A stretch of DNA of 64,000 bases. Source: Clostridia bacterium (GTDB taxonomy: Bacteria; Bacillota; Clostridia; Christensenellales; UBA1242). The notes below the pieces were generated by a model. It searched no databases and had not been told where the DNA came from. It worked only from the letters and a program-made list of their open reading frames with translations. The stretch spans positions 5,919 to 69,918 of the forward strand of contig CAAGAD010000009.1 of NCBI GenBank assembly GCA_900767715.1, given 5' to 3'. The translations under genes were made by a program, and so were the position numbers. Shown piece by piece: positions 1 through 64,000 of this stretch. Position 1 is the first letter of the stretch; each line of letters opens with the position of its first letter.

Positions 1-2121
1 AACACAGACAAAGTTTCACAAGACAAGTTCGCAATGTATGGTTTGTACTATAACGACGAACTCGCTGACGTGAACGCAATCGGCTCAAATTCTTCTACAA
101 AATTGAACGTTTATGCAGTGAACGCAGTGACAACTGCTGAAATGAAAGCAGGTCAGGAAACCTACATTTTGACACAGAACACTACAACTGCAGTCGACAT
201 TATGTGGCACTTCGCCGAAAACATCTGGTACACTGAGTCGGGCATTTACCCAATCATCTGCGACAACTCTTCGGCTATTCCAGAAATCAAGGTTCAAAAT
301 CCTGACAATCCGGGCGATGACCCTGAAAAGCCAGACGACGGCAAGACAGATGTCATTGACAAAAATGATACAAAGAATATCATTCAATATATGACAGAGA
401 AGCCAGACGGCGCGTTCGCGTTGGACGGCGACCAAGACTTGAAGGGTGCAACTTATTCGTCAATCCCAGAGTTTACTGGTTTCTTGACATCAAAGGGTGA
501 AGGCACAAAATACACAATTTCTAACTTCACAATCAGCACAAACAATGAAAATGCAGGCTTGTTCGGCATTTTGAACGGAACAATTACCAACGTCATCTTT
601 AAGAACGTGACAGTCAACGTTACTGGCGCAACCAACGCAGGTGCTTTGGCTGGTATCTTGGGCTTGAAAAGTAGAATCTATAATGTTGACCTTGTCAATG
701 TCAAGGTAAGCGGAGAATCCAAGTTCATGGGCGCGTTCGCGGGCTTGGCAGAAGCCACTACTCTTGGCAAAATCAATGTTACTAATGGTGAACTTACTAA
801 CACATCTTTGCAAAATGGAAGTGCGACCGGTGGCGTCATCGGTTACAACAACGCAATGCTCGGCTATCGTGGTGTCAACAACACTCCTTGCGGAGTAGAT
901 GCAATCAACACATCTGTCAGCGCCTATTCAAACGTTGGCGGTATCGTGGGTGTCAACAATGGTTTAATCAGTTACGCTAACGCAACAATGACTGAACAAT
1001 CTATTTCTGTCACAGCAATGGGCAGTGCAAACAGCACAACAGTTAATGCTGGTGGTATTGCTGGCTTTAACCAAGGCACTATCACATACAGCAATTCAAA
1101 CGCTATGTCAGTGTTCGCTAGCCGTACAAGTATGGCCACATCTAACGGCAGAGTAGTATGTGCCGGCGGTGTAGTTGGTCAAAATGGTAGCAGTGCGGTA
1201 GTGCTTTACTGCTATGCAAAAGAAGGCAAAACTTCGACGGCGGGCAACAATGCTTATGTCGGCGGTGTGGTTGGTTACAACTTCAAGGGCGATATTATGT
1301 CTTGTGGCAACGAAAGCGAAGTTTCGGGCAACTATGACAAGCAAGTTTATGCGGGCGGTGTAGCCGGTGTGAACCAAGGTAAACTTTACAAATCTTACAA
1401 CATTGGTAATGTGTCGGGCAGTTACGCCGGCGGTATTGTGGCATTGAACGACAGCGTAGACAATATCGGTTCGATTGGACTCAACCAACTTCGTGGTTTG
1501 AAGACTGGTATCGTGACTGAATGTTACACTTCGGGCGACGTTCCAACAGACCAAGAATCATACACTGAAAATGCTTCAAAGAACACAATCAGCGGTGTGG
1601 TTGTAGGCGGTATTTGTGCAAAAATGGACTTCGGTTACATTGCCAACTGCTATACACGTTGCTTGTTGCAAACTGGTACAACCAACGCAACAATCAAGAA
1701 GGACTGTGGCGTCAGCACGGTTGAAAAGGGCGGTTTGATTGGTCAAATCGACGGAAGTGAATCTAAATACGGTTTGCTCGAAAACAGCGTAAGTTTCTGC
1801 GACTTTGATAAGGGTGCAATCACCACAACTATTAATAAGTATGAAACAGTTAGCCCAATTTTCAGTTCGGGCAAACGTGCAACTGGTACAATCTTGAATT
1901 GTGCAGTCAATCGTTCGGCTAGCGGTAGTGTTTCTAGTGCGCAAAACGTAATTACCAACATCACCAACTGGCTCTACAAGGGTTACGCTTCTGGCTCAAC
2001 AATTTTGGGTCTAAAAGGTGGCGAAACAACCACTGCCATTAAGTATGCAGATGTATGCGGACTTAACGTTTGGGCATTGATTGACGGCTACTACCCAATC
2101 TTGAACGCTTTTACAAAATAG
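1..2121 (+). CDS. Large surface/secreted repeat protein with GLUG-type glycine-rich repeats (5' end off window)
   Basis: Frame is open from nt 1 with no stop before the ATG at 34. It has many GG(I/V)(V/A)G.N.G.I repeats (GGIVGVNNGLI, GGIAGFNQGTI, GGVVGYNFKGDI, GGVAGVNQGKL), typical of GLUG-motif adhesin-like proteins. A hairpin terminator follows. Confidence 0.6.
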   Translation, partial: NTDKVSQDKFAMYGLYYNDELADVNAIGSNSSTKLNVYAVNAVTTAEMKAGQETYILTQNTTTAVDIMWHFAENIWYTESGIYPIICDNSSAIPEIKVQNPDNPGDDPEKPDDGKTDVIDKNDTKNIIQYMTEKPDGAFALDGDQDLKGATYSSIPEFTGFLTSKGEGTKYTISNFTISTNNENAGLFGILNGTITNVIFKNVTVNVTGATNAGALAGILGLKSRIYNVDLVNVKVSGESKFMGAFAGLAEATTLGKINVTNGELTNTSLQNGSATGGVIGYNNAMLGYRGVNNTPCGVDAINTSVSAYSNVGGIVGVNNGLISYANATMTEQSISVTAMGSANSTTVNAGGIAGFNQGTITYSNSNAMSVFASRTSMATSNGRVVCAGGVVGQNGSSAVVLYCYAKEGKTSTAGNNAYVGGVVGYNFKGDIMSCGNESEVSGNYDKQVYAGGVAGVNQGKLYKSYNIGNVSGSYAGGIVALNDSVDNIGSIGLNQLRGLKTGIVTECYTSGDVPTDQESYTENASKNTISGVVVGGICAKMDFGYIANCYTRCLLQTGTTNATIKKDCGVSTVEKGGLIGQIDGSESKYGLLENSVSFCDFDKGAITTTINKYETVSPIFSSGKRATGTILNCAVNRSASGSVSSAQNVITNITNWLYKGYASGSTILGLKGGETTTAIKYADVCGLNVWALIDGYYPILNAFTK

Positions 2122-2126
2122 CAATC

Positions 2127-2158
2127 AAAAAAAACAACTCATTGCGAGTTGTTTTTTT
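2127..2158. terminator. Bidirectional rho-independent terminator between the GLUG protein gene and spoVG
   Basis: aaaaaaaACAACTC-attgc-GAGTTGTttttttt: an 8-bp stem with an A-run upstream and a T-run downstream, sitting between convergent genes. Confidence 0.75.
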
Positions 2159-2201
2159 CATTGGCAATGTGATTCGAAATAGCCTTTCTACAAATAGATT
2201 A

Positions 2202-2477
2202 CTATTTTTCTTCGCTGTTAGCGACAGCCTTTTCGTATTCAGCCAATACCATTGCGTTGATTTGTTCACGAGTTTCAGTGTTTGCTGGGTGAACAATGTC
2301 CTTGAACTTGCCGTCATTACCTTGTTTGGCAGGCATAGCAACGAAGTATCCGTTAGGACCATCAATAATCTTGACGTCGTGAACAACGAACGAATCTTCG
2401 ATAGTGAATGATGCAAATGCTTTGAGTTTACTGTCAGCCTTTGGCATCAATCTAATACGAATGTCTGAAATTTTCAT
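2202..2477 (-). CDS. spoVG: Septation/regulatory protein SpoVG
   Basis: 91 aa, MKISDIRIRL...FVVHDVKIIDGPNGYFVAMPAKQGNDGKFKDIVHP, is the canonical SpoVG core. An AAGGAAGG RBS lies upstream. Confidence 0.9.
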   Translation of the reverse strand: MKISDIRIRLMPKADSKLKAFASFTIEDSFVVHDVKIIDGPNGYFVAMPAKQGNDGKFKDIVHPANTETREQINAMVLAEYEKAVANSEEK

Positions 2478-2655
2478 AAGTTCCTTCCTTTTATAGATTG
2501 ACTATTCCCTAGTCAATTATATTCTACTATATTTCAAAGATTTTTGCAAATAAATAAGACCAAATTTTACCTTTTCCAAATATTTATTTAGCGCGAATTT
2601 TGACGTATTTGTGCACTCGTTAAACAGATTGTGGCGGGAGCGAATATATATAAAT

Positions 2656-3969
2656 ATGAATTACAAAAATTTGATTGAAAATAGGGCTCACATACACTTT
2701 GTTGGTGTGGGTGGTGTGAGTATGAATTCGCTTGCCAAATATCTTTTTTCACGCGGGGCGAGGGTAACCGGCTCGGACGCAAGAATGAGCGACGCCAGTT
2801 TGCAACTGAATCAGTTGGGCATCAAGACGCAACTCGGGCACAAGCCCGATTATATCAAGACGGCTGACTTGGTGGTGGCAACGGGCGCGATTGCGGACGA
2901 CAACCCCGAGATTGTGTACGCCAAGGCGTACGACATAGAAGTCGTGTCGCGTGCGGAAATGCTGGGCGAGATATGTAAGGACTTTGACAAGGTAATTGCT
3001 GTGGCGGGTTGTCACGGCAAGTCAACGACTAGCGCGATGATATATTCCATTTTGCGTGCCAGCGGGGCGAGTGTGTCTTGCCATATCGGCGCACAGACCC
3101 AAGACGCGCGTATGCAGTATGGCGACGAGTATCTCGTAGTGGAAGCGTGCGAGTTTAAGCGCAGTTTCCTACATATCAAGCCATACTTGGCAGTCATAAC
3201 CAACGTCGAAAAAGACCATTTGGACTGCTACAAAGATTTAACCGACATTCAAAACACTTTCCGCCAGTTCGCCGACAGCGCGCAATATGTGATAGTGGGG
3301 CAGAACCCGACGACCGAGTTTTTGGGCGTGAAAAAGCAAGATTATGTCGTGCAAAAGGTATATTTCGACAGCACGGCACAGTTGACCGAGTTTAGCATTG
3401 TGACGGACAGGTGTGTGCCTATCACTATATCCACACTGGGTGGTTACAATGTGGATAACGCCACACTCTCGGCGCGCGTGGCGTGGTTTCTGGGGTTTAG
3501 TGACTGCGCTATTGTCAACGGACTGCGAGATTTCAAGCCGGTGGCACGTAGGTCGCAACTCATTGGCAAGTTTAATGACGCCGATGTAGTGATAGACTAC
3601 GCTCATCACCCAACCGAGATACGCAAGTTTTATGAAGCGATGAAATTTGTTTATCATGAAATGCTTTTCATCTTTCAACCGCATACCTACACCCGCACAA
3701 AAGCCTTGCTGGGCGACTTCGTGGAGACGCTGAAAACGATTGACAACCTTGTCATCTACAAAGAGTACTCCGCCCGGGAAACCTCGTCGATGGGCGTGTC
3801 GAGCAAGCAATTGGTAGATATCTTGAAGCAAAACGGCGTCAAGGCGAAATACGCTAGCAACAAATCGTCTCTGCAAAGATTGATGAAAAAGACTGACTAT
3901 GACGCAATACTCTTCGTCGGGGCGGGAGATATTGCCAACATTGCGGGCGAGATTGTGGGCGAGAGTTAA
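2656..3969 (+). CDS. murC: UDP-N-acetylmuramate--L-alanine ligase
   Basis: HFVGVGGVSMNSLA N-terminal nucleotide-binding loop, AVAGCHGKSTTS P-loop and DYAHHPTEI motif, with a Mur-ligase length. The ATG at 2656 is preferred over the upstream in-frame start at 2611. Confidence 0.85.
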   Translation: MNYKNLIENRAHIHFVGVGGVSMNSLAKYLFSRGARVTGSDARMSDASLQLNQLGIKTQLGHKPDYIKTADLVVATGAIADDNPEIVYAKAYDIEVVSRAEMLGEICKDFDKVIAVAGCHGKSTTSAMIYSILRASGASVSCHIGAQTQDARMQYGDEYLVVEACEFKRSFLHIKPYLAVITNVEKDHLDCYKDLTDIQNTFRQFADSAQYVIVGQNPTTEFLGVKKQDYVVQKVYFDSTAQLTEFSIVTDRCVPITISTLGGYNVDNATLSARVAWFLGFSDCAIVNGLRDFKPVARRSQLIGKFNDADVVIDYAHHPTEIRKFYEAMKFVYHEMLFIFQPHTYTRTKALLGDFVETLKTIDNLVIYKEYSARETSSMGVSSKQLVDILKQNGVKAKYASNKSSLQRLMKKTDYDAILFVGAGDIANIAGEIVGES

Positions 3970-4108
3970 TCTCGCAACATATTTTTTGACAGTTATTCGC
4001 CTAGTTTTAGCGCACGTTAAAAGTTATTCAATATTTGAAAGCCAGAGTGCAACCCGACCATAATTTGTAGTTGGAATGAAAAACCAACCGATTTTTTAGT
4101 AAAAATGG

Positions 4109-4137
4109 TTGACAGTCGGTTTTTCTTGGTGTATAAT
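4109..4137 (+). promoter_or_regulatory. Sigma-70 type promoter upstream of rpmE
   Basis: TTGACA (4109-4114), 17-nt spacer, TATAAT (4132-4137), about 35 nt upstream of the rpmE start. Confidence 0.6.
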
Positions 4138-4171
4138 CATTTAGCAAAAAACTAACAGATGAGGTGTAGGT

Positions 4172-4375
4172 ATGAATAAAGAAATCCAACCAGATTATCA
4201 CAAAGTGACTGTCACATGTGCTTGTGGCAATACTTTTGAGACCCGTTCAACTAAACCAGGTGATACTATTAAATGTGATGTGTGCAACAAATGCCACCCA
4301 TTTTATACTGGTCAAAAGAAATTGGTTGACACTGCTGGTCGTGTAGATAAGTTTAAGAAAAAATTTGATTTATAG
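4172..4375 (+). CDS. rpmE: 50S ribosomal protein L31 (Cys-containing, Zn-ribbon form)
   Basis: 67 aa, [27 protein letters not shown]...[14 protein letters not shown]...GRVDKF, the L31 signature with four Cys. Confidence 0.95.
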
Positions 4376-4454
4376 CACATTATTTTTTGGGACGCATTTT
4401 GCATTGAGTATTACACTTTGGCAAAGTGCGTTTTTGTGTATATAGGGTGCAAAA

Positions 4455-5255
4455 ATGCAGTTATTGGAATTGAAACATAAATGGCTCTCGCGCGGGGTTG
4501 CTCCAGCCGAATTGAACGAAATACTCTTGAACGTATTAAATTGCGAGTTTGGTGACCTAAGCGTAGATAAGCCAATCTCTCGCAAGGACGAAGCAAAGAT
4601 AGATAGAAGTGCCAATAGATTTTTGTCGGGCGAGCCGGTGAGCAAGATTTTTCACAAGGCGTATTTTTATGGGCGCGAGTTCTATGTGGACAACAAGGTG
4701 CTATCGCCACGTGCGGACACTGAAAATTTGGTTGTAGAAGCCATAAAGATTGTTAAGCCTAGTGACCACGTGCTAGATATGTGCACGGGCACGGGCGCGA
4801 TTGGAATTACTGTCAATCTGGAAACGGGCGCTTTTGTCACGCTTGCCGACATTAGCCGTCACGCACTGGCAGTGGCGAAGAAGAATGCCAAGCGACTCGG
4901 CGCGCGCTGTGAACTAAAAAGAACAAATATGTTTGCCCACCTTGGCGAAAAATATAATGTAATTTGTTGCAACCCCCCATACATAACCCCGACCGAATAT
5001 GAGAGTTTGGACATGGGTGTCAAGAAGTACGACCCCAAACTAGCGCTCGTTGGCGGGGCGGACGGACTGGCATTTTACCGAGAACTAGCACATTCCGCGC
5101 ATAAATATTTGTTGACGGACGGTGCGCTGATAATGGAAATCGGTTATATGCAAGCCCAAGCAGTAACAGATATTTTTAAACAAACTGGTTACACGAGCGT
5201 TACCGTTGTCAAGGATTTGGCAGGGCGTGACCGCGTGATGATTATTAAGGAATAG
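4455..5255 (+). CDS. prmC: Release-factor glutamine N5-methyltransferase PrmC/HemK
   Basis: VLDMCTGTGAIG SAM motif I and the NPPY motif (CCNPPYI). It sits immediately upstream of prfA, the conserved synteny. Confidence 0.85.
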   Translation: MQLLELKHKWLSRGVAPAELNEILLNVLNCEFGDLSVDKPISRKDEAKIDRSANRFLSGEPVSKIFHKAYFYGREFYVDNKVLSPRADTENLVVEAIKIVKPSDHVLDMCTGTGAIGITVNLETGAFVTLADISRHALAVAKKNAKRLGARCELKRTNMFAHLGEKYNVICCNPPYITPTEYESLDMGVKKYDPKLALVGGADGLAFYRELAHSAHKYLLTDGALIMEIGYMQAQAVTDIFKQTGYTSVTVVKDLAGRDRVMIIKE

Positions 5256-5258
5256 AAT

Positions 5259-6326
5259 ATGATTGAAAAAATACAGAAAATTAAAGAGCATTTTGATGAG
5301 TTGACCGAGCGTTTGGCTGACCCTAATCTTGTGGCGATCAATGCCGAATACAAGAAGGTGGCGAAAGAGCACAACAACTTGCAAGAACTTATGGACAAAT
5401 ATGCCGAATACAAAAAGGTGGAAGCCGATATGCGTGGCGCGGAAGAAGTTTACAACAACGAAACCGACCCTGAAATGCGCGAACTTGCCAACACCGAAGT
5501 GTATGAATGCAAGGACAAGTTGGCAACTCTTACCGAAGAACTCAAAATTTTGCTTTTACCAAAAGACGAGAACGACGACAAAAACGTTATTATGGAGTTT
5601 AGAGCGGGTGCAGGTGGCGAAGAGTCTTGTTTGTTCGCTCACAGCCTAATGAGAATGTATAGAATGTTCGCCGAAACTCACCATTTCAAGTTTGAAGTGT
5701 TGAACATTGAAGAAACCGAAATGGGTGGTGTCAAAGAAGCGGAAGTGATGATTAAAGGCAAAAATGCTTATGCCACATTCAAGTTTGAGAGTGGTGTACA
5801 CCGTGTTCAGCGCGTGCCAGAGACCGAATCGCAAGGTCGTGTGCACACATCAACAGCCACAGTGGCTGTTTTGCCTGAAATGGAAGATGTCGAATTTGAA
5901 ATTGACCCAAAAGACATTCGTATGGACATCTATCGCAGTAGTGGTGCGGGCGGTCAACACGTCAACAAGACGGAGAGTGCCGTGCGCATTACCCACTTTC
6001 CAACGGGCATTGTAGTTGCTTGCCAAGACGAGCGTAGCCAAGTGCAAAACAAGGAAAAGGCAATGCAGATTTTGAAGAGCAAACTTTACGACTATTACAA
6101 AACCCAAAAGGAAAGCGAATACAAAGCCAACCGTAACAGCCAAATCGGTACGGGCGACCGCAGTGAGCGCATTCGCACATACAACTACCCACAAGGTCGA
6201 ATCACCGACCACAGAATTAACTTCACCAGTTACAACTTGGAAGCCTTTATGGACGGCGACCTTGACGAGATGATTCAAGCATTGACCCTTGCTGACCAGC
6301 AAGCCAAGTTGGCGGCGGGTGAATAA
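5259..6326 (+). CDS. prfA: Peptide chain release factor 1
   Basis: RSSGAGGQHVNKTESAVRITH GGQ motif and a PET-type tripeptide region (VPETESQGRVHTS). 355 aa. Confidence 0.95.
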   Translation: MIEKIQKIKEHFDELTERLADPNLVAINAEYKKVAKEHNNLQELMDKYAEYKKVEADMRGAEEVYNNETDPEMRELANTEVYECKDKLATLTEELKILLLPKDENDDKNVIMEFRAGAGGEESCLFAHSLMRMYRMFAETHHFKFEVLNIEETEMGGVKEAEVMIKGKNAYATFKFESGVHRVQRVPETESQGRVHTSTATVAVLPEMEDVEFEIDPKDIRMDIYRSSGAGGQHVNKTESAVRITHFPTGIVVACQDERSQVQNKEKAMQILKSKLYDYYKTQKESEYKANRNSQIGTGDRSERIRTYNYPQGRITDHRINFTSYNLEAFMDGDLDEMIQALTLADQQAKLAAGE

Positions 6327-6331
6327 GATTT

Positions 6332-6357
6332 AGACGCCTTTTTTGGCGTCTTTTTTA
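6332..6357 (+). terminator. Rho-independent terminator after prfA
   Basis: AGACGCC-tttttt-GGCGTCT followed by a T-run. Confidence 0.8.
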
Positions 6358-6429
6358 GTTTTAAACGAAAATTTGCATTTTTAGATTAATTGTGGTATAA
6401 TTAAACTATATTTAATTGATGGGGAGAAA

Positions 6430-7281
6430 ATGATGCTTATAAAAGACGGAAATATGCGTGGTTGCTTTGATATGAAAGCACCATTCAAATATGACAAAGA
6501 ACAAGCCAATCTTTTGTATTACGATTTACTCGCTGACCAAATCAAGATTGAAGGCTGGGCAAGGTCTAATGGCAAATTGGAAGAATATAAAAAGGCGATG
6601 AACTTATTTGCAGATATGGCATCAAAGTTTGACCCATTGGCGAACAATAGCGGTGGCAAGAATCTCACTGCGAAATATGCCAACGCATACAACGAACTTT
6701 ACACTTACGTGCCACGCACTAACCTTTGGGGCGAAGAAAAGCCTTTCGACTTTTTGCAAGAGTTTGACCGCTATTCCAAAGTGTTCGGCGTTCCACGCAA
6801 TTTGGCAAAGAAGGAAATCACCACGCCATATTTCGTGCCTACACCTAGCGACCGTATTACAAGTGAACTGGCACAACTGGGCTATGATTTGAGTGAAACT
6901 TGGAAAGACGACAATCCTTTGGTTAAACTTTCCAAAATGGAAGTCTGCCTGACTGCCATTCAGCCACTTACTGACGGCAATCATCGTACCTCGCACGCAT
7001 TCATTCAATATTATTTGGGTCGCGCCGGATTGCCTTCTATCAACCGCAACAAGCATTTGAAAGAACATTATGAGTCATTCTTGATGTTTGAAAAAGACGC
7101 TATTCTTAATAGCAACCTTGGCAACCTAATTATGTATTACTATTACAACATTCGTGAACGTCAGGAAGCCATCTGCAAAAAAATTGGCGTGAGAGTTCAC
7201 ACTCTCATCGGTCAACCTATCGGCATTGAAGATGAAATTATCAGCACAGACGAAGGAAATATCGCCAATTTCTCTGGCTAA
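6430..7281 (+). CDS. Fic/DOC-fold-like protein with a degenerate active-site motif
   Basis: IQPLTDGNHRTSHAFIQYYLGRAGLP aligns to the Fic motif HPFxDGNGRxxR plus the following helix. The catalytic His is Q, and G and R are replaced by H. GGGGAG RBS. Confidence 0.5.
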   Translation: MMLIKDGNMRGCFDMKAPFKYDKEQANLLYYDLLADQIKIEGWARSNGKLEEYKKAMNLFADMASKFDPLANNSGGKNLTAKYANAYNELYTYVPRTNLWGEEKPFDFLQEFDRYSKVFGVPRNLAKKEITTPYFVPTPSDRITSELAQLGYDLSETWKDDNPLVKLSKMEVCLTAIQPLTDGNHRTSHAFIQYYLGRAGLPSINRNKHLKEHYESFLMFEKDAILNSNLGNLIMYYYYNIRERQEAICKKIGVRVHTLIGQPIGIEDEIISTDEGNIANFSG

Positions 7282-7365
7282 TGCAAGTTTTCGACATTTG
7301 TGTTTGTAAATGTTTGCCAATTTGGATTGGCTATGTTATACTAGTTTCAATAAAGGAATCGACGA

Positions 7366-9096
7366 ATGAAGCAATATTTTAGAATGGATATGCCAAACAC
7401 TCTTGCCAAGAGCGAGAGTGAAGTGGAGGAGCAAAAAGCGCTTGGCAAAATCGGTGTCATTCGCAACAAAATGCTCGGCGAGTTTAACGAGGACGGCGTT
7501 TACGTCATCACGGACGCTATGCGCAAGCAACTCTTGACCATGCACAAATATCTCGTTGAACGTTACAGCACCCAATGTTTGATTGAGAGTGAATATATCT
7601 TTGGTAAACGTTTTTATTTCTCACTAAAAGTGGAAGACAATGTAGTGACCTTTGCTTTGCTCGAAAAAATGCGCTATGGCACCAACCTTGAACACAAGTC
7701 GCCATATTGCAACATTCACACCACCATTCTTGACCAAATCAATTTCGATAAGTTGCCAGATGTGTTGGAAGAAACACTTTTTAAACGTTACAATATTTCT
7801 ATTGCCGACCAACCATTAGGCACCAAGTTGGAAGATATGAGCCCAGAAGAAGTGGAAAGATATTTTGAACTCATTGACCGCAAAATGCAGTGGGAACTTT
7901 TGAACAAAGATTTGGACGAAAAGAATGCCATTTTGGAGCGCGCCGAACAAGACTATTACGTCGCGCAAATCCAAGCATTGAAGAAGTGTGGGGCTTATGG
8001 CAAACAAGTCATCGACGAAATGGAGCACACGCTCATCACGGTGCGACCTTTCTTGGACCCTAACCGCAAGGGTTATTACAAGGCGCTGAACCAAATTATC
8101 AGCACAATCACATATTCCAACCGTACGGAAGAAAACAAAAAAGAAGTAGCCGAGTTTGAGCAGAAGATTGAGAAACCTCGCAAGAACTATGCACAAGTGA
8201 TTATTACCCATTCGCCAGATGTCCGTCCAACCTTGCACGGTGCTGACGAGCGTAAACAAACTGTGGAACAAATTGTTCGCACATATTTGAAGAAACAAAC
8301 AGAGTCAACCACCATCACCAAATCTAACTCAAAGATTGATGAAATGGTGGCAAACACTCCACGTATGACGGGAGAAATGGTGCGTTCACGCGTGGTGAGT
8401 GCGCCAACCCAAGCGGGAGCCAAAACGCAAACAACCCAAGGTCGAACCAAGTCTGGCGTTGCTACTGCACCAAAAGGCAAGACAAATACATCGGGCACAA
8501 CCACAGCAGTCGTTGGTGCTGGTGTGGCAGTCGCAGGAGCAAAAATAGCAACCACGGGCGCAAAGACTATGACCGACACCGCCAAGGTGGTCGCGTCCAA
8601 GCCAGCCTCCGCCGTGGCGAAATCGTCACAGCCAGCAAAGGCTCAACCAGCGCAAAAGCCAAACGAGAAGAAAGATATTGCACCTAAGAAGTCTGCCGAG
8701 CCAAAGGTAGAAACAAAAGTAACAACAAAACCTATTGAAACCAAACCATTTGGCAATGAAACACATAAAACAGAAGTTGAAGTGGAGAAGACGTCAGTTG
8801 TCAACGAACCAAGACAATCGACGCGCGATTATGATTACACCACACCAACAAATAACATTGGAGCGAATGTAACCGCACCAAAGAAGCAGAAGAAGAGTCT
8901 ATTTGACAAAGCCATCGAAGTCTCCGCGCCAGTAAAATCACAACCTGACCGTAATGGCGATTTGCCAAATGTTGATGGACAGAATAAGAGAAAAAATTCT
9001 ATCGATTTATATAAGCCTTCGTTTGATAAAAATGCCGAAAGAGGTAAAAGTGTAAAGGCAAATGAATCTGTGAATGAATCCACCAATGTTCGCTAA
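7366..9096 (+). CDS. Hypothetical protein: ~300-aa helical N-terminal part plus a long T/A/K/P-rich low-complexity tail
   Basis: Long ORF with an RBS-like AAAGGA. No motif recognised. The C-terminal half is compositionally biased (TTQGRTKSGVATAPKGKTNTSGTTTAVVGAGVAVAGAK...). Confidence 0.5.
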   Translation: MKQYFRMDMPNTLAKSESEVEEQKALGKIGVIRNKMLGEFNEDGVYVITDAMRKQLLTMHKYLVERYSTQCLIESEYIFGKRFYFSLKVEDNVVTFALLEKMRYGTNLEHKSPYCNIHTTILDQINFDKLPDVLEETLFKRYNISIADQPLGTKLEDMSPEEVERYFELIDRKMQWELLNKDLDEKNAILERAEQDYYVAQIQALKKCGAYGKQVIDEMEHTLITVRPFLDPNRKGYYKALNQIISTITYSNRTEENKKEVAEFEQKIEKPRKNYAQVIITHSPDVRPTLHGADERKQTVEQIVRTYLKKQTESTTITKSNSKIDEMVANTPRMTGEMVRSRVVSAPTQAGAKTQTTQGRTKSGVATAPKGKTNTSGTTTAVVGAGVAVAGAKIATTGAKTMTDTAKVVASKPASAVAKSSQPAKAQPAQKPNEKKDIAPKKSAEPKVETKVTTKPIETKPFGNETHKTEVEVEKTSVVNEPRQSTRDYDYTTPTNNIGANVTAPKKQKKSLFDKAIEVSAPVKSQPDRNGDLPNVDGQNKRKNSIDLYKPSFDKNAERGKSVKANESVNESTNVR

Positions 9097-9174
9097 ATTT
9101 AGACAAAAATTTCATATTGACAAAAAAAATATAAATGATATAATATCAGTAAGTCTAAATATGGAGTGGGTAGA

Positions 9175-9504
9175 ATGAAAAACTATAAAATGAATGAACA
9201 ACTCATTCAAGATGTCGTATATAATGGCTTTAGTGCAACTTTTATATTGACAAGTAAACATTGCAAGGATAATAGATTGGTTAAAGATGAACCGGTATTC
9301 GATGGAATTGATATTACAACAATACCAGAGGTTGGGGCTAAATATTTGATTGCAAGGTCTATGAAAGACAGCATACATTTTAAAAAGGGAAAAACGTATG
9401 TGTTTAGAATCGCATATCTAAGTGGCAGGAGATTCTTTTTGACACCTGCGTCCAAAGAGGAAGTTAGAACTCTTGGATATGGTGAGCAAAACGAACGCAC
9501 ATAA
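9175..9504 (+). CDS. Hypothetical small protein
   Basis: ATG at 9175, 8 nt after a GGAG. The ORF-track start at 9166 is a GTG. AT-rich gene with no recognisable motif. Confidence 0.4.
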   Translation: MKNYKMNEQLIQDVVYNGFSATFILTSKHCKDNRLVKDEPVFDGIDITTIPEVGAKYLIARSMKDSIHFKKGKTYVFRIAYLSGRRFFLTPASKEEVRTLGYGEQNERT

Positions 9505-9536
9505 TTGAAAAAAGTATATTAAAAGGGGTACAATAT

Positions 9537-9965
9537 ATGAATAATGAACAAAAAAAGTTAGATGATAAAACGAGCATTGAAAACTTTAATAGAGCAATGG
9601 AACTAGGTTTCCGAGGCTATGTAAATTTGGATACTAGATGTAAAGATATAATTCTTACGACAGATGTGTGCAGAGAAAATGGAAAACTTGGTGGTATGCC
9701 AGTTATGAAACCTTATGCCTTTGTTAGAAATTTGCCAGAAACTGGATATCCTTATATAATTCTTATTTCAAAAGGCAAAATGTATAATGATCCTAATGAA
9801 CCCGTTTTCTATAAACCTGATTATGCTTACGTATTTAGGATTTGTAAGAATCAAAGAGGCGCATATTCTTTGGTGGATTGTGGCACTACTGAGACTCAAA
9901 AAGTAATAGATTACACAGAAGAAAACGATTATTGGTCAGCAGGTTCAAAAGAAAATAGCCGTTAA
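9537..9965 (+). CDS. Hypothetical small protein
   Basis: AAGGGG RBS and ATG at 9537. 142 aa with no recognisable motif. Weak local resemblance to the preceding ORF (YVFRI.. segment). Confidence 0.4.
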   Translation: MNNEQKKLDDKTSIENFNRAMELGFRGYVNLDTRCKDIILTTDVCRENGKLGGMPVMKPYAFVRNLPETGYPYIILISKGKMYNDPNEPVFYKPDYAYVFRICKNQRGAYSLVDCGTTETQKVIDYTEENDYWSAGSKENSR

Positions 9966-10034
9966 GGCTATTTTTTGTTGGCTTTTGAGCAGAAAATCTT
10001 GCTGAAAATTGTTGGAAAAGTTTTCTAAAAAGTG

Positions 10035-10063
10035 TTGACACACGGACGCGTTTATGGTAATAT
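10035..10063 (+). promoter_or_regulatory. Sigma-70 type promoter of the S10 ribosomal protein operon
   Basis: TTGACA (10035-10040), 17-nt spacer, TAATAT (10058-10063). It would give a ~210-nt leader before rpsJ. Confidence 0.6.
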
Positions 10064-10277
10064 TAACCTGCTATGAATATGCGGGAAGACGTAGAAGGTT
10101 GCATAAACTAGGCAACAGTCTTATGGAAATTTCTATCGACCGTAGGCGACTGACAAGCGCCGCCGAATTGACAAAAATTTTATTTTTTGTCAAAATAGCA
10201 CTTTACACACGGCTACGACTATTTATTAATAGGTAGTGGCGATGGAGTATCGGTTTTGTTGTACAAGGAGGAGTAAA

Positions 10278-10586
10278 ATGTCAACACAAAAAATTAGAAT
10301 CAAATTGTCATCTTACGATTACAGTTTGGTGGACCAAGTGGCAGGCAGAATTGTTGATACTGCTGTCAAGGCTGGTTGCAAAATCAGTGGTCCAATCCCT
10401 CTCCCAACAGAGAGAGAAGTGGTAACAGTTATCCGTTCACCACACAAATACAAAGACTCTCGTGAAGAGTTTGAGACTCGCACTCACAAGCGTCTAATTG
10501 ATGTCTATGCACCTACATCAAAGGCAGTCGACAGCATCGTGAAGATGAATCTTCCCGCTGGCGTAGACATTGACATTAAGTTGTAG
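10278..10586 (+). CDS. rpsJ: 30S ribosomal protein S10
   Basis: [20 protein letters not shown]...[35 protein letters not shown] before the ATG at 10278. Confidence 0.97.
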
Positions 10587-10593
10587 GAGAAAG

Positions 10594-11223
10594 ATGATGA
10601 AAGCAATTATAGGTAGAAAAATTGGTATGACTCAAATCTTCGCACAAGATGGCACTGCAATCCCAGTTACAGTTGTTGAGGCTGGTCCTTGCGTTGTTAC
10701 ACAAGTGAAGACTGTTGAGAAAGATGGCTACAACGCAGTTCAAGTCGGTTTCGGCGAAGTTAAGGCCAAAAACTTGAACAAAGCACAACTTGGTCTTTTC
10801 AAAAAGGCTAACGTTGAAAACAAAAGAGTTCTTATGGAACTTGACCCAAACGGCGAAACATTTGAAGTAGGCAACGAAATAAAATGTGACGTATTCGCAG
10901 AAGGCGACATCGTTGACGTTGCTGGCGTATCAAAGGGTCACGGTTTCTCTGGCGTTATCGCACGTTGGAACAACCACAGATTGAAAATGACTCACGGTGT
11001 TGGACCTGTTCACAGAGAAGTTGGTTCAATGGGCGCAAACTCTGACCCAAGCCGTGTATTCAAGAACAAGAAAATGCCTGGTCAATGGGGTAACGAAAGT
11101 GTTACTATCCAAAACCTTACTGTTGTCAAAGTGGACAGCGCTCGCAATTTGCTTTTGATTAAAGGCAGTATTCCTGGCGCTAAGAAGTCTATCGTTTGCA
11201 TCAACAAGGCTGCGAAGGCTTAG
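10594..11223 (+). CDS. rplC: 50S ribosomal protein L3
   Basis: [15 protein letters not shown]...[13 protein letters not shown], the L3 signature. GGAG RBS. Confidence 0.97.
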
Positions 11224-11231
11224 GAGGAAAT

Positions 11232-11855
11232 ATGGCAAAGTTAAACGTTTATAATATGAAGCACGAACAAGTTGGCGAAGTTGAAGTTAGAGACGAAATC
11301 TTCGGCGCAGAATATAACGAACCACTCATTCACCAAGTTATCGTTGCAATTCAAAATAACGGCCGTCAAGGTACAAAGAGCACTCTCACTCGTAGTGAAG
11401 TTAGAGGACACGCTAAGAAGCCTTGGAGACAAAAAGGTACTGGCCGTGCCCGTCAAGGTAGCACGAAAGGTCCACAATGGGTCGGCGGTGGCGTAGTGTT
11501 CGCTCCAAAGCCAAGAGATTTCAGCCAAAAGGTCAACAAGAAAATGCGCGACTTGGCTCTTATCAGTGCTTTGAGTGAAAAACTTAAACAAAACGAAATC
11601 GTTGTTGTTGATAAACTTGACATCAACGCACCAAAAACCAAAACTGTTGTTGATATGTTGAATGCGTTTGGCATCAAGAACAGCACTGTAATCGTTACAG
11701 CAGAAAACAATGACATTGTATTGAAATCTGTTAACAACCTTGAAAATATTGATTTGACCACATCAAGCCAACTCAACGTTTACGATGTTGTTGCTAATGG
11801 CAATGTATTGTTCACAAAAGACGCACTAATCAAATTAGAGGAGGCTTATAACTAA
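11232..11855 (+). CDS. rplD: 50S ribosomal protein L4
   Basis: TKSTLTRSEVRGHAKKPWRQKGTGRARQGS motif. TAGGAGG RBS before the ATG at 11232. Confidence 0.97.
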   Translation: MAKLNVYNMKHEQVGEVEVRDEIFGAEYNEPLIHQVIVAIQNNGRQGTKSTLTRSEVRGHAKKPWRQKGTGRARQGSTKGPQWVGGGVVFAPKPRDFSQKVNKKMRDLALISALSEKLKQNEIVVVDKLDINAPKTKTVVDMLNAFGIKNSTVIVTAENNDIVLKSVNNLENIDLTTSSQLNVYDVVANGNVLFTKDALIKLEEAYN

Positions 11856-12157
11856 TGACTGCTCACGATATCATTATTAAGCCTATACTTACTGAAAAGG
11901 CTTATGCAGGCATTCAAAACAAAGTTTACACTTTCCAAGTAAACAAAGATGCCAACAAAATTCAAATTGCCCAAGCAGTTGAAGAAATCTTCGGCGTTAA
12001 AGTTGCCAGAGTAAACACTTTGATTGTTAAAGGCGAAAAGACTTCAAGGAATACACGCGCTGGCAGAGTTTATGGTCAAACTAGCGACTACAAAAAGGCT
12101 ATCGTTTACCTAACCAAAGACAGCAAAACTATTCAATTCTTTGATAGTTTGTCATAG
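11855..12157 (+). CDS. rplW: 50S ribosomal protein L23
   Basis: [10 protein letters not shown]...YTFQV...[23 protein letters not shown]. Operon position matches. Confidence 0.97.
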
Positions 12158-12168
12158 GGAGATGTGCT

Positions 12169-12999
12169 ATGAGTATTAGAAAAATTAAACCTACAAATAA
12201 TGCACAAAGAGGACAAAGTGTTGCATCATTTGCAGAATTGACAAAGGGCGCGAAAGCACCAAAAGCATTGATTGTTAGCAAGAAGAATTCTGGCGGTCGT
12301 AACGCGCAAGGTAAAATCACAGTTCGTCATATCGGTGGCGGAAACAAAAAGAAAATTCGTATCATCGATTTCAAACGTAACAAAGACGGCATTCCAGCAG
12401 TCGTAGATAGTATCCAATACGATCCAAATCGTACTGCATACATCGCACTTTTGAACTACGCTGACGGTAGTCAAGCATTTATCTTGGCTCCTAACGATTT
12501 GAAAGTGGGCGACAAGGTTATGTCAGGTGAAAAAGCGGAAATCCGCACAGGCAATAATATGCCTATGAACTTGATGCCAGTTGGTAGCATTGTTCACAAT
12601 ATTGAATTGAACCCAGGCAAAGGTGGTCAGTTGGCACGTTCTGCTGGTATGAGCGCACAAATTATGGCTCGTGAAGACAAGTACGTTACACTTAGACTTC
12701 CTTCTGGCGAAATGAGAAAAGTTTTGGGCGTTTGCCGTGCAACTCTTGGTGTTGTTGGCAATAGCGAGAACGAGATTGTATCAGTCGGCAAAGCCGGCAA
12801 AACCCGTCATATGGGCGTTAGACCTACCGTTCGTGGTAGTGTAATGAACCCTAACGACCACCCACACGGTGGTGGTGAAGGTAAGTCACCTATCGGTCAC
12901 GCTGGTCCACGTACTCCTTGGGGTAAACCTGCTTTGGGATACAAGACTAGAAATAGTAAAAAGGCTTCTAGCAAGTTGATTGTTAAGAGAGCGAAATAG
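12169..12999 (+). CDS. rplB: 50S ribosomal protein L2
   Basis: [19 protein letters not shown]...[20 protein letters not shown], the L2 signature. Confidence 0.98.
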
Positions 13000-13010
13000 G
13001 AGAGATAATA

Positions 13011-13292
13011 ATGAGTAGAAGTTTAAAGAAAAAGCCTTACGTTGAACCTAGACTTATGAAAAGAGTTCAGGCTTTGAACGAAAGCAACGAAAAGAAGGCC
13101 ATCAAAACTTGGTCACGTAGTTCAGTTATCTATCCTGAATTCGTGGGTCATACAATCGCTGTTCACAATGGTAAGAAGCACATTCCAGTTTACTGCACAG
13201 TTGATATGGTTGGTCACAAATTGGGCGAATTCGCTCCAACTCGTACATACAAAGGTCACCACGGCAACAATAAAGTGCCTGCTGGTAAGTAG
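13011..13292 (+). CDS. rpsS: 30S ribosomal protein S19
   Basis: [11 protein letters not shown]...[31 protein letters not shown]. Confidence 0.98.
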
Positions 13293-13306
13293 TCGTGAGG
13301 TAAATT

Positions 13307-13693
13307 ATGGCAAAGAGAATTAGAGAAAAAACAGCAAAAATTAACGAAAACAGAGAAAAGCGTCCACACGCTTGCGCTAAATACGTTCGCATTGCTCCTA
13401 GCAAGGCTATGGTTATTGCAGACATCGTTCGTGGAAAGTCTTATGATGAAGCAGTTGGCATTTTGAATGCATTGCCTAATCGTTCTGCTGGTTTGATACT
13501 TAAAGTTGTCGAATCTGCTGGTGCAAATGCTGAAAACAATATGGGTCTTAACAGAGCCGATTTGCGCATTGCAGAAATCACTATTGACCAAGGTCCAACT
13601 CTTAAAAGAGCATACGCTGCTGGTAAGGGTAGTTCAATGTCAATTTTGAAGCGTACTAGCCACATCAACGTTGTGCTAGACAGCGCGAAATAG
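13307..13693 (+). CDS. rplV: 50S ribosomal protein L22
   Basis: AKYVRIAPSKAMVIADIVRGKSYDEAVGIL...TIDQGPTLKR. Confidence 0.97.
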   Translation: MAKRIREKTAKINENREKRPHACAKYVRIAPSKAMVIADIVRGKSYDEAVGILNALPNRSAGLILKVVESAGANAENNMGLNRADLRIAEITIDQGPTLKRAYAAGKGSSMSILKRTSHINVVLDSAK

Positions 13694-13703
13694 GAGGGTC
13701 ATA

Positions 13704-14378
13704 ATGGGACAAAAAGTTAGTCCAGTAGGACTTAGAATTGGTATCAACAAAGGTTGGAGCAGTAGTTGGGTTGCCAACAAGGAAAATATTGCTAAGAACA
13801 TTTTGGAAGACAACAAAATCCGTAAGTTCTTGAAGAAGAAATATTATGCTTGTGGCATCAGCCGTATTGATATTGCTCGTAGCGGTGAAACTTTGACAAT
13901 CGACATCTACACTGGTCGTCCAGGCGTATTGATTGGTCAAAAAGGTGCTGGCATTGAAGCAATGCGTAAAGAATTGGATTCAATGACTAACGCTAAAAAT
14001 GTTAATATCAACATTAAAGAAATCAAAAATCTTGACCTTGATGCGAAATTAGTCGCAGAAGGCATTGCATTGCAACTTGAAAAGCGTGCTCAATTCCGTA
14101 GAGTTATGAAGCAAGCCGTTCAACGCACTATGCGTGCTGGCGCACAAGGTATCAAAATTATCGTTAGCGGTCGTCTTGACGGCGCTGACATTGCACGTAG
14201 CGAAAAGTGCATCGAAGGTAACCTTCCATTGCACACATTGCGTGCCGACATAGACTACGCTTTGGCAGAAGCACACACTATATTTGGTGTTGTTGGTGTC
14301 AAGGTTTGGATCTACAAGGGCGACATTTATGGTAAGGCTCCTGTCGAAAAAGACACAGAAGTTAAAGGAGGCAAGTAA
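13704..14378 (+). CDS. rpsC: 30S ribosomal protein S3
   Basis: [18 protein letters not shown]...[14 protein letters not shown] (KH domain)...[12 protein letters not shown]. Confidence 0.98.
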
Positions 14379-14380
14379 TT

Positions 14381-14812
14381 ATGTTAATGCCTAAGAGAGT
14401 TAAGAGAAGAAAAGTTCAACGTGGCAGAATGACTGGTCGTGCTACTCGTGGCAACAAACTTGCCTATGGTGATTATGGTCTTCAAGCAACTGAACCTTGC
14501 TGGATGACCGGCAATCAAATCGAGGCTGCTCGTATCGCTATCAACAGATATATGAGACGTGGTGGTAAGGTTTGGATTAACGTATTCCCAGACAAGCCAG
14601 TTTCAAAGAAAGCACTTGGCACTCGTATGGGTAGCGGTAAAGGTGCTCCAGAATACTGGGTTGCAGTTGTTAAACGCGACAGAGTAATCTTCGAAATTAA
14701 GGCTCCAAGTGAAGAAGTCGCTATGGAAGCATTAAGACTAGCTAGTCATAAATTGCCTTGTAAAACTCGCATAATCAAGAAAGAAAATACAGTTGAGGGC
14801 GGTGAACAATAA
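14381..14812 (+). CDS. rplP: 50S ribosomal protein L16
   Basis: [17 protein letters not shown]...[25 protein letters not shown]. Confidence 0.98.
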
Positions 14813-15012
14813 TGAAAATAAGTGAAATTAAAGAAATGACCGATGCTGAATTGGAAACAAAGTTGAAGGAACTCAAATCAGAGTTGCTTAATCTACGTTT
14901 CGCACACGCTACTGGTCAATTAACAAACCCAAAACAAATGAACGTTGCTAAAAAAGACATTGCTCGTATTAAGACAATTCAAACAGCACGTCGTAATGGT
15001 AATAAGGTATAA
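14812..15012 (+). CDS. rpmC: 50S ribosomal protein L29
   Basis: 66 aa, [21 protein letters not shown]. Its start overlaps the rplP stop. Confidence 0.95.
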
Positions 15013-15023
15013 AAGGAGTATAT

Positions 15024-15290
15024 ATGGAAAAGCAAGAAATCAAGAAAACTTCAAAAGTATTGCGTGGCATCGTTGTAAGTGACAAAATGGACAAGACCAT
15101 TGTTGTTGCCATCACTGAAAAGAAACGTCACCCTATATACGGCAAGTTTATAACCTCAACTAAAAAATACAAGGCTCACGATGAGAAAAATGATGCTCAC
15201 GTAGGTGACACAGTCGACATCATTGAAAACAGACACATAAGCAAAGACAAATATTTTAGACTACTTTCAGTAGTTGAAAGAGCAAAATAG
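15024..15290 (+). CDS. rpsQ: 30S ribosomal protein S17
   Basis: [18 protein letters not shown]...HPIYGKFI...[17 protein letters not shown]. Confidence 0.97.
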
Positions 15291-15298
15291 GAGCAGTT

Positions 15299-15667
15299 AT
15301 GGTACAAAGACAAACAATATTGAAATGTGCCGACAACACTGGCGCCAAGACTATGATGTGCATTCAAGTTAAGGGCGGTTCAGTTCGTCGTAGCGGTAGC
15401 ATTGGTGATGTGATTGTCGCATCAGTTAAGAAGGCTGACCCAGACGGCTCAGTTAAGAAAGGTGATGTTGTCAAGGCTGTTATCGTTCGCACAAAGAAAG
15501 AAATTCGTCGTGCTGACGGTACTTACATTCGTTTTGATGACAACGCAGCAGTTATCATTGGTAATGATAAATCTCCAAAAGGTACTCGTATATTTGGACC
15601 TGTTGCCAGAGAATTGCGCGACAAGGGTTATATGCAAATTATTTCCCGTGCACCAGAAGTTTTGTAG
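15299..15667 (+). CDS. rplN: 50S ribosomal protein L14
   Basis: [17 protein letters not shown]...[11 protein letters not shown]...[12 protein letters not shown]. Confidence 0.98.
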
Positions 15668-15677
15668 GAGGTAGAAT

Positions 15678-16076
15678 ATGAATTCAGTTAAGAAAAATGA
15701 CAAAGTTTTGGTCCTTGCTGGTAAAGACAAAGGCAAAACTGGTAATGTATTGAGCGTTTCTACCGCTGACAACAAAGTGGTCGTAGCAGGCGTTAATATC
15801 GTTACTAAACACAGAAAACCTCGTTCACAAGAGGACAAAGGTGGAATCGTTAAGATGGAAGCCGGCATTGATGTATCTAACGTTCAAGTTATCTGCCCAG
15901 TATGCGGAAAGGCTACAAGAGTTAGTCACGCAGTGGTTGACGGCAAACACGTTAGAACTTGCAAGAAATGCAATGCAAGCCTAGAACTCGCTAAGAGCGA
16001 AGCAAAAAAGGCAAAGAAAGAAACAAAAACAAGAGCAAAAAAGACTGCAACTAAAAAAGCAGCAGATAAGGAGTAA
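15678..16076 (+). CDS. rplX: 50S ribosomal protein L24 (variant with CxxC...CxxC and a Lys-rich C-terminal tail)
   Basis: KKNDKVLVLAGKDKGKTGNVL KOW motif. 132 aa, longer than usual. CPVCGKATRV...TCKKCNAS, then KSEAKKAKKETKTRAKKTATKKAADKE. Confidence 0.95.
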   Translation: MNSVKKNDKVLVLAGKDKGKTGNVLSVSTADNKVVVAGVNIVTKHRKPRSQEDKGGIVKMEAGIDVSNVQVICPVCGKATRVSHAVVDGKHVRTCKKCNASLELAKSEAKKAKKETKTRAKKTATKKAADKE

Positions 16077-16080
16077 TTAG

Positions 16081-16629
16081 ATGGCAAATGTTAGCAGATT
16101 GCACGAAATGTATAACAAAGAAATCGTGCCAGAACTTGAAAAAGAATTGAAAATCTCTAATGCTATGCAAGTTCCAAAACTTGAAAAAATTATCCTTTCA
16201 TTGCGTTTAGGTGCAGAAAAGGACAATAGCAAGAGTTTCAACCTAGCAGTTGACGAATTGCAAGCAATCGCTGGTCAAAAACCAGTTGTCACAACTGCTA
16301 AAAAATCAATCGCAAACTTCAAACTTCGTGAAAATCAAAAAATCGGCGCAAAGGTTACCCTTCGTGGCGAAAAAATGTACGAATTTATGGACAGATTGAT
16401 TTCTATTGCTTTGCCAAGAGTGAGAGACTTTAATGGTTTGTCAACCAAGTCATTTGACGGCAGAGGCAACTACTCATTCGGCATCAAAGAACAAATCATT
16501 TTCCCAGAAGTTGTTTATGACAAAATCGAGAAAATCCGTGGCTTTGATGTAATCTTTGTAACAAGTGCGAAGACAAACGAAGAAGCAAAAATTCTTCTTC
16601 AGAAACTTGGTCTTCCATTTGCTAAATAG
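16081..16629 (+). CDS. rplE: 50S ribosomal protein L5
   Basis: [14 protein letters not shown]...[29 protein letters not shown]...[16 protein letters not shown]. Confidence 0.98.
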
Positions 16630-16637
16630 GGGGAATT

Positions 16638-16823
16638 ATGGCAAGAAAAGCAATGATAGAAAAACAACAAAAGAAGCAAAAATTTGCTACTCGTGAATAC
16701 ACTCGTTGCAGTATTTGTGGTCGTCCACACGCTGTATTGAAAAAATATGGCATTTGCAGAATTTGTTTTAGAGAATTAGCCTACAAGGGCGAACTTCCAG
16801 GCGTTAAAAAGGCCAGTTGGTAA
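16638..16823 (+). CDS. rpsN: 30S ribosomal protein S14 type Z (zinc form)
   Basis: 61 aa, [38 protein letters not shown]. Confidence 0.97.
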
Positions 16824-16835
16824 AAGGAGCGAAAT

Positions 16836-17234
16836 ATGAATATTACTGATCCAATCGCAGATATGTTGACTCGTATCCGCAATGCCAATGTTGGCAAACA
16901 CGAAACTGTACTAGTTCCAGTTTCTAAAATCAAATTGGCTATCGCAGATATTTTGGTTAACGAAGGTTTCATTGAAAAATATGAAATTGTTGAACAAGAC
17001 AAAATCAAAATGATGAACATCAGTTTGAAATATGGTCCTAACGGCGAAAAAGTTATTCGTGGTTTGCGTCGTGTTTCAAAGCCAGGTTTGCGTAACTATG
17101 CTAATGCTGACGAAATTCCTTCTGTTATGAATGGTTTGGGCATTGCAATCGTTAGTACAAACAAGGGTGTCATCACTGACAAACAAGCAAGAAAAGAAAA
17201 CGTTGGCGGTGAAGTGCTAGCGTACATTTGGTAA
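16836..17234 (+). CDS. rpsH: 30S ribosomal protein S8
   Basis: [25 protein letters not shown]...GGEVLAYIW. Confidence 0.98.
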
Positions 17235-17244
17235 GGGGGCAGTT

Positions 17245-17790
17245 ATGTCTAGAATAGGAAGATTGCCTGTGGAAATTCCAGCTGGTATCACTGTTAAAGT
17301 CGATGAACACAACAATGTTGTAGTTTCAAACGGCAAAGCAACAATTACTCAGCCTGTGAATAAGTGCATTACAGTTGAAGTTAAGGATGACAAAGTTGTA
17401 TGCACCCGCAGCAGCGACGAAAATAAGGTTAAGGCTATGCACGGTCTTTACCGTACACTCATTCGCAACGCAGTTGAAGGTTTGACAAAGGGCTTTAAGA
17501 AGACCTTGGTTATCAACGGCGTAGGTGCGAAAGTGCAAAAAGTAGGCAACAAAGTTGTTATGAACATCAACTTCTCACACCCAGTTGAAGTGACAGAAGT
17601 TGAGGGCGTAACTTTGAATTGCCCAAGTGCTACTGAAATCGAAGTTTCAGGTTACTCAAAAGAAGCGGTAGGTGCTATGGCTGCGAAGATTCGCGCTATT
17701 AAGCCAGTCGAACCTTACCACGGTTATGGTATTAGATACTCTGACGAAGTCGTTATCTTGAAACAAGGTAAGAAGACGGGCAAGAAATAA
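17245..17790 (+). CDS. rplF: 50S ribosomal protein L6
   Basis: [17 protein letters not shown]...[11 protein letters not shown]...[13 protein letters not shown]. Confidence 0.98.
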
Positions 17791-17801
17791 GGAGACAAGT
17801 T

Positions 17802-18170
17802 ATGTTTAGTAAAGTTGATAAGAATGCAAACAGAGTACGTCGTCACGTTAGACTACGTAGAAACTTGGCTGGCACAACTGCTCGCCCAAGACTTGCTGTT
17901 TACAGAAGTACAAAGAGTATTTATGCTCAAATCATTGATGATAGCAAGGGTGTTACTCTTGTTGCATCAAACACATTGCAACCAGAGATTGCTAAGGCTT
18001 GTGAAAATTTGACAAAGGTTGAGGCTGCTCGCCTTGTTGGTCAAGACATCGCTAAGAAAGCAATCGCAAAAGGTATCACCGAAGTCGTATTCGACCGTGG
18101 TGGTTACTTGTACATTGGTCGAGTTCAAAGTTTGGCAGACGGCGCTCGTGAAGCCGGACTTAAATTTTAG
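17802..18170 (+). CDS. rplR: 50S ribosomal protein L18
   Basis: [20 protein letters not shown]...[28 protein letters not shown]. Confidence 0.98.
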
Positions 18171-18179
18171 GGGGACAAT

Positions 18180-18749
18180 ATGGAAGAAAACGTTGTTGTT
18201 GAAAACAAAAAGCCAGATTTCAAAAAGAAAGACGGCAATAGAAAACCTAGATTTGAACGCAAACCAAGAGAAAATCAAGATGAGTTCACTCAAAAGAACC
18301 TTGGTATCCGTCGCGTAACAGCCGTTACTGCTGGTGGACGCACAATGCGTTTCAGTGCCACAGTTGTTGTTGGCGATAAGAAGGGTAGAGTTGGTCTTGG
18401 CATCGCAAAGGCTGCCGAAGTGCCAGTTGCAATCGAAAAGGCTGCAAAACTCGCTCGTAAAAATGTAATTACAGTTCCAGTTGTTAATGGTACAATTCCT
18501 CACGAAGTTAAGGGTAAATTCTCTACTACAACAGTATTGATGATTCCTACAAAAGAGGGTAATGGTATCATCGCTGGTGGTTCTGCTCGTGCTATTATGG
18601 AACTTGCAGGCTACAAGAATGTTACTACAAAAATTCACGGTAGCACAAACAAAATCAACGCTGCTCGCGCAACATTGAATGGTTTGAAAGAATTGCGTAC
18701 TCGTGAAGAAGTTGCTGCTCTTCGTGGCAAGAAAGTTGAAGAAATTTAA
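18180..18749 (+). CDS. rpsE: 30S ribosomal protein S5
   Basis: VTAVTAGGRTMRFSATVVVGDKKGRVGLGIAKAAEVP...GSTNKINAARATLNGL. Confidence 0.98.
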   Translation: MEENVVVENKKPDFKKKDGNRKPRFERKPRENQDEFTQKNLGIRRVTAVTAGGRTMRFSATVVVGDKKGRVGLGIAKAAEVPVAIEKAAKLARKNVITVPVVNGTIPHEVKGKFSTTTVLMIPTKEGNGIIAGGSARAIMELAGYKNVTTKIHGSTNKINAARATLNGLKELRTREEVAALRGKKVEEI

Positions 18750-18760
18750 GGGGAGAAAAT

Positions 18761-18955
18761 ATGGAAAAGAAAACTGGTAAAGTCCTCAAAGTAACATACG
18801 CAAAAAGCGTTATCGGTTACAGCAAGGAACAAGCAAAAATTATTGAAGCCCTTGGATTTAGCAAACTTGGTCAGACTAGAACTTTGCCTGACAATGCTTG
18901 CATCAGAGGTAGCATAAACAAAGTTAGACACCTTTTGCGTGTTGAAGAAGAGTAA
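18761..18955 (+). CDS. rpmD: 50S ribosomal protein L30
   Basis: 64 aa, LKVTYAKSVIGYSKEQAKIIEALGFSKLGQT. Operon position matches. Confidence 0.93.
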   Translation: MEKKTGKVLKVTYAKSVIGYSKEQAKIIEALGFSKLGQTRTLPDNACIRGSINKVRHLLRVEEE

Positions 18956-18969
18956 TAAGGAGATAATAT

Positions 18970-19416
18970 ATGTATATTCATACTATTAAACCAGCCGAAG
19001 GCTCAAAGACCGATGCACGCAGACTAGGTCGTGGTATTGGTAGCGGTCTTGGTAAAACTGCTGGTAAGGGTCACAAAGGTCAAAACGCTCGTAGTGGCGG
19101 TGGTGTTCGTCCTGGTTTCGAAGGCGGACAAATTCCTTTGTATCGTAGAATTCCAAAGAGAGGATTCAACAATGCTCTTAACGCTAAGGTTTATACTGAG
19201 GTTAGCCTTGAAAAATTGAACAAATTTGAAGCAAACACAGTTGTAGACCCAGTTTTGTTGCTCGAATCTGGAATCATCTCAAAAGTTGAAAAAGACGGCG
19301 TTAAAATCCTTGGCAACGGCGACATCAAAGTTGCTTTGACAGTGGTTGCAAGCGCTTTCACAAAATCTGCAAAAGAAAAAATTGAAGCAGTTGGTGGCAA
19401 GGTTGAGGTGAAATAA
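18970..19416 (+). CDS. rplO: 50S ribosomal protein L15
   Basis: [49 protein letters not shown]. Confidence 0.98.
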
Positions 19417-20726
19417 TGTTTAAGACGCTAGTAGAGGCCTTTAAGGTCAAAGAGGTTAGAAAAAAACTACTCTTTACCCTATTATTATTGTTGATTTACC
19501 GCGTAGGTTGTTATCTTCCTGTGCCTGGTATCAGCACATCAGTCCTAAAAGATGGTGTTAGCGATAACACATTCTTGGGTCTATTGAACAGCCTAAGCGG
19601 TGGTGCGCTCTCGATGGGTGCATTCCTAGCATTAGGTATCTCGCCTTATATTACGTCTAGCATTATTGTTCAGTTGCTTGCTGTCGCTATTCCTAGTTTG
19701 GAAAGATTATCAAAGGACGGCGAAAACGGCAAACGCAAAATCTCATTAATCACCAAAATAGTTGCACTCGTTTTGGCAGTGGCTCAGGCTACCGGTACTG
19801 TTATCGGTTTGGGCGCTGCTGACAGTGTTACAGGCATTCTCGCTGGTGCGCCAGTTTGGCTCACTTACACCTTCGTCATTTTGATGTTGGTTTGCGGTTC
19901 AATGCTAACTGTTTGGCTTGGAGAAAAGATAACCAGCATTGGCATTGGTAATGGCGTTTCATTACTAATCTTCGTTGGTTTGTTGTCTTCGGCTTGCACG
20001 GCTTTAATGAGCACATTCAAAGATATTTTCAGTGCGGACAAGGCTACTAGCACAACAGCCATCTGGCAGTTGGTATTGTTCCTTGTTGCGTTGCTAATAA
20101 TTTTCGCTGCCATTGTATTCGTCGATGGTGCAGAAAGAAAAGTTAATGTTTCTTATGCGAAGCAAATGAAGGGTAGAAAAATGTATGGCGGTTCGTCAAG
20201 TTGCATTCCTATCCGTGTTAACGCTAACGGCGTTATGCCTATCATCTTCGCAAGTTCAATTCTTACCTTCCCACAAGTTTTGTTCAGCATTTTCTGGCCA
20301 AGCAAAACTACTGGCTTTATCGGCTGGTGGTCAAAATGGCTAGGTGCGGGCAGTTGGGTGTATAGCATCGTACTTGCAGTATTGATTTTGTTCTTCTCAT
20401 TCTTCTATAATATGATTAGTTTCAATACTGATGATATCGCAAAACAGATTCAACAGAACGGTGGATTTATTCAGGGTATTCGTCCTGGTAAACCTACTAG
20501 TCAATATTTATCAAATATCTCAAAGAAGATTACACTATTCGGTGCAATATTCTTGGCATTGGTAGCACTCGTTCCAACCTTGATTTTCAAAGGTATTGGC
20601 ACATCAGGTTTGGTCAACGCATTCAGCGCGACTGGACTATTGATTGTGGTAAGTGTTGCATTGGAATTCAATAAATCATTGGAAGCACAACTTTTGATGA
20701 GAAATTATCGTGGATTCTTGAAATAG
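19416..20726 (+). CDS. secY: Preprotein translocase subunit SecY
   Basis: 436 aa, polytopic. GALSMGAFLALGISPYITSSIIVQLL plug/TM2 signature. Sits between rplO and adk. Confidence 0.97.
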   Translation: MFKTLVEAFKVKEVRKKLLFTLLLLLIYRVGCYLPVPGISTSVLKDGVSDNTFLGLLNSLSGGALSMGAFLALGISPYITSSIIVQLLAVAIPSLERLSKDGENGKRKISLITKIVALVLAVAQATGTVIGLGAADSVTGILAGAPVWLTYTFVILMLVCGSMLTVWLGEKITSIGIGNGVSLLIFVGLLSSACTALMSTFKDIFSADKATSTTAIWQLVLFLVALLIIFAAIVFVDGAERKVNVSYAKQMKGRKMYGGSSSCIPIRVNANGVMPIIFASSILTFPQVLFSIFWPSKTTGFIGWWSKWLGAGSWVYSIVLAVLILFFSFFYNMISFNTDDIAKQIQQNGGFIQGIRPGKPTSQYLSNISKKITLFGAIFLALVALVPTLIFKGIGTSGLVNAFSATGLLIVVSVALEFNKSLEAQLLMRNYRGFLK

Positions 20727-20734
20727 GAGTTTAA

Positions 20735-21358
20735 ATGAAGATTGTTTTATTAGGCGCACAAGGTTGTGGCAAAGGCACACAAGCAAAACTTATATGCAAA
20801 AAATATAACATTCCTCAAATCTCTACCGGAGATATGTTGAGAAGTTATGCTAGTCAAGATAGTGATTTTGGTCGCAAGATAAAAGCCACTATTGACGCTG
20901 GTAAACTTGTGAGTGATGAAATCATTTTGGCTATGCTAAAAGATAGAATCGCTCAAAAGGATTGTGAAAATGGCTTTATCTTGGACGGCGTTCCTAGAAC
21001 GCTTTCCCAAGCCGAAGCGATTGCGCAATTCGTTGATGTAGATAAGGCTGTATTGATTGACGTTGACCCAGACAAGTTGGTTAGAAGACTTACCGGACGT
21101 CTTACGTGCAAGCAATGCGGTAACATAAGCCACATCGATTGGTCGAAAGGAAACAACTGCGAGAAGTGCGGTGGTGATTACACCGTTCGCGCCGATGATG
21201 CAGACGAGAACGCAATTCGCGCCCGACTTTCCACTTATCACGAGAAAACTAAGCCAGTGGTAGAATACTATCGCGCGCTCGGCAAACTTCAAGTGATTGA
21301 CGGCTCAAGAGATGTAAACGACGTGTTCGAAAATGTAGTAGAGGCTTTAAACAAATAA
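20735..21358 (+). CDS. adk: Adenylate kinase (Zn-lid type)
   Basis: LLGAQGCGKGTQA P-loop, ILDGVPRT, and lid CKQCGN...CEKCGG. Confidence 0.97.
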   Translation: MKIVLLGAQGCGKGTQAKLICKKYNIPQISTGDMLRSYASQDSDFGRKIKATIDAGKLVSDEIILAMLKDRIAQKDCENGFILDGVPRTLSQAEAIAQFVDVDKAVLIDVDPDKLVRRLTGRLTCKQCGNISHIDWSKGNNCEKCGGDYTVRADDADENAIRARLSTYHEKTKPVVEYYRALGKLQVIDGSRDVNDVFENVVEALNK

Positions 21359-22104
21359 TGAGTATCATTATCAAAACAGATAAAGAACTGGAACTAATAC
21401 GCGTCGCTGGTAAAATCACTGGCGACGTGCTAAAAGTTTTGGAAAAAGAAATTTATGTCGGTCAAACGACAAACCGCCTTAACGAAATTGCTATTGATTA
21501 CATACGTTCGCAGGGTGGCGAGCCTAGTTGTCTAGGCTACGAAGGATTTCCGTTTGCAATTTGTGCATCAAAAAACGATGCAGTTGTGCACGGATTTTGT
21601 GATGACGAACCATTGAAAGATGGCGACATCATAACTATTGACGTCTGCGCCAATTATAAGGGTTACAATGGTGACGCAAGCAGAACTTTTGCTGTGGGCA
21701 ATATCAGTCCGGAAGCAAAAAGACTGATTGAAATCACTGAAAAATCTTTTTGGGTTGGCATAGAAGGAATTAAGGACGGAAGCAAACTTGGTCATATCAG
21801 TGCCCGCATTCAGCAATTCGTGGAAGAAAATGGTTATTCCATTGTTCGCGAAATGGCTGGTCACGGCATAGGCAAAGATTTGCACGAAGACCCAATAATT
21901 CCAAACTACGGCAGATATAATGCGGGTCCAATTTTGCGTAAAAATATGGTTATCGCCGTTGAGCCTATGGTTAATATGGGACAAAGGCAGGTCTATTTGG
22001 ACGATAATGGCTGGACTATTCGCACAAAAGATGGCAAATATGCTGCTCATTACGAAAATACCTTAATAATATGCGAAAATGGTGTTGAAATAATTACAAT
22101 TTAG
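21358..22104 (+). CDS. map: Type I methionine aminopeptidase
   Basis: DIITIDVCANYKGYNGDASRTF, GHGIGKDLHEDP, AVEPM and HYENT metal-ligand motifs. Confidence 0.96.
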   Translation: MSIIIKTDKELELIRVAGKITGDVLKVLEKEIYVGQTTNRLNEIAIDYIRSQGGEPSCLGYEGFPFAICASKNDAVVHGFCDDEPLKDGDIITIDVCANYKGYNGDASRTFAVGNISPEAKRLIEITEKSFWVGIEGIKDGSKLGHISARIQQFVEENGYSIVREMAGHGIGKDLHEDPIIPNYGRYNAGPILRKNMVIAVEPMVNMGQRQVYLDDNGWTIRTKDGKYAAHYENTLIICENGVEIITI

Positions 22105-22111
22105 GTGTATA

Positions 22112-22375
22112 ATGAAAAAGACAATTTGCATAGGCGATGCGGTGCAATCCATACAAGGCCGTGACACAGGCAAGGTTTACATAGTACTTAATGTAGACTG
22201 CGACTATGTAAGACTCGCTAATGGCTTTGATAAGCATTGTAATTCACCGAAAAAAAAGAACGTTAAACACGTTAGACTGATTAAGTCGGGCGTGCTTGAC
22301 CCACTCACTATTAAATCGGCGACTGATTTGAACGCAAAATTGCACTTTGTGGTCGCTCAAATAAAGGGGAACTAA
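22112..22375 (+). CDS. Small KOW-domain RNA-binding protein
   Basis: 87 aa, IGDAVQSIQGRDTGKVYIVLNV KOW-like motif. It occupies the map-infA slot, as in many Firmicutes. Confidence 0.6.
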   Translation: MKKTICIGDAVQSIQGRDTGKVYIVLNVDCDYVRLANGFDKHCNSPKKKNVKHVRLIKSGVLDPLTIKSATDLNAKLHFVVAQIKGN

Positions 22376-22597
22376 ATGTCAAAAGAAGATGTGATTGAAA
22401 CCGAAGGCGAAATTGTCGAAGCATTGGGCAATGGTGCCTTTAAAGTCAAAATTGTAACTGGGCAAATTATTACCGCTTACATTTCTGGCAAACTTAGATT
22501 GCATTACATTAGGGTCATTGAAGGCGACAAAGTGCGCATTGAAATGAGTCCTTATGACCTCACAAAAGGTCGTATCACTTGGCGTGATAAAAACTAA
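22376..22597 (+). CDS. infA: Translation initiation factor IF-1
   Basis: 73 aa, [17 protein letters not shown]...[39 protein letters not shown]. Confidence 0.98.
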
Positions 22598-22609
22598 AAG
22601 GAGAAAAGT

Positions 22610-22723
22610 ATGAAAGTAAGACCATCAGTTAAGAAAATGTGTCCTAAATGCAAAATAATCAAGCGTGAAGGCGTGGTTATGTGCATCTGCGAAAATCCTA
22701 AACACAAACAAAGACAAGGTTAG
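22610..22723 (+). CDS. rpmJ: 50S ribosomal protein L36 (Zn form)
   Basis: Absent from the ORF track because it is under 60 aa. Hand translation gives [37 protein letters not shown], 37 aa, with a GGAGAA RBS. Confidence 0.93.
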
Positions 22724-22793
22724 GAATCAACGCTTCTGCTCGCGGCAAAATGGCAGAATCGATTTTATATAAAATTTTTAAGGAGAAATTAAA

Positions 22794-23162
22794 ATGGCTC
22801 GTATTTCCGGTGTGGATTTACCAAATGACAAGAGAGTTGAAATCGGCTTGACATACATTTATGGTATCGGCAGAGTTAAGTCAAATGAAATTTTGGCTGC
22901 TACTGGCGTTAACCCTGATACTCGTGTTAAAGATTTGTCAGAAAGCGATATTGCGGCTCTCCGTACTTACATTGATAAGAATATGACTGTTGAAGGCGAA
23001 CTTCGCAGAGATGTTTCTATGAACATCAAAAGACTAAAAGAAATTGGTTGTTATCGTGGCATTAGACACCGTAACAATCTTCCAGTACGCGGTCAACGTA
23101 CTAGAACGAATTCTCGTACACGCAAGGGTCCAAGAAAGACTATTGCTAACAAGAAGAAGTAA
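22794..23162 (+). CDS. rpsM: 30S ribosomal protein S13
   Basis: [26 protein letters not shown]...[22 protein letters not shown]. Confidence 0.98.
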
Positions 23163-23175
23163 GGAGTAAAAAAGT

Positions 23176-23583
23176 ATGGCAACAACTAATATGAAAAAAG
23201 ACTCACCTAAGACCAGAAGACGTAAAGTGACTAAGAATATTGGACACGGCGCTTGCCACATTCAATGTTCTTTCAACAACACTATCGTTACTTTCACTGA
23301 TGACGCTGGCAACGCTGTTAGCGCTAGCAGTGCTGGTGCACTAGGTTTTAGAGGTTCTAAAAAGAATACTCCATTTGCTGCTCAAAGCGCAGTTGAAACT
23401 GCTGCCAAGATAGCAAAGGAAAACGGCATTAATGCTGTTGATGTTTACATCAAAGGACCAGGCAGTGGTCGTGAAGCTGCCATTCGTGCAATAGGAGCTG
23501 CTGAAATAGGCGTTACTATGATTAAAGACGTTTCACCTATCCCTCACAATGGTTGCAGACCTCCTAAGAGAAGAAGAGTATAG
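23176..23583 (+). CDS. rpsK: 30S ribosomal protein S11
   Basis: [44 protein letters not shown]...[15 protein letters not shown]. Confidence 0.98.
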
Positions 23584-23601
23584 TAAGGAGATAATTAGAT
23601 T

Positions 23602-24222
23602 ATGGCAAAATATACAGAAGCTGATTGTCGTCAATGCCGTAGATCAGGTTGCAAACTTTTCCTAAAAGGCGAAAAGTGTGTTTCTGGCAAATGTCCTTTT
23701 GACAAACGTCCAACTGTTCCTGGTCAACACGGTGCTGCTAGACATAAAATTAGTGAATATGGCTTGCAACTTGCTGAAAAGCAAAAAGTTAAGAAAGCCT
23801 ATGGTATGCAGGAACGCCAATTCCGCATATTCTACGAAAAGGCTGCCAATGCAAAGGGTTCTACTGGTGAAAACCTTTTGAGAATGTTGGAATGCAGACT
23901 CGATAACGTCGTTTATCGTATGGGACTTGGTTCTTCAAGAGCAGAAAGCCGTCAAAACGTTAACCACAGACATATCGCAGTTAATGGTAAGACTGTAAAC
24001 ATTCCTTCTTACCAAGTTAAAGTTGGTGATGTGATTTCTGTTAGAGAAAACAAGCAAGACCTTGAACAATACAAAGCATTGAAGGGTGTTAAACTTGTTA
24101 CTCCAAAATGGATTGAGTACGATAGCAATAAATTGACAGGTAAAATCATTGCATTGCCTTTGCGTGATGACATTGATATGAATATTCAAGAACACTTGAT
24201 TGTCGAATTGTATAGTAGATAA
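23602..24222 (+). CDS. rpsD: 30S ribosomal protein S4 (Cys-cluster form)
   Basis: CRQCRRSGCKLFLKGEKC, YGLQLAEKQKVKKAYG, and an S4 RNA-binding domain (LDNVVYRMGLGSSRAESRQNVNHRHIAVNG). Confidence 0.97.
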   Translation: MAKYTEADCRQCRRSGCKLFLKGEKCVSGKCPFDKRPTVPGQHGAARHKISEYGLQLAEKQKVKKAYGMQERQFRIFYEKAANAKGSTGENLLRMLECRLDNVVYRMGLGSSRAESRQNVNHRHIAVNGKTVNIPSYQVKVGDVISVRENKQDLEQYKALKGVKLVTPKWIEYDSNKLTGKIIALPLRDDIDMNIQEHLIVELYSR

Positions 24223-24238
24223 TAGGAGGGGACTATTT

Positions 24239-25189
24239 ATGATGGAAATCGAGAAACCAAGAATCAGTTTTGTAGAAAGAGACAACGGCGCAAAGGCTAC
24301 CATTACTGTTGAACCTTTGGAAAAAGGCTTCGGCATTACTATTGGTAATAGTTTGCGTAGAGTGCTACTTTCTAGCCTTCCTGGCACTGCTGTTCGTGGC
24401 ATCAAAATAAAAAATGTATTGCACGAATTCTCGGCTATTCATGGCGTAACAGAAGATGTTACTGATATAGTCTTGAATCTTAAATCTTTGGCTTTAAGGT
24501 CATCAAATGACAGCGCTAATTTCTGCACAACTCTCCGTTTGCACAAATATGGCCCTTGCGAAGTCTATGCAAGAGATATTGAACCAAACGACCAAGTAGA
24601 TGTATTGAACCCAGATTTGTACATCTGCACTTTGGAAGAAAAAGCAGAAATTGATATGCAGTTGTTTGTTGGCAACGGCAGAGGTTATGTTCCAAGCCCT
24701 GAAAACAAGGACTTTGTGAATGAAGTGGATTACATTCCTATCGATTCAATTTTCTCTCCTGTAAAGAAAGTGAATTATGACGTCCAAACTGCCCGTGTGG
24801 GTCAAAGAATGGACTTTGATAAATTGGTTATTGATGTGGAAACCAACGGTACTGCTACCGTTAAGGAAATTATCGCATTGAGCGCCAAACTCATCAATGA
24901 CTATATGTCATTGTTCATTGAGCAAGTTGAAAATATGGCTGGTTGCAAGATTTTGGTTGACCGTAAGGAAGACGAACAATCTCGTTTGTTCGAAAAGCCT
25001 ATCGAAGACCTTGAATTGAGCGTTCGCAGTTACAACTGCTTGAAACGTGCAGGCATCAACACGATTGGTGAACTTTTGAAAAAATCTCGTAGCGAGATGG
25101 CAAAAGTTCGTAATATGGGTGCAAAATCATTAGAAGAAGTTATCAATAAAATTGAATCTCTTGGATTCAACGTTACTGATAATGAGTAA
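24239..25189 (+). CDS. rpoA: DNA-directed RNA polymerase subunit alpha
   Basis: GFGITIGNSLRRVLLSSLPGTAV, and a C-terminal domain IEDLELSVRSYNCLKRAGINTIGELL. GGAGG RBS before the ATG at 24239 (24242 also possible). Confidence 0.97.
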   Translation: MMEIEKPRISFVERDNGAKATITVEPLEKGFGITIGNSLRRVLLSSLPGTAVRGIKIKNVLHEFSAIHGVTEDVTDIVLNLKSLALRSSNDSANFCTTLRLHKYGPCEVYARDIEPNDQVDVLNPDLYICTLEEKAEIDMQLFVGNGRGYVPSPENKDFVNEVDYIPIDSIFSPVKKVNYDVQTARVGQRMDFDKLVIDVETNGTATVKEIIALSAKLINDYMSLFIEQVENMAGCKILVDRKEDEQSRLFEKPIEDLELSVRSYNCLKRAGINTIGELLKKSRSEMAKVRNMGAKSLEEVINKIESLGFNVTDNE

Positions 25190-25199
25190 GGAGTAATTT

Positions 25200-25712
25200 A
25201 TGGCACAAATTAAGAGATTGGGTCGTCCTAGCAAAGAACGTAACGCAATCACTCGTAACCAAGCGACTGATTTGTTGTGGTTGGGTAAAATCACTACTAC
25301 TGTTGCAAAGGCTAAGGCACTTCGCTCATACGCAGAAAAGATTTTAACTTTGGCTATCAATAGTTACGAAGATACAGTTAAGACTCAAAAGACAGTCGTT
25401 GACGAAAAGGGCAACAAGGTTGTTACTGACGTTATCAACGACGGTCCAAAGAAGTTGGCTGCTCGTCGTCAAATTATGTCAAAACTTTATACTGTTAAAG
25501 AAAAGCGCTTAAAGGGTGAGACTAAGGAAGCATTTATCGCTCGTACTGAAAAGATTAAGAATCCTTTGATTGAAAAAATCTTCAACGTTTATGCTCCTAA
25601 GTATGCAACTCGTGCTAAGGAACTTGGTCAAGGTGGCGGTTACACTCGTATCGTTAAACTTGGTCTTCGCAAAGGCGACGCTGCCGAAATGGCAATCATC
25701 GAATTAGTATAA
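25200..25712 (+). CDS. rplQ: 50S ribosomal protein L17 (with an internal insertion, 170 aa)
   Basis: LGRPSKERNAITRNQATDLL...GGGYTRIVKLGLRKGDAAEMAIIELV. The N- and C-terminal L17 blocks are separated by a ~50-aa insert. Confidence 0.95.
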   Translation: MAQIKRLGRPSKERNAITRNQATDLLWLGKITTTVAKAKALRSYAEKILTLAINSYEDTVKTQKTVVDEKGNKVVTDVINDGPKKLAARRQIMSKLYTVKEKRLKGETKEAFIARTEKIKNPLIEKIFNVYAPKYATRAKELGQGGGYTRIVKLGLRKGDAAEMAIIELV

Positions 25713-25713
25713 T

Positions 25714-25741
25714 TAAAAAAACACCACACGGTGTTTTTTTG
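25714..25741. terminator. Bidirectional terminator at the end of the alpha operon
   Basis: aaaaaaACACC-acac-GGTGTttttttt, between convergent rplQ and the HNH gene. Confidence 0.75.
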
Positions 25742-25760
25742 TTGTCACATTTAATTTGTA

Positions 25761-26579
25761 TTAGTAGTTATTTGACTTGTTTTTATTACATCTTCTACAG
25801 AGCGTTTGAAGATTATTAAATTCACTTTTTCCACCTTTTGAAATTGGCTTTATGTGGTCTATTTCCAAAATGTCATCATTCTCGTCGCGACCACATATTT
25901 GACATCTATATCCATCACGTTCATAAATAGCGAAGCGCATTTTGTTGGACACTTTTCCTCTTTCTATTCGACAAATTGAATTCCAAATCTCTTTGGCATT
26001 AAAGAAATCTCTATTTTTATTTTCCAATCTTTTTATTAATGTTTCAATCTGCTCAATAGAAAAACTTTCACTCTTTGAATCATAAACATATCCATTTATG
26101 TTTGAACAATACAAAGTTACATTAATTGATAGATTTGTTTTTGGGTATAATTGTAACCGGTTAAAAGATTGATATTCAATGTCTATCAGTTTATTATAGT
26201 TTAAATTTCCGTGTGATTGCGAGAACTGCCCGAATTTTTGAATTTTCGACAACTCATTTTTGTATTTAGCAAAATTATCAGCATTATATTGTACACTTTT
26301 TATGGCTTTTTTAACGTCATATTGCATAAATTGTAATTGATAAATTAAATAGTCTTCGCACGAAATGTTGTTATAATTTGCTTCGTTGTCATAGGTGTAT
26401 TTTTGGTCAAACGTCTGTATGCTGTTGCAAAAATCGTATTTGTGGTTTATCTCACTTAATCGTTTTAAACTAATACTATTGTTTTTGACAAACTCGTAAT
26501 ATTTATATCTTTGATTTTTGAAATATACGACTGCTATAATCGCTAATATACTACATATGATAGCAATAATTATGCCCAT
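25761..26579 (-). CDS. Membrane-anchored HNH endonuclease
   Basis: N-terminal TM helix MGIIIAIICSILAIIAVVYF, a ~170-aa middle domain, and a C-terminal HNH motif CQICGRDENDDILEIDHIKPISKGGKSEFNNLQTLCRRCNKNK. AT-rich gene. Confidence 0.8.
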   Translation of the reverse strand: MGIIIAIICSILAIIAVVYFKNQRYKYYEFVKNNSISLKRLSEINHKYDFCNSIQTFDQKYTYDNEANYNNISCEDYLIYQLQFMQYDVKKAIKSVQYNADNFAKYKNELSKIQKFGQFSQSHGNLNYNKLIDIEYQSFNRLQLYPKTNLSINVTLYCSNINGYVYDSKSESFSIEQIETLIKRLENKNRDFFNAKEIWNSICRIERGKVSNKMRFAIYERDGYRCQICGRDENDDILEIDHIKPISKGGKSEFNNLQTLCRRCNKNKSNNY

Positions 26580-26784
26580 ACTATCTCCTGTAACTAAATT
26601 AATTATATCATATACAGAGATATTTTGTTCGATTTTATCAACGATTTTATAAAACTAGTTGTGTTTTTGTTTGGTATTTGATATACTATACCTAGTTATG
26701 AAACTAAAATATTTATTGTGGTTCGCAATTATCGTTATCGTTGCCAGCATAATGCTAGCCTAATTTTTATTGTGTCATAATCTT

Positions 26785-26805
26785 GGAGAGATGTCTGAGT
26801 GGTCG
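26785..26805 (+). pseudogene. Orphan 21-nt copy of the 5' end of tRNA-Ser (acceptor plus D-arm start)
   Basis: GGAGAGATGTCTGAGTGGTCG is identical to nt 26972-26992 of the intact tRNA-Ser 187 nt downstream. It then diverges into a GC-rich spacer with no T-arm or 3' acceptor. Confidence 0.7.
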
Positions 26806-26971
26806 GCGTCGCAAAGAACACTCGTCGCGGTTTGCTAGACACAAATTGTGCAACTCGCTCGTTTGCTCCTTTTCCCACTTCGTGCCAGCGCTCGTGGGAG
26901 CCCTGAGTCACTTTCGACCTTCTATGGTTAATAGTGAGTCAACCTACAAGTTTAATTTATTATCTAAATAT

Positions 26972-27059
26972 GGAGAGATGTCTGAGTGGTCGAAAGTGCA
27001 CGCTTGGAAAGCGTGTGTAGTGAAAGCTACCGCAGGTTCGAATCCTGTTCTCTCCGCCA
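26972..27059 (+). tRNA. tRNA-Ser (anticodon GGA), CCA encoded
   Basis: Hand-folded. Acceptor GGAGAGA/TCTCTCC, anticodon stem CACGC/GCGTG with loop TTGGAAA, long variable arm TAGTGAAAGCTAC, T-arm CAGG-TTCGAAT-CCTG, then GCCA. Confidence 0.9.
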
Positions 27060-27194
27060 TCGTACTTAGTTTTGTTAATCAAAAAAACGTTACATTACTA
27101 GCTTGAAATTATTTTGAATAGGTAATTTGCTCAAATAGCGTTTATTTGAGTATTTGTTATGTAATCATAGAATAAATATCTGGAGAAACAAAGG

Positions 27195-28511
27195 ATGCTT
27201 TTAGATACAGTTAACAATGAACCTTATGCACTTATTATAATAGCAATTATAGTAGTAATGGTAATTGCTTGCAGTAGAGCAGTTAATAGGGATCGGGATA
27301 GTATTACCAAAACAAAAACTGACGAACAAATTTTGTCGTGGAGTAAGGCGAATATCTTTACAAAGGAAAAAGCCTCGTATGATGCCAAAATAAAATTTAA
27401 AGATTCGTCGGCAAAAACCAAAGCACATTATGCTGAGATACAAAAGTATAAGTATAAAAAAATGTTAACAATGGTAGCCTCTTTCTTTTTTGGTTTTGGG
27501 TTTATATGTTTTATTCTTTATTCTTTGTATAGTCAAAAAATCACATTATATTTTGGCATAGGTTCCTTGGTTTGCACGAGTGTCATACTTATAGTTTTTG
27601 TTTGTTTATTGTTTCGCAATATTGATAAGTTAGCATTTCAAGCAATGCAAACTGAGTTGAAAAAATTTTATGCGAGTTTAAACGATGATAAATACAAAGA
27701 TTATTGTAGACAAGTTGTGGCAAAGAGCGATATGTATAAAGCAATAATCGCGTTAAACCAAAAGTTTGTATTCGATTACAATATCTGTGCTAACGATGAA
27801 TTTGACTACGATCTCAATAGCAAAAGTAAATTGGATAATTATAATTATGATAAGGCAATTGTAGACATTATAGATGAAGATATTGATTATTATTCTTCGT
27901 TGGACTCAGTTTATAAAAAGAACATAAAAATGTACAATAAATATCTAGAAGAATATCTAAAATTGGAAAACTATGAATCTAGATCTAGCGTTGCAGATAT
28001 AACCGATATGCCTTATGAATTGTTTAACTATATTGAAAAACAATTATTTAAGCAATCGATAAAGAAAAAGATAGAAGAGCCTACAATAACCATAAATATA
28101 GAATATACGAGTCCATCAGGCAGAAATTATTATAATGATAGTCAGACATTCTCTTTAGAAGAAATTAATGGAATAATAGAACAGCGTGAAGAAGAAATCG
28201 CTGAATACGAAAGACAAGAAGAAATCAAAAGAGCCAAGAAAGAAGAACAAAAGAAAAAAGAAAAAAAATTGAGAGATCTGACCAAACTAGAAAAACAAAT
28301 TATAGAAAGAGAACGAGAAATTGCATTGAGAGAACAAGAATTTAAAAAGGCAACCCAAGGACACATTTATTCTGCTGATCAAACCGTTAGACAGGAAAAT
28401 GCGCATAGTTCCAAATCGAAATTTGATAGTTTAAATGAATTAAGACTGCAATTTGAAATGGGAAATATATCAAAAGATGAATATGACAAGTTACGTAGAG
28501 AATTATTATAA
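27195..28511 (+). CDS. Membrane protein with a domain shared with the HNH protein, a Lys/Glu coiled coil and a C-terminal SHOCT domain
   Basis: TM helices (ALIIIAIIVVMVIA; FFFGFGFICFILYSLY; LVCTSVILIVFVCLLF). The middle region is alignable to the HNH protein's middle domain. The C-terminus SKFDSLNELRLQFEMGNISKDEYDKLRRELL fits the SHOCT pattern. Confidence 0.65.
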   Translation: MLLDTVNNEPYALIIIAIIVVMVIACSRAVNRDRDSITKTKTDEQILSWSKANIFTKEKASYDAKIKFKDSSAKTKAHYAEIQKYKYKKMLTMVASFFFGFGFICFILYSLYSQKITLYFGIGSLVCTSVILIVFVCLLFRNIDKLAFQAMQTELKKFYASLNDDKYKDYCRQVVAKSDMYKAIIALNQKFVFDYNICANDEFDYDLNSKSKLDNYNYDKAIVDIIDEDIDYYSSLDSVYKKNIKMYNKYLEEYLKLENYESRSSVADITDMPYELFNYIEKQLFKQSIKKKIEEPTITINIEYTSPSGRNYYNDSQTFSLEEINGIIEQREEEIAEYERQEEIKRAKKEEQKKKEKKLRDLTKLEKQIIEREREIALREQEFKKATQGHIYSADQTVRQENAHSSKSKFDSLNELRLQFEMGNISKDEYDKLRRELL

Positions 28512-28529
28512 GGATAGATAAAAAGTTGT

Positions 28530-29660
28530 ATGTGTTTAAAACAAGATATTGAGTATTTGGAAAGAGTTCGCGATGAGTTAAAAGATGAAATAATTGAATT
28601 GGATGATGAAGTATTGTTTCAAAGTTTTGGTGTATATACGCCACTATATGATTTTGCAAACCTAGATGACTATAAATCAAGATTGCAAAACATTAGGAAA
28701 AAACAAAAAGAGTTGATTGCCAATAAGAAAGCTGTTATTGTGGGAACACAATGGAAGGTTAATGGCAGTGAACAAGCTGGAAAGACGTTTATTGCTGAAT
28801 GTACAAAACAGATGCTAAGGAATTTTAACATAGAAAGTGAAATTTGCATTGATAAAGTAAAATTCTATAACTATGATAGTATTAAGGAAAGACTTAAAAA
28901 GGCTTTCGAGACACAAAATAAGTTAAATACAACAAATAATTTAAAGATTTCTGACCAATATTATAATTTGAAAATCGATGAATTAAATTTGTCATTTGAA
29001 TATCAACAGAAGAAAAAAGAAGAGAAAGATCGTCTAAGGGAAAAAAGAGAAGAACTGCGCGAGCAGGAGCGAGTTGCTAGAGAAATTGAGGAAAGGCGAA
29101 AAGAATATCAAAAAGAAAAAAACCATTATTTAAATATGATGTCAAGATTGGATCAGCAAATTGACGAAGAAAGTAGTGATGTGAAAAAGCAATATATGCT
29201 AGAAAAAAAAGAAGAAATATCGAAAACCCTAGATGATGTTAATAGGGCGATGGTGGATCTTGACTACCGTGAGGCAAATCAAAAGGCGGGCTATGTATAT
29301 ATAATATCAAATATTGGTGCTTTTGGAGAGAATGTATATAAAATTGGAATGACGAGGAGACTGGAACCGCAAGATAGAATTGACGAGTTGAGCGGCGCGA
29401 GTGTTCCATTTAAGTTTGATATACACGCAATGATATTTTCGGATGATGCGCCTAAATTAGAAGCGGCGTTGCATAATGCTTTTTCTGATAGAAAATTAAA
29501 TTTAGTAAATGGTAGAAAAGAATTCTTTAGAGTGACACTTGATGAAATAAAAGATGTAGTGATAAAGAATTTTGACAAATCAGTCGAATTTAAAGATTCT
29601 GCTGAGGCGGAGCAATTTAGGACAAGCGAAAAGTTGAGAACGTACATCGAACAAGAATAA
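28530..29660 (+). CDS. DUF4041 / T5orf172 (MUG113, GIY-YIG-like) domain protein
   Basis: N-terminal LFQSFGVYTPLYDF...WKVNGSEQAGK (DUF4041 pattern). C-terminal GYVYIISNIGAFGENVYKIGMTRRLEPQDRIDELSGASVPFKFDIHAMIFSDDAPKLEAALHNAF...GRKEFF (T5orf172 pattern). Confidence 0.8.
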   Translation: MCLKQDIEYLERVRDELKDEIIELDDEVLFQSFGVYTPLYDFANLDDYKSRLQNIRKKQKELIANKKAVIVGTQWKVNGSEQAGKTFIAECTKQMLRNFNIESEICIDKVKFYNYDSIKERLKKAFETQNKLNTTNNLKISDQYYNLKIDELNLSFEYQQKKKEEKDRLREKREELREQERVAREIEERRKEYQKEKNHYLNMMSRLDQQIDEESSDVKKQYMLEKKEEISKTLDDVNRAMVDLDYREANQKAGYVYIISNIGAFGENVYKIGMTRRLEPQDRIDELSGASVPFKFDIHAMIFSDDAPKLEAALHNAFSDRKLNLVNGRKEFFRVTLDEIKDVVIKNFDKSVEFKDSAEAEQFRTSEKLRTYIEQE

Positions 29661-29692
29661 GCAGATTCATGTCGAAATATTCGTCAATACGT

Positions 29693-29718
29693 AAAAAAGA
29701 ATCATCGATTCTTTTTTA
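29693..29718. terminator. Bidirectional terminator between the DUF4041 gene and the DUF11-repeat gene
   Basis: aaaaAAGAATC-atc-GATTCTTtttt between convergent genes. Confidence 0.65.
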
Positions 29719-30480
29719 TTTTACTTTGGCGGAGTAGGTGATAGTTATAGTACCATTTGGTTGAAGGTCGGCGAGGGCGAAGCCGGTGGCGAGGTCTAGG
29801 TCGCTTCGTTCGACGTTGTCGATTTTTACACTGCCTATAACAAATTCTAAGCTGGCTGGCAAGTCGTCGGTGAAGAAAAGGTCAGTGTTTGTAAATTCGC
29901 CATCGTTTGTAATAGTAATCGTGTACAAAATCACATCACCTGAAACGACCGCGCGCAAGTCGGATTGTTTTGAGATATAAATTTCATTATTCAAAATCTT
30001 AATTTCCTTTTCATTCGAGTTTAATGATATTGCATTATTGCCCATCGCGAAAGAAATTTGGCTTTTTGATGTGAATTTATAATCTTGTGGGTAGGTGGCG
30101 GACAAAACATCAAAACTTATGGTTAATTGTGTGCCCGAACCGCCCAATGTCACTGGCGCGGTGAAGCCAGACGTTGGGTCGAACGTATCATACGCTGTGT
30201 TGCCTATTTTTAAACTTCCGGCAACAAAGGTGGCGTCTTGTGACAATGTGTCCTGGAAGGTGAAGTCGCTTATTGACTCATCGGCATTGTTGGTTATGGT
30301 CGTTGTTAACGTGATTTTTTCATTAGGCATTAACCATTCTTTTGATGATGATTTGACGAATAAGATATCTTCATCGACCTTGTTCGTGCGATGAGTGTTG
30401 CTATCAAAACTAGCGTCGATAGATTCGCCAGTGGTCGTTGTAAATTTTGATGTTAGGTGCGCTTTGTTTAGAATTGGCAT
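29716..30480 (-). CDS. Protein with two DUF11-type (conserved repeat) beta-sandwich domains and no signal peptide
   Basis: KITLTTTITNNADESISDFTFQDTLSQDATFVAGSLKIGN and VILYTITITNDGEFTNTDLFFTDDLPASLEFVIGSVKIDN match the DUF11 repeat pattern. GGAG RBS. Confidence 0.6.
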   Translation of the reverse strand: MPILNKAHLTSKFTTTTGESIDASFDSNTHRTNKVDEDILFVKSSSKEWLMPNEKITLTTTITNNADESISDFTFQDTLSQDATFVAGSLKIGNTAYDTFDPTSGFTAPVTLGGSGTQLTISFDVLSATYPQDYKFTSKSQISFAMGNNAISLNSNEKEIKILNNEIYISKQSDLRAVVSGDVILYTITITNDGEFTNTDLFFTDDLPASLEFVIGSVKIDNVERSDLDLATGFALADLQPNGTITITYSAKVK

Positions 30481-30815
30481 AATAAACTCCTGATATCATT
30501 TTATTAACAAGTCAAATATTTGTGCCGAATTTATGGACTCAACTTATATAGTTAGCGATAAAATAATTAATCAAAAAAATTAATGATAGATTTAGTAAAC
30601 AAATATAAATGCGCAAAAAATAATTATTTTAAATAAATTACCAAAAGGATAAAATTTCTTTAATTAAAAAATAATTTGCCAAATAAAAAATAAATTAAAT
30701 ATTAATTACGAAAAATATATTAAAAAGACAAATAAATATAGTTTTTTTTAATAAAATAGTATTTAATTGACAAATAATTGCTAATATGTAAAATCAATAA
30801 AAACGGAGTAAAAAA

Positions 30816-31151
30816 ATGAAAATAATTAAGAAAGAAGGACGCAGTGTAAAAGTAGAGTCGGCGCACAATGGCGCAAGCACTCGCAAACTTTTTGTAGATA
30901 ATGATGAAGTGAAAAATGTGCAAGGTATAACTGTCACTTGGTTAAAACCCGGCGACAAAAACGACTGGCACAATCACGCTGATTGCAATGAATGTATGTT
31001 TGTTGTTAAAGGTAAAGGCGTGGTTGCCGACGAGGACGGAGAGTATGAATTTAAGGCGGGCGACTTTTTCATTTTTCCAATGGGCGTTTATCATTCACAA
31101 CACAACACAGGCCGGAGTGTGATGGAAGCGGTTTTCATTCGCACCAAATAG
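30816..31151 (+). CDS. Cupin-domain protein
   Basis: 111 aa, WHNHADCNECMFVVKGKG...GDFFIFPMGVYHSQHN, the two-motif cupin signature. GGAG RBS. Confidence 0.75.
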   Translation: MKIIKKEGRSVKVESAHNGASTRKLFVDNDEVKNVQGITVTWLKPGDKNDWHNHADCNECMFVVKGKGVVADEDGEYEFKAGDFFIFPMGVYHSQHNTGRSVMEAVFIRTK

Positions 31152-31220
31152 GTTTTCGTTTTACAAATCAATGTGATACAATTAGTAAATAGACACAAAA
31201 AAAATAAAGGTGGTTAGCCT

Positions 31221-31715
31221 TTATTTTTTCTTCACAACATTGCCACAATATGAACAAACGTAATTTATTCCGTCAAACTCCATAGGTCCGCCACAATTTG
31301 GGCATTTTGTCTTTTCACGCACGTCGCCAGTTTGCTTTTGGTTGGTGTTTATTTCAAGAATATCGTTTTTGAATAAATAACCTTTGAGATAACCTTTCAA
31401 AATAAGTTGGTTGATGCTGTTGCGCACTTCCTCTGGCTTGCGCATTGTTTGGCTCGCCAAATCTGTAACGGTGTAGATGTTCTCGTTTTCAATCAAATTC
31501 AAAATCACGCCATTAGATTTAATCGTGCCGACACCTATCCACGCGATAGGTGCGCCATAAAAGCCTAACACAGTGGCGATAATGCCTGCAATGAGCAGAA
31601 TTGTAATGTGTTTACTTGCCCCGAATATAATGCCTAAAATGCCCGCAGGCAAGAAAATGGTCAGCAAAATAGCCACCATTAATTTTATACTAGAATCACG
31701 TTTAAATGTTTTCAT
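31221..31715 (-). CDS. Membrane protein with a C-terminal zinc ribbon
   Basis: Two to three TM helices in the first 65 aa. C-terminal CPNCGGPMEFDGINYVCSYCG. Confidence 0.55.
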   Translation of the reverse strand: MKTFKRDSSIKLMVAILLTIFLPAGILGIIFGASKHITILLIAGIIATVLGFYGAPIAWIGVGTIKSNGVILNLIENENIYTVTDLASQTMRKPEEVRNSINQLILKGYLKGYLFKNDILEINTNQKQTGDVREKTKCPNCGGPMEFDGINYVCSYCGNVVKKK

Positions 31716-32094
31716 ATTTTCACCTTATAACTAAAATATAGATTAAAAACGTAAAATAGTCAATAAAATAACAATATTTTTTGCAAAACAGCGTGTTTTT
31801 TGCTCTTTTAAATCAAAAATGAATATTTAATTATTAAAATTTATGATAAGAAAATTAGGCGGAATTGGCCAAACTTTTGCACTATTATCTTACATCGTTA
31901 CGTTACAAGCAAATGTTAATTTTTCATATCAGTAGACATTTTGCAAAAACAATGTTTTTAGTTGTCTTTTATTCTTTATATTTCAGCATAATATTATTTT
32001 AAATAAATTGATTAAGGAAATTATGAAAAAATTTAATAAAGTGTGAAAATAATAGCAAATATTTAATAAAATATGCATTTTTACATATAAAAAA

Positions 32095-32427
32095 TCAATT
32101 ATTTATTATTTTTTCATATTTTTCAAATTGATTATTCAATAAACTTATTATTTCATTTTTGTTTTCGTTTATATTTTTAATCAAATCATTTTCACATTTA
32201 ATAGCATCTGTCAGTTCTTGTTTTAATAGTAGATATTTTTTTGAGTTGGTTATATTAGCACCCAACTTTTCTTCATACTTATTTCGCACGCAAGCAAACT
32301 TTTGGCTAGCACTTAGAATGTTGTCGTATGTTGTTTGGTCTGTTGTTGGCAACTGCGCCATCAACTTATAAAATAGTCTATGTAGATTGATGTAATCTGC
32401 GACAATTTGATTCTCGTTTTTCTTCAT
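32095..32427 (-). CDS. Hypothetical helical protein
   Basis: AT-rich ORF. The ATG at 32427 (MKKNENQ...) has a GGTGA RBS and is preferred over the upstream GTG at 32496. No motif recognised. Confidence 0.4.
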   Translation of the reverse strand: MKKNENQIVADYINLHRLFYKLMAQLPTTDQTTYDNILSASQKFACVRNKYEEKLGANITNSKKYLLLKQELTDAIKCENDLIKNINENKNEIISLLNNQFEKYEKIINN

Positions 32428-32598
32428 ATTTTCACCGCTGAATTTACTTATGATATTTTCGCACGCAATATGCGAAAAACGAATTTTTGCTGTCACGCAT
32501 TCGACAAAATATGATATTTTCAGCCTTTAATTGTTTTCACTTGACATATCTTGACTTATGATGTTATTATGTTTGAGTAATGCGTATTAGGTAGATAT

Positions 32599-33348
32599 AT
32601 GAAGAAAAGTTTGTACGAAAAATTCACTAAAAGGTTTCTGGATATAGTTTTATCTTTCTTGGCGATAATTATATTGTTGCCTTTGTTTTTGATTGTATCT
32701 TTGCTATCGTTTATATTTATGGGCAGAGGTATTATATTGAAACAATATCGGCCTGGGAAGAACGGCAAAATATTTACTCTGTACAAATTTAGGACAATGA
32801 AAAATTTGTATGATGAGAATGGCGATTTATTGCCAGACGAAAAGCGTTATACAAAGTATGGTAGAATCCTACGCAAAACCAGTCTGGACGAACTGCCACA
32901 ACTTTTCAATATTTTGAAAGGTGATATGAGTATCGTTGGACCGCGTCCTAGACTTATTAAAGATATGATATTCTATGACGACTATGTCCTGCAAAAAGCG
33001 TATTCTGTGCGTCCAGGTTTGACTGGCCCTGCGCAAGTTTATGATAGGTGTAGCGTTGCCAGTTGGGAAGAAGTGTTTAGGCGAGACATTGAGTATGCCG
33101 AGAAAATCACTTTTTGGAACGACTTGAAAATGGTCTTTGGCACGGTCAAAGCACTGTTTACAAAGGATAAACACCACACACAAAAACGCGATTACTATTA
33201 TTGCGACTATCTGTTGAAATCTAACCTTATTACAAAAGAACAATATGATTTAGGATTAAGTCGGGCAAAGACGATGAACAATAAATCGTACATTTCCTAT
33301 TCGCCTGATTTGCATAAAAATGTAGAATTGAATGAAACAACTGACTGA
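32599..33348 (+). CDS. Small monotopic phosphoglycosyl transferase (bacterial sugar transferase family)
   Basis: N-terminal re-entrant helix, then [33 protein letters not shown], the family signature. Confidence 0.9.
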
Positions 33349-34687
33349 AAAATTGAATCAAAATAAATATACATTATCGATTGCATTTTCGGTAATGTTT
33401 TTATTAGGTTTCTTATCAATGCTTTTTCCGTCGGCGAGCAATGTCTTACTGGGTGTGTCGGTGGGCTTTTTCACACTGCTGTGCGTCTTTTTAAATGTCA
33501 CCAACGCGCTATCGTTAATGATAACAATGCTTCCGTATTTGTCGTTCACTTTCAAGTTTGCCAACATGATATACTTTTATTGGCTTAACTCTATGTTTGC
33601 ATTGGTCTTTCTAGTAAAATATATCATAGAATGTGTAAAAGGCAGAAAAAAAGTTTATGTGCTTCCGCTTGTATTGAGCATCATTTTGGTCGCCTATGGT
33701 TTCTACAACTTTGATGTGCACAACGTATTTCGATTTTATCTAAATATGCTTATGCTTGCTAGTTTTTATCTAATATTTTGTTACTACAAAGACATTAATG
33801 TAAAGAAGGTTTGCCTTTATTTCGTATTGGCATTGTTGGCATCAATTTTCTTTACCTTTATTGTATATAGCATTCCATCCATTAGGTATATAGTGGAAAT
33901 GAATTACGGCAGACTGGCATTCTTCGCTCTTAATCCAAACTATATGCAGGCGCAAGCGATTATTGCGTTGGCAATCATAGTCGTGTCGGTGTTTAAATAT
34001 AATCTGGCGTGGTATTATTCGATTCCGTCTTCTGCCATAATTTGCGTTGCGGGATTTTTGACCAACTCGAAAGCATTCTTAGTATTGTTGGCTATACTGG
34101 CGTTATTGTACGCTTGCAACTTGATTTCGTCAAAAAAAAGAAACAATATTGTGCCAATCATAGTGTTTGTCTGCGTCTTTACCATGGTAGTTTTGGCGTG
34201 CAGTGGGTATATCATTGACACTATCGAAAGGTTCGGCGAAGGTGGCTTTGATAAGGTGCTCGACAACATCTTTACCGGTAGATATTCAATCTGGAAAATG
34301 TATCTTGCCGAATGGGCGAGTTCGCCATTGTCAATTTTCTTTGGCAAGGGTGTATGCTATACACCGTTTGGCATTGAAACTCACAGCAGTTATATTACCT
34401 TGCTATATGAGTATGGCTTAATTGGTTTGTTGCTGATTGCTGGGCTCATTTACGCGTATATAAGTTGTAGTGACAAGAATAAAAATTTGTCAAAGACAAG
34501 TTTTATTCCTCTTGTGTGCTTATTGTTAAATATTGTTGAAGAGAATTTTATTGGCAATAGATGTGCTTGGCTGTTACCACTCTGCATTATGGTGGCATTT
34601 GTGCCGATAGAAAAGACTAATGAACAAACTGCTATAACTAATGAAAGGAAAATAGAAGATGGAAATAAAGATTTTGGAGTGGATTAA
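33332..34687 (+). CDS. O-antigen ligase/polymerase-like (Wzy_C-type) polytopic membrane protein
   Basis: 451 aa with about 10-12 TM helices. Late periplasmic-type loop GRYSIWKMYL...GKGVCYTP...THSSYITLLYEYG is typical of the O-antigen ligase-like family. It overlaps the PGT gene. Confidence 0.65.
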   Translation: MKQLTEKLNQNKYTLSIAFSVMFLLGFLSMLFPSASNVLLGVSVGFFTLLCVFLNVTNALSLMITMLPYLSFTFKFANMIYFYWLNSMFALVFLVKYIIECVKGRKKVYVLPLVLSIILVAYGFYNFDVHNVFRFYLNMLMLASFYLIFCYYKDINVKKVCLYFVLALLASIFFTFIVYSIPSIRYIVEMNYGRLAFFALNPNYMQAQAIIALAIIVVSVFKYNLAWYYSIPSSAIICVAGFLTNSKAFLVLLAILALLYACNLISSKKRNNIVPIIVFVCVFTMVVLACSGYIIDTIERFGEGGFDKVLDNIFTGRYSIWKMYLAEWASSPLSIFFGKGVCYTPFGIETHSSYITLLYEYGLIGLLLIAGLIYAYISCSDKNKNLSKTSFIPLVCLLLNIVEENFIGNRCAWLLPLCIMVAFVPIEKTNEQTAITNERKIEDGNKDFGVD

Positions 34688-35231
34688 TGCGAATCTACAC
34701 GGCTCGCACTTTGTTAATTTTGTGATGAAGTGCATTTCCTACCTTGCCGAATGGGGCTGGTGCTGGCTGGTGTTGGGCGTGGTGCTGTTGTGTTTTAAGC
34801 GCACAAGAAAATGTGGATTTATTCTCATCTGCGGATATGGTGCGGTGGTGGTTATCAACCATTTCATCTTGAAGAACGTCATCAATCGAGCGCGTCCGTT
34901 CACACAGAGCAGTGCGCTTGCCGAGTTTATTCAAAGCATTGGTATGAGTCTGCCAACGAGTTCGAGTTTTCCAAGCGGGCACACCGTCGTTTCCTTCTGT
35001 TCGGCGGTAATTCTAACCTATTATTTCAAGGGCAAAGGCGCGTGGGCGTTCTTGCCAGCGATGCTAATTGCCATTAGCCGAGTTTTCCTTTGCTTGCATT
35101 ACCCGACTGATGTTTTAGGGGGAATGATGATTGGAATAATCATCGGCATAATAACTCTGCTGTGTGGCAAATTGTTGTTCTATATTATAGATAAAATTAA
35201 ATCAAAGCAAACAAAAAAAGAGATTGATTAA
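34659..35231 (+). CDS. PAP2-family phosphatase (undecaprenyl-diphosphate phosphatase-like)
   Basis: KNVINRARP, SFPSGHT and SRVFLCLHYPTDVLGG, the three PAP2 motifs. Confidence 0.85.
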   Translation: MEIKILEWINANLHGSHFVNFVMKCISYLAEWGWCWLVLGVVLLCFKRTRKCGFILICGYGAVVVINHFILKNVINRARPFTQSSALAEFIQSIGMSLPTSSSFPSGHTVVSFCSAVILTYYFKGKGAWAFLPAMLIAISRVFLCLHYPTDVLGGMMIGIIIGIITLLCGKLLFYIIDKIKSKQTKKEID

Positions 35232-35243
35232 TCTCTTTTTTTT
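35213..35243. terminator. Bidirectional terminator between the PAP2 gene and comFC
   Basis: aaaaaAGAGATT-gatt-AATCTCTtttttttt, overlapping the PAP2 stop codon. Confidence 0.65.
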
Positions 35244-35985
35244 ATAAGTCTTTGTCTATAGTGGCGTGGGCGAGAGTAAGACCGTAAACCGCGTTGGCAC
35301 CGCAGTCTAACATAAGTTCGGTCAGGGCCTCAATCGTCGCGCCAGTGGTATAGACGTCATCAATGATTAAAATATTCTTGCCTTTGACCACAGATTTGTC
35401 GGCAATCTCGAATGCATCTTTCACGTTCTCCGCGCGTTCTTTGTGACCCAGATTGGTTTGGCTAGGCGTGTCTTTGATTCGCGTTACGTTGTCCAAAATT
35501 CTCAAGCCCAATTTATCACAAAAAGGTTTCGCCATCACATATGACTGATTGTAGCCACGACTTTTCAGACGTGCCGTGTGCAAGGGCACGGGCAAGACGT
35601 AGTCGATATTCCAGTCTAGGCGAGCGAATCGCCTAACCAAAAATTCGCTGAAATATTCGCCCAAGAATTCTTGATGTTTGTATTTAAATTTGTAAATGCA
35701 GGCGCGAATATTACCTTCATAACGAAAGACGGAGCGGACGGCGGTGTAGCGATAGTTGTGGCGTTTGCAGTTGAAACAGGTCTGCGAATAGTCGTCCTCG
35801 GCGAGTGGCATATCACAGCGAATGCAAGCCTTGTCACTGATGAAAGGCAGTCTCTCATAGCAGTGCGGACAGATGGCATTGCGTTCGTCCGTGTTGAGTT
35901 CGTCACCACAAATAATGCACTTTACACGCTTTGGGTAAATTGCATCAAGCAGTTTATTGATTAATCTTTTAAACACATTCGTCAT
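35242..35985 (-). CDS. comFC: ComF family protein (ComFC-like phosphoribosyltransferase-fold)
   Basis: N-terminal zinc-finger cysteines (CIICGDEL...CPHCYERL...CIRCDMP...CFNC) and the C-terminal PRT motif ILIIDDVYTTGATI. Confidence 0.85.
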   Translation of the reverse strand: MTNVFKRLINKLLDAIYPKRVKCIICGDELNTDERNAICPHCYERLPFISDKACIRCDMPLAEDDYSQTCFNCKRHNYRYTAVRSVFRYEGNIRACIYKFKYKHQEFLGEYFSEFLVRRFARLDWNIDYVLPVPLHTARLKSRGYNQSYVMAKPFCDKLGLRILDNVTRIKDTPSQTNLGHKERAENVKDAFEIADKSVVKGKNILIIDDVYTTGATIEALTELMLDCGANAVYGLTLAHATIDKDL

Positions 35986-36041
35986 TCGGCGTTATTATAT
36001 AGCAAAATTAGAGTTTTGGCAAATTAAAAAAAAGACTATTG

Positions 36042-36698
36042 CTAGTCTTTCTTTTGTTCGTTGGTGTTTGCCACATTGTTGGCAGTGTTGCTAGCGAGCA
36101 AAGTGCGAATATCTCGCAAGATGTCTTCTTGGCTTTCGATTTTCTTTGGCTCTGGTGCTGGTGCGGGAGCAGGTTGTTCGGCTTGCTGTTCCAATTTGTG
36201 CTTCTTTTTGAACTTGCTGGCAAAAGATTTGAATCCGCGCTCGCTATTGACGATGATTTTTAGCATTACAAAAATGGTGAATGCGATGATTAAAAAGTCG
36301 ATGAGCGCTTGGATAAACACGCCATATCGTAAGGCGGTTTCTGCTGTGAGTTGCACGCCCGCTGAGTCGTAAGTGGCTGGCTTGATGACCCATTTCCAAT
36401 CGGCGACAGACACACCGCCCGTGAGTAGCGAGATGAGTGGCATAATGATGTCGTTGACAAGGCTGGAAGTGATTTTATTGAACGCAGCACCGATAACCAC
36501 TGCGACCGACAAATCTATGATGTTGCCCTTGGAAATAAACTTTTTAAAGTCGGCGAAGAAACTGTTAAACTTGCCTTGAAATTCTTGCATTGCCTTGTTT
36601 TCTTTCTTCTGTTTTTTCTTTTCTGCTTTCTCTTGCTTACGCAAAATTTTTTGTTGTTGCTTGATTTCTTTTTTAGTTAGTGTCGTCTGTTCTTCCAT
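36042..36698 (-). CDS. mscL: Large-conductance mechanosensitive channel MscL with Lys-rich N- and polar C-terminal extensions
   Basis: Core [42 protein letters not shown]. 218 aa if the start at 36698 (AAAGG RBS) is used. An internal Met (MQEFQGK) would give ~182 aa. Confidence 0.85.
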
Positions 36699-36801
36699 AA
36701 ATTTTACCTTTGTATGTATTTTAGCAAATTTGAAAATAATGTCAATGCAATTTTATATAACTTTAATTTACAAATACGACAAAATATTGTATAATGCGAG
36801 T

Positions 36802-37581
36802 ATGAGAGTGGTAAGTTTGGCAAGCAGTAGTAAAGGCAACTGCACATACATCGAAACACCTAGTAGCAAGATACTTATCGACATCGGCATTCGTCTGCCC
36901 GCCTTGGAGTTGGCGCTGGGCAAATTGGGCGTTGACCCAAGCGAAATTGACGCGGTCGTTGTTTCGCACGAGCACGATGACCACATCAAAGGCGTTCCAA
37001 GTTTCGTGAAGAAATATAAACTGCCTATCTACGCCTATGCCAAGACTGTTGAGTTCTTGAACGCCAAACTCAAACTTGACGAGCAATTCATTCGCACCTT
37101 TACGCAAGACTTTGAGATTGGAGATATGCACATTTTGCCGGTGGAAGTGCCACACGACAGTCATAGTTGTTATGGCTTCGTTGTGAATTGTGACAAATCC
37201 ACCATGGCAATCGTGACCGATTGCGGTGCAATGAATGAAAGAATTATTCAAGCGCTGTCAGGCGTTCCGCTTGTCTACCTTGAAAGCAACTATGATGAAG
37301 AATTGCTTATGCAGTGCAAATATCCTTATTCAATCAAAATGCGTATCAAGTCGAACCACGGGCATTTATCGAATATCGACTGCGCCAAGACGATTGAAAG
37401 GCTGGTAATGACGGGCACGCGCCAAATAGTGCTCTCGCATATCAGTGAGAACTCGAATAGCCCGCTGATTGCCTATTCCACAAGCAAAAGTTACCTTATG
37501 TCGCGTGGCATTGTTGAAGGCGTGCACGTGAAAATTGACGTGGCAAAAACTGTTGGGCCTAGCACGGTGTTTAAATTATAA
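36802..37581 (+). CDS. MBL-fold metallo-hydrolase (YycJ/WalJ-like)
   Basis: MRVVSLASSSKGNCTYIE...VVVSHEHDDHIKG (HxHxDH). The ATG at 36802 is preferred. The upstream part of ORF 36595 overlaps mscL antisense. Confidence 0.85.
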   Translation: MRVVSLASSSKGNCTYIETPSSKILIDIGIRLPALELALGKLGVDPSEIDAVVVSHEHDDHIKGVPSFVKKYKLPIYAYAKTVEFLNAKLKLDEQFIRTFTQDFEIGDMHILPVEVPHDSHSCYGFVVNCDKSTMAIVTDCGAMNERIIQALSGVPLVYLESNYDEELLMQCKYPYSIKMRIKSNHGHLSNIDCAKTIERLVMTGTRQIVLSHISENSNSPLIAYSTSKSYLMSRGIVEGVHVKIDVAKTVGPSTVFKL

Positions 37582-40500
37582 TGAAATATAAGATTGTAAA
37601 TATTAAATCAATAGACAGAGTTATTCCGGCATTGGTGCAAGAAATAAGATTGCACGATTTTTCCAGTGAAAAAATCACGATTGTTGTGCCGGACAAGTTT
37701 TCGTTCAGTTGCGAAATGCAAATTATGTCTGCGTTGGGGCTGAACGCCAGTTTCAACATCAATGTTGTCACTCTAAATCGTCTATGTTTGAGCCTTATGG
37801 ACGAAAACACCAAAAAGCACGTCTTGGGTATGGACGCGTCCAGCCTTTTGACCTACCAAGCGTTCAAAGATTGTGAAGATAGGTTGGAGTTTTTCAAGTC
37901 GGGTGCGCGCGACATCGAGTTCGCCAGCCATATTTATAAAACAATTGGGCAGTTTAAGTCCAGCCGTATTGACGCGGACGAACTTTTGAATTATTCCAGT
38001 CCAAACCATTTCTTGCAAACCAAGATTCGTGAACTGGGTGAGATTTACTCACATTATTCAAAGCGCGCGAGCGGATTTTTGGATTCGAGTGACATCATCA
38101 CTTTTGCCAATATGAATATCGGCGGTCTGCCCGACGTTGAAAACACACATTTCATTTTTGCCGGATTTGACGATATGACGGCGCTGGGCTATCTGTTCGT
38201 GGAGAACACTGTTAGATACTCGAAGAGCGTGTGTTGTCTGTGCTATGACACGAAAGAGAAGAACGCCTATATTTACAACCGCCAGATGAAAACTAGATTA
38301 AAAAACATTGCCGAAGTTTTGCAGATTGGCCTGGAAGAAATCGACTATCAAATGAACAATGATTTGAGCGAAATGTTGAGCAAAATTCTGTTCAATGTCA
38401 GCGCAAAAAAAACGTGCTTGCCAGTGGGTGTTGGCGTGTCAACATTTGTGGCAAAAAGTGTCAACGAAGAGTTGGAATTTGTTTGCAGAGCCATTCGCAA
38501 ATTGAACATCGAAGGCGTGAAAAATGACCAGATTGGAATAGCCATTTTTGACCTCAATAGTTACCGCAACCATTTACTCTGTTTTGCCGATAGATTTGAA
38601 CTAAAAACTTATATAGATTGTTCGACCAATTTGTGCGATTGTGAGTTGTATAAATTCGTAGTTGCCCTAGCGCAATTCGTTATCAAAAATGACTACAAAA
38701 ATTTGATAGAAATTATATCAAATAAATATTTTAATATTGACGAATTTGAAAAAGAAATAATAATTAAATTTATTAAAATAAATGAATATTATCTGGACGT
38801 AAATAAAAATAATTTTTCTTTAGATGAAAAAATAAATAATATTTTAATAAAAATATCTAAAAAATTACAAATTTTATTGCAAAATAACGATATTATCAGT
38901 AATATTCGAGAATTTTTATTAAATTGTGAAATAGAAAATACGCAAAATAAATTAAAAGAATATTATTTAAAAAATGGTAATTTATATCAATTAAAAATTA
39001 CTGACCAAATAATAAATAAAATCGAAAAAGTATTTGACGATTTAATTAAGTTTTGTGACATAAAAACAGTGCAAGAATTTTTGGACTGTTTCAAGGTGTG
39101 TTCGGCGGGTGTGGAGATTATGCCTTTGCCTATCTCTTTGGACACAATTTTAGTTACGGACGCGGACGCGAGTTTTACCAAAAAAGATTATATGTTTGTT
39201 CTCAACTGCAACCAGTCAACAGCACCGCATTACAACCTCGACAATGGTGTCGTGACGGACGACGAAATTTTGAAACTAAACATGTCGCACGATTTGTCGC
39301 CAAGCATTAGTCACATCAACCTTTTGGCGCGTTTCAAAATGTTCAATTTGGCACACCTATTTAACAATCGTTTGGTGATAACCAACCACGAGTCAAAACT
39401 GGATTTGATTAGTCCGCTCAGCAAAGAATTTGTGGATAAATTTGATTGCATAATAGGTGGGGAAAAGAAGCCGTGTTTACTATTTAATTTTGCCGACATT
39501 GAAAGGCGTGCGATAGGTGGTGAGTTTGAGACCATTGCGCCAAATACCGAGTTGGACGCGTCCATATTCTTGACCAATTATTCAAACAAGCAAAAATACC
39601 CAGCACTATACAATAAAGTGCAATCAATAATCGGCAAGGAAGATATCTGTAATTTCGCCGTAGAGCCAAACGAAGCAGTGTTCAAAAACAACACGATTTC
39701 GGCATCGCAACTGGAAACATATTTCCGTTGTCCGTTCCAGCATTACGCCAGATATATGTTGCGTTTAAAAGATGAAGAAAAGGTTGATTTGCAGGCGTTC
39801 GACGTCGGCAATATTCTGCACCAAGTGGCTGAATATCGATTCAAATATAAAATGCTGAACGACAAGCAAGTGGTTGACAAGGCATTTGACGACTACTTTT
39901 TGGACGAGAAACACAATCAACTTTTGAATGCGAGAAACCGTCCACTTTTGGCAGAACTAAAGAATGAAGCACTAAGATTTTTGAAAAAGTGTGCATTTAT
40001 AGATAAAAACAGCGAGTTTGAAACAAGATTCGTCGAATGTAAACAATCTAACGCAAAAATTAATTTCACAGCGAACGGCAAAAGCATAGATTTGTTTGGC
40101 AAAATCGACCGCATTGACACCTATGGCGACACCTTCCGCATTATAGACTACAAGACAGGCAAGCGCATTTTGTCTCACTATAAAGATTTGTATTACGGAC
40201 AAAAAGTCCAGTTGTTTTTGTACGCCAAACTGGCAGGCATTTATCTTTGCGAGAAGATGAAACGAAACTATGAATGTGCGGGGCTATTCTATATGCCAGT
40301 GCGTAGTGAGTTTTCGGGGGATAAGAAAGCATTGCTCGAAGGACTTTATGATATGCGCTCGTCAAATATTTTGGCAATGGACACGCGTATTGTTGACAAT
40401 GAATACAAGAGTCAAATCATTCCTATAAGCATTGCATCAGCGAAATCGCGCGACACGGGTGAAATCGTCGTAAACGGCAACGATTCGCACGCGCTAACTA

Positions 40501-40712
40501 CCACAAAACTGAACGGGCTAATAGATTACTCAGTTAGGGTGAGTCAAAAGGCGGTTGAGCAGATTGCAGACGGCTACATCACGCCATCTCCTATGGAAAA
40601 AGCGTGTGAGAGTTGTCCATACATTGCACTATGTCGCGTGAATGGGCGCGGAATCTTGCCAAGGCAGATGACGCAAGGCGTCAATTCAAAAACTAATTTG
40701 GAGGTGGACTAA
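37581..40712 (+). CDS. addB: Helicase-nuclease complex subunit B (AddB/RexB), Fe-S type nuclease domain
   Basis: 1043 aa directly upstream of addA. C-terminal RecB-like nuclease (GKIDRIDTY...IIDYKTG) with Cys pattern FRCPFQ...CESCPYIALC. No intact N-terminal Walker A is visible. Confidence 0.85.
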   Translation: MKYKIVNIKSIDRVIPALVQEIRLHDFSSEKITIVVPDKFSFSCEMQIMSALGLNASFNINVVTLNRLCLSLMDENTKKHVLGMDASSLLTYQAFKDCEDRLEFFKSGARDIEFASHIYKTIGQFKSSRIDADELLNYSSPNHFLQTKIRELGEIYSHYSKRASGFLDSSDIITFANMNIGGLPDVENTHFIFAGFDDMTALGYLFVENTVRYSKSVCCLCYDTKEKNAYIYNRQMKTRLKNIAEVLQIGLEEIDYQMNNDLSEMLSKILFNVSAKKTCLPVGVGVSTFVAKSVNEELEFVCRAIRKLNIEGVKNDQIGIAIFDLNSYRNHLLCFADRFELKTYIDCSTNLCDCELYKFVVALAQFVIKNDYKNLIEIISNKYFNIDEFEKEIIIKFIKINEYYLDVNKNNFSLDEKINNILIKISKKLQILLQNNDIISNIREFLLNCEIENTQNKLKEYYLKNGNLYQLKITDQIINKIEKVFDDLIKFCDIKTVQEFLDCFKVCSAGVEIMPLPISLDTILVTDADASFTKKDYMFVLNCNQSTAPHYNLDNGVVTDDEILKLNMSHDLSPSISHINLLARFKMFNLAHLFNNRLVITNHESKLDLISPLSKEFVDKFDCIIGGEKKPCLLFNFADIERRAIGGEFETIAPNTELDASIFLTNYSNKQKYPALYNKVQSIIGKEDICNFAVEPNEAVFKNNTISASQLETYFRCPFQHYARYMLRLKDEEKVDLQAFDVGNILHQVAEYRFKYKMLNDKQVVDKAFDDYFLDEKHNQLLNARNRPLLAELKNEALRFLKKCAFIDKNSEFETRFVECKQSNAKINFTANGKSIDLFGKIDRIDTYGDTFRIIDYKTGKRILSHYKDLYYGQKVQLFLYAKLAGIYLCEKMKRNYECAGLFYMPVRSEFSGDKKALLEGLYDMRSSNILAMDTRIVDNEYKSQIIPISIASAKSRDTGEIVVNGNDSHALTTTKLNGLIDYSVRVSQKAVEQIADGYITPSPMEKACESCPYIALCRVNGRGILPRQMTQGVNSKTNLEVD

Positions 40713-43700
40713 TGGCTGAAATTAAATACCACGAGAATCAGCAAAAGATTTTGTCGCCCAAATCGGTGAATGAGTTGGTAAGCGCGTCAGCGGGCAGTGG
40801 CAAAACCACAATAATGGTGCAAAAAATCACAGATATGCTCACTAGCGGGCAAGTCGCACCGAGCGAAATTATGGTGGTAACCTATACCATTGCGGCAGCG
40901 GACGAAATGAAATCTCGACTTAACGCGAATGTGGACAACTATGCGCGTCAGCACCCCGAAGAAGCGGACAAAATGACGGCAGTTAAGGACGGGTTGATTA
41001 GCGCCAGCATTGGCACAATTCACGCAATCTGCCTGCGCACAATTAAGAAATATTTTTACGCGCTGGGTGTGAATGCTAACGTGAGCGTTATTGAAGGTGC
41101 GCGTGACCGCTATTTTAGAAACCAAGCGCTTGCACAAACGGCACAAGAGTTTGACGCTGTCGCCCTGCAACGCCTTTTGCAAATTTTCGGCAACAACAAG
41201 CGAGATATGAGCGTCTTGTTTGAGAGCGTTGAGAGCGTGCACGATTTCGTTGCGAGCCTTGATGACCGCGATGAGTTTTTGAATAAAAGCGAGAAGTTTT
41301 ATGCGGACGAAAACCTTGCCAAAAATGAACTATTGAACATAGCCAAAAACACGGCGAATAAATACATCGAAAACCTAACAAAACTTGACCTTGATTCGCA
41401 CGAAAAATTGGACGCAATTCGTAATCAAATTGTTACCATTTTGCAGTCGATTAATTCGGTCAGTGAATGGGATATTTTAGTGCTACATTTACAAGCCCTT
41501 GCCGATATCAATTTTAAGGGTGTTCGTAGCGCAAAAGAAATTCCAGATTATGCGGAATTGCAAAATATCTTATCTAATATAAAAAATAATTTAGTCAAAA
41601 ATTTCGTGGAAATTAAATTATTAAATGATGAAGAAAAAAATAATATTGTTGAAATAATTTCATATTTTACAGATTTTGTGCGTAAATTTAGTGAAAATTT
41701 TGAAAAAAACAAGCAAAAATTCAATGTTTTAGATTTTAATGACCTCGAATTAAAAATGTTGCAATTATTAAAAAATAACGAAATTGCGAACGAATTAAGA
41801 CAAAATTATAAATATATTTTTGTAGATGAATTTCAAGACGTAAATAGCGTTCAAGGTAAAATTGTTGAACTCATTTCCAACGGCAAAAATCTGTTTTTGG
41901 TGGGCGATGTAAAGCAGTCGATTTATGGATTTAGATTTGCCAATCCAGAGCAGTTTGTCGGGCTGTTTAACGACTATCAAAACAATGCCGATTTGGGTGT
42001 GGCGGAACAGATGAATGTGAACTATCGAACCAACCCAAAAATTCTCAATTTCGTCAATCAAATTTTCAACAAAATTATGACGAAAGAAAACAGCGGAATT
42101 GCGTACAAGGATAACAGCGAATTTGAGCCAATGCGCGACGACATTGTTAGCCCAACGAGTGTGGAAATTGACGTCATCGTCAATGAAAAGCAAAAGCGCG
42201 AATATGCACAAAGTCTGCCCGTCTATTCGGTGCGTGATGACACTGACCGCGACAACCGTTTGACCGATTCAATCAAAATGGCGAAGTTCGTGGCAAATAA
42301 AATTAGTTCGCTAATCAACACAGAAATCTACGATACCAAAGCGAAGAAAATGCGCAAGGTGGAATATAAAGACATCAGCATTTTGTCACGCAAACTTGAA
42401 TCGCAAAAGGTGCGCGACCTAATCGAAGAACTCAAATCTAACCAACTGCCAGTGACTGTCGAGCAAAATATTGACGTCGGGTCGAGCGAAAGCATACAAA
42501 TTTTGCTTTCGCTGGCGAAACTTATCAACTACTCCACAGCCGACAACGATTATGTGAGTGCAATGTTGTCATTCGGTGGATTTAATTTCCAACAACTCAA
42601 CATCATTGCGGGCGAGAAAGGCGAAACCTTTGTGGATAAAATGCGCGCGTACTCGCATAACGATGAACTGACAGGTAAGATTGCCGAGTTTATAGAAAAA
42701 ATTTCAAATTTGAGATACGACCTTATCAATAAATCAATAAAATGCATATTCGAGAGTTTGCTCTACAAATACGGCTTGTACAACTATATCGCCAACTGCG
42801 AAAACGGTATGGAAGAAATTACGGTGGTGCAAGACTTTTTGTCGTCAATCAGCGAAGATGAGAATGAAAAATCCTTGGCTGACTACCTTCTCACACTTGA
42901 CCAAGACGCCAACAAAAAGCACAAATCCACAATTTCCACCAGTGCAAACAGCATAACAATTCAAACAATCCACAAAAGCAAAGGTTTGGAATACCCAATC
43001 GTATTCGTCATTGATTGCGGTGCACCATATTCAAAGACTAGCACGACCAGTAAAATCATTTGCAACGCACAATACGGCTTGGGAATAGATTATTACGACA
43101 CAGACGAGCGCGCAGTGACACCAACGCTCGAAAGGTGCTTGTGTGAAATGGCAACGCTCGGCAAGGAAGCCAGTGAAGAACAGCGCTTGTTGTATGTGGC
43201 AATGACGCGTGCGCAAAACCAGTTGTATTTGGTGGCGCAGACGAGCGAAAAGGAATTGCAACCAAAGGCGCTTGCTGACTGCAATAGTTATTTCTCAAAC
43301 ATCGTGTATGGCTTGGGGCTAGATTTGAGCGCGCAAACAGATATGCCGGTTGCCAACGGATTAGTGCATTTTGTTTTGCCGGACGAGATATGTTTTGACG
43401 AACAAGCCGAGACAGAAAAAGTCAAAGATGTGAATATTGATTCAATCGCCAAAAACATTGCATTCAAATACGCGGGCGTCACCGAACAAATCAGCCTAAA
43501 AAATAGCATTACGCAGGTCACCAAGACGCTTGCCGAAGACGCCTATGTGCCAACAAAAATGTACACGCGCGAGAGCATTGGTGCGAGTGCGGAAGAACCA
43601 AATCTTGGCACGCTTTACCACAAGGCACTGCAACTGGGCTTGACGACGGACAAGGCTCAATCTTATGCGTCATTTGAGGTTTTTGCAAAGGAGAATGCCG

Positions 43701-44062
43701 ACATTGAAGAAGATTTGCTTGACCGCACATTCGACGCATTAAATCCACTTTTTACCCCAGACTGCGAACTCAAAAAAGAAGCACAATTTATGATGTGCGT
43801 GCCATACAACAGCCTTTACGCCACCAGCAACGCGACTGACAATGTCCTTGTGCAAGGTGTGGTCGATTTGATTATCGTGACGGCGAACGGCTTAATCGTG
43901 GTGGATTACAAACTTTCATCTGCCAGCGCAACCACTTTGAAGGCTAGATATAGCCCGCAATTACAGTTGTATGCCCGTGCGTGCGAGAGTGCATTCAAAA
44001 AGAAAGTAAAAGCAAAATACATTTACTCGATTAAATCTCAAAAATTGATTGAGATAGAATAA
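40712..44062 (+). CDS. addA: ATP-dependent helicase/nuclease subunit A (AddA, UvrD-like)
   Basis: SASAGSGKTT Walker A, YIFVDEFQDV motif II, and a C-terminal nuclease VQGVVDLII...VVDYKLS. Its start overlaps the addB stop. Confidence 0.92.
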   Translation: MAEIKYHENQQKILSPKSVNELVSASAGSGKTTIMVQKITDMLTSGQVAPSEIMVVTYTIAAADEMKSRLNANVDNYARQHPEEADKMTAVKDGLISASIGTIHAICLRTIKKYFYALGVNANVSVIEGARDRYFRNQALAQTAQEFDAVALQRLLQIFGNNKRDMSVLFESVESVHDFVASLDDRDEFLNKSEKFYADENLAKNELLNIAKNTANKYIENLTKLDLDSHEKLDAIRNQIVTILQSINSVSEWDILVLHLQALADINFKGVRSAKEIPDYAELQNILSNIKNNLVKNFVEIKLLNDEEKNNIVEIISYFTDFVRKFSENFEKNKQKFNVLDFNDLELKMLQLLKNNEIANELRQNYKYIFVDEFQDVNSVQGKIVELISNGKNLFLVGDVKQSIYGFRFANPEQFVGLFNDYQNNADLGVAEQMNVNYRTNPKILNFVNQIFNKIMTKENSGIAYKDNSEFEPMRDDIVSPTSVEIDVIVNEKQKREYAQSLPVYSVRDDTDRDNRLTDSIKMAKFVANKISSLINTEIYDTKAKKMRKVEYKDISILSRKLESQKVRDLIEELKSNQLPVTVEQNIDVGSSESIQILLSLAKLINYSTADNDYVSAMLSFGGFNFQQLNIIAGEKGETFVDKMRAYSHNDELTGKIAEFIEKISNLRYDLINKSIKCIFESLLYKYGLYNYIANCENGMEEITVVQDFLSSISEDENEKSLADYLLTLDQDANKKHKSTISTSANSITIQTIHKSKGLEYPIVFVIDCGAPYSKTSTTSKIICNAQYGLGIDYYDTDERAVTPTLERCLCEMATLGKEASEEQRLLYVAMTRAQNQLYLVAQTSEKELQPKALADCNSYFSNIVYGLGLDLSAQTDMPVANGLVHFVLPDEICFDEQAETEKVKDVNIDSIAKNIAFKYAGVTEQISLKNSITQVTKTLAEDAYVPTKMYTRESIGASAEEPNLGTLYHKALQLGLTTDKAQSYASFEVFAKENADIEEDLLDRTFDALNPLFTPDCELKKEAQFMMCVPYNSLYATSNATDNVLVQGVVDLIIVTANGLIVVDYKLSSASATTLKARYSPQLQLYARACESAFKKKVKAKYIYSIKSQKLIEIE

Positions 44063-44091
44063 AAAAAGAACTCGATTTGAGTTCTTTTTTA
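44061..44091. terminator. Bidirectional terminator after addA
   Basis: aaaaaaAGAACTC-gattt-GAGTTCTttttt between convergent genes. Confidence 0.75.
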
Positions 44092-44111
44092 TTTCATAAT
44101 AATGACAAATT

Positions 44112-45164
44112 TTATTTCATAAAACTTGATTGCTTACGCATATGACGAATGAGTTGACGCTTTTCGTTGATACGCACTTTTTCTTCTTGTTGCAAGCGCT
44201 TCACTTCGGCGATTTCGTCTGGTGTCATATCAGGTTTGATTTGTGGAAAGTTGTCATTCTTTGCCACCAACATAATCTCATCAAGGCGCTTGCGCTCATC
44301 GAGATATGCTTGTTTAGCATTGTTTTTCTTTGCCTTTTCGCGTTTGACACGAGCGTTGTTTTCATTGCGCTCTTTCTCAATCTTTTCTTGTTTAACGCGC
44401 TCAAGACGTTCTTGTTGAATAAGGTTATCTTCCTTGATTGCTTCGAGTTCGGCTTTGCGTTTGGCTTTGAGTGATTGAATGGCGAATTTCTTTTCGCGAG
44501 CCTTTGCCTTTTCAGGCAATACAAGACGCTCGGACAGAAATAGTTTGTTCATTTTCTCTTGTTGGGTCAAATTTTTGCTACGGCACAACTTTTGATATTC
44601 GCTAATGGTTTCGAGTGTGCCTTGGTCAAAGTTTTCACTGTTTTCGTCCATATGATACATCTCACAGAAAGTGAGCACTTCGCGACGATTTTGCCTGCGT
44701 CGAAGAGCGGGCTCTAGCACGAGTGCCATACCACCACCCAAGACAACCATATATACTGCCTTGTGGACGCCGTTAATCAAACCGATGTCGAATGGGCTTG
44801 CCATTTTGTTGACCAATAAATCGCTGTGATTGGCAGTGTCAAACGCGCTTTGCACGCCTGCCATAGAACTTTCACTCATGTGAGTGTATCGCTTCCATTT
44901 TCCGCTAATTCGAATAAAGCAGGTGTAATTGTCATCGTCAATCTTTTTGTAATAAGCGACCTGGTCTGGCGAGAAACCCGCTGGTGTAGAGTAGTCGACG
45001 GTAATGGCTTGACAAACGTACCAATAGAAGAACCATTCAGCAAACACTATGAAGGTAACCAATAGTGTAAAGATGATGACTCTTTGTATGATAGATTTTT
45101 TCAGTTGGACATCTGCGAGATGCAACTCTTGTAGTATATTCACGTGTTTGCTCCTTTCATTCAA
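44112..45164 (-). CDS. Hypothetical membrane protein with a Lys/Glu-rich coiled-coil C-terminal half
   Basis: TM helices (VIIFTLLVTFIVFAEWFFYWYV; AVYMVVLGGGMALVL) and a long charged helical tail. No catalytic motif recognised. Confidence 0.5.
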   Translation of the reverse strand: MNERSKHVNILQELHLADVQLKKSIIQRVIIFTLLVTFIVFAEWFFYWYVCQAITVDYSTPAGFSPDQVAYYKKIDDDNYTCFIRISGKWKRYTHMSESSMAGVQSAFDTANHSDLLVNKMASPFDIGLINGVHKAVYMVVLGGGMALVLEPALRRRQNRREVLTFCEMYHMDENSENFDQGTLETISEYQKLCRSKNLTQQEKMNKLFLSERLVLPEKAKAREKKFAIQSLKAKRKAELEAIKEDNLIQQERLERVKQEKIEKERNENNARVKREKAKKNNAKQAYLDERKRLDEIMLVAKNDNFPQIKPDMTPDEIAEVKRLQQEEKVRINEKRQLIRHMRKQSSFMK

Positions 45165-45288
45165 GTTTATTTTCTCATAAACGAAAATGTTTTGTCAAAA
45201 GAATATTACAATATTTTTTCATTTTCTTGATAATATTGCGAAAATATTGCCTTTACAATTTAGTATTAATGTGTTAAACTTAATATAT

Positions 45289-45678
45289 ATGGAAAACTTG
45301 GACAAAGATTACTATCTCACATCAGCCAGCGTTTTGGCGTTTGTGGGCGATAGCGTGTATAGTGTAATTATTAGGTCAGCACTTGCAGAAAAGCACGATT
45401 TTTTGGCGGGCAAACTCAACCGACTAGCCAACCTTTATGTGTGTGCCAAAGCACAGGCTCGTACATTGGACAAAATTACTCCTGCACTCACCGAGCGAGA
45501 GCACGACATTGTAATGCGCGCTAGGAACATCAGCCCAAACAATGTGCCGAAGAGTTGCACCATTGCCGAATACACAATGGCGACCGCACTCGAAGCCTTG
45601 TTCGGCTATTTGTATTTGACCAAGCAATACGACAGAATGAATGAACTTATCACAATTGGAATAGGAGAGATAGAATGA
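45289..45678 (+). CDS. mrnC: Mini-ribonuclease 3
   Basis: LAFVGDSVYSVIIRS...AKAQA...MRARN...YTMATALEALFGYLYL. Synteny mrnC-rlmB-sigH as in Bacillus. ATG at 45289. Confidence 0.85.
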   Translation: MENLDKDYYLTSASVLAFVGDSVYSVIIRSALAEKHDFLAGKLNRLANLYVCAKAQARTLDKITPALTEREHDIVMRARNISPNNVPKSCTIAEYTMATALEALFGYLYLTKQYDRMNELITIGIGEIE

Positions 45679-46373
45679 TTATTAGCGGACGTAACGCCAT
45701 CACCGAACTTTTGTGTGGGGGCAAAAAAGTGGAGAAAGTGTTATCTCTTCGACCACTTGACCGAGAACTCGTAGATTTGACCGCCGAGCGCAAAGTTCCC
45801 GTGGAAATCATTGACGACGACCAAATGCAACGTCTTACCAAGTCGAAAAAGGCGCAAGGAATGGTGGCTTTTGTGCCAGAGTTTAAATACAACTCGCTAG
45901 AAGAGTTACTCACGAACGAAGAACCATTCTTGGTGATACTGGACGGCATTCAAGACCCACATAATTTGGGCGCAATCATTAGAACATGTGAGTGCGCGGG
46001 TGTGGACGGCATCATCGTGCCAAAGAACCGCGCTTGTCCAGTGAACGAAACGGTTTATTCGACCAGTGCAGGTGCAATAGCCAATGTAAAGATTGCAATG
46101 GTCACCAACCTTAATGAAACTATTAGACAACTCAAAGACAAAAATATTTGGATTTACGCACTTGAAGCGGACGGTCAAGACATCTATTCGACCGACCTAA
46201 AAGGCGGACTTGCCTTGGTGGTTGGCTCGGAAGGGTTTGGCGTGCACGAACTCACGCGCAAGACGTGCGACGGAGTGTTGAGCCTGCCTATGTATGGCAA
46301 AATCAACAGCCTAAACGCGTCCAACGCCAGCGCAATCGCGGTTTACGAAGCCGTGCGCCAAAGGAGAAAGTAA
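45675..46373 (+). CDS. rlmB: 23S rRNA 2'-O-methyltransferase, TrmH/SpoU family (RlmB-like)
   Basis: LDGIQDPHNLGAIIRTCECAGVDGII...LVVGSEGFGV...IPMYGKINSLNASNASAI, the SpoU motifs. Confidence 0.88.
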   Translation: MIISGRNAITELLCGGKKVEKVLSLRPLDRELVDLTAERKVPVEIIDDDQMQRLTKSKKAQGMVAFVPEFKYNSLEELLTNEEPFLVILDGIQDPHNLGAIIRTCECAGVDGIIVPKNRACPVNETVYSTSAGAIANVKIAMVTNLNETIRQLKDKNIWIYALEADGQDIYSTDLKGGLALVVGSEGFGVHELTRKTCDGVLSLPMYGKINSLNASNASAIAVYEAVRQRRK

Positions 46374-46963
46374 TGACGACTTTAAATCGTGCCAAACAAG
46401 GCGATGAACTCGCTATCGAAGAGATAATCAATGAATTTCGCCCTATGCTCAAAGCGCTTTGTCGTCAATATTTCCTTACGGGAATGGATAGCGACGACCT
46501 TATGCAAGAAGCAATGCTCGGGCTGATTCAAGCGGTCAACCTTTATGATGATAAAAGAAATGACAATTTCAAGAGTTTCGCACGCCTTTGTGCGCAGAGT
46601 AAACTTTTGTCCGCATACAAAAGGCAAAATAGACAGAAATGTCTGCTACTCAACTCGGCAATAGGCATTGACAGTGAAGGCGCGCTCATCAGTGGCGACG
46701 AAAGTGGGCTAATTGTGGCAGTGAGCGACCAAGATTTTGTGGCAGATATGATGAAGAAAGAATCAAATCACGCCCGCGCAGTTGTCATCAAATCGCTATT
46801 AGATAGTGACGATTACCAAATCTTGCAGAAATACTTGCAAGGCTACAAATATGACGAGATTGCAGGGTCTATGCACATCACGACCAAAAAAGTGGATAAC
46901 CGCTTGCAAGCAATCAAGCGAACTTTAACCAAGAATAAAGACAAAGTATTGAAAGGAGAATAG
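46373..46963 (+). CDS. sigH: RNA polymerase sigma factor SigH-like
   Basis: Region 2 DDLMQEAMLGLIQAVNLYD...FKSFARLC and region 4 YQILQKYLQGYKYDEIAGSMHITTKKVDNRLQAIKR. ATG at 46373 overlaps the rlmB stop. Bacillus-like synteny. Confidence 0.8.
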   Translation: MTTLNRAKQGDELAIEEIINEFRPMLKALCRQYFLTGMDSDDLMQEAMLGLIQAVNLYDDKRNDNFKSFARLCAQSKLLSAYKRQNRQKCLLLNSAIGIDSEGALISGDESGLIVAVSDQDFVADMMKKESNHARAVVIKSLLDSDDYQILQKYLQGYKYDEIAGSMHITTKKVDNRLQAIKRTLTKNKDKVLKGE

Positions 46964-46965
46964 AT

Positions 46966-48429
46966 ATGCATTTGGCATTGTATAGAAAATATAGACCAAA
47001 GACTTTTGACGAAGTGATTGGACAAGACAACATTGTTACCACACTCAAAAACCAAGTCATAAAAGATGAAATCAGCCACGCATATCTGTTTACGGGCAGT
47101 CGCGGAACGGGTAAGACATCGTGTGCCAAGATTTTCGCTAGGGCAATCAACTGCTTGCACAACAAGAACGGCTCACCTTGTGGCGAGTGCGAAGTGTGTA
47201 AGGGGTTGGCGCAGGTTAATAACACCGACATTTTGGAAATCGACGCTGCCAGCAACAACCGCGTGGACGAAATTAGAGATTTGCGCGAGAGCGTGAAATA
47301 CCCAGCCATTGTGGGCAGACGAAAGGTGTATATCATCGACGAAGTACACATGTTGACAGACAGCGCGTTCAATGCTCTGTTGAAGACACTTGAAGAACCA
47401 CCAGAGAATGTGGTATTCATCTTGTGTACAACCGAAATGAATAAGTTGCCGGCGACCATTTTGTCGCGCGTGATTAAATTTGAATTCAACCTAGTTGATA
47501 CGGGCTTGTTGATTAACTTGCTCAAACGCATTTTCAATGACAGCAATATCAGTTATGACGAAGAAAGCCTTGAAATCATTGCCACAGCGGGCGACGGTAG
47601 TGTGCGTGACACGCTCAGCATTGCCGATGCGGTGGTGGCGTTCTGTGAAGGCAAGGTGACGGCGGATAGCACACTCAAAATTGTGGGCAAGTCGAGCATA
47701 GATATGCTTATGCCGGTTGTCAAAGCCATTTTTGACGGCGACGCAAAACAAGTGTTTGTCGAAGTCGATACTCTCAAAAAATCTGGAAAGAATATAAACA
47801 TACTTTTGAAAGATTTATGCAACCTTATTAAAGATTTCATTCTTATCAAAGGTGGAATTAAAGATTTGGCGCTATTACATTTGACAAATAAAAACTTTAC
47901 CGCTATAAATGATTTTGTACAGAACATAGACAAAGAACGACTGACATACGCATTTAATACGCTTTCGAGTGTGGAAATGGATTTGAAATTTTCGCTCGAC
48001 CCACAACTATTGTTCGAGTCGGCTTGCATTCGTGCAGGTGGCAGTGGAATCGCGCCCACAGTGGTGGCGCAGTCCGTCACACCCAGTCAACCCAAAAGCG
48101 CGCCCGTAGCGAACGAATCGGTACAGAAGCGTTGGGGCGAAGTGCTTTTGGCTATCAAAGATGAAAAATATTTCGCACTTGCCAGCGCCTGCAAGAATAT
48201 CTATAAAGTGGAGCAAAGGGGCGAAATTTTGTATTTGTACGTGTCGGACAGGTCGAGCCGTGAGATTTTGAATGACAGCGAGCGCGCCAGCGTTCTGCTC
48301 AAACTCACCAAACAGCGTTTTGAGAATATCTCGGGTTTGCAGTTTATGTATGACGAAGACAAGAAGTCTAGCGACGATTTGATTCAAGATTTAAGGACTG
48401 TGTTTCCAAACAATTTCAAGGTAGAATAA
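46966..48429 (+). CDS. dnaX: DNA polymerase III subunit gamma/tau
   Basis: YRKYRPKTFDEVIGQ, FTGSRGTGKTS, Zn module CLHNKNGSPCGECEVC, IIDEVHML, SRV. Confidence 0.95.
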   Translation: MHLALYRKYRPKTFDEVIGQDNIVTTLKNQVIKDEISHAYLFTGSRGTGKTSCAKIFARAINCLHNKNGSPCGECEVCKGLAQVNNTDILEIDAASNNRVDEIRDLRESVKYPAIVGRRKVYIIDEVHMLTDSAFNALLKTLEEPPENVVFILCTTEMNKLPATILSRVIKFEFNLVDTGLLINLLKRIFNDSNISYDEESLEIIATAGDGSVRDTLSIADAVVAFCEGKVTADSTLKIVGKSSIDMLMPVVKAIFDGDAKQVFVEVDTLKKSGKNINILLKDLCNLIKDFILIKGGIKDLALLHLTNKNFTAINDFVQNIDKERLTYAFNTLSSVEMDLKFSLDPQLLFESACIRAGGSGIAPTVVAQSVTPSQPKSAPVANESVQKRWGEVLLAIKDEKYFALASACKNIYKVEQRGEILYLYVSDRSSREILNDSERASVLLKLTKQRFENISGLQFMYDEDKKSSDDLIQDLRTVFPNNFKVE

Positions 48430-48438
48430 GGAGTAATT

Positions 48439-48768
48439 ATGAACAATTTTAGAGGCGGTTTTGGCGGAAATATGCAACAGATTATGCAACAAGCCCGCAA
48501 AATGCAGGAAGATTTGCAAAAGGCACAAGAAAACTTGGCTAACGAAACAGTGACAGGCAATGCTGGTGGCGGAATGGTTGAAGTGACTATGACCGGCAAA
48601 AAGATTATCACGGGCGTCAAACTCAAACGTGAAGCCGTTGACCCAGACGACGTGGAGATGTTGGAAGATTTAATCGTGGCAGCCATCAACGACGCGACCA
48701 AAAAGGCGGAAGAACTTGAAGCCAAGGTTATGGGACCTTATTCGTCAATGCTTGGGGGCTTGATGTAA
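48439..48768 (+). CDS. ybaB: Nucleoid-associated protein YbaB/EbfC
   Basis: MQQIMQQARKMQEDLQKAQENL...GGGMVEVTMTGKKIITGVKL...DPDDVEMLEDLIVAAINDA. Confidence 0.93.
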   Translation: MNNFRGGFGGNMQQIMQQARKMQEDLQKAQENLANETVTGNAGGGMVEVTMTGKKIITGVKLKREAVDPDDVEMLEDLIVAAINDATKKAEELEAKVMGPYSSMLGGLM

Positions 48769-49364
48769 TGAAAAATTTTGTCGAGCCATTGGAACGACTT
48801 ATCAACGAACTCACCAAACTGGGCGGAGTTGGCAAGAAAACGGCAGAACGCTATGCCTACTCAATCATCAATGGAAATGCGGAATGGGTGCACAATTTGA
48901 GTGAAGCCATTGCGGACGCCAAAGATAAGATTCACACTTGCGCAATCTGTGGTGACTTTACAGACAAGGAAATTTGTGATGCGTGCGCACGTGGAGCGAA
49001 CGAACCTATCATTTGTGTGGTCACCGAGCCGAAAGACATCAACGCGCTTGACCGCGTGCGTGACTTCAAAGGTGCGTATCACGTTTTGCACGGCGTAATC
49101 AGCCCGCTGGACAACAAAGGTCCAGACGATTTAAACTTGAAAAGTCTGCTTATGCGCATTCAAAAAGACCACATTCAAGAAGTCATCATCGCCACCAATC
49201 CGGACGTTGAAGGCGAAGCCACGGCAATGTATATCGCCAACCTTTTGAAACCATTGGGAGTGAAAGTTACGCGCCTTGCTACCGGCATTTCAATGGGCAG
49301 TGAACTTGAATACGCTGATGAACTTACTCTTTCTCGCGCCTTGAAAAATCGAACCGAAATATAA
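48768..49364 (+). CDS. recR: Recombination protein RecR
   Basis: LGGVGKKTAERYAY HhH, Zn finger CAICGDFTDKEICDAC, and Toprim EVIIATNPDVEGEATA. Confidence 0.96.
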   Translation: MKNFVEPLERLINELTKLGGVGKKTAERYAYSIINGNAEWVHNLSEAIADAKDKIHTCAICGDFTDKEICDACARGANEPIICVVTEPKDINALDRVRDFKGAYHVLHGVISPLDNKGPDDLNLKSLLMRIQKDHIQEVIIATNPDVEGEATAMYIANLLKPLGVKVTRLATGISMGSELEYADELTLSRALKNRTEI

Positions 49365-49392
49365 AAAAGACCGACGCTTGTCGGTTTTTTGT
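49363..49392 (+). terminator. Rho-independent terminator after recR
   Basis: aaaAGACCGAC-gctt-GTCGGTtttttt. Confidence 0.8.
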
Positions 49393-49520
49393 TTGCGTGA
49401 AATTACTTTTTTGTTTGCTCTTTGAGCAATCGACCGAAAGGTCGGCAGGGCAGAGTGCCCTGATACAGTGCTAAACGCACTGCGCACCGCCGAAGCGTTG
49501 CAAGGCAGAGACAAGGCAAC

Positions 49521-49546
49521 AAAAAAGTAGCGAGTGTAACGCTACT
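49521..49546 (-). terminator. Minus-strand terminator hairpin inside the left repeat (copy of the tRNA-Ile terminator)
   Basis: On the - strand: AGTAGCG-ttacact-CGCTACT followed by TTTTTT. Confidence 0.6.
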
Positions 49547-49550
49547 TATT

Positions 49551-49595
49551 TGGTTGGAATGAATGGACTTGAACCATCGACCTCTGCCTTATCAG
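49551..49595 (-). pseudogene. tRNA-Ile 3' fragment (anticodon loop to CCA), att-like remnant
   Basis: tggttggaatgaatggacttgaaccatcgacctctgccttatcag is identical to 60205-60249 of the intact tRNA-Ile. Identity ends at the 5' edge of the anticodon loop. Confidence 0.9.
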
Positions 49596-49680
49596 AAAAG
49601 TGTATGTTTTTGAGTGGGTTTATACGCATACCCTTAAATGTGCCTAAAATAAAGGATTTTGGACACATTAAAAAGTCTTT

Positions 49681-49780
49681 TGATGTCGAACAAAATTACA
49701 CACTTGACATCAGTTGACATCAAATGTGCACTTTTTAGTAAAATTATGTGGTCTAAAACTATATAAAACTGGCTAAAACT
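49681..49780. promoter_or_regulatory. Left-end motif arrays: TTGACATCA(AATG) repeats and three 10-bp-phased TAAAACT boxes
   Basis: tgatgtcgaa (49681-49690, inverted), ttgacatcag (49704-49713), ttgacatcaaatg (49714-49726). TAAAACT at 49754, 49764 and 49774. The same motifs recur at the right island end. Confidence 0.6.
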
Positions 49781-49893
49781 GCTTAATAAGGTTTATGTTA
49801 ACATTAAATCGCTTAAATCTAAAGGGTTTTCAATAATCAAATAGAAAAATCTGGAAAATTTTGTAAAAATAGAATGAAAAATATTGTAATTTA

Positions 49894-49902
49894 TGTTATA
49901 GT
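49894..49902 (+). promoter_or_regulatory. Possible extended -10 element (TGTTATAGT) for the island operon
   Basis: TGnTATAGT lies 18 nt upstream of the AAGGAGG RBS of the first island gene. No good -35. Confidence 0.3.
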
Positions 49903-49919
49903 AGAAAAAGGAGGAAATT

Positions 49920-50978
49920 ATGGATATACATTTTACTAAAGGAGGTATGTCACTGATTTTAAATAATCTATCAGACATAATAAAAAATGAAATTGCTGAT
50001 ATTAAACCTGAGAAAATAATAATCAACACGTCTTCTCAACCTAATAGTAAGCCTCATTTGGGTACACTAACAACATTAATGACTACATTTGCATTAGCAG
50101 AAAAGTTTCAATCTGAATTTAAAATTCCAACAATTGTTAGGTTTGACGAGTTAGAAAATAGTCCATTCGAAATAAATGGCCCATATTACATCTCGTTAGG
50201 AGATTACAAACTTAAAAATGGTAGTAGTATTGCTGACAATAATATGAAAACATATATTGATATTTTTGAGAAACTAAAAAACATTACAAATATTAATTAT
50301 GAGATTAGGACATATAAAGAGTTTCAGAAAATTAATGTTATTAGAGAGAATTTAATAACAATACTTAATAATCCCAACAAATTTGACAGGTACCTTAATC
50401 CATCAAATATAAGCACATATGTTAGGACGAAATGCCCTGAATGTAATCTTTCTTATTTCAATCCCAAAGTAAAAAAATATAGTGATCACATTGATTTTGA
50501 AGGTTCTTGTCCAGTGCATGGGAACTATCGTATTAGGCTGTTAAAAGACAATAGTGAATATATAGATATGAATACCCAATTAAGAGATTTATTAAAAGGC
50601 GTACATATAGCAAAGGAAAAAGAGAATCACATTCTCGAAATAATGTGTGATGGATCGGATTGGTCTGGGGAGTGGACTTCCAACGTCCATTACAAAACAA
50701 TGCTTGCGCTTGGATTTAATTCCATTACTACTAGATTTTTCACCCCAACTATTGTTGATGAAAGTGGAGGGAAATTTTCAAAAAGTGTTTATCTAAAAAA
50801 TGATAGTTATATTGGTGATGAAAAATTGTTTGCTGACTATAAGTTGTTCTATGATAAATACAAGGATGAGGGGTGGTTAAAGATATTTAATGAAGTAAAG
50901 AAATGGGTTAGTGAGCCCATGCGATTTTTCAGGAGTTATTCATGGGAATACATTAAATATATTTTAGAAAAGGAGTAA
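49920..50978 (+). CDS. Class I aminoacyl-tRNA-synthetase-like catalytic-domain protein (no anticodon-binding domain)
   Basis: HIGH-like SSQPNSKPHLGTLTTL near the N-terminus, KMSKS-like GGKFSKS near residue 285, and a Cys/His cluster CPECN...CPVHG. 352 aa. AAGGAGG RBS. Confidence 0.5.
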   Translation: MDIHFTKGGMSLILNNLSDIIKNEIADIKPEKIIINTSSQPNSKPHLGTLTTLMTTFALAEKFQSEFKIPTIVRFDELENSPFEINGPYYISLGDYKLKNGSSIADNNMKTYIDIFEKLKNITNINYEIRTYKEFQKINVIRENLITILNNPNKFDRYLNPSNISTYVRTKCPECNLSYFNPKVKKYSDHIDFEGSCPVHGNYRIRLLKDNSEYIDMNTQLRDLLKGVHIAKEKENHILEIMCDGSDWSGEWTSNVHYKTMLALGFNSITTRFFTPTIVDESGGKFSKSVYLKNDSYIGDEKLFADYKLFYDKYKDEGWLKIFNEVKKWVSEPMRFFRSYSWEYIKYILEKE

Positions 50979-50982
50979 AAAT

Positions 50983-51399
50983 ATGAGATGTTATATAGCT
51001 GGTCCACTATTCACGCAAGGAGATAGATGGTATTTGGAAAAAATAGATGAAATTTTAAAACGATATGGTATAAGTACATATTTGCCACATCGGGATGCTG
51101 GATTATGTCCATCAAATACAAATTCGACAAATTATTATTTTACTACAGATAAAGAGAATGTCTATGACTGCGATTTTATGGTTACAGTTCTTCATGGGAC
51201 TGATATTGATTCAGGTACAGCATGGGAAATTGGATGTGCTTATGCTTTAAATAAACCAATATTTTCTGTTGCCGAGGATATACGTATAGCTGAAAGAGTT
51301 GAAAATATTAATTTAATGATAAGTAATTCAACAAAAGTACATTACAACTTACAAGAACTTGAGAAATCAATAAAGGAATTTGTTAATAATGCAAGGTAA
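50983..51399 (+). CDS. Nucleoside 2-deoxyribosyltransferase-family protein (NDT/Rcl/BlsM-like N-glycosidase fold)
   Basis: MRCYIAGPLFTQGDRWY...GTDIDSGTAWEIGCAYALNKPIF, the family's N-terminal AGPLF strand and DSGT.WE(I/L)G catalytic-Glu block. Confidence 0.7.
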   Translation: MRCYIAGPLFTQGDRWYLEKIDEILKRYGISTYLPHRDAGLCPSNTNSTNYYFTTDKENVYDCDFMVTVLHGTDIDSGTAWEIGCAYALNKPIFSVAEDIRIAERVENINLMISNSTKVHYNLQELEKSIKEFVNNAR

Positions 51400-52036
51400 A
51401 TTGATAGCAATAGAAGGATTAAGTTGTTCTGGAAAATCTACAATTATGAACATTTTGAAGAACAAATTAAAAAACAATGAAAACAAATATATCTTTTGTG
51501 GTGGATTTGACTTGGATGAGCGTTCTAGTTCATTAACCAAATTGTGTAATCAAATGGCTCAACAAGCAACATTTCTAAAAATTAATTATATTGCAGAGTT
51601 TCACCTTCTAATTGCGGAAATGATGAATGAAGTATTTGAGAGAATAATTCCTGCAATAAACGCTGGGAAGGTTGTATTTTATAACAATTACATTAGTTCT
51701 GTTATTGCATTTGAAAAAGGAATATATTATTATGATAAGAAATTTAAAACTTATATTGACCAAACTATTGTTAATCTTAATAAACTCCACAAATTACCAA
51801 TTCCGGATATTATGATCTTTGTAAATGCATCAATCAGTACAACTGTAAAAAGACTTGAACTTAGAGACGACTATAAAGACAAAGAAGTAAACTTAATACA
51901 AAACAATATTTATGAAGAATATTTAAAAGTATTACCATCTGATACGATTATCATTGATAATGAAACAACTTTTGAGAATTTAAATTTAAATATAGAAAAA
52001 TTATTAGATAATTTGAAGGAGAAAAACATTTTATGA
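51389..52036 (+). CDS. Thymidylate kinase-like P-loop nucleotide kinase 1
   Basis: MQGKLIAIEGLSCSGKST P-loop in dTMP-kinase context. ~215 aa. Overlaps the preceding gene by 11 nt. Confidence 0.6.
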   Translation: MQGKLIAIEGLSCSGKSTIMNILKNKLKNNENKYIFCGGFDLDERSSSLTKLCNQMAQQATFLKINYIAEFHLLIAEMMNEVFERIIPAINAGKVVFYNNYISSVIAFEKGIYYYDKKFKTYIDQTIVNLNKLHKLPIPDIMIFVNASISTTVKRLELRDDYKDKEVNLIQNNIYEEYLKVLPSDTIIIDNETTFENLNLNIEKLLDNLKEKNIL

Positions 52037-52644
52037 AAAATTATTTTGTAGTTTTTGAAGGCCCAGATGGAGTTGGAAAATCAACACTTATAAAAGCGCT
52101 TGCAGAAAATTTAGCAGACCAACACCTGTCAGTAGAAATTGTAAATAAAGGAGTTGATTTTATTGATAATGCAATAGTAGAATTGAAAAAACCAAGTAAC
52201 TCTTTGTATAATATTAATGCACATTTTTTACTAGCAGCATCTAATAGTATATTGACATACAATGAAAAAAATAATTCTGCTTCAAATAAAATATATTTGA
52301 TAGACAGATATATCTATACAACAATTGCATACAATTGTGCATTAGGATTTGATTATAGAACCGCACAATTAATAGCAAAATTAGTGCCTGCACCTGATCT
52401 TGTTTTTTTATGTTGTTTAGATACAAGTGCTATGATTGAAAGAAAAAAGGAAATTGAAAGTATTGAGGTTGGCTTTAAAGAAATTAATCGGGAAAATTAT
52501 ATTGAGTATCAAAATAAAGTGAAGCAATATTATAATAAATTATTCACTTCAAATGATAAATTTGTAAAAGTCAACACTGATAACTTAAATACTGCTGTGA
52601 CATATACAAAAAAATACATTTTAGAACTTATAAAGGAGAAATAA
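52033..52644 (+). CDS. Thymidylate kinase-like P-loop nucleotide kinase 2
   Basis: FVVFEGPDGVGKSTLI P-loop and DRYIYTTIAY (the DRY..S..AY motif of Tmk). ATGA overlap with the preceding gene. Confidence 0.65.
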   Translation: MKNYFVVFEGPDGVGKSTLIKALAENLADQHLSVEIVNKGVDFIDNAIVELKKPSNSLYNINAHFLLAASNSILTYNEKNNSASNKIYLIDRYIYTTIAYNCALGFDYRTAQLIAKLVPAPDLVFLCCLDTSAMIERKKEIESIEVGFKEINRENYIEYQNKVKQYYNKLFTSNDKFVKVNTDNLNTAVTYTKKYILELIKEK

Positions 52645-53345
52645 TGTATACACAAAAAGATTATGAAAAATTAATAGAGGCAGTGTCTCAAATTAAGTTG
52701 CTTGAAGGTAAAAATAATGCAATGGGTAATTATAAAAATGCAGCATTAATATGCATTGATGCTGTTTTGTCTATCAATAGAAAGTATTATAGTTTTGTTG
52801 TCCCTAGAATAAAAATAATTCAAGAAAATTATCATGAAATTAATTCTTTAACTAAATTACAAAAATTAATTAAACGGTCTTCCATCGAAGAATTTTCAAA
52901 AATATGGAATTATAATCATCCACAAAGAATTAAAACATTAAGTAACTTGGTTGATAGATTAATAGCTTGTGCCGGCATTAAGGAATATGATAGTACAAAG
53001 ACAGAACTTGAGAAATTGCAAATGTGGGCAAAGACTGTTAACGCATATGACTATGACACATTTAATGTGCAAGGCATAGGAATTGCAACTTATCAGTATA
53101 TTAGAATGATGTTGGGAGCAAAAACTGTAAAACCAGATGTTTACATAAAGAGATATATTAATTCAGTCTTGAATAGAAAATTAAATGAAAAGGATTTAAT
53201 AGATGTTTTTGAAAGGGCTTGCCATAGCAATAATATAGATGTTTCCCAAGCAGACCACTCTCTTTGGAAACAAAATGCTAGAGATGTTGATGTACAATAT
53301 TTATGGGAAAATGACAAATGGATTTCAAGAGAGGTAGTAAAGTGA
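52644..53345 (+). CDS. Helical protein with a helix-hairpin-helix, DNA-glycosylase-like segment
   Basis: FNVQGIGIATYQYIRMMLGAKTVKPDVYIKRYI resembles the HhH-GPD pattern LPGVG.KTA..IL...G....VD.H..R. TAATG overlap with the preceding gene. Confidence 0.35.
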   Translation: MYTQKDYEKLIEAVSQIKLLEGKNNAMGNYKNAALICIDAVLSINRKYYSFVVPRIKIIQENYHEINSLTKLQKLIKRSSIEEFSKIWNYNHPQRIKTLSNLVDRLIACAGIKEYDSTKTELEKLQMWAKTVNAYDYDTFNVQGIGIATYQYIRMMLGAKTVKPDVYIKRYINSVLNRKLNEKDLIDVFERACHSNNIDVSQADHSLWKQNARDVDVQYLWENDKWISREVVK

Positions 53346-54439
53346 AAACTGTTAGCATAATCAAAGAAAAGTTGAAAAATGAAAAGCGTGTCATAATGAC
53401 ACCTGATCAAGTTCACGAATTAGTATCGTTGGGATATTCTGTTTTGGTTGAGTATGGGGCTGGAATTGGGTGCAACTATACTGATAACGAATATGAAAAA
53501 AACGGAGCAAAATTAGTAGATACTGATGAGGCATGGCTATCCGCCGACATTATATTGAAGTATAAAGCACCAACTGTTGAAGAATATAAATATTTTAGAA
53601 AGGGATTAAACATATGTGCCCTATTTCATGCTGAAAGTAACAAAAACTTAGTAGAAGAAATGTGCAAAAGCAGACTTAATGCATACACCTTTGAATTTTT
53701 AAAAACCGAGGATGATATTTTCCCTATGGCAAAATCAGGAGGTGAAATTGCTGGAAAATTTTCGATCATTATGGGGACTTACTTATTACAAAAACAATTT
53801 GGAGGTAGTGGTAAGTTTTTGGTACAGACTCGTGGTGTGAAACCATGTACTGTTGGGGTTATTGGGTATGGAAATGTTGGTGCGGCTGCTATAAAACTGG
53901 CAAGCGATTTAGGTGCTAGAGTAATTTGTTTTGGAAGAAATGTCGCTAAAATGAATAAACTATCAATTTCTTATAACAACAATGTATCGTTTGTGGAAAG
54001 TACTCAAGATAATTTTAAAAAATATTTATCGATGATAGATTTGTTAATAGGTTCTATTTTAATATCTACATATGACACCCCACCTTTGATAGAAAAAGAT
54101 GTAATTAGTTTAATGAAAAAAGGTTCAGTAGTAATTGATGTTACTTGTGGATATGGTAAAGGTTATTTACCCTTTATTGACAGGTATACAACTTTAGAAA
54201 ATCCTTACTATGAAAAGGATGGTTTAATATTTTCAAAAATAGATAATTTACCTTCGGCATATCCAGTTACTACGGTTGAAGCATACACAAGTAATGGCTT
54301 TCCTTATATAATAGACATTTTGAATTATATTTCCGGAGATAAAACAAAAGAAAAATTTGTGAGAACTTCAAAAATAATAGAAGATGGTAAGATAATTCAT
54401 CCAGTAATTAAACAACACATGGAGTTTTATGGAAATTGA
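53342..54439 (+). CDS. Alanine dehydrogenase / PNT-family NAD(P) oxidoreductase (AlaDH/CEOS-like)
   Basis: Collinear with AlaDH: EKRVIMTP, LKYKAP, LFHAES, GGEIAGKFS and the Rossmann motif VGVIGYGNVGAAAIKLASDLGARV. The AlaDH DQGG Asp block reads CGYGKG. GTG at 53342 (AGAGG RBS, GTGA overlap) is preferred over the ATG at 53318. Confidence 0.7.
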   Translation: MKTVSIIKEKLKNEKRVIMTPDQVHELVSLGYSVLVEYGAGIGCNYTDNEYEKNGAKLVDTDEAWLSADIILKYKAPTVEEYKYFRKGLNICALFHAESNKNLVEEMCKSRLNAYTFEFLKTEDDIFPMAKSGGEIAGKFSIIMGTYLLQKQFGGSGKFLVQTRGVKPCTVGVIGYGNVGAAAIKLASDLGARVICFGRNVAKMNKLSISYNNNVSFVESTQDNFKKYLSMIDLLIGSILISTYDTPPLIEKDVISLMKKGSVVIDVTCGYGKGYLPFIDRYTTLENPYYEKDGLIFSKIDNLPSAYPVTTVEAYTSNGFPYIIDILNYISGDKTKEKFVRTSKIIEDGKIIHPVIKQHMEFYGN

Positions 54440-55139
54440 TTACAATGTTCGTGCAACCCTAGAAGAAAATTTAGATAGTGATATTCCATGTATATTGGAA
54501 TTATTTAAAGGAAAAGACATTTCACAATTAAGTATCGCAGAAATTCCTTCAAACAAAGACAGAAATATAGCTTTGTGTAAATATTTTAATAAAGTTGAAA
54601 TGTATGATATCAATCAGCAAGTTATTCAAAATCTGAAAAATACTTATAAAATTAACAATTTAAAATTCGATATTTGTGATTTTACAAATGTTTCCAAAAT
54701 AAATGTTGATTGCTTAATAAGTATGCGACAGTCTTTTCAAATGTTTGATCTAGGGATGCTGAGAAATTTCTTTAAAAGTCTAAAGCTAAATAATAATATT
54801 AAATATTTGGTGTTTGATCTGTATAATTTTAACTCAAAAGATATGTCATATGCACCTTCTTATTTAACTAAATCCTGTGTGGTAAAATCGCGAGTTGATA
54901 ATGTAATCTATTTAAGGGAAACTAGTTTTAAAGTAATAGAAAATAAAGTACATTTGTGTCATAGATACTTTCAAGACGGTAATTTATGTTTTAAACACAA
55001 CATTTATATGTTTAATCATAATGTAAAAGATATAATCCATTTATTGAAAGAATATGGTTTTAAATTCACTATATATAATAAAAATTTCGATAAACAATAT
55101 CAAAGTGAATATCAAATATTTTTTGTAGAGGTGCTATGA
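54429..55139 (+). CDS. Class I methyltransferase-fold-like protein with a degenerate glycine loop
   Basis: Strand pattern LSIAEIPSN / VEMYDIN / KFDICDF / VDCLISM fits motifs I-IV of the Rossmann-like MTase fold, but the GxGxG loop is absent. Confidence 0.35.
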   Translation: MEIDYNVRATLEENLDSDIPCILELFKGKDISQLSIAEIPSNKDRNIALCKYFNKVEMYDINQQVIQNLKNTYKINNLKFDICDFTNVSKINVDCLISMRQSFQMFDLGMLRNFFKSLKLNNNIKYLVFDLYNFNSKDMSYAPSYLTKSCVVKSRVDNVIYLRETSFKVIENKVHLCHRYFQDGNLCFKHNIYMFNHNVKDIIHLLKEYGFKFTIYNKNFDKQYQSEYQIFFVEVL

Positions 55140-56134
55140 TAATTTCCAAAGAAAATGTTATGTATATAAGATTATACAAACAAGGATTAATTAAGAAGTT
55201 TTCTTCTTTTGACGAGTTGATTAATCGCTTAGAGATTCAAGCGCAAAGCGAAAAAGATATGTTGTTCAATGTAAATGCTAGATTATGTTTCCCTGTAACT
55301 TTGAATGAAATATATCTGAAGTCCATACGTAATTGGTATGTCCGTAACACTCTATTTTTGGTAAATAAAAATAAATATTCGCAAATTGTTTATGTGAACA
55401 ATGTGATAGACAACTGGTTTAACAAAAAGTATCTAAAAGATGATCCAAGCTTAAATGATTTTAACAATATTAAAAAGATATGCTCAAGACATGAACAAAT
55501 TAGTGTAGATAAACTTTTATCCTTTGAGATTAACAATAGTTTTGTTAAAAACTGGGGTGGAGTTTTTATTGAATTAACAAAACAAGGACTTGTTTATAGC
55601 AAACAAAGAAATTTCATTGTTTTTAATCATAGAAAAATAAATAGAAATTTCTCAATGTTAAAGATTATGGAAGATTATTTTAAAATATATGGTCCCGCAA
55701 CATTGAATGATTTTAAACATTGGCTAGGAGTTCCTTATAAGGAAACAAATAAAATTTTCAATAAATTGCCAAAAGATTATGTAATAACGGACGATAAATT
55801 AATCGTCCACAGGAAAGATTTAGACTTACTTAATAATAAAATGAATATTCCAACTATTGTTCTAGGTAAATTTGATAATATTTGTTTAAGTTATGAAGAT
55901 AAGACTTGGTTGATAAATAACCAGTTTAAAAGCAAAGTGTGGGGACCTGCAGGAATAGTTGAGGCCATAATTATACTAGATGGAAATATCATAGCTACGT
56001 GGAGATATAAAAAAGATTTTGTTAGCATTAGGATGGTCGAAAGTTTAAGTGTTGCACAAAAAAAGGCAATCTATGATAAATTTATAGAATTGTTCGGTAA
56101 GGATGTTAAATTGGAGTATGTTTATGAATATTGA
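55136..56134 (+). CDS. Winged-helix HTH_42 (YcaQ/AlkZ) family DNA-glycosylase-like protein, QxQ type
   Basis: Family blocks IRLYKQGL, LEIQAQSEKDMLFNVNARL (QAQ at the catalytic-motif position), RNTLFLV, YFKIYGPATLNDFKHWLG, LGKFDNICLSYEDK, IILDGNIIATWRY. Confidence 0.7.
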   Translation: MIISKENVMYIRLYKQGLIKKFSSFDELINRLEIQAQSEKDMLFNVNARLCFPVTLNEIYLKSIRNWYVRNTLFLVNKNKYSQIVYVNNVIDNWFNKKYLKDDPSLNDFNNIKKICSRHEQISVDKLLSFEINNSFVKNWGGVFIELTKQGLVYSKQRNFIVFNHRKINRNFSMLKIMEDYFKIYGPATLNDFKHWLGVPYKETNKIFNKLPKDYVITDDKLIVHRKDLDLLNNKMNIPTIVLGKFDNICLSYEDKTWLINNQFKSKVWGPAGIVEAIIILDGNIIATWRYKKDFVSIRMVESLSVAQKKAIYDKFIELFGKDVKLEYVYEY

Positions 56135-56822
56135 TTTATTTAATTTAAAAAGAGAACTTGATTATTTTTGTAATTATTATGGATCTGACTTTGTATGTGG
56201 ATTTGGTACTGAAGAAATTCTTGACTGTTTCAACAAATATTTTGTAAAATCTAAGTGGTTGGATTTAGGTGGTGGTTCAACTTCTCTTTTGTGGTGGTTG
56301 GCTCAGAAGTATAATAATCCTATTGATATTGTAGATATTTCTGAAGAGTCATTTTTCTTAACGAAAATATTGAAATTAAGCAACTATGATGGAGGTTGCT
56401 ACAAATATGTGAGAAGTAATTATTATGATAAGGACTTAAGACATTGCAAAACTAAGTTTATAAAACGAGATTTACTTTCAAATATCTCTTTAAAACATAA
56501 ATACAAAAATATTAGTCAAATCGGACTATTGGGTCTATGTAGTAATGAAAAACAGTTTGAAAAAATATTGGCACAAATTTGCGGTTTATTAAAAGAAAAT
56601 GGAATTTTGATATCGGCCAACTGGATTTTTAATGAACAATATTCAATTAAAAAAAATATTGACAACACTTTTCTCAACCAACAATTATTACAAAAGTTTG
56701 TTAAAGAAAACAATCTAACATTGAAGTATTGTAAGTACGTAAATTTTATCAATGATGATAATTATAAAGGAGTTATAATATATGTTATCCAAAGAAAAAA
56801 AGACTTGGCAAAATCTTGTTGA
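56124..56822 (+). CDS. Class I SAM-dependent methyltransferase-fold protein
   Basis: WLDLGGGSTSLL (motif I), IDIVDISEE (motif II), LLKENGILISANW (post-motif). ATG at 56124, 7 nt after a GGAG, overlapping the preceding gene. Confidence 0.6.
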   Translation: MNIDLFNLKRELDYFCNYYGSDFVCGFGTEEILDCFNKYFVKSKWLDLGGGSTSLLWWLAQKYNNPIDIVDISEESFFLTKILKLSNYDGGCYKYVRSNYYDKDLRHCKTKFIKRDLLSNISLKHKYKNISQIGLLGLCSNEKQFEKILAQICGLLKENGILISANWIFNEQYSIKKNIDNTFLNQQLLQKFVKENNLTLKYCKYVNFINDDNYKGVIIYVIQRKKDLAKSC

Positions 56823-57129
56823 CATCTATAATTGTTCTATTGATATAAATGATGAAAATGAAATTGAAAATATAGTAAACAAAATAGTTGAAGATCTAGA
56901 TTTGCATTCGGTAAAGAAAATTAAATACTTGTTTCCAAATCAAGGACTTACTTCTGTTGATATCCTTTCAGAGTCTCATTTAGTATTACACACATGGCCA
57001 GAGTATAAATATGTTAGTATAGATCTGTTCTCTTGTTCTAATAAGTTAAAAATAGATAAATTATATTTTAAAGAACTTTTCAAATCGAATAAATTAATGT
57101 GTAAAACTATAAAACACATTATTAAATAA
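56782..57129 (+). CDS. Pyruvoyl-dependent S-adenosylmethionine decarboxylase-like proenzyme (SpeH/SpeD small class)
   Basis: FPNQGLTSVDILSESHLVLHTWPEYKYVSIDLFSC, the E-S self-cleavage site and HTWPE block of the family. 115 aa. Confidence 0.75.
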   Translation: MLSKEKKTWQNLVDIYNCSIDINDENEIENIVNKIVEDLDLHSVKKIKYLFPNQGLTSVDILSESHLVLHTWPEYKYVSIDLFSCSNKLKIDKLYFKELFKSNKLMCKTIKHIIK

Positions 57130-57183
57130 AGGAAGTACAAAAATGAGAGTCTTGCTTAATGTATAAACGCTAAAGGATGCATT

Positions 57184-58293
57184 ATGAGTGAAAAATATAT
57201 AAAGGAAGAAAGCAAAGATAGAAAAAAAAGACGACACGAAGTTAGTTTTTCTGCTATTCAAGGCAACCAAAGTCAAGACTATTTAGATGGATATTTGAAT
57301 AAACATTCTTCGCAAGGAAGTGTAGATATTGTTGACCAAATGGTAGATAAAATTGACAAGAAAATTTTGAGAGAAAGTCTGTCTAGATTGCAAGGTCAAG
57401 ACAAACTCATATTGTGCCAATATCTTGCTGGAACAAAACAAAATGTTATTGCTGAAAGATTTGGGATTAGTCCTAGTGCAATAAATCAAAGACTAGAAAA
57501 AATCATATATAATTATCGTGCAATACTTTGTAATAATGAAAAATTTACACAGTCATCATTTTGGGATAAATTTCAAAGAGAATCCGAATATTTGTTTAAT
57601 GCTTATCTACAAGAAATAAGACAGAAAGGAATATTGACTATTGACCTTAACGAAGTCAAAAATCTAATAAAAGAAACAAGTTTAGGGACTTTGGGAGATA
57701 TGGGATGTTTTTCTCTTAAAGATGGGAAATTAGTATCGGCTGGCGAAGGTGGTTACATATTGACTAACAATAAAAAATATTATACAAAACTGGTTAATCT
57801 AAGAAATCATCAAATTTCACAAAATCCAGATAATTCATTTAAAGATGTAGGATATAATTATAGGCTTACAAATATTCAAGCATATTTAGCCATAGAAAGT
57901 TTAAATAATATCGATGCTAACTTATCATACAGAAAACATATTTGTAATAAGTTTTATAAAGAGATTAGTTGTATGGATAATTTAAGTAAATTACAATGCA
58001 ATTCAAATTATTTTTCACCTTTGCTACTATTCAAAAACAATAGCTTAGAAATAATAAAAAGCTTATCTAAGAAAAAAGTAATAAACAGTGTTGGTTCTTT
58101 TGGTTTGAGACCAGTAACTGAAAGAATTGCTATTAAGAGATATTTAAAATCTATAAATTATAATCATAGAATTAAAGTCACCAATTGTAAAAACCTGCTA
58201 AATAGATTGCTTGCTATTGCAATCAACAATAATTATAATGATATTAAGGTTAATACAGACATAAGGGAAATTAAAGGAATAATAAATGAATAA
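57184..58293 (+). CDS. Chimeric ORF: sigma-70 region-4-like HTH N-terminal part fused to the C-terminal half of a DegT/DnrJ/EryC1-type aminotransferase
   Basis: N-part LSRLQGQDKLILCQYLAGTKQNVIAERFGISPSAINQRLEKI. C-part GDMGCFSLKDGKLVSAGEGGYILTNN...LRNHQ...GYNYRLTNIQAYLAIESL. The PLP-Lys block is present, but the N-terminal ~170 aa of the aminotransferase fold is missing. Confidence 0.6.
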   Translation: MSEKYIKEESKDRKKRRHEVSFSAIQGNQSQDYLDGYLNKHSSQGSVDIVDQMVDKIDKKILRESLSRLQGQDKLILCQYLAGTKQNVIAERFGISPSAINQRLEKIIYNYRAILCNNEKFTQSSFWDKFQRESEYLFNAYLQEIRQKGILTIDLNEVKNLIKETSLGTLGDMGCFSLKDGKLVSAGEGGYILTNNKKYYTKLVNLRNHQISQNPDNSFKDVGYNYRLTNIQAYLAIESLNNIDANLSYRKHICNKFYKEISCMDNLSKLQCNSNYFSPLLLFKNNSLEIIKSLSKKKVINSVGSFGLRPVTERIAIKRYLKSINYNHRIKVTNCKNLLNRLLAIAINNNYNDIKVNTDIREIKGIINE

Positions 58294-58900
58294 AGATTTA
58301 CGCGAACAATCTTTTATGGTAATAGATTTTGAAACTGTTACTCCTAAAGGGGTTCCACCAGAACCGATTCAACTGGGGTTGGTACAAATAGATAATTTAC
58401 AAGTTAGTCAAACAAAACAAAAATCTTGGTTTATAAAACCGCCAAGTTTTGCACCTCTAACGGAATTTGATACCCAACAAACAGGCATTACGGAAAAAGA
58501 TTTACAAAATGCTAAGAATTCGAATGAAATTTTCAATATACTTGAAGAAGTTTGTGGTAGAAATGACTATGTTTTTATAGCTCAAAATGCAAATTATGAA
58601 TTAAGTATATGCAAAAGATTTTATGAGGGAAGAGAAAAACTTGGCAAAATTAAATTTATTGACACAATAAAATTGGCAAAACTCGCTTTTCCAAATGAAA
58701 AAAGTTACAAGTTAGATAATTTGGCGAAATTGTTTTCCATTGAAATACCTAAAACTAGACATACTGCTTTAACAGATTGTATATTAACTGGCGAAATTTT
58801 TATTAAACTGGTAGAAAAACTAGGAATAAAAGATAAAGAAACACTACTAGATAAAGCAAGTATAAATTATGATAAATTTACTCAAATGTCGTTATTTTAA
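58286..58900 (+). CDS. DEDDh 3'-5' exonuclease (DnaQ/epsilon-like)
   Basis: Exo I MVIDFETV, Exo II-like AQNANYELS, Exo III HTALTDC. Confidence 0.7.
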   Translation: MNKDLREQSFMVIDFETVTPKGVPPEPIQLGLVQIDNLQVSQTKQKSWFIKPPSFAPLTEFDTQQTGITEKDLQNAKNSNEIFNILEEVCGRNDYVFIAQNANYELSICKRFYEGREKLGKIKFIDTIKLAKLAFPNEKSYKLDNLAKLFSIEIPKTRHTALTDCILTGEIFIKLVEKLGIKDKETLLDKASINYDKFTQMSLF

Positions 58901-58910
58901 GGAGATACAA

Positions 58911-59462
58911 ATGTTTAAATTATTAGATGAATTAAAAAATTACAAACCATATGACAATAAGGAACAAGAAGATGTAATAAAAATGACATCATTTTTAAAA
59001 AATAATACGAATTGTTATGATAGGTCAAATTTAGAAGGTCATATAACTGCAGGTGCGTTTGTTTGTGATAAGCAAGGAAATATTTTACTTAATCACCACA
59101 AAAAATCCGGAATGTGGTTCCAGTTTGGTGGACACAGTGATGGCGAAGAAGATAGTCTAAATGTTGCGAAAAGAGAAATTATGGAAGAAGCAGGAATTAC
59201 TGATTTTGTATTAGGAACAAATTCTATTTATGATGTTGCAGTTATGAGAATCCCATACAGTGCAAAGAAAAATGAACCTGAACATTGGCACTACGATATT
59301 AACTTTTTGTTTATTGTTGACGATCATGATTATGAAATTTCTAATGAATCTATGGAAATTAAATGGGTTACTATTAACGAAGCATTAGATTTAGTAGACA
59401 AAAATGATTATGGTATGATTAGAATGATAAATAAGTATAAAAATTATTTAAAAATATCATAG
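58911..59462 (+). CDS. Nudix hydrolase
   Basis: Nudix box GGHSDGEEDSLNVAKREIMEEAGI. AAGGAG RBS before the ATG at 58911. Confidence 0.85.
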   Translation: MFKLLDELKNYKPYDNKEQEDVIKMTSFLKNNTNCYDRSNLEGHITAGAFVCDKQGNILLNHHKKSGMWFQFGGHSDGEEDSLNVAKREIMEEAGITDFVLGTNSIYDVAVMRIPYSAKKNEPEHWHYDINFLFIVDDHDYEISNESMEIKWVTINEALDLVDKNDYGMIRMINKYKNYLKIS

Positions 59463-59611
59463 TTTGTTGTGATAAATATTTACGAATATTACATTATTTG
59501 TAATATTTTATTTAACTATGTTTTTCACTAAAATTTAAGCTTTAAAAATATTGTTAGTTAATCAATGCTTTTATTATGTGTGGATGGGAAAATACCATTT
59601 GAGGTAGTGTT

Positions 59612-59680
59612 ATGAACAACAAAGAAATAAAGGAAGAAAGCAAAGATAGAAAAATAAGACGGCACGATTTTGAGATGTAA
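59612..59680 (+). pseudogene. 22-codon remnant duplicating the 5' end of the sigma-like ORF at 57184
   Basis: ataaaggaagaaagcaaagatagaaaaa is shared exactly with 57198-57225. It translates MNNKEIKEESKDRKIRRHDFEM*, versus MSEKYIKEESKDRKKRRHEV... in the full gene. Confidence 0.6.
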
Positions 59681-59684
59681 AAGG

Positions 59685-59740
59685 TGACATCAATTTTGAC
59701 TTCAATTGACATCAAATGTATCAGTTTTAGATAGTTTTAG
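59685..59740. promoter_or_regulatory. Right-end motif arrays, direct orientation: three TGAC(A/T)TCAA boxes, then two 10-bp-phased AGTTTTA boxes
   Basis: gtgacatcaa (59685), ttgacttcaa (59696), ttgacatcaaatg (59706-59718). agttttag at 59723 and 59733, the reverse complement of the left-end TAAAACT. Confidence 0.6.
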
Positions 59741-59744
59741 AAAG

Positions 59745-59788
59745 AAAAAAGACCGATAGAAAAATTTTGTTCTTATCGGTCTTTTTTA
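59745..59788 (+). terminator. Rho-independent terminator inside the right island arm
   Basis: aaaaAAGACCGATA-(15 nt)-TATCGGTCTTtttt. Confidence 0.6.
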
Positions 59789-59811
59789 TTGCAAATTTTT
59801 AAGTAAAAAAT

Positions 59812-59844
59812 ATTTGATGTCAAATTTTGATGCATTTGATGTGA
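59812..59844. promoter_or_regulatory. Right-end motif array, inverted orientation (CATTTGATGTCAA-type boxes)
   Basis: atttgatgtcaa (59812-59823), ttttgatgca (59826-59835), catttgatgtga (59833-59844), reverse complements of TTGACATCAAATG. Confidence 0.55.
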
Positions 59845-59952
59845 AATTTAGAGTGAAATTTTTGATTTTAAAGCACATAAATTTGTTAAGATTAAAATTT
59901 TGTTAAAGTCCTGAAATGCCCGAAATTACTGGGTTTTAGCCACTTTTTAGAT

Positions 59953-59979
59953 AAAAAAATGAGAGCGAATTTCGCTCTC
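59953..59979 (-). terminator. Minus-strand terminator following the interrupted tRNA-Ile fragment
   Basis: On the - strand: GAGAGCG-aaatt-CGCTCTC followed by TTTTTTT. Confidence 0.6.
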
Positions 59980-59984
59980 AAATT

Positions 59985-60066
59985 TGGTTGGAATGAATGG
60001 ACTTGCATTAAGCGGAGCGTCAATCTTCGGGCAGGGGTCCCGAATACGAAATCGACCTCTGCATTA
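59985..60066 (-). pseudogene. Second tRNA-Ile 3' fragment, interrupted in the T-arm by a ~44-nt insertion
   Basis: The - strand reads ..ATAATGCAGAGGTCGAT[TTCGTATTCGGGACCCCTGCCCGAAGATTGACGCTCCGCTTAATG]CAAGTCCATTCATTCCAACCA, versus the intact ..GATAAGGCAGAGGTCGATGGTTCAAGTCCATTCATTCCAACCA. Confidence 0.75.
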
Positions 60067-60249
60067 TTTGCTCTTTGAGCAATCGACCGAAAGGTCGGCA
60101 GGGCAGGGTGCCCTGATACAGTGCTAAACGCACTGCGCACCGCTGAAAGCGTTGCAAGGCAGAGACAAGGCAACAAAAAAGTAGCGAGTGAAACGCTACT
60201 TATTTGGTTGGAATGAATGGACTTGAACCATCGACCTCTGCCTTATCAG
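60067..60249. repeat. Right copy of the ~182-nt direct repeat (hairpin-array flank plus 3' part of the intact tRNA-Ile)
   Basis: See 49414-49595. 183 nt here because of a 1-nt insertion. Confidence 0.9.
60175..60200 (-). terminator. Terminator of the tRNA-Ala/tRNA-Ile transcription unit
   Basis: On the - strand, 4 nt after the CCA end: AGTAGCG-tttcact-CGCTACT followed by TTTTTT. Confidence 0.7.
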
Positions 60250-60281
60250 GGCAGCGCTCTAACCAGCTGAGCTACATTCCA
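60205..60281 (-). tRNA. tRNA-Ile (anticodon GAU), CCA encoded
   Basis: Hand-folded. Acceptor TGGAATG/CATTCCA, D-arm GCTC-AGCTGGTTA-GAGC, anticodon arm CTGCC-CTGATAA-GGCAG, T-arm GATGG-TTCAAGT-CCATT, then ACCA. Confidence 0.9.
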
Positions 60282-60325
60282 TTAGTGATTTGGCATAACT
60301 AAATGCCGTTTAAAGGTATAAAAAG

Positions 60326-60402
60326 TGGTGGAGAATATCGGAATCGAACCGATGACCTCCTGCTTGCAAGGCAGGCGCTCTAGCCAGCTGAGCTAATCCC
60401 CC
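60326..60402 (-). tRNA. tRNA-Ala (anticodon UGC), CCA encoded
   Basis: GGGGGATTAGCTCAGCTGGCTAGAGCGCCTGCCTTGCAAGCAGGAGGTCATCGGTTCGATTCCGATATTCTCCACCA. The G3:U70 identity pair is present. Confidence 0.92.
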
Positions 60403-60421
60403 ATAAATGAGTTACCTTTCT

Positions 60422-60450
60422 AATATACCCAATAAAAACAACTTTGTCAA
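60422..60450 (-). promoter_or_regulatory. Sigma-70 type promoter of the tRNA-Ala/tRNA-Ile unit
   Basis: The - strand reads TTGACA (60450-60445), 17-nt spacer, TATATT (60427-60422), about 20 nt upstream of the tRNA-Ala 5' end. Confidence 0.65.
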
Positions 60451-60569
60451 CCATTATTATAAAAATTTCGCAAAAATTTCATCAATGTTTAGTTTTATTC
60501 TTATATTCGTAAAGAATAAAACATTTTTCTTTGGTTTTATTCAATAAAAAGTAACAAGGGAGAGTAATT

Positions 60570-60983
60570 ATGGAAAACGAAAAGAAAGCAAAAATGACAA
60601 AGGAAGAAATTAAGGAACAAAAACTGTATGTCGAGCGAGAGCAATTTAAAGGGAATGATGGAAACGATTATTGGTCTTATATATTGAAGGGCGTAGTACG
60701 TGGTCGTAATGTTAAAGTTGATTTTGCTCCAAAGGACAAGGGCGGATATGAGCCATTGGACATTTTGTTTGACGTTGCAGAAAAAGCAGAACTTTTGATT
60801 GGCGATGAAGAAATGACAGATAGTGTTACTGGTGTCAAGACAAAATACAAAACTTACACTTTAAGAACTGTCGATGAAGATGGTATCGAATATTTATGTA
60901 GCGTTAAGCCATCGAGAGATAGCGATAAGGCATTGCTAAATATGCTCATAAACACTATGAATAAAGGAAGCAATGCTAAATAG
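60570..60983 (+). CDS. Hypothetical protein
   Basis: 137 aa. GGGAGAG RBS. No motif recognised. Confidence 0.45.
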   Translation: MENEKKAKMTKEEIKEQKLYVEREQFKGNDGNDYWSYILKGVVRGRNVKVDFAPKDKGGYEPLDILFDVAEKAELLIGDEEMTDSVTGVKTKYKTYTLRTVDEDGIEYLCSVKPSRDSDKALLNMLINTMNKGSNAK

Positions 60984-61016
60984 CCTTTTCAACAAATCGA
61001 ATATTAGGAGTAAATT

Positions 61017-61355
61017 ATGGATAACGAAATCAAAAATGTGACCGATTTGACATTTGAAGACGTAAGGAAAATGTTTGACGTGTTGTTATGTAAAGGATAT
61101 TTGGCGCAAGAAATCCTAAACTTCCCCATTTGTGTTGGAAACAACCACACAAGACACTTTATTGAAGTGACAGAACGTGACGAACAATTCAAGGTTCTAT
61201 TGCCGATAGATAAAATAGTATCTATCAGCGAACACGATGGACTTTGTTTTATCGAAACCGGTGTCGATAACAAGGGCGAAAGTTTAGGTATGTTTACAAG
61301 TGAAACATTTGATGATGTAAAAGCAATTTTAGAAAAAAAAAGTAATTGGGAGTAA
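61017..61355 (+). CDS. Hypothetical protein
   Basis: 112 aa. AGGAG RBS. No motif recognised. Confidence 0.45.
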   Translation: MDNEIKNVTDLTFEDVRKMFDVLLCKGYLAQEILNFPICVGNNHTRHFIEVTERDEQFKVLLPIDKIVSISEHDGLCFIETGVDNKGESLGMFTSETFDDVKAILEKKSNWE

Positions 61356-61837
61356 TTATGAATTCGAAAAAAATTTTTAAAAACAAAAAAATAAACAATC
61401 TGTTTACTGGAATTAGCGTATTGCTAATTATTGGATTGTTGGTCGCACTCTGTGTTAACGTAGGAAAATTGAACACTTCTCGTAAGGTAACTAATTTAGA
61501 TTATGCCATAACAAGCATTAGTTCTACAACGGGTAAGGACGTTGATAGCAATCTTCATATTTCAATGAAAAACAAAAAGGCTGTTGACGGATTGTCAATC
61601 AAGCTGAGTGATAATGCACAAATTACATATAAGGTGGCCTTTTATGATGAAGATGGTGCATTCGTATCAATGACAACGGCTCAAAGCGCCGATTTTGATA
61701 ACTCAAATATTCCATCTACAGCAAAAACGTTCCGAGTTGAAATTACGCCAAATCAAGTTGATGGTAAGGACGTGACTATTACTATTTGGAATATTAGTAA
61801 TTACACTGCTCAACTAACAATTGTTTACAACAAATAA
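61346..61837 (+). CDS. N-terminally membrane-anchored protein, paralog of the 61968 product
   Basis: TM LFTGISVLLIIGLLVALCV. The domain block ITYKVAFYDEDGAFVSMT...IPSTAKTFRVEITP parallels ITYGLYFYDENEKFMISQ...IPVNAKYVRIVITP. Confidence 0.55.
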   Translation: MGVIMNSKKIFKNKKINNLFTGISVLLIIGLLVALCVNVGKLNTSRKVTNLDYAITSISSTTGKDVDSNLHISMKNKKAVDGLSIKLSDNAQITYKVAFYDEDGAFVSMTTAQSADFDNSNIPSTAKTFRVEITPNQVDGKDVTITIWNISNYTAQLTIVYNK

Positions 61838-61847
61838 GGCGGTGTGT

Positions 61848-61955
61848 ATGAAAAAGATAATAAAAAACAAAAAAACACGCAGTGTTGTCAAAATAGTGCT
61901 ATTGGTTGTTCATATAGCGTTAACTATTGGTGCATTGTTGGTGGTTTTTAAATAA
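61848..61955 (+). CDS. Possible 35-aa single-TM micropeptide
   Basis: Hand translation gives MKKIIKNKKTRSVVKIVLLVVHIALTIGALLVVFK. GGCGGTG lies upstream. It fills the only gap in an otherwise tightly packed cluster. Too short for the ORF track. Confidence 0.3.
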   Translation: MKKIIKNKKTRSVVKIVLLVVHIALTIGALLVVFK

Positions 61956-61967
61956 GGAGACTACTAA

Positions 61968-62777
61968 ATGAAAAAAATAAAAGGTAAAAATGACAGCGTG
62001 TTTTTATTGCTTGTTGGAGCACTGCTTGTTATTGCAACGATCTGTGGTTTGGTTGCAGTCATAAACAACGATAAATCTAATATGCGTACCGTTCGACCCG
62101 ATTATTTTATCGGTGGTCTAGACTCAAATTCCGGTAAATACGTAGCTACAAAAGGCAGTATTTACACTAAGCATTCGTTCGAATGTCAAGGGTTGAAAAC
62201 AACTTTAAACTTTGATGCGACAATTACTTATGGCTTGTATTTTTATGATGAAAATGAAAAATTTATGATTTCTCAAACATCATTGGAAACTAACGTTAAT
62301 GAAATACCTGTCAATGCTAAGTATGTACGCATTGTAATCACGCCTAAGGAAGATTCTAAAGTGTCCTGGTACGAGAAAAGCAAATATTCGTCTCAGTTGA
62401 AAGTCGAGGTCTTTAAAGAACAAAAATTTGTTCATCAAGACGTTTATGGCGATGATTTGTTTACATATCTAGGTCAAGGATATTTCTCCGCAGATGGTTT
62501 CGTTCAAGATACTACAAGTGAAAAATCCTTCTATTTCTCAAATGACATTGGCTTGACAGATTATAGTCGAATTAAAGTCTATGTGCCAAAAAGCACAACT
62601 AATTTCACAATCGACTTTTATTCTGCGACATCAACTAAGGTTGCATTGGAACCATCATTAATTGAAAGTGATAGCGACTTTGAAATCCGAGTTTATGATT
62701 TGTCAGGAGTGTCGCGCGCTGTTCTTTGCTGGAAAACTGGTTCGACAATGCCTCAAATAAGAGCATTGATTGGTTAG
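61968..62777 (+). CDS. N-terminally membrane-anchored two-domain protein (paralog of the 61346 product)
   Basis: TM VFLLLVGALLVIATICGLVAVI. The first domain is homologous to the 61346 product. AAGGAG RBS. Confidence 0.55.
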   Translation: MKKIKGKNDSVFLLLVGALLVIATICGLVAVINNDKSNMRTVRPDYFIGGLDSNSGKYVATKGSIYTKHSFECQGLKTTLNFDATITYGLYFYDENEKFMISQTSLETNVNEIPVNAKYVRIVITPKEDSKVSWYEKSKYSSQLKVEVFKEQKFVHQDVYGDDLFTYLGQGYFSADGFVQDTTSEKSFYFSNDIGLTDYSRIKVYVPKSTTNFTIDFYSATSTKVALEPSLIESDSDFEIRVYDLSGVSRAVLCWKTGSTMPQIRALIG

Positions 62778-62787
62778 GAGGTAATTT

Positions 62788-63345
62788 ATGAGAAAATCGA
62801 CTAACAATATATCAAGTGTGTTATCTAGTCTATCGATATTAATGCTTGTCGTTGTTGTTGTCGGTTTTCTTTTTTACCGCACTGATGGATTTACGACGGC
62901 ATATAAGCAATTTTATCTTGTGTGTGGAGATGACAATATAGTTGGCAACCGTGATAATATGCCGATAAAATTAAATGAAGAATATCGATTTGACATTGTA
63001 AATGAAATTGCAGGTTTGATTGACGATGACAGCAATTATGTCGTTAAAATCGTACCAAAAATAGATGAAAAAACGAATTTTACATTTATTGTTGACAATG
63101 AAGAAAAGACTTATGGCGACATCGAAAGTCTAACTAAATGTTTTGAGTTGAGATTGTACACCAACTATTTTATTTTGAAAGCGACTACGGATTTGCCTAA
63201 TATGTTGCAAGATTTATACTCTGTCGATTCCGTTTCTAATTGTCCTAACATCATTGATACAGCCACACCTTATTTCACACTGATTGTAATGAAAGGCGCG
63301 GATGAAATCAGTATTAATTTAAGTTTAGAAAGTGAGCGATTATGA
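62788..63345 (+). CDS. N-terminally membrane-anchored hypothetical protein
   Basis: TM SSLSILMLVVVVVGFLFY. AGGAGG RBS. Confidence 0.5.
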   Translation: MRKSTNNISSVLSSLSILMLVVVVVGFLFYRTDGFTTAYKQFYLVCGDDNIVGNRDNMPIKLNEEYRFDIVNEIAGLIDDDSNYVVKIVPKIDEKTNFTFIVDNEEKTYGDIESLTKCFELRLYTNYFILKATTDLPNMLQDLYSVDSVSNCPNIIDTATPYFTLIVMKGADEISINLSLESERL

Positions 63346-64000
63346 ACAAAAAGAAGAAAATTGTTAGCTTATTGTTGTTTGTGTGTTCAATATTTGTGAG
63401 TTTATTCACCATAGGTTTGACTAGCGCAGCCATTACAAGTGACTCTGTGCAATATACAAATGTATTGGACGATTTACAAAAAGATAATAACTTTGATAGC
63501 AGTAATTATATCGTTGACACTACAGATAATTCATTAAAAGTTATCCAAGTAGGCGAAAGTGATTATAACGAGTTATTTCTCTACGTTTATCAACCAAATT
63601 CACCAAATGATAAGTTAAGAGCAACTTATATAAATATGTCATTAACAGCGAATAATGACAACAACAAAATTTACCAGCTTACTTTGTTAAATTCAAATGG
63701 CGTGTTTCATAAATATCGGGTTAAAAACTTTTCCGTATCAAATGAAATAACTCGATACTATAACATTACATCCATATATAGAAAGTGGTTAAAGGGAGTT
63801 GACGATGATACTTCCGAAATTAATGATAATGTTATTTCGCAAGTATCATTTGAGGTAGGTTACCTATATACTTTAAGAACGAACAATAATGGCGAGATAG
63901 AATTTAACAGCAGTAAACTAGAAGTTATAAACATAACATCGAAGTGGGTCGGCTATATAAGGTATGGAAATGGGTCTGGGATATTGCCTGCCAACACAGA
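63342..64000 (+). CDS. Secreted hypothetical protein (3' end off window)
   Basis: ATGA overlap with the preceding stop. Signal-peptide-like MNKKKKIVSLLLFVCSIFVSLFTIGLTSAA. The frame is open to the window end. Confidence 0.5.
   Translation, partial: MNKKKKIVSLLLFVCSIFVSLFTIGLTSAAITSDSVQYTNVLDDLQKDNNFDSSNYIVDTTDNSLKVIQVGESDYNELFLYVYQPNSPNDKLRATYINMSLTANNDNNKIYQLTLLNSNGVFHKYRVKNFSVSNEITRYYNITSIYRKWLKGVDDDTSEINDNVISQVSFEVGYLYTLRTNNNGEIEFNSSKLEVINITSKWVGYIRYGNGSGILPANT

What the first reader, a model, noticed from the sequence alone, without database searches (positions are those of the whole stretch)
49920..52644. Head module: anticodon-domain-less class I aaRS-like enzyme followed by an NDT-family protein and two tandem Tmk-like kinases
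**Seen in the sequence**
- P1 (352 aa) has a HIGH-like PHLG element, a KFSKS element and a CPEC...CPVH cluster. It is only catalytic-domain length.
- P2 carries the NDT-family catalytic-Glu block.
- P3 and P4 are two different Tmk-like kinases (IEGLSCSGKST, and FEGPDGVGKST with DRYIYTTIAY).

**Inference**
- Two successive kinases next to an N-glycosidic-bond enzyme suggest that a non-standard base or nucleoside is made and then phosphorylated stepwise.
- A free-standing aaRS catalytic domain suggests ATP-dependent amino-acid activation onto a non-tRNA or unusual acceptor. Stand-alone aaRS paralogs do this, for example glutamylation of queuosine by a GluRS paralog.
- Aminoacyl-nucleotide 'Trojan horse' compounds are one precedent class.
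Basis: partly seen in the sequence, partly recalled or inferred. Interest (0 to 1): 0.7.

Follow-up and report, generated by a model that had tools for sequence, protein, structure and literature searches.

The report
Mobile operon making an unusual nucleotide
The four genes are real, but they are only the front of a ten-gene operon that moves between gut bacteria and probably builds, decorates and phosphorylates a non-standard DNA building block using a cut-down relative of a tRNA-charging enzyme; its product is unknown, and I found no published description of the gene set.

Summary
P1 (49920-50978) is a class I aaRS catalytic domain with no anticodon domain. Its fold is nearest class I LysRS, and it has no Pfam family. 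P2 is a true NDT-family protein. P3 and P4 are two very different Tmk-family kinases, and neither is a recent tmk copy.

The four genes are not a self-contained module.
- They head a 7.44-kb, 10-gene cassette (49803-57241) inside a low-GC island at tRNA-Ile.
- The same cassette occurs at 96% identity in an unrelated mobile-element context.
- The evolutionary head module is P1-NDT-kinase-kinase-P5. P5 is an HhH DNA-glycosylase-like protein that is fused to NDT in other organisms.
- The tail is AlaDH-like, two methyltransferase-like proteins, an AlkZ-type glycosylase and AdoMetDC.

Across 87 loci, P1 homologs travel with AlaDH, an NNMT-like methyltransferase, AdoMetDC and, above all, an ASCH-like protein (73/87). 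P1-ASCH and P1-AdoMetDC fusions exist. The NDT-linked P1s form one derived clade in which ASCH is replaced by NDT, kinases and glycosylase.

Best reading (about 0.4): a nucleotide-level pathway makes an acylated or aminoalkylated base and feeds it towards dNTP and DNA. The main rival is a genotoxic metabolite with glycosylase self-resistance. I found no published description of the gene set.

The parts
49411..49595 (.). Left copy of the 185-bp direct repeat that brackets the island. Its last ~45 nt (49551-49595) copy the 3' half of tRNA-Ile. It also contains the terminator hairpin found downstream of the tRNA.
   Evidence: the repeat finder families D1/D3 give 96-99% identity to 60064-60249. 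The hairpin at 49525-49547 is reported. The sequence was read directly.
49704..49738 (+). Operator-like tandem TTGACATCA motif upstream of P1. A second copy lies at 59696-59730. A related stretch lies upstream of the cassette in L102.
   Evidence: Repeat family D7. blastn matches 59695-59789 to L102 7195-7287 at 78%. The regulatory function is inferred only.
49803..57241 (+). A 7.44-kb cassette: upstream region plus ten genes, P1 to P10. It is found as a unit in an unrelated genomic context.
   Evidence: blastn gives 96.4% identity over 7440 bp to L102/L103. There the flanks are ParAB, Bro-N, NDK and SSB.
49920..50978 (+). P1: stand-alone class I aaRS-like ligase (Rossmann catalytic domain, CP1-like Zn knuckle, short C-terminal helical part). 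It has no anticodon-binding domain.
   Evidence: No Pfam, NCBIfam or PDB sequence hit. AF2 pLDDT 91. Foldseek: 1irx LysRS-I at 9e-10; viral aaRSs. PHROG 35625 at 3e-29. Invariant HIGH-like, KMSKS-like and C-C-C-H residues.
50983..51399 (+). P2: nucleoside 2-deoxyribosyltransferase family protein, with Tyr4, Asp76, Glu82 and Asn110 (INLMI) present.
   Evidence: PF05014 at 9e-20. Matches to PDB NDTs 7m5h, 6evs and 2a0k, with the Glu block aligned and INLMI aligned to 6evs.
51380..52036 (+). P3: divergent Tmk/dNK-family kinase. The P-loop is IEGLSCSGKST. The DRY position reads NNY, so the arginine is lost in all orthologs.
   Evidence: PF02223 at 8e-16 and PF01712 at 1e-8. TIGR00041 scores 63.7 against a cut-off of 83.25. 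Motif alignment. Nearest PDB entry is 5uiv at 8.6e-8.
52033..52644 (+). P4: Tmk-family (d)NMP kinase with a canonical P-loop and DRY motif.
   Evidence: PF02223 at 2e-20. TIGR00041 scores 79.5 against 83.25. Motifs. Nearest PDB entry is 2plr at 1.9e-7. Only ~11 close homolog clusters exist.
52644..53345 (+). P5: HhH-GPD-superfamily DNA-glycosylase-like protein with invariant Asp165 after the G144-I-G146 hairpin. It is the fifth member of the head module.
   Evidence: No Pfam hit. AF2 pLDDT 93.5. Foldseek: MagIII 1pu7 with TM 0.60/0.64, then Ogg, MutY and EndoIII. It is fused to NDT in P0125-P0128 and P0136. It co-occurs with NDT plus kinases in 5 of 5 loci.
53318..54439 (+). P6: alanine-dehydrogenase-family enzyme. 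It is the first gene of the tail, which is 96-97% identical to L001-type loci from 53340 onward.
   Evidence: PF01262/PF05222. PDB AlaDH 2eez at 4.5e-57, with the Asp-containing VDQGG stretch diverged. TIGR00518 scores 228 against a cut-off of 392. blastn junction.
54429..55139 (+). P7: class I methyltransferase-fold protein. Its GxGxG SAM motif is degenerate in this lineage (EIPSNKDRN).
   Evidence: No Pfam hit for the window copy. Orthologs hit Methyltransf_25/11. The profile A5 matches small-molecule methyltransferases in the PDB.
55136..56134 (+). P8: AlkZ-like (HTH_42) DNA glycosylase with the AZL-type catalytic motif Q35-A-Q37.
   Evidence: PF06224 at 8e-14. QxQ is invariant in 25 orthologs. 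The motif definition comes from PMC9040887.
56103..56822 (+). P9: NNMT/PNMT-like small-molecule N-methyltransferase-fold protein.
   Evidence: Weak PF01234 hit. The profile A4 matches NNMT structures over the full length at E 4e-4. It co-occurs with P1 in 62 of 87 loci.
56782..57129 (+). P10: pyruvoyl-type AdoMet-decarboxylase-family protein with the E64|S65 processing site.
   Evidence: PF02675 at 8e-23. TIGR03330 scores 75.1 against 75.65. ESH..HTWPE is conserved. It is fused to P1 in P0148.
57184..58293 (+). P11: chimeric ORF made of a sigma/HTH-like N-terminus and the C-terminal half of a LegC/PseC-type sugar aminotransferase. It is probably a rearrangement remnant and lies outside the conserved cassette.
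   Evidence: Its 5' end is duplicated at 59610-59667 (repeat D4).
58286..58900 (+). P12: DnaQ/PolC-type DEDD 3'-5' exonuclease. It is island cargo, is not conserved with the cassette, and is found with P1 in 0 of 87 loci.
   Evidence: PF00929 at 3e-21. NF001688 exonuclease region at 4e-27. Co-occurrence.
58869..59462 (+). P13: NUDIX hydrolase. In L005, L008 and L095 a NUDIX gene sits between P5 and AlaDH instead.
   Evidence: PF00293 at 4e-11. Contexts.
59982..60063 (.). tRNA-like remnant: a third copy of the 24-nt tRNA-Ile 3' end, followed by a degenerate stretch.
   Evidence: Repeat D5. The sequence was read directly.
60064..60249 (.). Right copy of the 185-bp direct repeat. It overlaps the 3' half of the intact tRNA-Ile.
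60205..60281 (-). tRNA-Ile(GAT), the apparent insertion target. tRNA-Ala follows at 60326-60402.
   Evidence: ARAGORN and Rfam.

Best explanation
P1 to P4 are the front of a horizontally mobile 10-gene operon (49803-57241). The operon most likely makes a non-canonical, side-chain-decorated nucleobase or (deoxy)nucleotide and pushes it towards the dNTP pool and DNA.

Proposed roles, all inferred from family membership:
1. **Side-chain synthesis.** P10 (pyruvoyl decarboxylase of the AdoMetDC family), P6 (AlaDH-like, acting on a pyruvate/alanine-type substrate) and P9/P7 (small-molecule methyltransferase folds) make or tailor a carboxylate or amine side-chain precursor.
2. **Ligation.** P1 adenylates a carboxylate (an amino acid or that custom acid) and joins it to a non-tRNA acceptor, most plausibly an amine on a base or nucleotide.
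3. **Glycosyl transfer.** P2 (NDT) moves the base onto 2'-deoxyribose.
4. **Phosphorylation.** P3 and then P4 phosphorylate stepwise. An NDK completes the cascade; it is encoded next to the cassette in L102.
5. **Policing.** P5 (HhH glycosylase-like), P8 (AlkZ-type glycosylase) and, in this island, NUDIX and a DnaQ-type exonuclease police or recycle the base in DNA and in the nucleotide pool.

In the ancestral, far commoner form of the system an ASCH protein stands in place of NDT, kinases and P5. Characterised ASCH proteins remove N4-acyl groups from cytidine.
For: **Shown**
- P1 has the class I aaRS fold without an anticodon domain. Its HIGH-like, KMSKS-like and Zn residues are invariant.
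- P2 is an NDT with the catalytic Glu block.
- P3 and P4 are two unlike Tmk-family kinases. P3 also hits dNK.
- P5 has an HhH glycosylase fold with a conserved Asp. It is fused to NDT in five proteins, one of which sits next to a Tmk gene.
- P8 carries the AZL QxQ motif.
- The cassette is one unit in two different contexts.
- The operon NDT-P1-kinase-kinase-P5-NUDIX-AlaDH-MT-MT-AlkZ-AdoMetDC recurs in L095/L096.
- An NDK gene lies upstream of the cassette in L102.
- A Tmk-like kinase also accompanies the ASCH-type clusters in 14 loci. This argues for a nucleotide-level step even in those clusters.
- P1 occurs with ASCH in 73 of 87 loci. P1-ASCH and P1-AdoMetDC fusions exist.
- No exporter is conserved.

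**Inferred**
- The ligase chemistry is proposed by analogy with TmcAL. That paper calls TmcAL an aminoacyl-tRNA synthetase that makes ac4C from acetate, and describes ASCH proteins as ac4C erasers (bioRxiv 10.64898/2026.02.27.708502). GluQRS, MshC and BshC are further analogies from my own knowledge; BshC is among the Foldseek hits.
Against: - No product, substrate or acceptor is known, and every catalytic role is inferred from family membership.
- Most P1 loci (about 79 of 87) have no NDT and lack the paired kinases, so a dNTP route cannot be the general function.
- The system is almost absent from phage collections: one IMG/VR locus, plus Picard and Mojorita, which carry only P1 and ASCH. 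This is unlike known DNA-hypermodification pathways.
- AZL-type glycosylases are best known as self-resistance against small-molecule DNA alkylators.
- P3 lacks the DRY arginine and may not be a nucleotide kinase at all.
- P7 has lost its SAM-binding motif in this lineage.
- An operon that both installs a base and encodes two glycosylases needs an extra assumption, such as quality control, recycling or immunity.
- NDK adjacency is seen in one context only.
Confidence: 0.4

Rival explanations
1. The operon is a small biosynthetic gene cluster for a DNA-reactive metabolite or antimetabolite, for example an aminoacyl or aminopropyl nucleoside or a polyamine-like alkylator. P1, P6, P7, P9 and P10 build the compound. 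The AlkZ-type and HhH glycosylases, NUDIX and the exonuclease are self-resistance. NDT and the kinases either build the nucleoside part or salvage damaged bases.
For: - P8 has the (Q/H)-aliphatic-Q motif of the AZL subfamily. That subfamily is enriched in clusters for DNA alkylators and serves there as self-resistance.
- P5 resembles 3-methyladenine, 8-oxoG and adenine glycosylases.
- P9 resembles NNMT, and P7 orthologs resemble small-molecule N-methyltransferases.
- A pyruvate-kinase-like gene sits beside AlaDH in L003, L035 and L081/L082. This suggests small-molecule pyruvate/alanine chemistry.
- The core is a compact, self-contained cluster in cultured actinomycetes and in Photorhabdus.
- From my own knowledge, aaRS-like enzymes occur in aminoacyl-nucleoside antibiotic pathways such as ascamycin, and NDT-like hydrolases occur in the blasticidin and mildiomycin pathways.
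Against: - No exporter, regulator or classical scaffold enzyme (PKS, NRPS, terpene synthase) is conserved in any clade.
- AlkZ is absent from the actinomycete, Photorhabdus and minimal versions.
- The most constant partner of P1 is ASCH, a nucleobase- and nucleic-acid-binding fold, including in two- or three-gene loci of CPR and DPANN organisms that are unlikely antibiotic producers.
Confidence: 0.25
2. The cassette is a conflict or immunity system of mobile elements. On phage infection, or constitutively, it converts part of the nucleotide pool into a modified dNTP that poisons or marks replicating foreign DNA. The glycosylases, NUDIX and exonuclease protect or discriminate host DNA.
For: - The cassette is carried on islands and mobile elements: the tRNA-Ile island here, beside an integrase and AAA_15/AAA_21 genes in L001, beside a serine recombinase and DpnII R-M genes in L095, and beside ParAB, Bro-N and SSB in L102.
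- In phage Picard the P1-ASCH pair lies next to the integrase, a typical position for prophage cargo.
- P3 and P4 give weak hits to the PADLOC kinase models VakA and PDC-M51B.
- From my own knowledge, nucleotide kinases accompany some nucleotide-modifying defence enzymes.
Against: - No PADLOC model matches P1, P2 or P5 to P9.
- No sensor or effector typical of defence systems is present.
- The core is chromosomal and vertically conserved in many actinomycetes.
- No phenotype data exist.
Confidence: 0.12
3. P1 modifies RNA, for example a tRNA base or an already hypermodified base, in the manner of GluQRS or TmcAL. The rest of the operon supplies the acyl or amino-acid donor. The NDT, kinase and glycosylase genes are unrelated cargo that happens to be co-transcribed.
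For: - P1 keeps a CP1-like Zn knuckle and a class I aaRS core.
- ASCH proteins act on acylated cytidine in tRNA, and ASCH is the near-universal partner of P1 and is fused to it.
- Minimal P1+ASCH loci occur in reduced CPR and DPANN genomes, which suggests a housekeeping RNA function.
Against: - In the window's clade ASCH is missing, and an exclusive P1 subclade has co-evolved with NDT, kinases and P5.
- The genes overlap in one operon.
- NDT (2'-deoxyribose-specific), the Tmk-family kinases and two DNA glycosylases all point to deoxynucleotides and DNA rather than RNA.
Confidence: 0.1
4. Nothing special is present. P1 is a decayed aaRS fragment, P3 and P4 are ordinary duplicated dTMP kinases, and the genes are neighbours by chance.
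For: - P3 and P4 are Tmk-family members.
- The island's right end is visibly decayed, with the chimeric P11 and duplicated fragments.
Against: - P1 is full length. Its model is confident, and its catalytic motifs are invariant across phyla at 37-82% identity.
- The gene order is conserved in nine other loci, and the cassette is 96% identical in two contexts.
- P3 and P4 share only the P-loop, score below the dTMP-kinase equivalog cut-off and have very few relatives.
- Domain fusions link P1 to ASCH and AdoMetDC, and P5 to NDT.
Confidence: 0.03

Closest known systems
GluQRS (YadB), the GluRS paralog that glutamylates queuosine in tRNA-Asp
   Same: Both are class I aaRS catalytic domains with no anticodon-binding domain. 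Both have a Zn-binding insertion and HIGH- and KMSKS-type motifs. GluRS structures are among the best fold matches to P1.
   Different: - The best fold match of P1 is class I LysRS, not GluRS.
- P1 has no Pfam aaRS hit.
- P1 travels with ASCH, AdoMetDC, AlaDH and methyltransferase genes or, as here, with NDT, kinases and a glycosylase.
- No tRNA link has been shown.
TmcAL (acetate-dependent tRNA-Met cytidine N4-acetylation) together with ASCH-type ac4C erasers such as YqfB
   Same: An enzyme that the cited preprint calls an aminoacyl-tRNA synthetase makes N4-acetylcytidine in tRNA from acetate. By my own knowledge this proceeds through an acyl-adenylate and acylation of a nucleobase amine. ASCH proteins remove such acyl groups (bioRxiv 10.64898/2026.02.27.708502). 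A P1+ASCH pair or fusion has the same two-part logic.
   Different: - Homology of P1 to TmcAL was not tested.
- The acyl donor here is probably an amino acid or a custom acid made by the AdoMetDC, AlaDH and methyltransferase genes.
- In the window ASCH is replaced by NDT, kinases and P5.
MshC and BshC, aaRS-fold ligases that join cysteine to a small-molecule amine (my knowledge)
   Same: They have an aaRS-type fold used for amide formation on a non-tRNA acceptor. BshC (4wbd) ranks sixth among the PDB fold matches.
   Different: They have different partners and there is no thiol-cofactor context here. The similarity is in fold only (11% identity).
Pre-replicative DNA base hypermodification in phages, e.g. 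T4 dCMP hydroxymethylase with gp1 dNMP kinase, and the thymidine hypermodification pathways (my knowledge; recent example PMC13326640)
   Same: - A dedicated dNMP kinase takes a modified nucleotide to the diphosphate.
- Pool-sanitising hydrolases are present.
- An amino-acid-derived side chain is followed by decarboxylation.
- The genes are carried on mobile DNA.
   Different: - There is no thymidylate-synthase-like, HMUDK or aGPT-Pplase enzyme in the cassette. HMUDK_hel lies nearby only in L005.
- Base exchange is by NDT and ligation is by an aaRS-like enzyme.
- The system is nearly absent from phage collections.
- It includes two DNA glycosylases.
AlkZ-like (AZL) self-resistance glycosylases in clusters for azinomycin B, hedamycin and trioxacarcin (PMC9040887)
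   Same: P8 has the HTH_42 domain and the QxQ catalytic motif. It is embedded in a biosynthetic-looking operon.
   Different: - The hosts are Bacillota gut bacteria, not Streptomyces.
- There is no PKS or NRPS.
- The Pfam match covers only residues 180-294.
- The substrate is unknown.
Nucleoside 2-deoxyribosyltransferases of lactobacilli, Bacillus and trypanosomes (PDB 7m5h, 6evs, 2a0k)
   Same: The family is the same and the Glu-containing block is aligned. The INLMI segment is shared with 6evs.
   Different: - P2 is operon-coupled to kinases.
- In relatives it is fused to an HhH glycosylase-like domain, an architecture I do not know from the literature.
- Whether P2 acts as a hydrolase or a transferase was not tested.

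Membership tests
Class I aminoacyl-tRNA synthetase superfamily (catalytic domain) | Rossmann-type nucleotide-binding fold shared by class I aaRSs | tested here: met
   The AF2 model has pLDDT 91. In Foldseek, 121 PDB hits have E<=1e-3, and 49 of the 50 listed are class I aaRS entries (LysRS-I, GluRS, MetRS, CysRS, GlnRS, LeuRS); the sixth is BshC. Viral aaRSs also match.
Class I aminoacyl-tRNA synthetase superfamily (catalytic domain) | HIGH and KMSKS signature motifs | tested here: met
   P45-H46-L-G48 aligns with the HVGN of LysRS-I 1irx. G-G-K285-F-S-K-S aligns with the KMSKS of ValRS 1gax. Both are invariant in the family. Both are variants of the consensus (H-L-G-T and K-F-S-K-S).
Class I aminoacyl-tRNA synthetase (a functional tRNA-charging enzyme) | Anticodon-binding or other tRNA-recognition domain | tested here: not met
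   P1 is 352 aa, against 523 aa for 1irx. The fold alignment covers about 297 columns of the catalytic part. Only a short helical C-terminus follows the KMSKS region.
Class I aminoacyl-tRNA synthetase (a functional tRNA-charging enzyme) | Aminoacylation of tRNA; amino-acid-dependent ATP-PPi exchange | not testable with these tools
   This needs biochemistry.
Class I lysyl-tRNA synthetase family (PF01921) | Match to the family profile | tested here: not met
   P1 has no Pfam hit at E<=0.01. Three distant homologs have only a precomputed, weak PF01921 hit. The profile against 1irx gives E 0.5. The kinship is structural only.
Nucleoside 2-deoxyribosyltransferase family (PF05014) - P2 | Profile match above the curated cut-off, with the catalytic Glu present | tested here: met
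   71.4 bits against a cut-off of 28.8. E82 in DSGTAWEIG aligns with the same block in 7m5h, 6evs and 2a0k.
Nucleoside 2-deoxyribosyltransferase family (PF05014) - P2 | Transferase activity (as opposed to hydrolase) on 2'-deoxynucleosides | not testable with these tools
   The shared INLMI segment with the 6evs NDT is suggestive only.
dTMP kinase (Tmk; TIGR00041 equivalog) - P3 | Equivalog cut-off and the DR(Y/H/F) motif | tested here: not met
   63.7 bits against 83.25. DRY is replaced by (D/N/T)-N-Y in all five orthologs. P3 belongs to the wider Tmk/dNK fold family (PF02223 at 8e-16, PF01712 at 1e-8).
dTMP kinase (Tmk; TIGR00041 equivalog) - P4 | Equivalog cut-off; P-loop and DRY motif | tested here: inconclusive
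   79.5 bits is just below the 83.25 cut-off. The P-loop FEGxDGxGKS and DRY are conserved. The nearest solved Tmk, 2plr, matches only at 1.9e-7. There are very few relatives. Substrate specificity is unknown.
HhH-GPD DNA glycosylase superfamily - P5 | Two-lobed helical fold with an HhH hairpin and a catalytic Asp about 20 residues downstream | tested here: met
   Foldseek: MagIII with TM 0.60/0.64 and probability 1.0, then Ogg, MutY and EndoIII. G144-I-G146 and D165 are invariant. There is no Pfam hit, and the profile against PDB sequences gives nothing. Placement of the Asp relative to EndoIII D138 is my own reading of the sequence.
AlkZ-like (AZL) subfamily of HTH_42 glycosylases - P8 | PF06224 domain and the (Q/H)-aliphatic-Q catalytic motif near the N-terminus | tested here: met
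   PF06224 at 8e-14, a partial match to residues 180-294. Q35-A-Q37 is invariant as QxQ in 25 orthologs. The motif is defined in PMC9040887. Glycosylase activity was not tested.
S-adenosylmethionine decarboxylase (bacterial class 1) - P10 | Profile match and the Glu-Ser self-processing site | tested here: inconclusive
   PF02675 at 8e-23. ES|H..HTWPE is conserved. TIGR03330 scores 75.1, marginally below the 75.65 cut-off. By my own knowledge, paralogs of this family decarboxylate other substrates such as arginine. The fusion to P1 hints at a dedicated substrate.
L-alanine dehydrogenase (TIGR00518 equivalog) - P6 | Equivalog cut-off and a full catalytic set | tested here: not met
   227.8 bits against 391.85. 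P6 aligns end to end with AlaDH 2eez at 4.5e-57, but the VDQGG stretch is replaced by TCGYGKG. It belongs to the AlaDH/PNT family, with unknown specificity.
ASCH domain (PF04266) - the usual P1 partner, absent from the window | Profile match and the GxKxxExR signature | tested here: met
   - Picard gp29 scores 1e-10.
- The C-terminus of P0233 scores 1.5e-8.
- The short CPR/DPANN partners score 22-26 bits against a cut-off of 21.2.
- The ~160-aa partners are borderline (22 and 16.6 bits), but their profile hits PDB 5guq/5gus at 1.7e-11.
- hhalign to gp29 alone was not significant.
Known anti-phage defence systems (PADLOC-DB 2.0) | Match of the component proteins to a catalogued system | tested here: not met
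   Only P3 and P4 give weak kinase-model hits (VakA, PDC-M51B). P1, P2 and P5 to P9 give none.

The most novel reading that the evidence does not exclude
A family of stand-alone class I aaRS-like ligases acylates a nucleobase amine with an amino acid or a SAM/pyruvate-derived custom acid. ASCH proteins act as the matching reader or eraser. In the clade represented here, the acylated base is loaded onto deoxyribose by NDT, phosphorylated by two dedicated kinases (plus NDK) and incorporated into DNA. This would give a new, amino-acid-bearing hypermodified DNA base spread by mobile elements among human-gut Bacillota. The two glycosylases would excise or recycle the base.
Probability: 0.2. Interest if true: 0.85.

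Novelty: new variant of a known kind. Interest (0 to 1): 0.64.

Why it matters
If the reading holds, three things follow.

1. **A new branch of aaRS paralogs.** It would be comparable to GluQRS, MshC/BshC and TmcAL. It has at least 470 sequence clusters across Bacillota, Actinobacteria, CPR, DPANN archaea, Photorhabdus and Streptomyces phages, and its chemistry is unknown.
2. **A new route to modified nucleotides.** The steps would be base exchange by NDT, two bespoke kinases and an HhH glycosylase partner. This is of interest for DNA-modification biology, for enzymatic synthesis of nucleoside analogues, and for phage-host and mobile-element conflicts.
3. **A testable gut-microbiome question.** An AlkZ-type glycosylase in a mobile operon of human-gut bacteria flags a possible DNA-reactive product. 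That can be tested directly by resistance-guided logic.

Even without a known product, the conserved seven-gene set (P1, ASCH, AlaDH-like, two methyltransferase-like proteins, AdoMetDC, plus or minus AlkZ) is a well-defined target. It is present in cultured strains such as Saccharopolyspora spinosa NRRL 18395, Lihuaxuella thermophila DSM 46701 and Photorhabdus kayaii DSM 15194.

Tried and rejected
- **Sequence-only identification of P1.** Pfam, NCBIfam and PDB phmmer gave nothing. The family profile against PDB gave only sub-threshold hits to ValRS and LysRS-I. Structure prediction was needed.
- **The ~160-aa gene next to P1 as a divergent NDT.** Rejected. It has no similarity to P2, carries the GxKxxExR signature, and hits PDB 5guq/5gus and, weakly, PF04266 ASCH. 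A direct hhalign to Picard gp29 was not significant.
- **A known defence system.** PADLOC gave no system.
- **An RNA gene in the 141-nt repeated segment downstream of tRNA-Ile.** Rfam found only the tRNAs.
- **Comparison of P3 and P4 with the host's own tmk.** This was impossible because there is no tmk in the window. Equivalog cut-offs, motif checks and homolog census were used instead.
- **The 94%-identical P5 in L099 as an independent housekeeping gene.** Rejected. L099 is a decayed fragment of the same module, with identity starting inside P4 and ending in P6. L100/L101, however, do carry a genuine stand-alone chromosomal P5.
- **Literature searches.** Seven searches for the gene combination or for aaRS-like/ASCH systems found no description. 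The library is incomplete, so this is absence of evidence only.
- **Weak P5-P11 similarity.** This was not pursued (E about 1e-4).
- **Amino-acid specificity of P1.** It could not be addressed, because no tool was available to superpose the model on LysRS-I or GluRS pockets.

Full report
**1. Observation**

The four ORFs exist exactly as described: P1 49920-50978, P2 50983-51399, P3 51380-52036 and P4 52033-52644. All are on the + strand, and they abut or overlap.

- The quoted peptide elements are all present: PHLG, KFSKS and CPEC...CPVH in P1; the Glu block in P2; IEGLSCSGKST in P3; FEGPDGVGKST and DRYIYTTIAY in P4.
- P1 has a strong AGGAGG ribosome-binding site.
- P2 passes the Pfam NDT model (9e-20). 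P3 and P4 pass the Thymidylate_kin model. P3 also hits dNK.

**2. Setting**

The window is a bacterial chromosome of about 43% GC. It carries the ribosomal-protein operons, secY-adk-map, rpoA, addAB and dnaX-ybaB-recR.

- Directly after recR, GC falls to 24-33% until about 59.9 kb.
- This segment is bracketed by a 185-bp direct repeat, 49411-49595 and 60064-60249 (96-99% identical). The repeat includes the 3' half of tRNA-Ile(GAT).
- A third 24-nt tRNA-end copy lies at 59982-60005.
- No integrase lies inside the segment.
- It holds 13 co-directional genes:
  - P1 to P4.
  - P5 (52644-53345), no Pfam hit.
  - P6, AlaDH/PNT family.
  - P7, no Pfam hit.
  - P8, AlkZ-like.
  - P9, weak NNMT-like hit.
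  - P10, AdoMet_dc.
  - P11, a chimeric sigma/HTH plus half of a sugar aminotransferase.
  - P12, a PolC/DnaQ-type exonuclease.
  - P13, NUDIX.

**3. P1**

Sequence methods are blind to P1: Pfam, NCBIfam and PDB phmmer give no hit.

- A homolog search found 44 unnamed proteins at 37-82% identity. Three of them have a weak precomputed hit to PF01921, class I LysRS.
- An exhaustive profile search found 470 representative clusters, 333 of them at E<=1e-10.
- The alignment shows the following invariant blocks:
  - N-T-S-x-x-P-N-x-x-P45-H-L-G48.
  - F-D-E-x-E.
  - R-x-x-C172-P-x-C175...C197-x-x-H200.
  - N-T-Q-L-R-D.
  - M-x-D-G-x-D-W-x-G-x-W.
  - G-x-K285-x-S-K.
- The profile aligns the first block with the HVGN (HIGH) segment of LysRS-I 1irx. 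It aligns the last block with the KMSKS of ValRS 1gax. Both alignments are below significance.
- The AlphaFold model is confident (pLDDT 91, pTM 0.92).
- Foldseek places it firmly among class I aaRS catalytic domains. The best match is LysRS-I 1irx (E 9e-10, 297 columns). GluRS, BshC, MetRS, CysRS and GlnRS follow.
- In the viral structure library it matches giant-virus and phage aaRSs, including a 375-aa 'lysine-tRNA ligase' of Halogranum tailed virus 1.
- PHROG 35625 ('tRNA synthetase', 3e-29) corresponds to gp28 of Streptomyces phages Picard and Mojorita.

P1 is a catalytic-domain-only class I aaRS paralog.

**4. P2 to P5**

P2 aligns with solved NDTs (7m5h at 6e-12, then 6evs and 2a0k). 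Glu82 lies in the conserved D-x-G-T-A-x-E-x-G block, and P2 shares the INLMI segment with 6evs.

P3 and P4 are not duplicates of each other; only the P-loop aligns (E 0.022).
- P4 keeps the FEGxDGxGKS P-loop and DRY. It scores just under the dTMP-kinase equivalog cut-off (79.5 against 83.25).
- P4 has only about 11 close relatives in 5.8 billion clusters. Identity then drops to 30% or less, and the first named dTMP kinase appears at 27%.
- P3 has a P-loop IEG(L/I)SxSGK(S/T)T, which I read as dNK-like. It has lost the DRY arginine in all five orthologs and scores 63.7 against 83.25.
- The nearest structures are only distant Tmks: 5uiv at 8.6e-8 and 2plr at 1.9e-7.

The second refutation criterion, ordinary duplicated host tmk, is also not met. 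A direct comparison with the host tmk was impossible because there is none in the window.

P5 belongs to this group.
- It co-occurs with NDT plus kinases in every such locus.
- Five homologs are natural NDT-P5 fusions (P0125-P0128 and P0136). One of them sits next to a Tmk gene.
- Its model (pLDDT 93.5) matches HhH-GPD DNA glycosylases. MagIII 1pu7 gives TM 0.60/0.64, followed by Ogg, MutY and EndoIII.
- G144-I-G146 and Asp165 are invariant. I read these as the HhH hairpin and the catalytic Asp.
- More distant P5 homologs are stand-alone chromosomal genes.

**5. The tail**

- **P6.** It aligns end to end with genuine alanine dehydrogenases (2eez at 4.5e-57). It is far below the AlaDH equivalog cut-off and differs in the VDQGG stretch.
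- **P9.** Its profile matches nicotinamide N-methyltransferases over the full length.
- **P7.** Orthologs are class I small-molecule methyltransferases. The window's copy has lost the GxGxG motif.
- **P8.** It carries Q35-A-Q37, invariant as QxQ in 25 orthologs. (Q/H)-aliphatic-Q defines the AlkZ-like subfamily, which is enriched in clusters for DNA alkylators and acts there as self-resistance (PMC9040887).
- **P10.** It keeps the E|S processing site of pyruvoyl AdoMetDCs.

**6. Comparative genomics**

I fetched 87 loci encoding P1 relatives and searched their ORFs with the island's proteins.

| Partner of P1 | Loci out of 87 |
|---|---|
| AlaDH-like | 63 |
| P9 | 62 |
| AdoMetDC | 57 |
| AlkZ (Bacillota only) | 29 |
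| NDT, both kinases and P5 | 5 |
| Exonuclease | 0 |

- Unbiased clustering of neighbours found no conserved transporter. It did find a Tmk-like kinase (14 loci) and a further methyltransferase in the Bacillota ASCH-type clusters.
- The most constant partner is an ASCH-like gene, present in 73 of 87 loci and within 100 nt of P1 in 29 of them.
  - The short partners in CPR and DPANN loci pass PF04266.
  - Picard gp29 is ASCH.
  - The ~160-aa partners hit PDB 5guq/5gus at 1.7e-11. I recall these entries as the Zymomonas ASCH protein.
- Fusion proteins link P1 to ASCH (P0233) and P1 to AdoMetDC (P0148).
- ASCH is missing from exactly those loci that carry NDT plus kinases plus P5. L010 is the exception: it has two P1 paralogs, one heading NDT-kinase-kinase-P5 and one next to ASCH-AdoMetDC-AlkZ.
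- In a neighbour-joining tree of 73 P1 proteins, the eight NDT-linked ones form an exclusive clade nested among ASCH/AlkZ-linked Bacillota sequences.
- L095/L096 show the complete operon beside a serine recombinase: NDT-P1-kinase-kinase-P5-NUDIX-AlaDH-MT-MT-AlkZ-AdoMetDC.

**7. Mosaic and mobility**

- Window 53340-57359 (P6 to P10) is 96-97% identical in DNA to L001, L029, L032 and L033. These come from MAGs labelled Clostridia, Bacillota and Christensenella.
- The identity begins exactly at the P5/P6 boundary. In those relatives 'integrase-ASCH-P1' (P1 only about 43% identical) stands where the window has P1-NDT-P3-P4-P5.
- The head is therefore an exchangeable unit, functionally swapped for ASCH plus P1.
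- The combined cassette, 49803-57241, recurs at 96.4% identity in L102/L103. There it sits in a 30-34% GC context with ParAB, Bro-N and SSB, and has a nucleoside-diphosphate kinase gene just upstream.
- L099 holds a decayed fragment of the module, from the 3' end of P4 through P5 to the start of P6.

**8. Mechanism**

*Shown.* The folds and families of all parts are established. So are the conservation of catalytic motifs, the operon unity, the module swap, the fusions and the mobility.

*Inferred.*
1. P1 adenylates a carboxylate and transfers it to a non-tRNA nucleophile.
   - It has no anticodon domain.
   - Its partner is ASCH, a fold whose characterised members remove N4-acyl groups from cytidine.
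   - The preprint read describes TmcAL as an aminoacyl-tRNA synthetase that makes ac4C from acetate.
2. AdoMetDC, AlaDH-like and the methyltransferase-fold proteins make or tailor the group that P1 handles. The P1-AdoMetDC fusion supports this. So does the pyruvate-kinase-like gene beside AlaDH in L003, L035 and L081/L082.
3. In the window's clade the base is handled at the free-base and nucleotide level. NDT puts it on deoxyribose, P3 and then P4 phosphorylate it, and NDK finishes the cascade.
4. P5, P8, NUDIX and the exonuclease police or recycle it in DNA and in the pool.

I put 0.4 on this general picture and much less on any individual step.

**9. Rivals**

- **DNA-reactive small metabolite with glycosylase self-resistance (0.25).** The AZL motif and the small-molecule methyltransferase folds favour it. 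The absence of any conserved exporter and the ASCH-centred minimal loci count against it.
- **Mobile-element conflict or defence system acting through the nucleotide pool (0.12).** The genomic contexts favour it. There is no PADLOC match.
- **RNA modification in the GluQRS or TmcAL manner (0.1).** This is plausible for the ancestral P1+ASCH pair. It fits poorly with the deoxyribose- and DNA-directed enzymes of this clade.
- **Chance neighbours or ordinary genes (0.03).** The conservation data contradict this.

**10. Comparison with known systems, novelty and verdict**

- P1 works like the anticodon-less aaRS paralogs (GluQRS, TmcAL, MshC/BshC). It is not a member of any described family: it has no Pfam model and only a structural link to LysRS-I.
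- The NDT plus two kinases arrangement resembles pre-replicative phage hypermodification pathways in logic. It shares none of their signature enzymes and is nearly absent from phage collections.
- P8 is an AZL-type glycosylase outside its usual Streptomyces PKS/NRPS setting.
- Seven literature searches found no description of the gene set.
- I classify it as a new variant of a known kind: a nucleobase or nucleotide modification pathway built around an aaRS paralog.
- There is a 0.2 chance that it encodes a genuinely new amino-acid-bearing DNA base.
- Interest: 0.64.

Noticed in passing
window 25761-34700: A second low-GC stretch (31-33%) lies next to tRNA-Ser (26972-27059). It contains an HNH endonuclease (25761-26579, - strand), a DUF4041 + T5orf172/MUG113 protein (28530-29660), a DUF11 surface protein, a sugar transferase and an O-antigen-ligase-like protein. 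It looks like another island with possible defence and cell-surface cargo.
   Followed up: partly
window 49411-49595 / 60064-60249 / 59982-60063: The flanking direct repeat is unusually long (185 bp). It extends 141 nt beyond the tRNA-Ile 3' end, including the terminator hairpin. A further tRNA-end fragment with a degenerate tRNA-like stretch lies between the island and the right repeat. No integrase is present in the island. This suggests repeated or decayed integration events, or insertion by homologous recombination.
   Followed up: partly
window 57184-58293 and 59610-59667: P11 is a chimera of a sigma/HTH-like N-terminus and the C-terminal half of a LegC/PseC-type aminotransferase. Its first ~58 nt are duplicated (86%) at 59610-59667 without a following ORF. 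These look like rearrangement scars at the island's right end.
   Followed up: partly
window 49704-49738 and 59696-59730; L102 7195-7287: A tandem TTGACATCA motif occurs upstream of P1 and again near the island's right end. A related sequence lies about 500 nt upstream of the cassette in L102. It may be an operator or a junction of a circular form.
   Followed up: no
window 54429-55139 (P7): In the window/L001/L030 lineage the methyltransferase-fold protein P7 has lost the glycine-rich SAM-binding motif (EIPSNKDRN/EIPCNKDRN against EIPCGSGR in other lineages). It may be inactive or bind a different ligand.
   Followed up: no
L010 2234-11405 (Patescibacteria-labelled MAG WARW01000007): One operon carries two P1 paralogs: P1a-NDT-kinase-kinase-P5-AlaDH...P9-P1b-ASCH-AdoMetDC-AlkZ. 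It looks like an intermediate between the ASCH-type and NDT-type architectures.
   Followed up: partly
L058, L068, L071, L078, L080, L085, L086 (CPR/DPANN and other MAGs): Minimal loci have P1 followed by two different ASCH-type genes in a row: a ~140-167-aa A2-type gene and then a ~120-aa canonical PF04266 gene. None of the AlaDH, methyltransferase or AdoMetDC genes is present.
   Followed up: partly
L005 1910-5972: Upstream of the NDT-type cluster in L005 lie a radical-SAM/SPASM gene, an HMUDK_hel gene (helical domain of 5-hmdU DNA kinase, by my reading of the Pfam name) and a KilA-N gene. These suggest a neighbouring thymidine-hypermodification or phage-derived region.
   Followed up: no
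L100 4516-5211 and 12624-15053: A relative with the same dnaX-ybaB-recR order has no island after recR; an ABC transporter follows instead. It carries a stand-alone chromosomal P5 ortholog (82% DNA identity) between tsaD/ygjV and a methyltransferase. The module's glycosylase may have been recruited from such a housekeeping gene.
   Followed up: partly
window 60570-63345: Downstream of the tRNAs is a run of small + strand ORFs (137, 112, 163, 269 and 185 aa) with no Pfam hits at about 34% GC. Three of them (163, 269 and 185 aa) have hydrophobic N-terminal stretches. Their nature is unknown.
   Followed up: no
P0157: One P1-family protein has an N-terminal GDSL/SGNH hydrolase domain. Several long members (P0186, P0187 and P0195, 860-980 aa) have large extensions with no Pfam match.
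   Followed up: no
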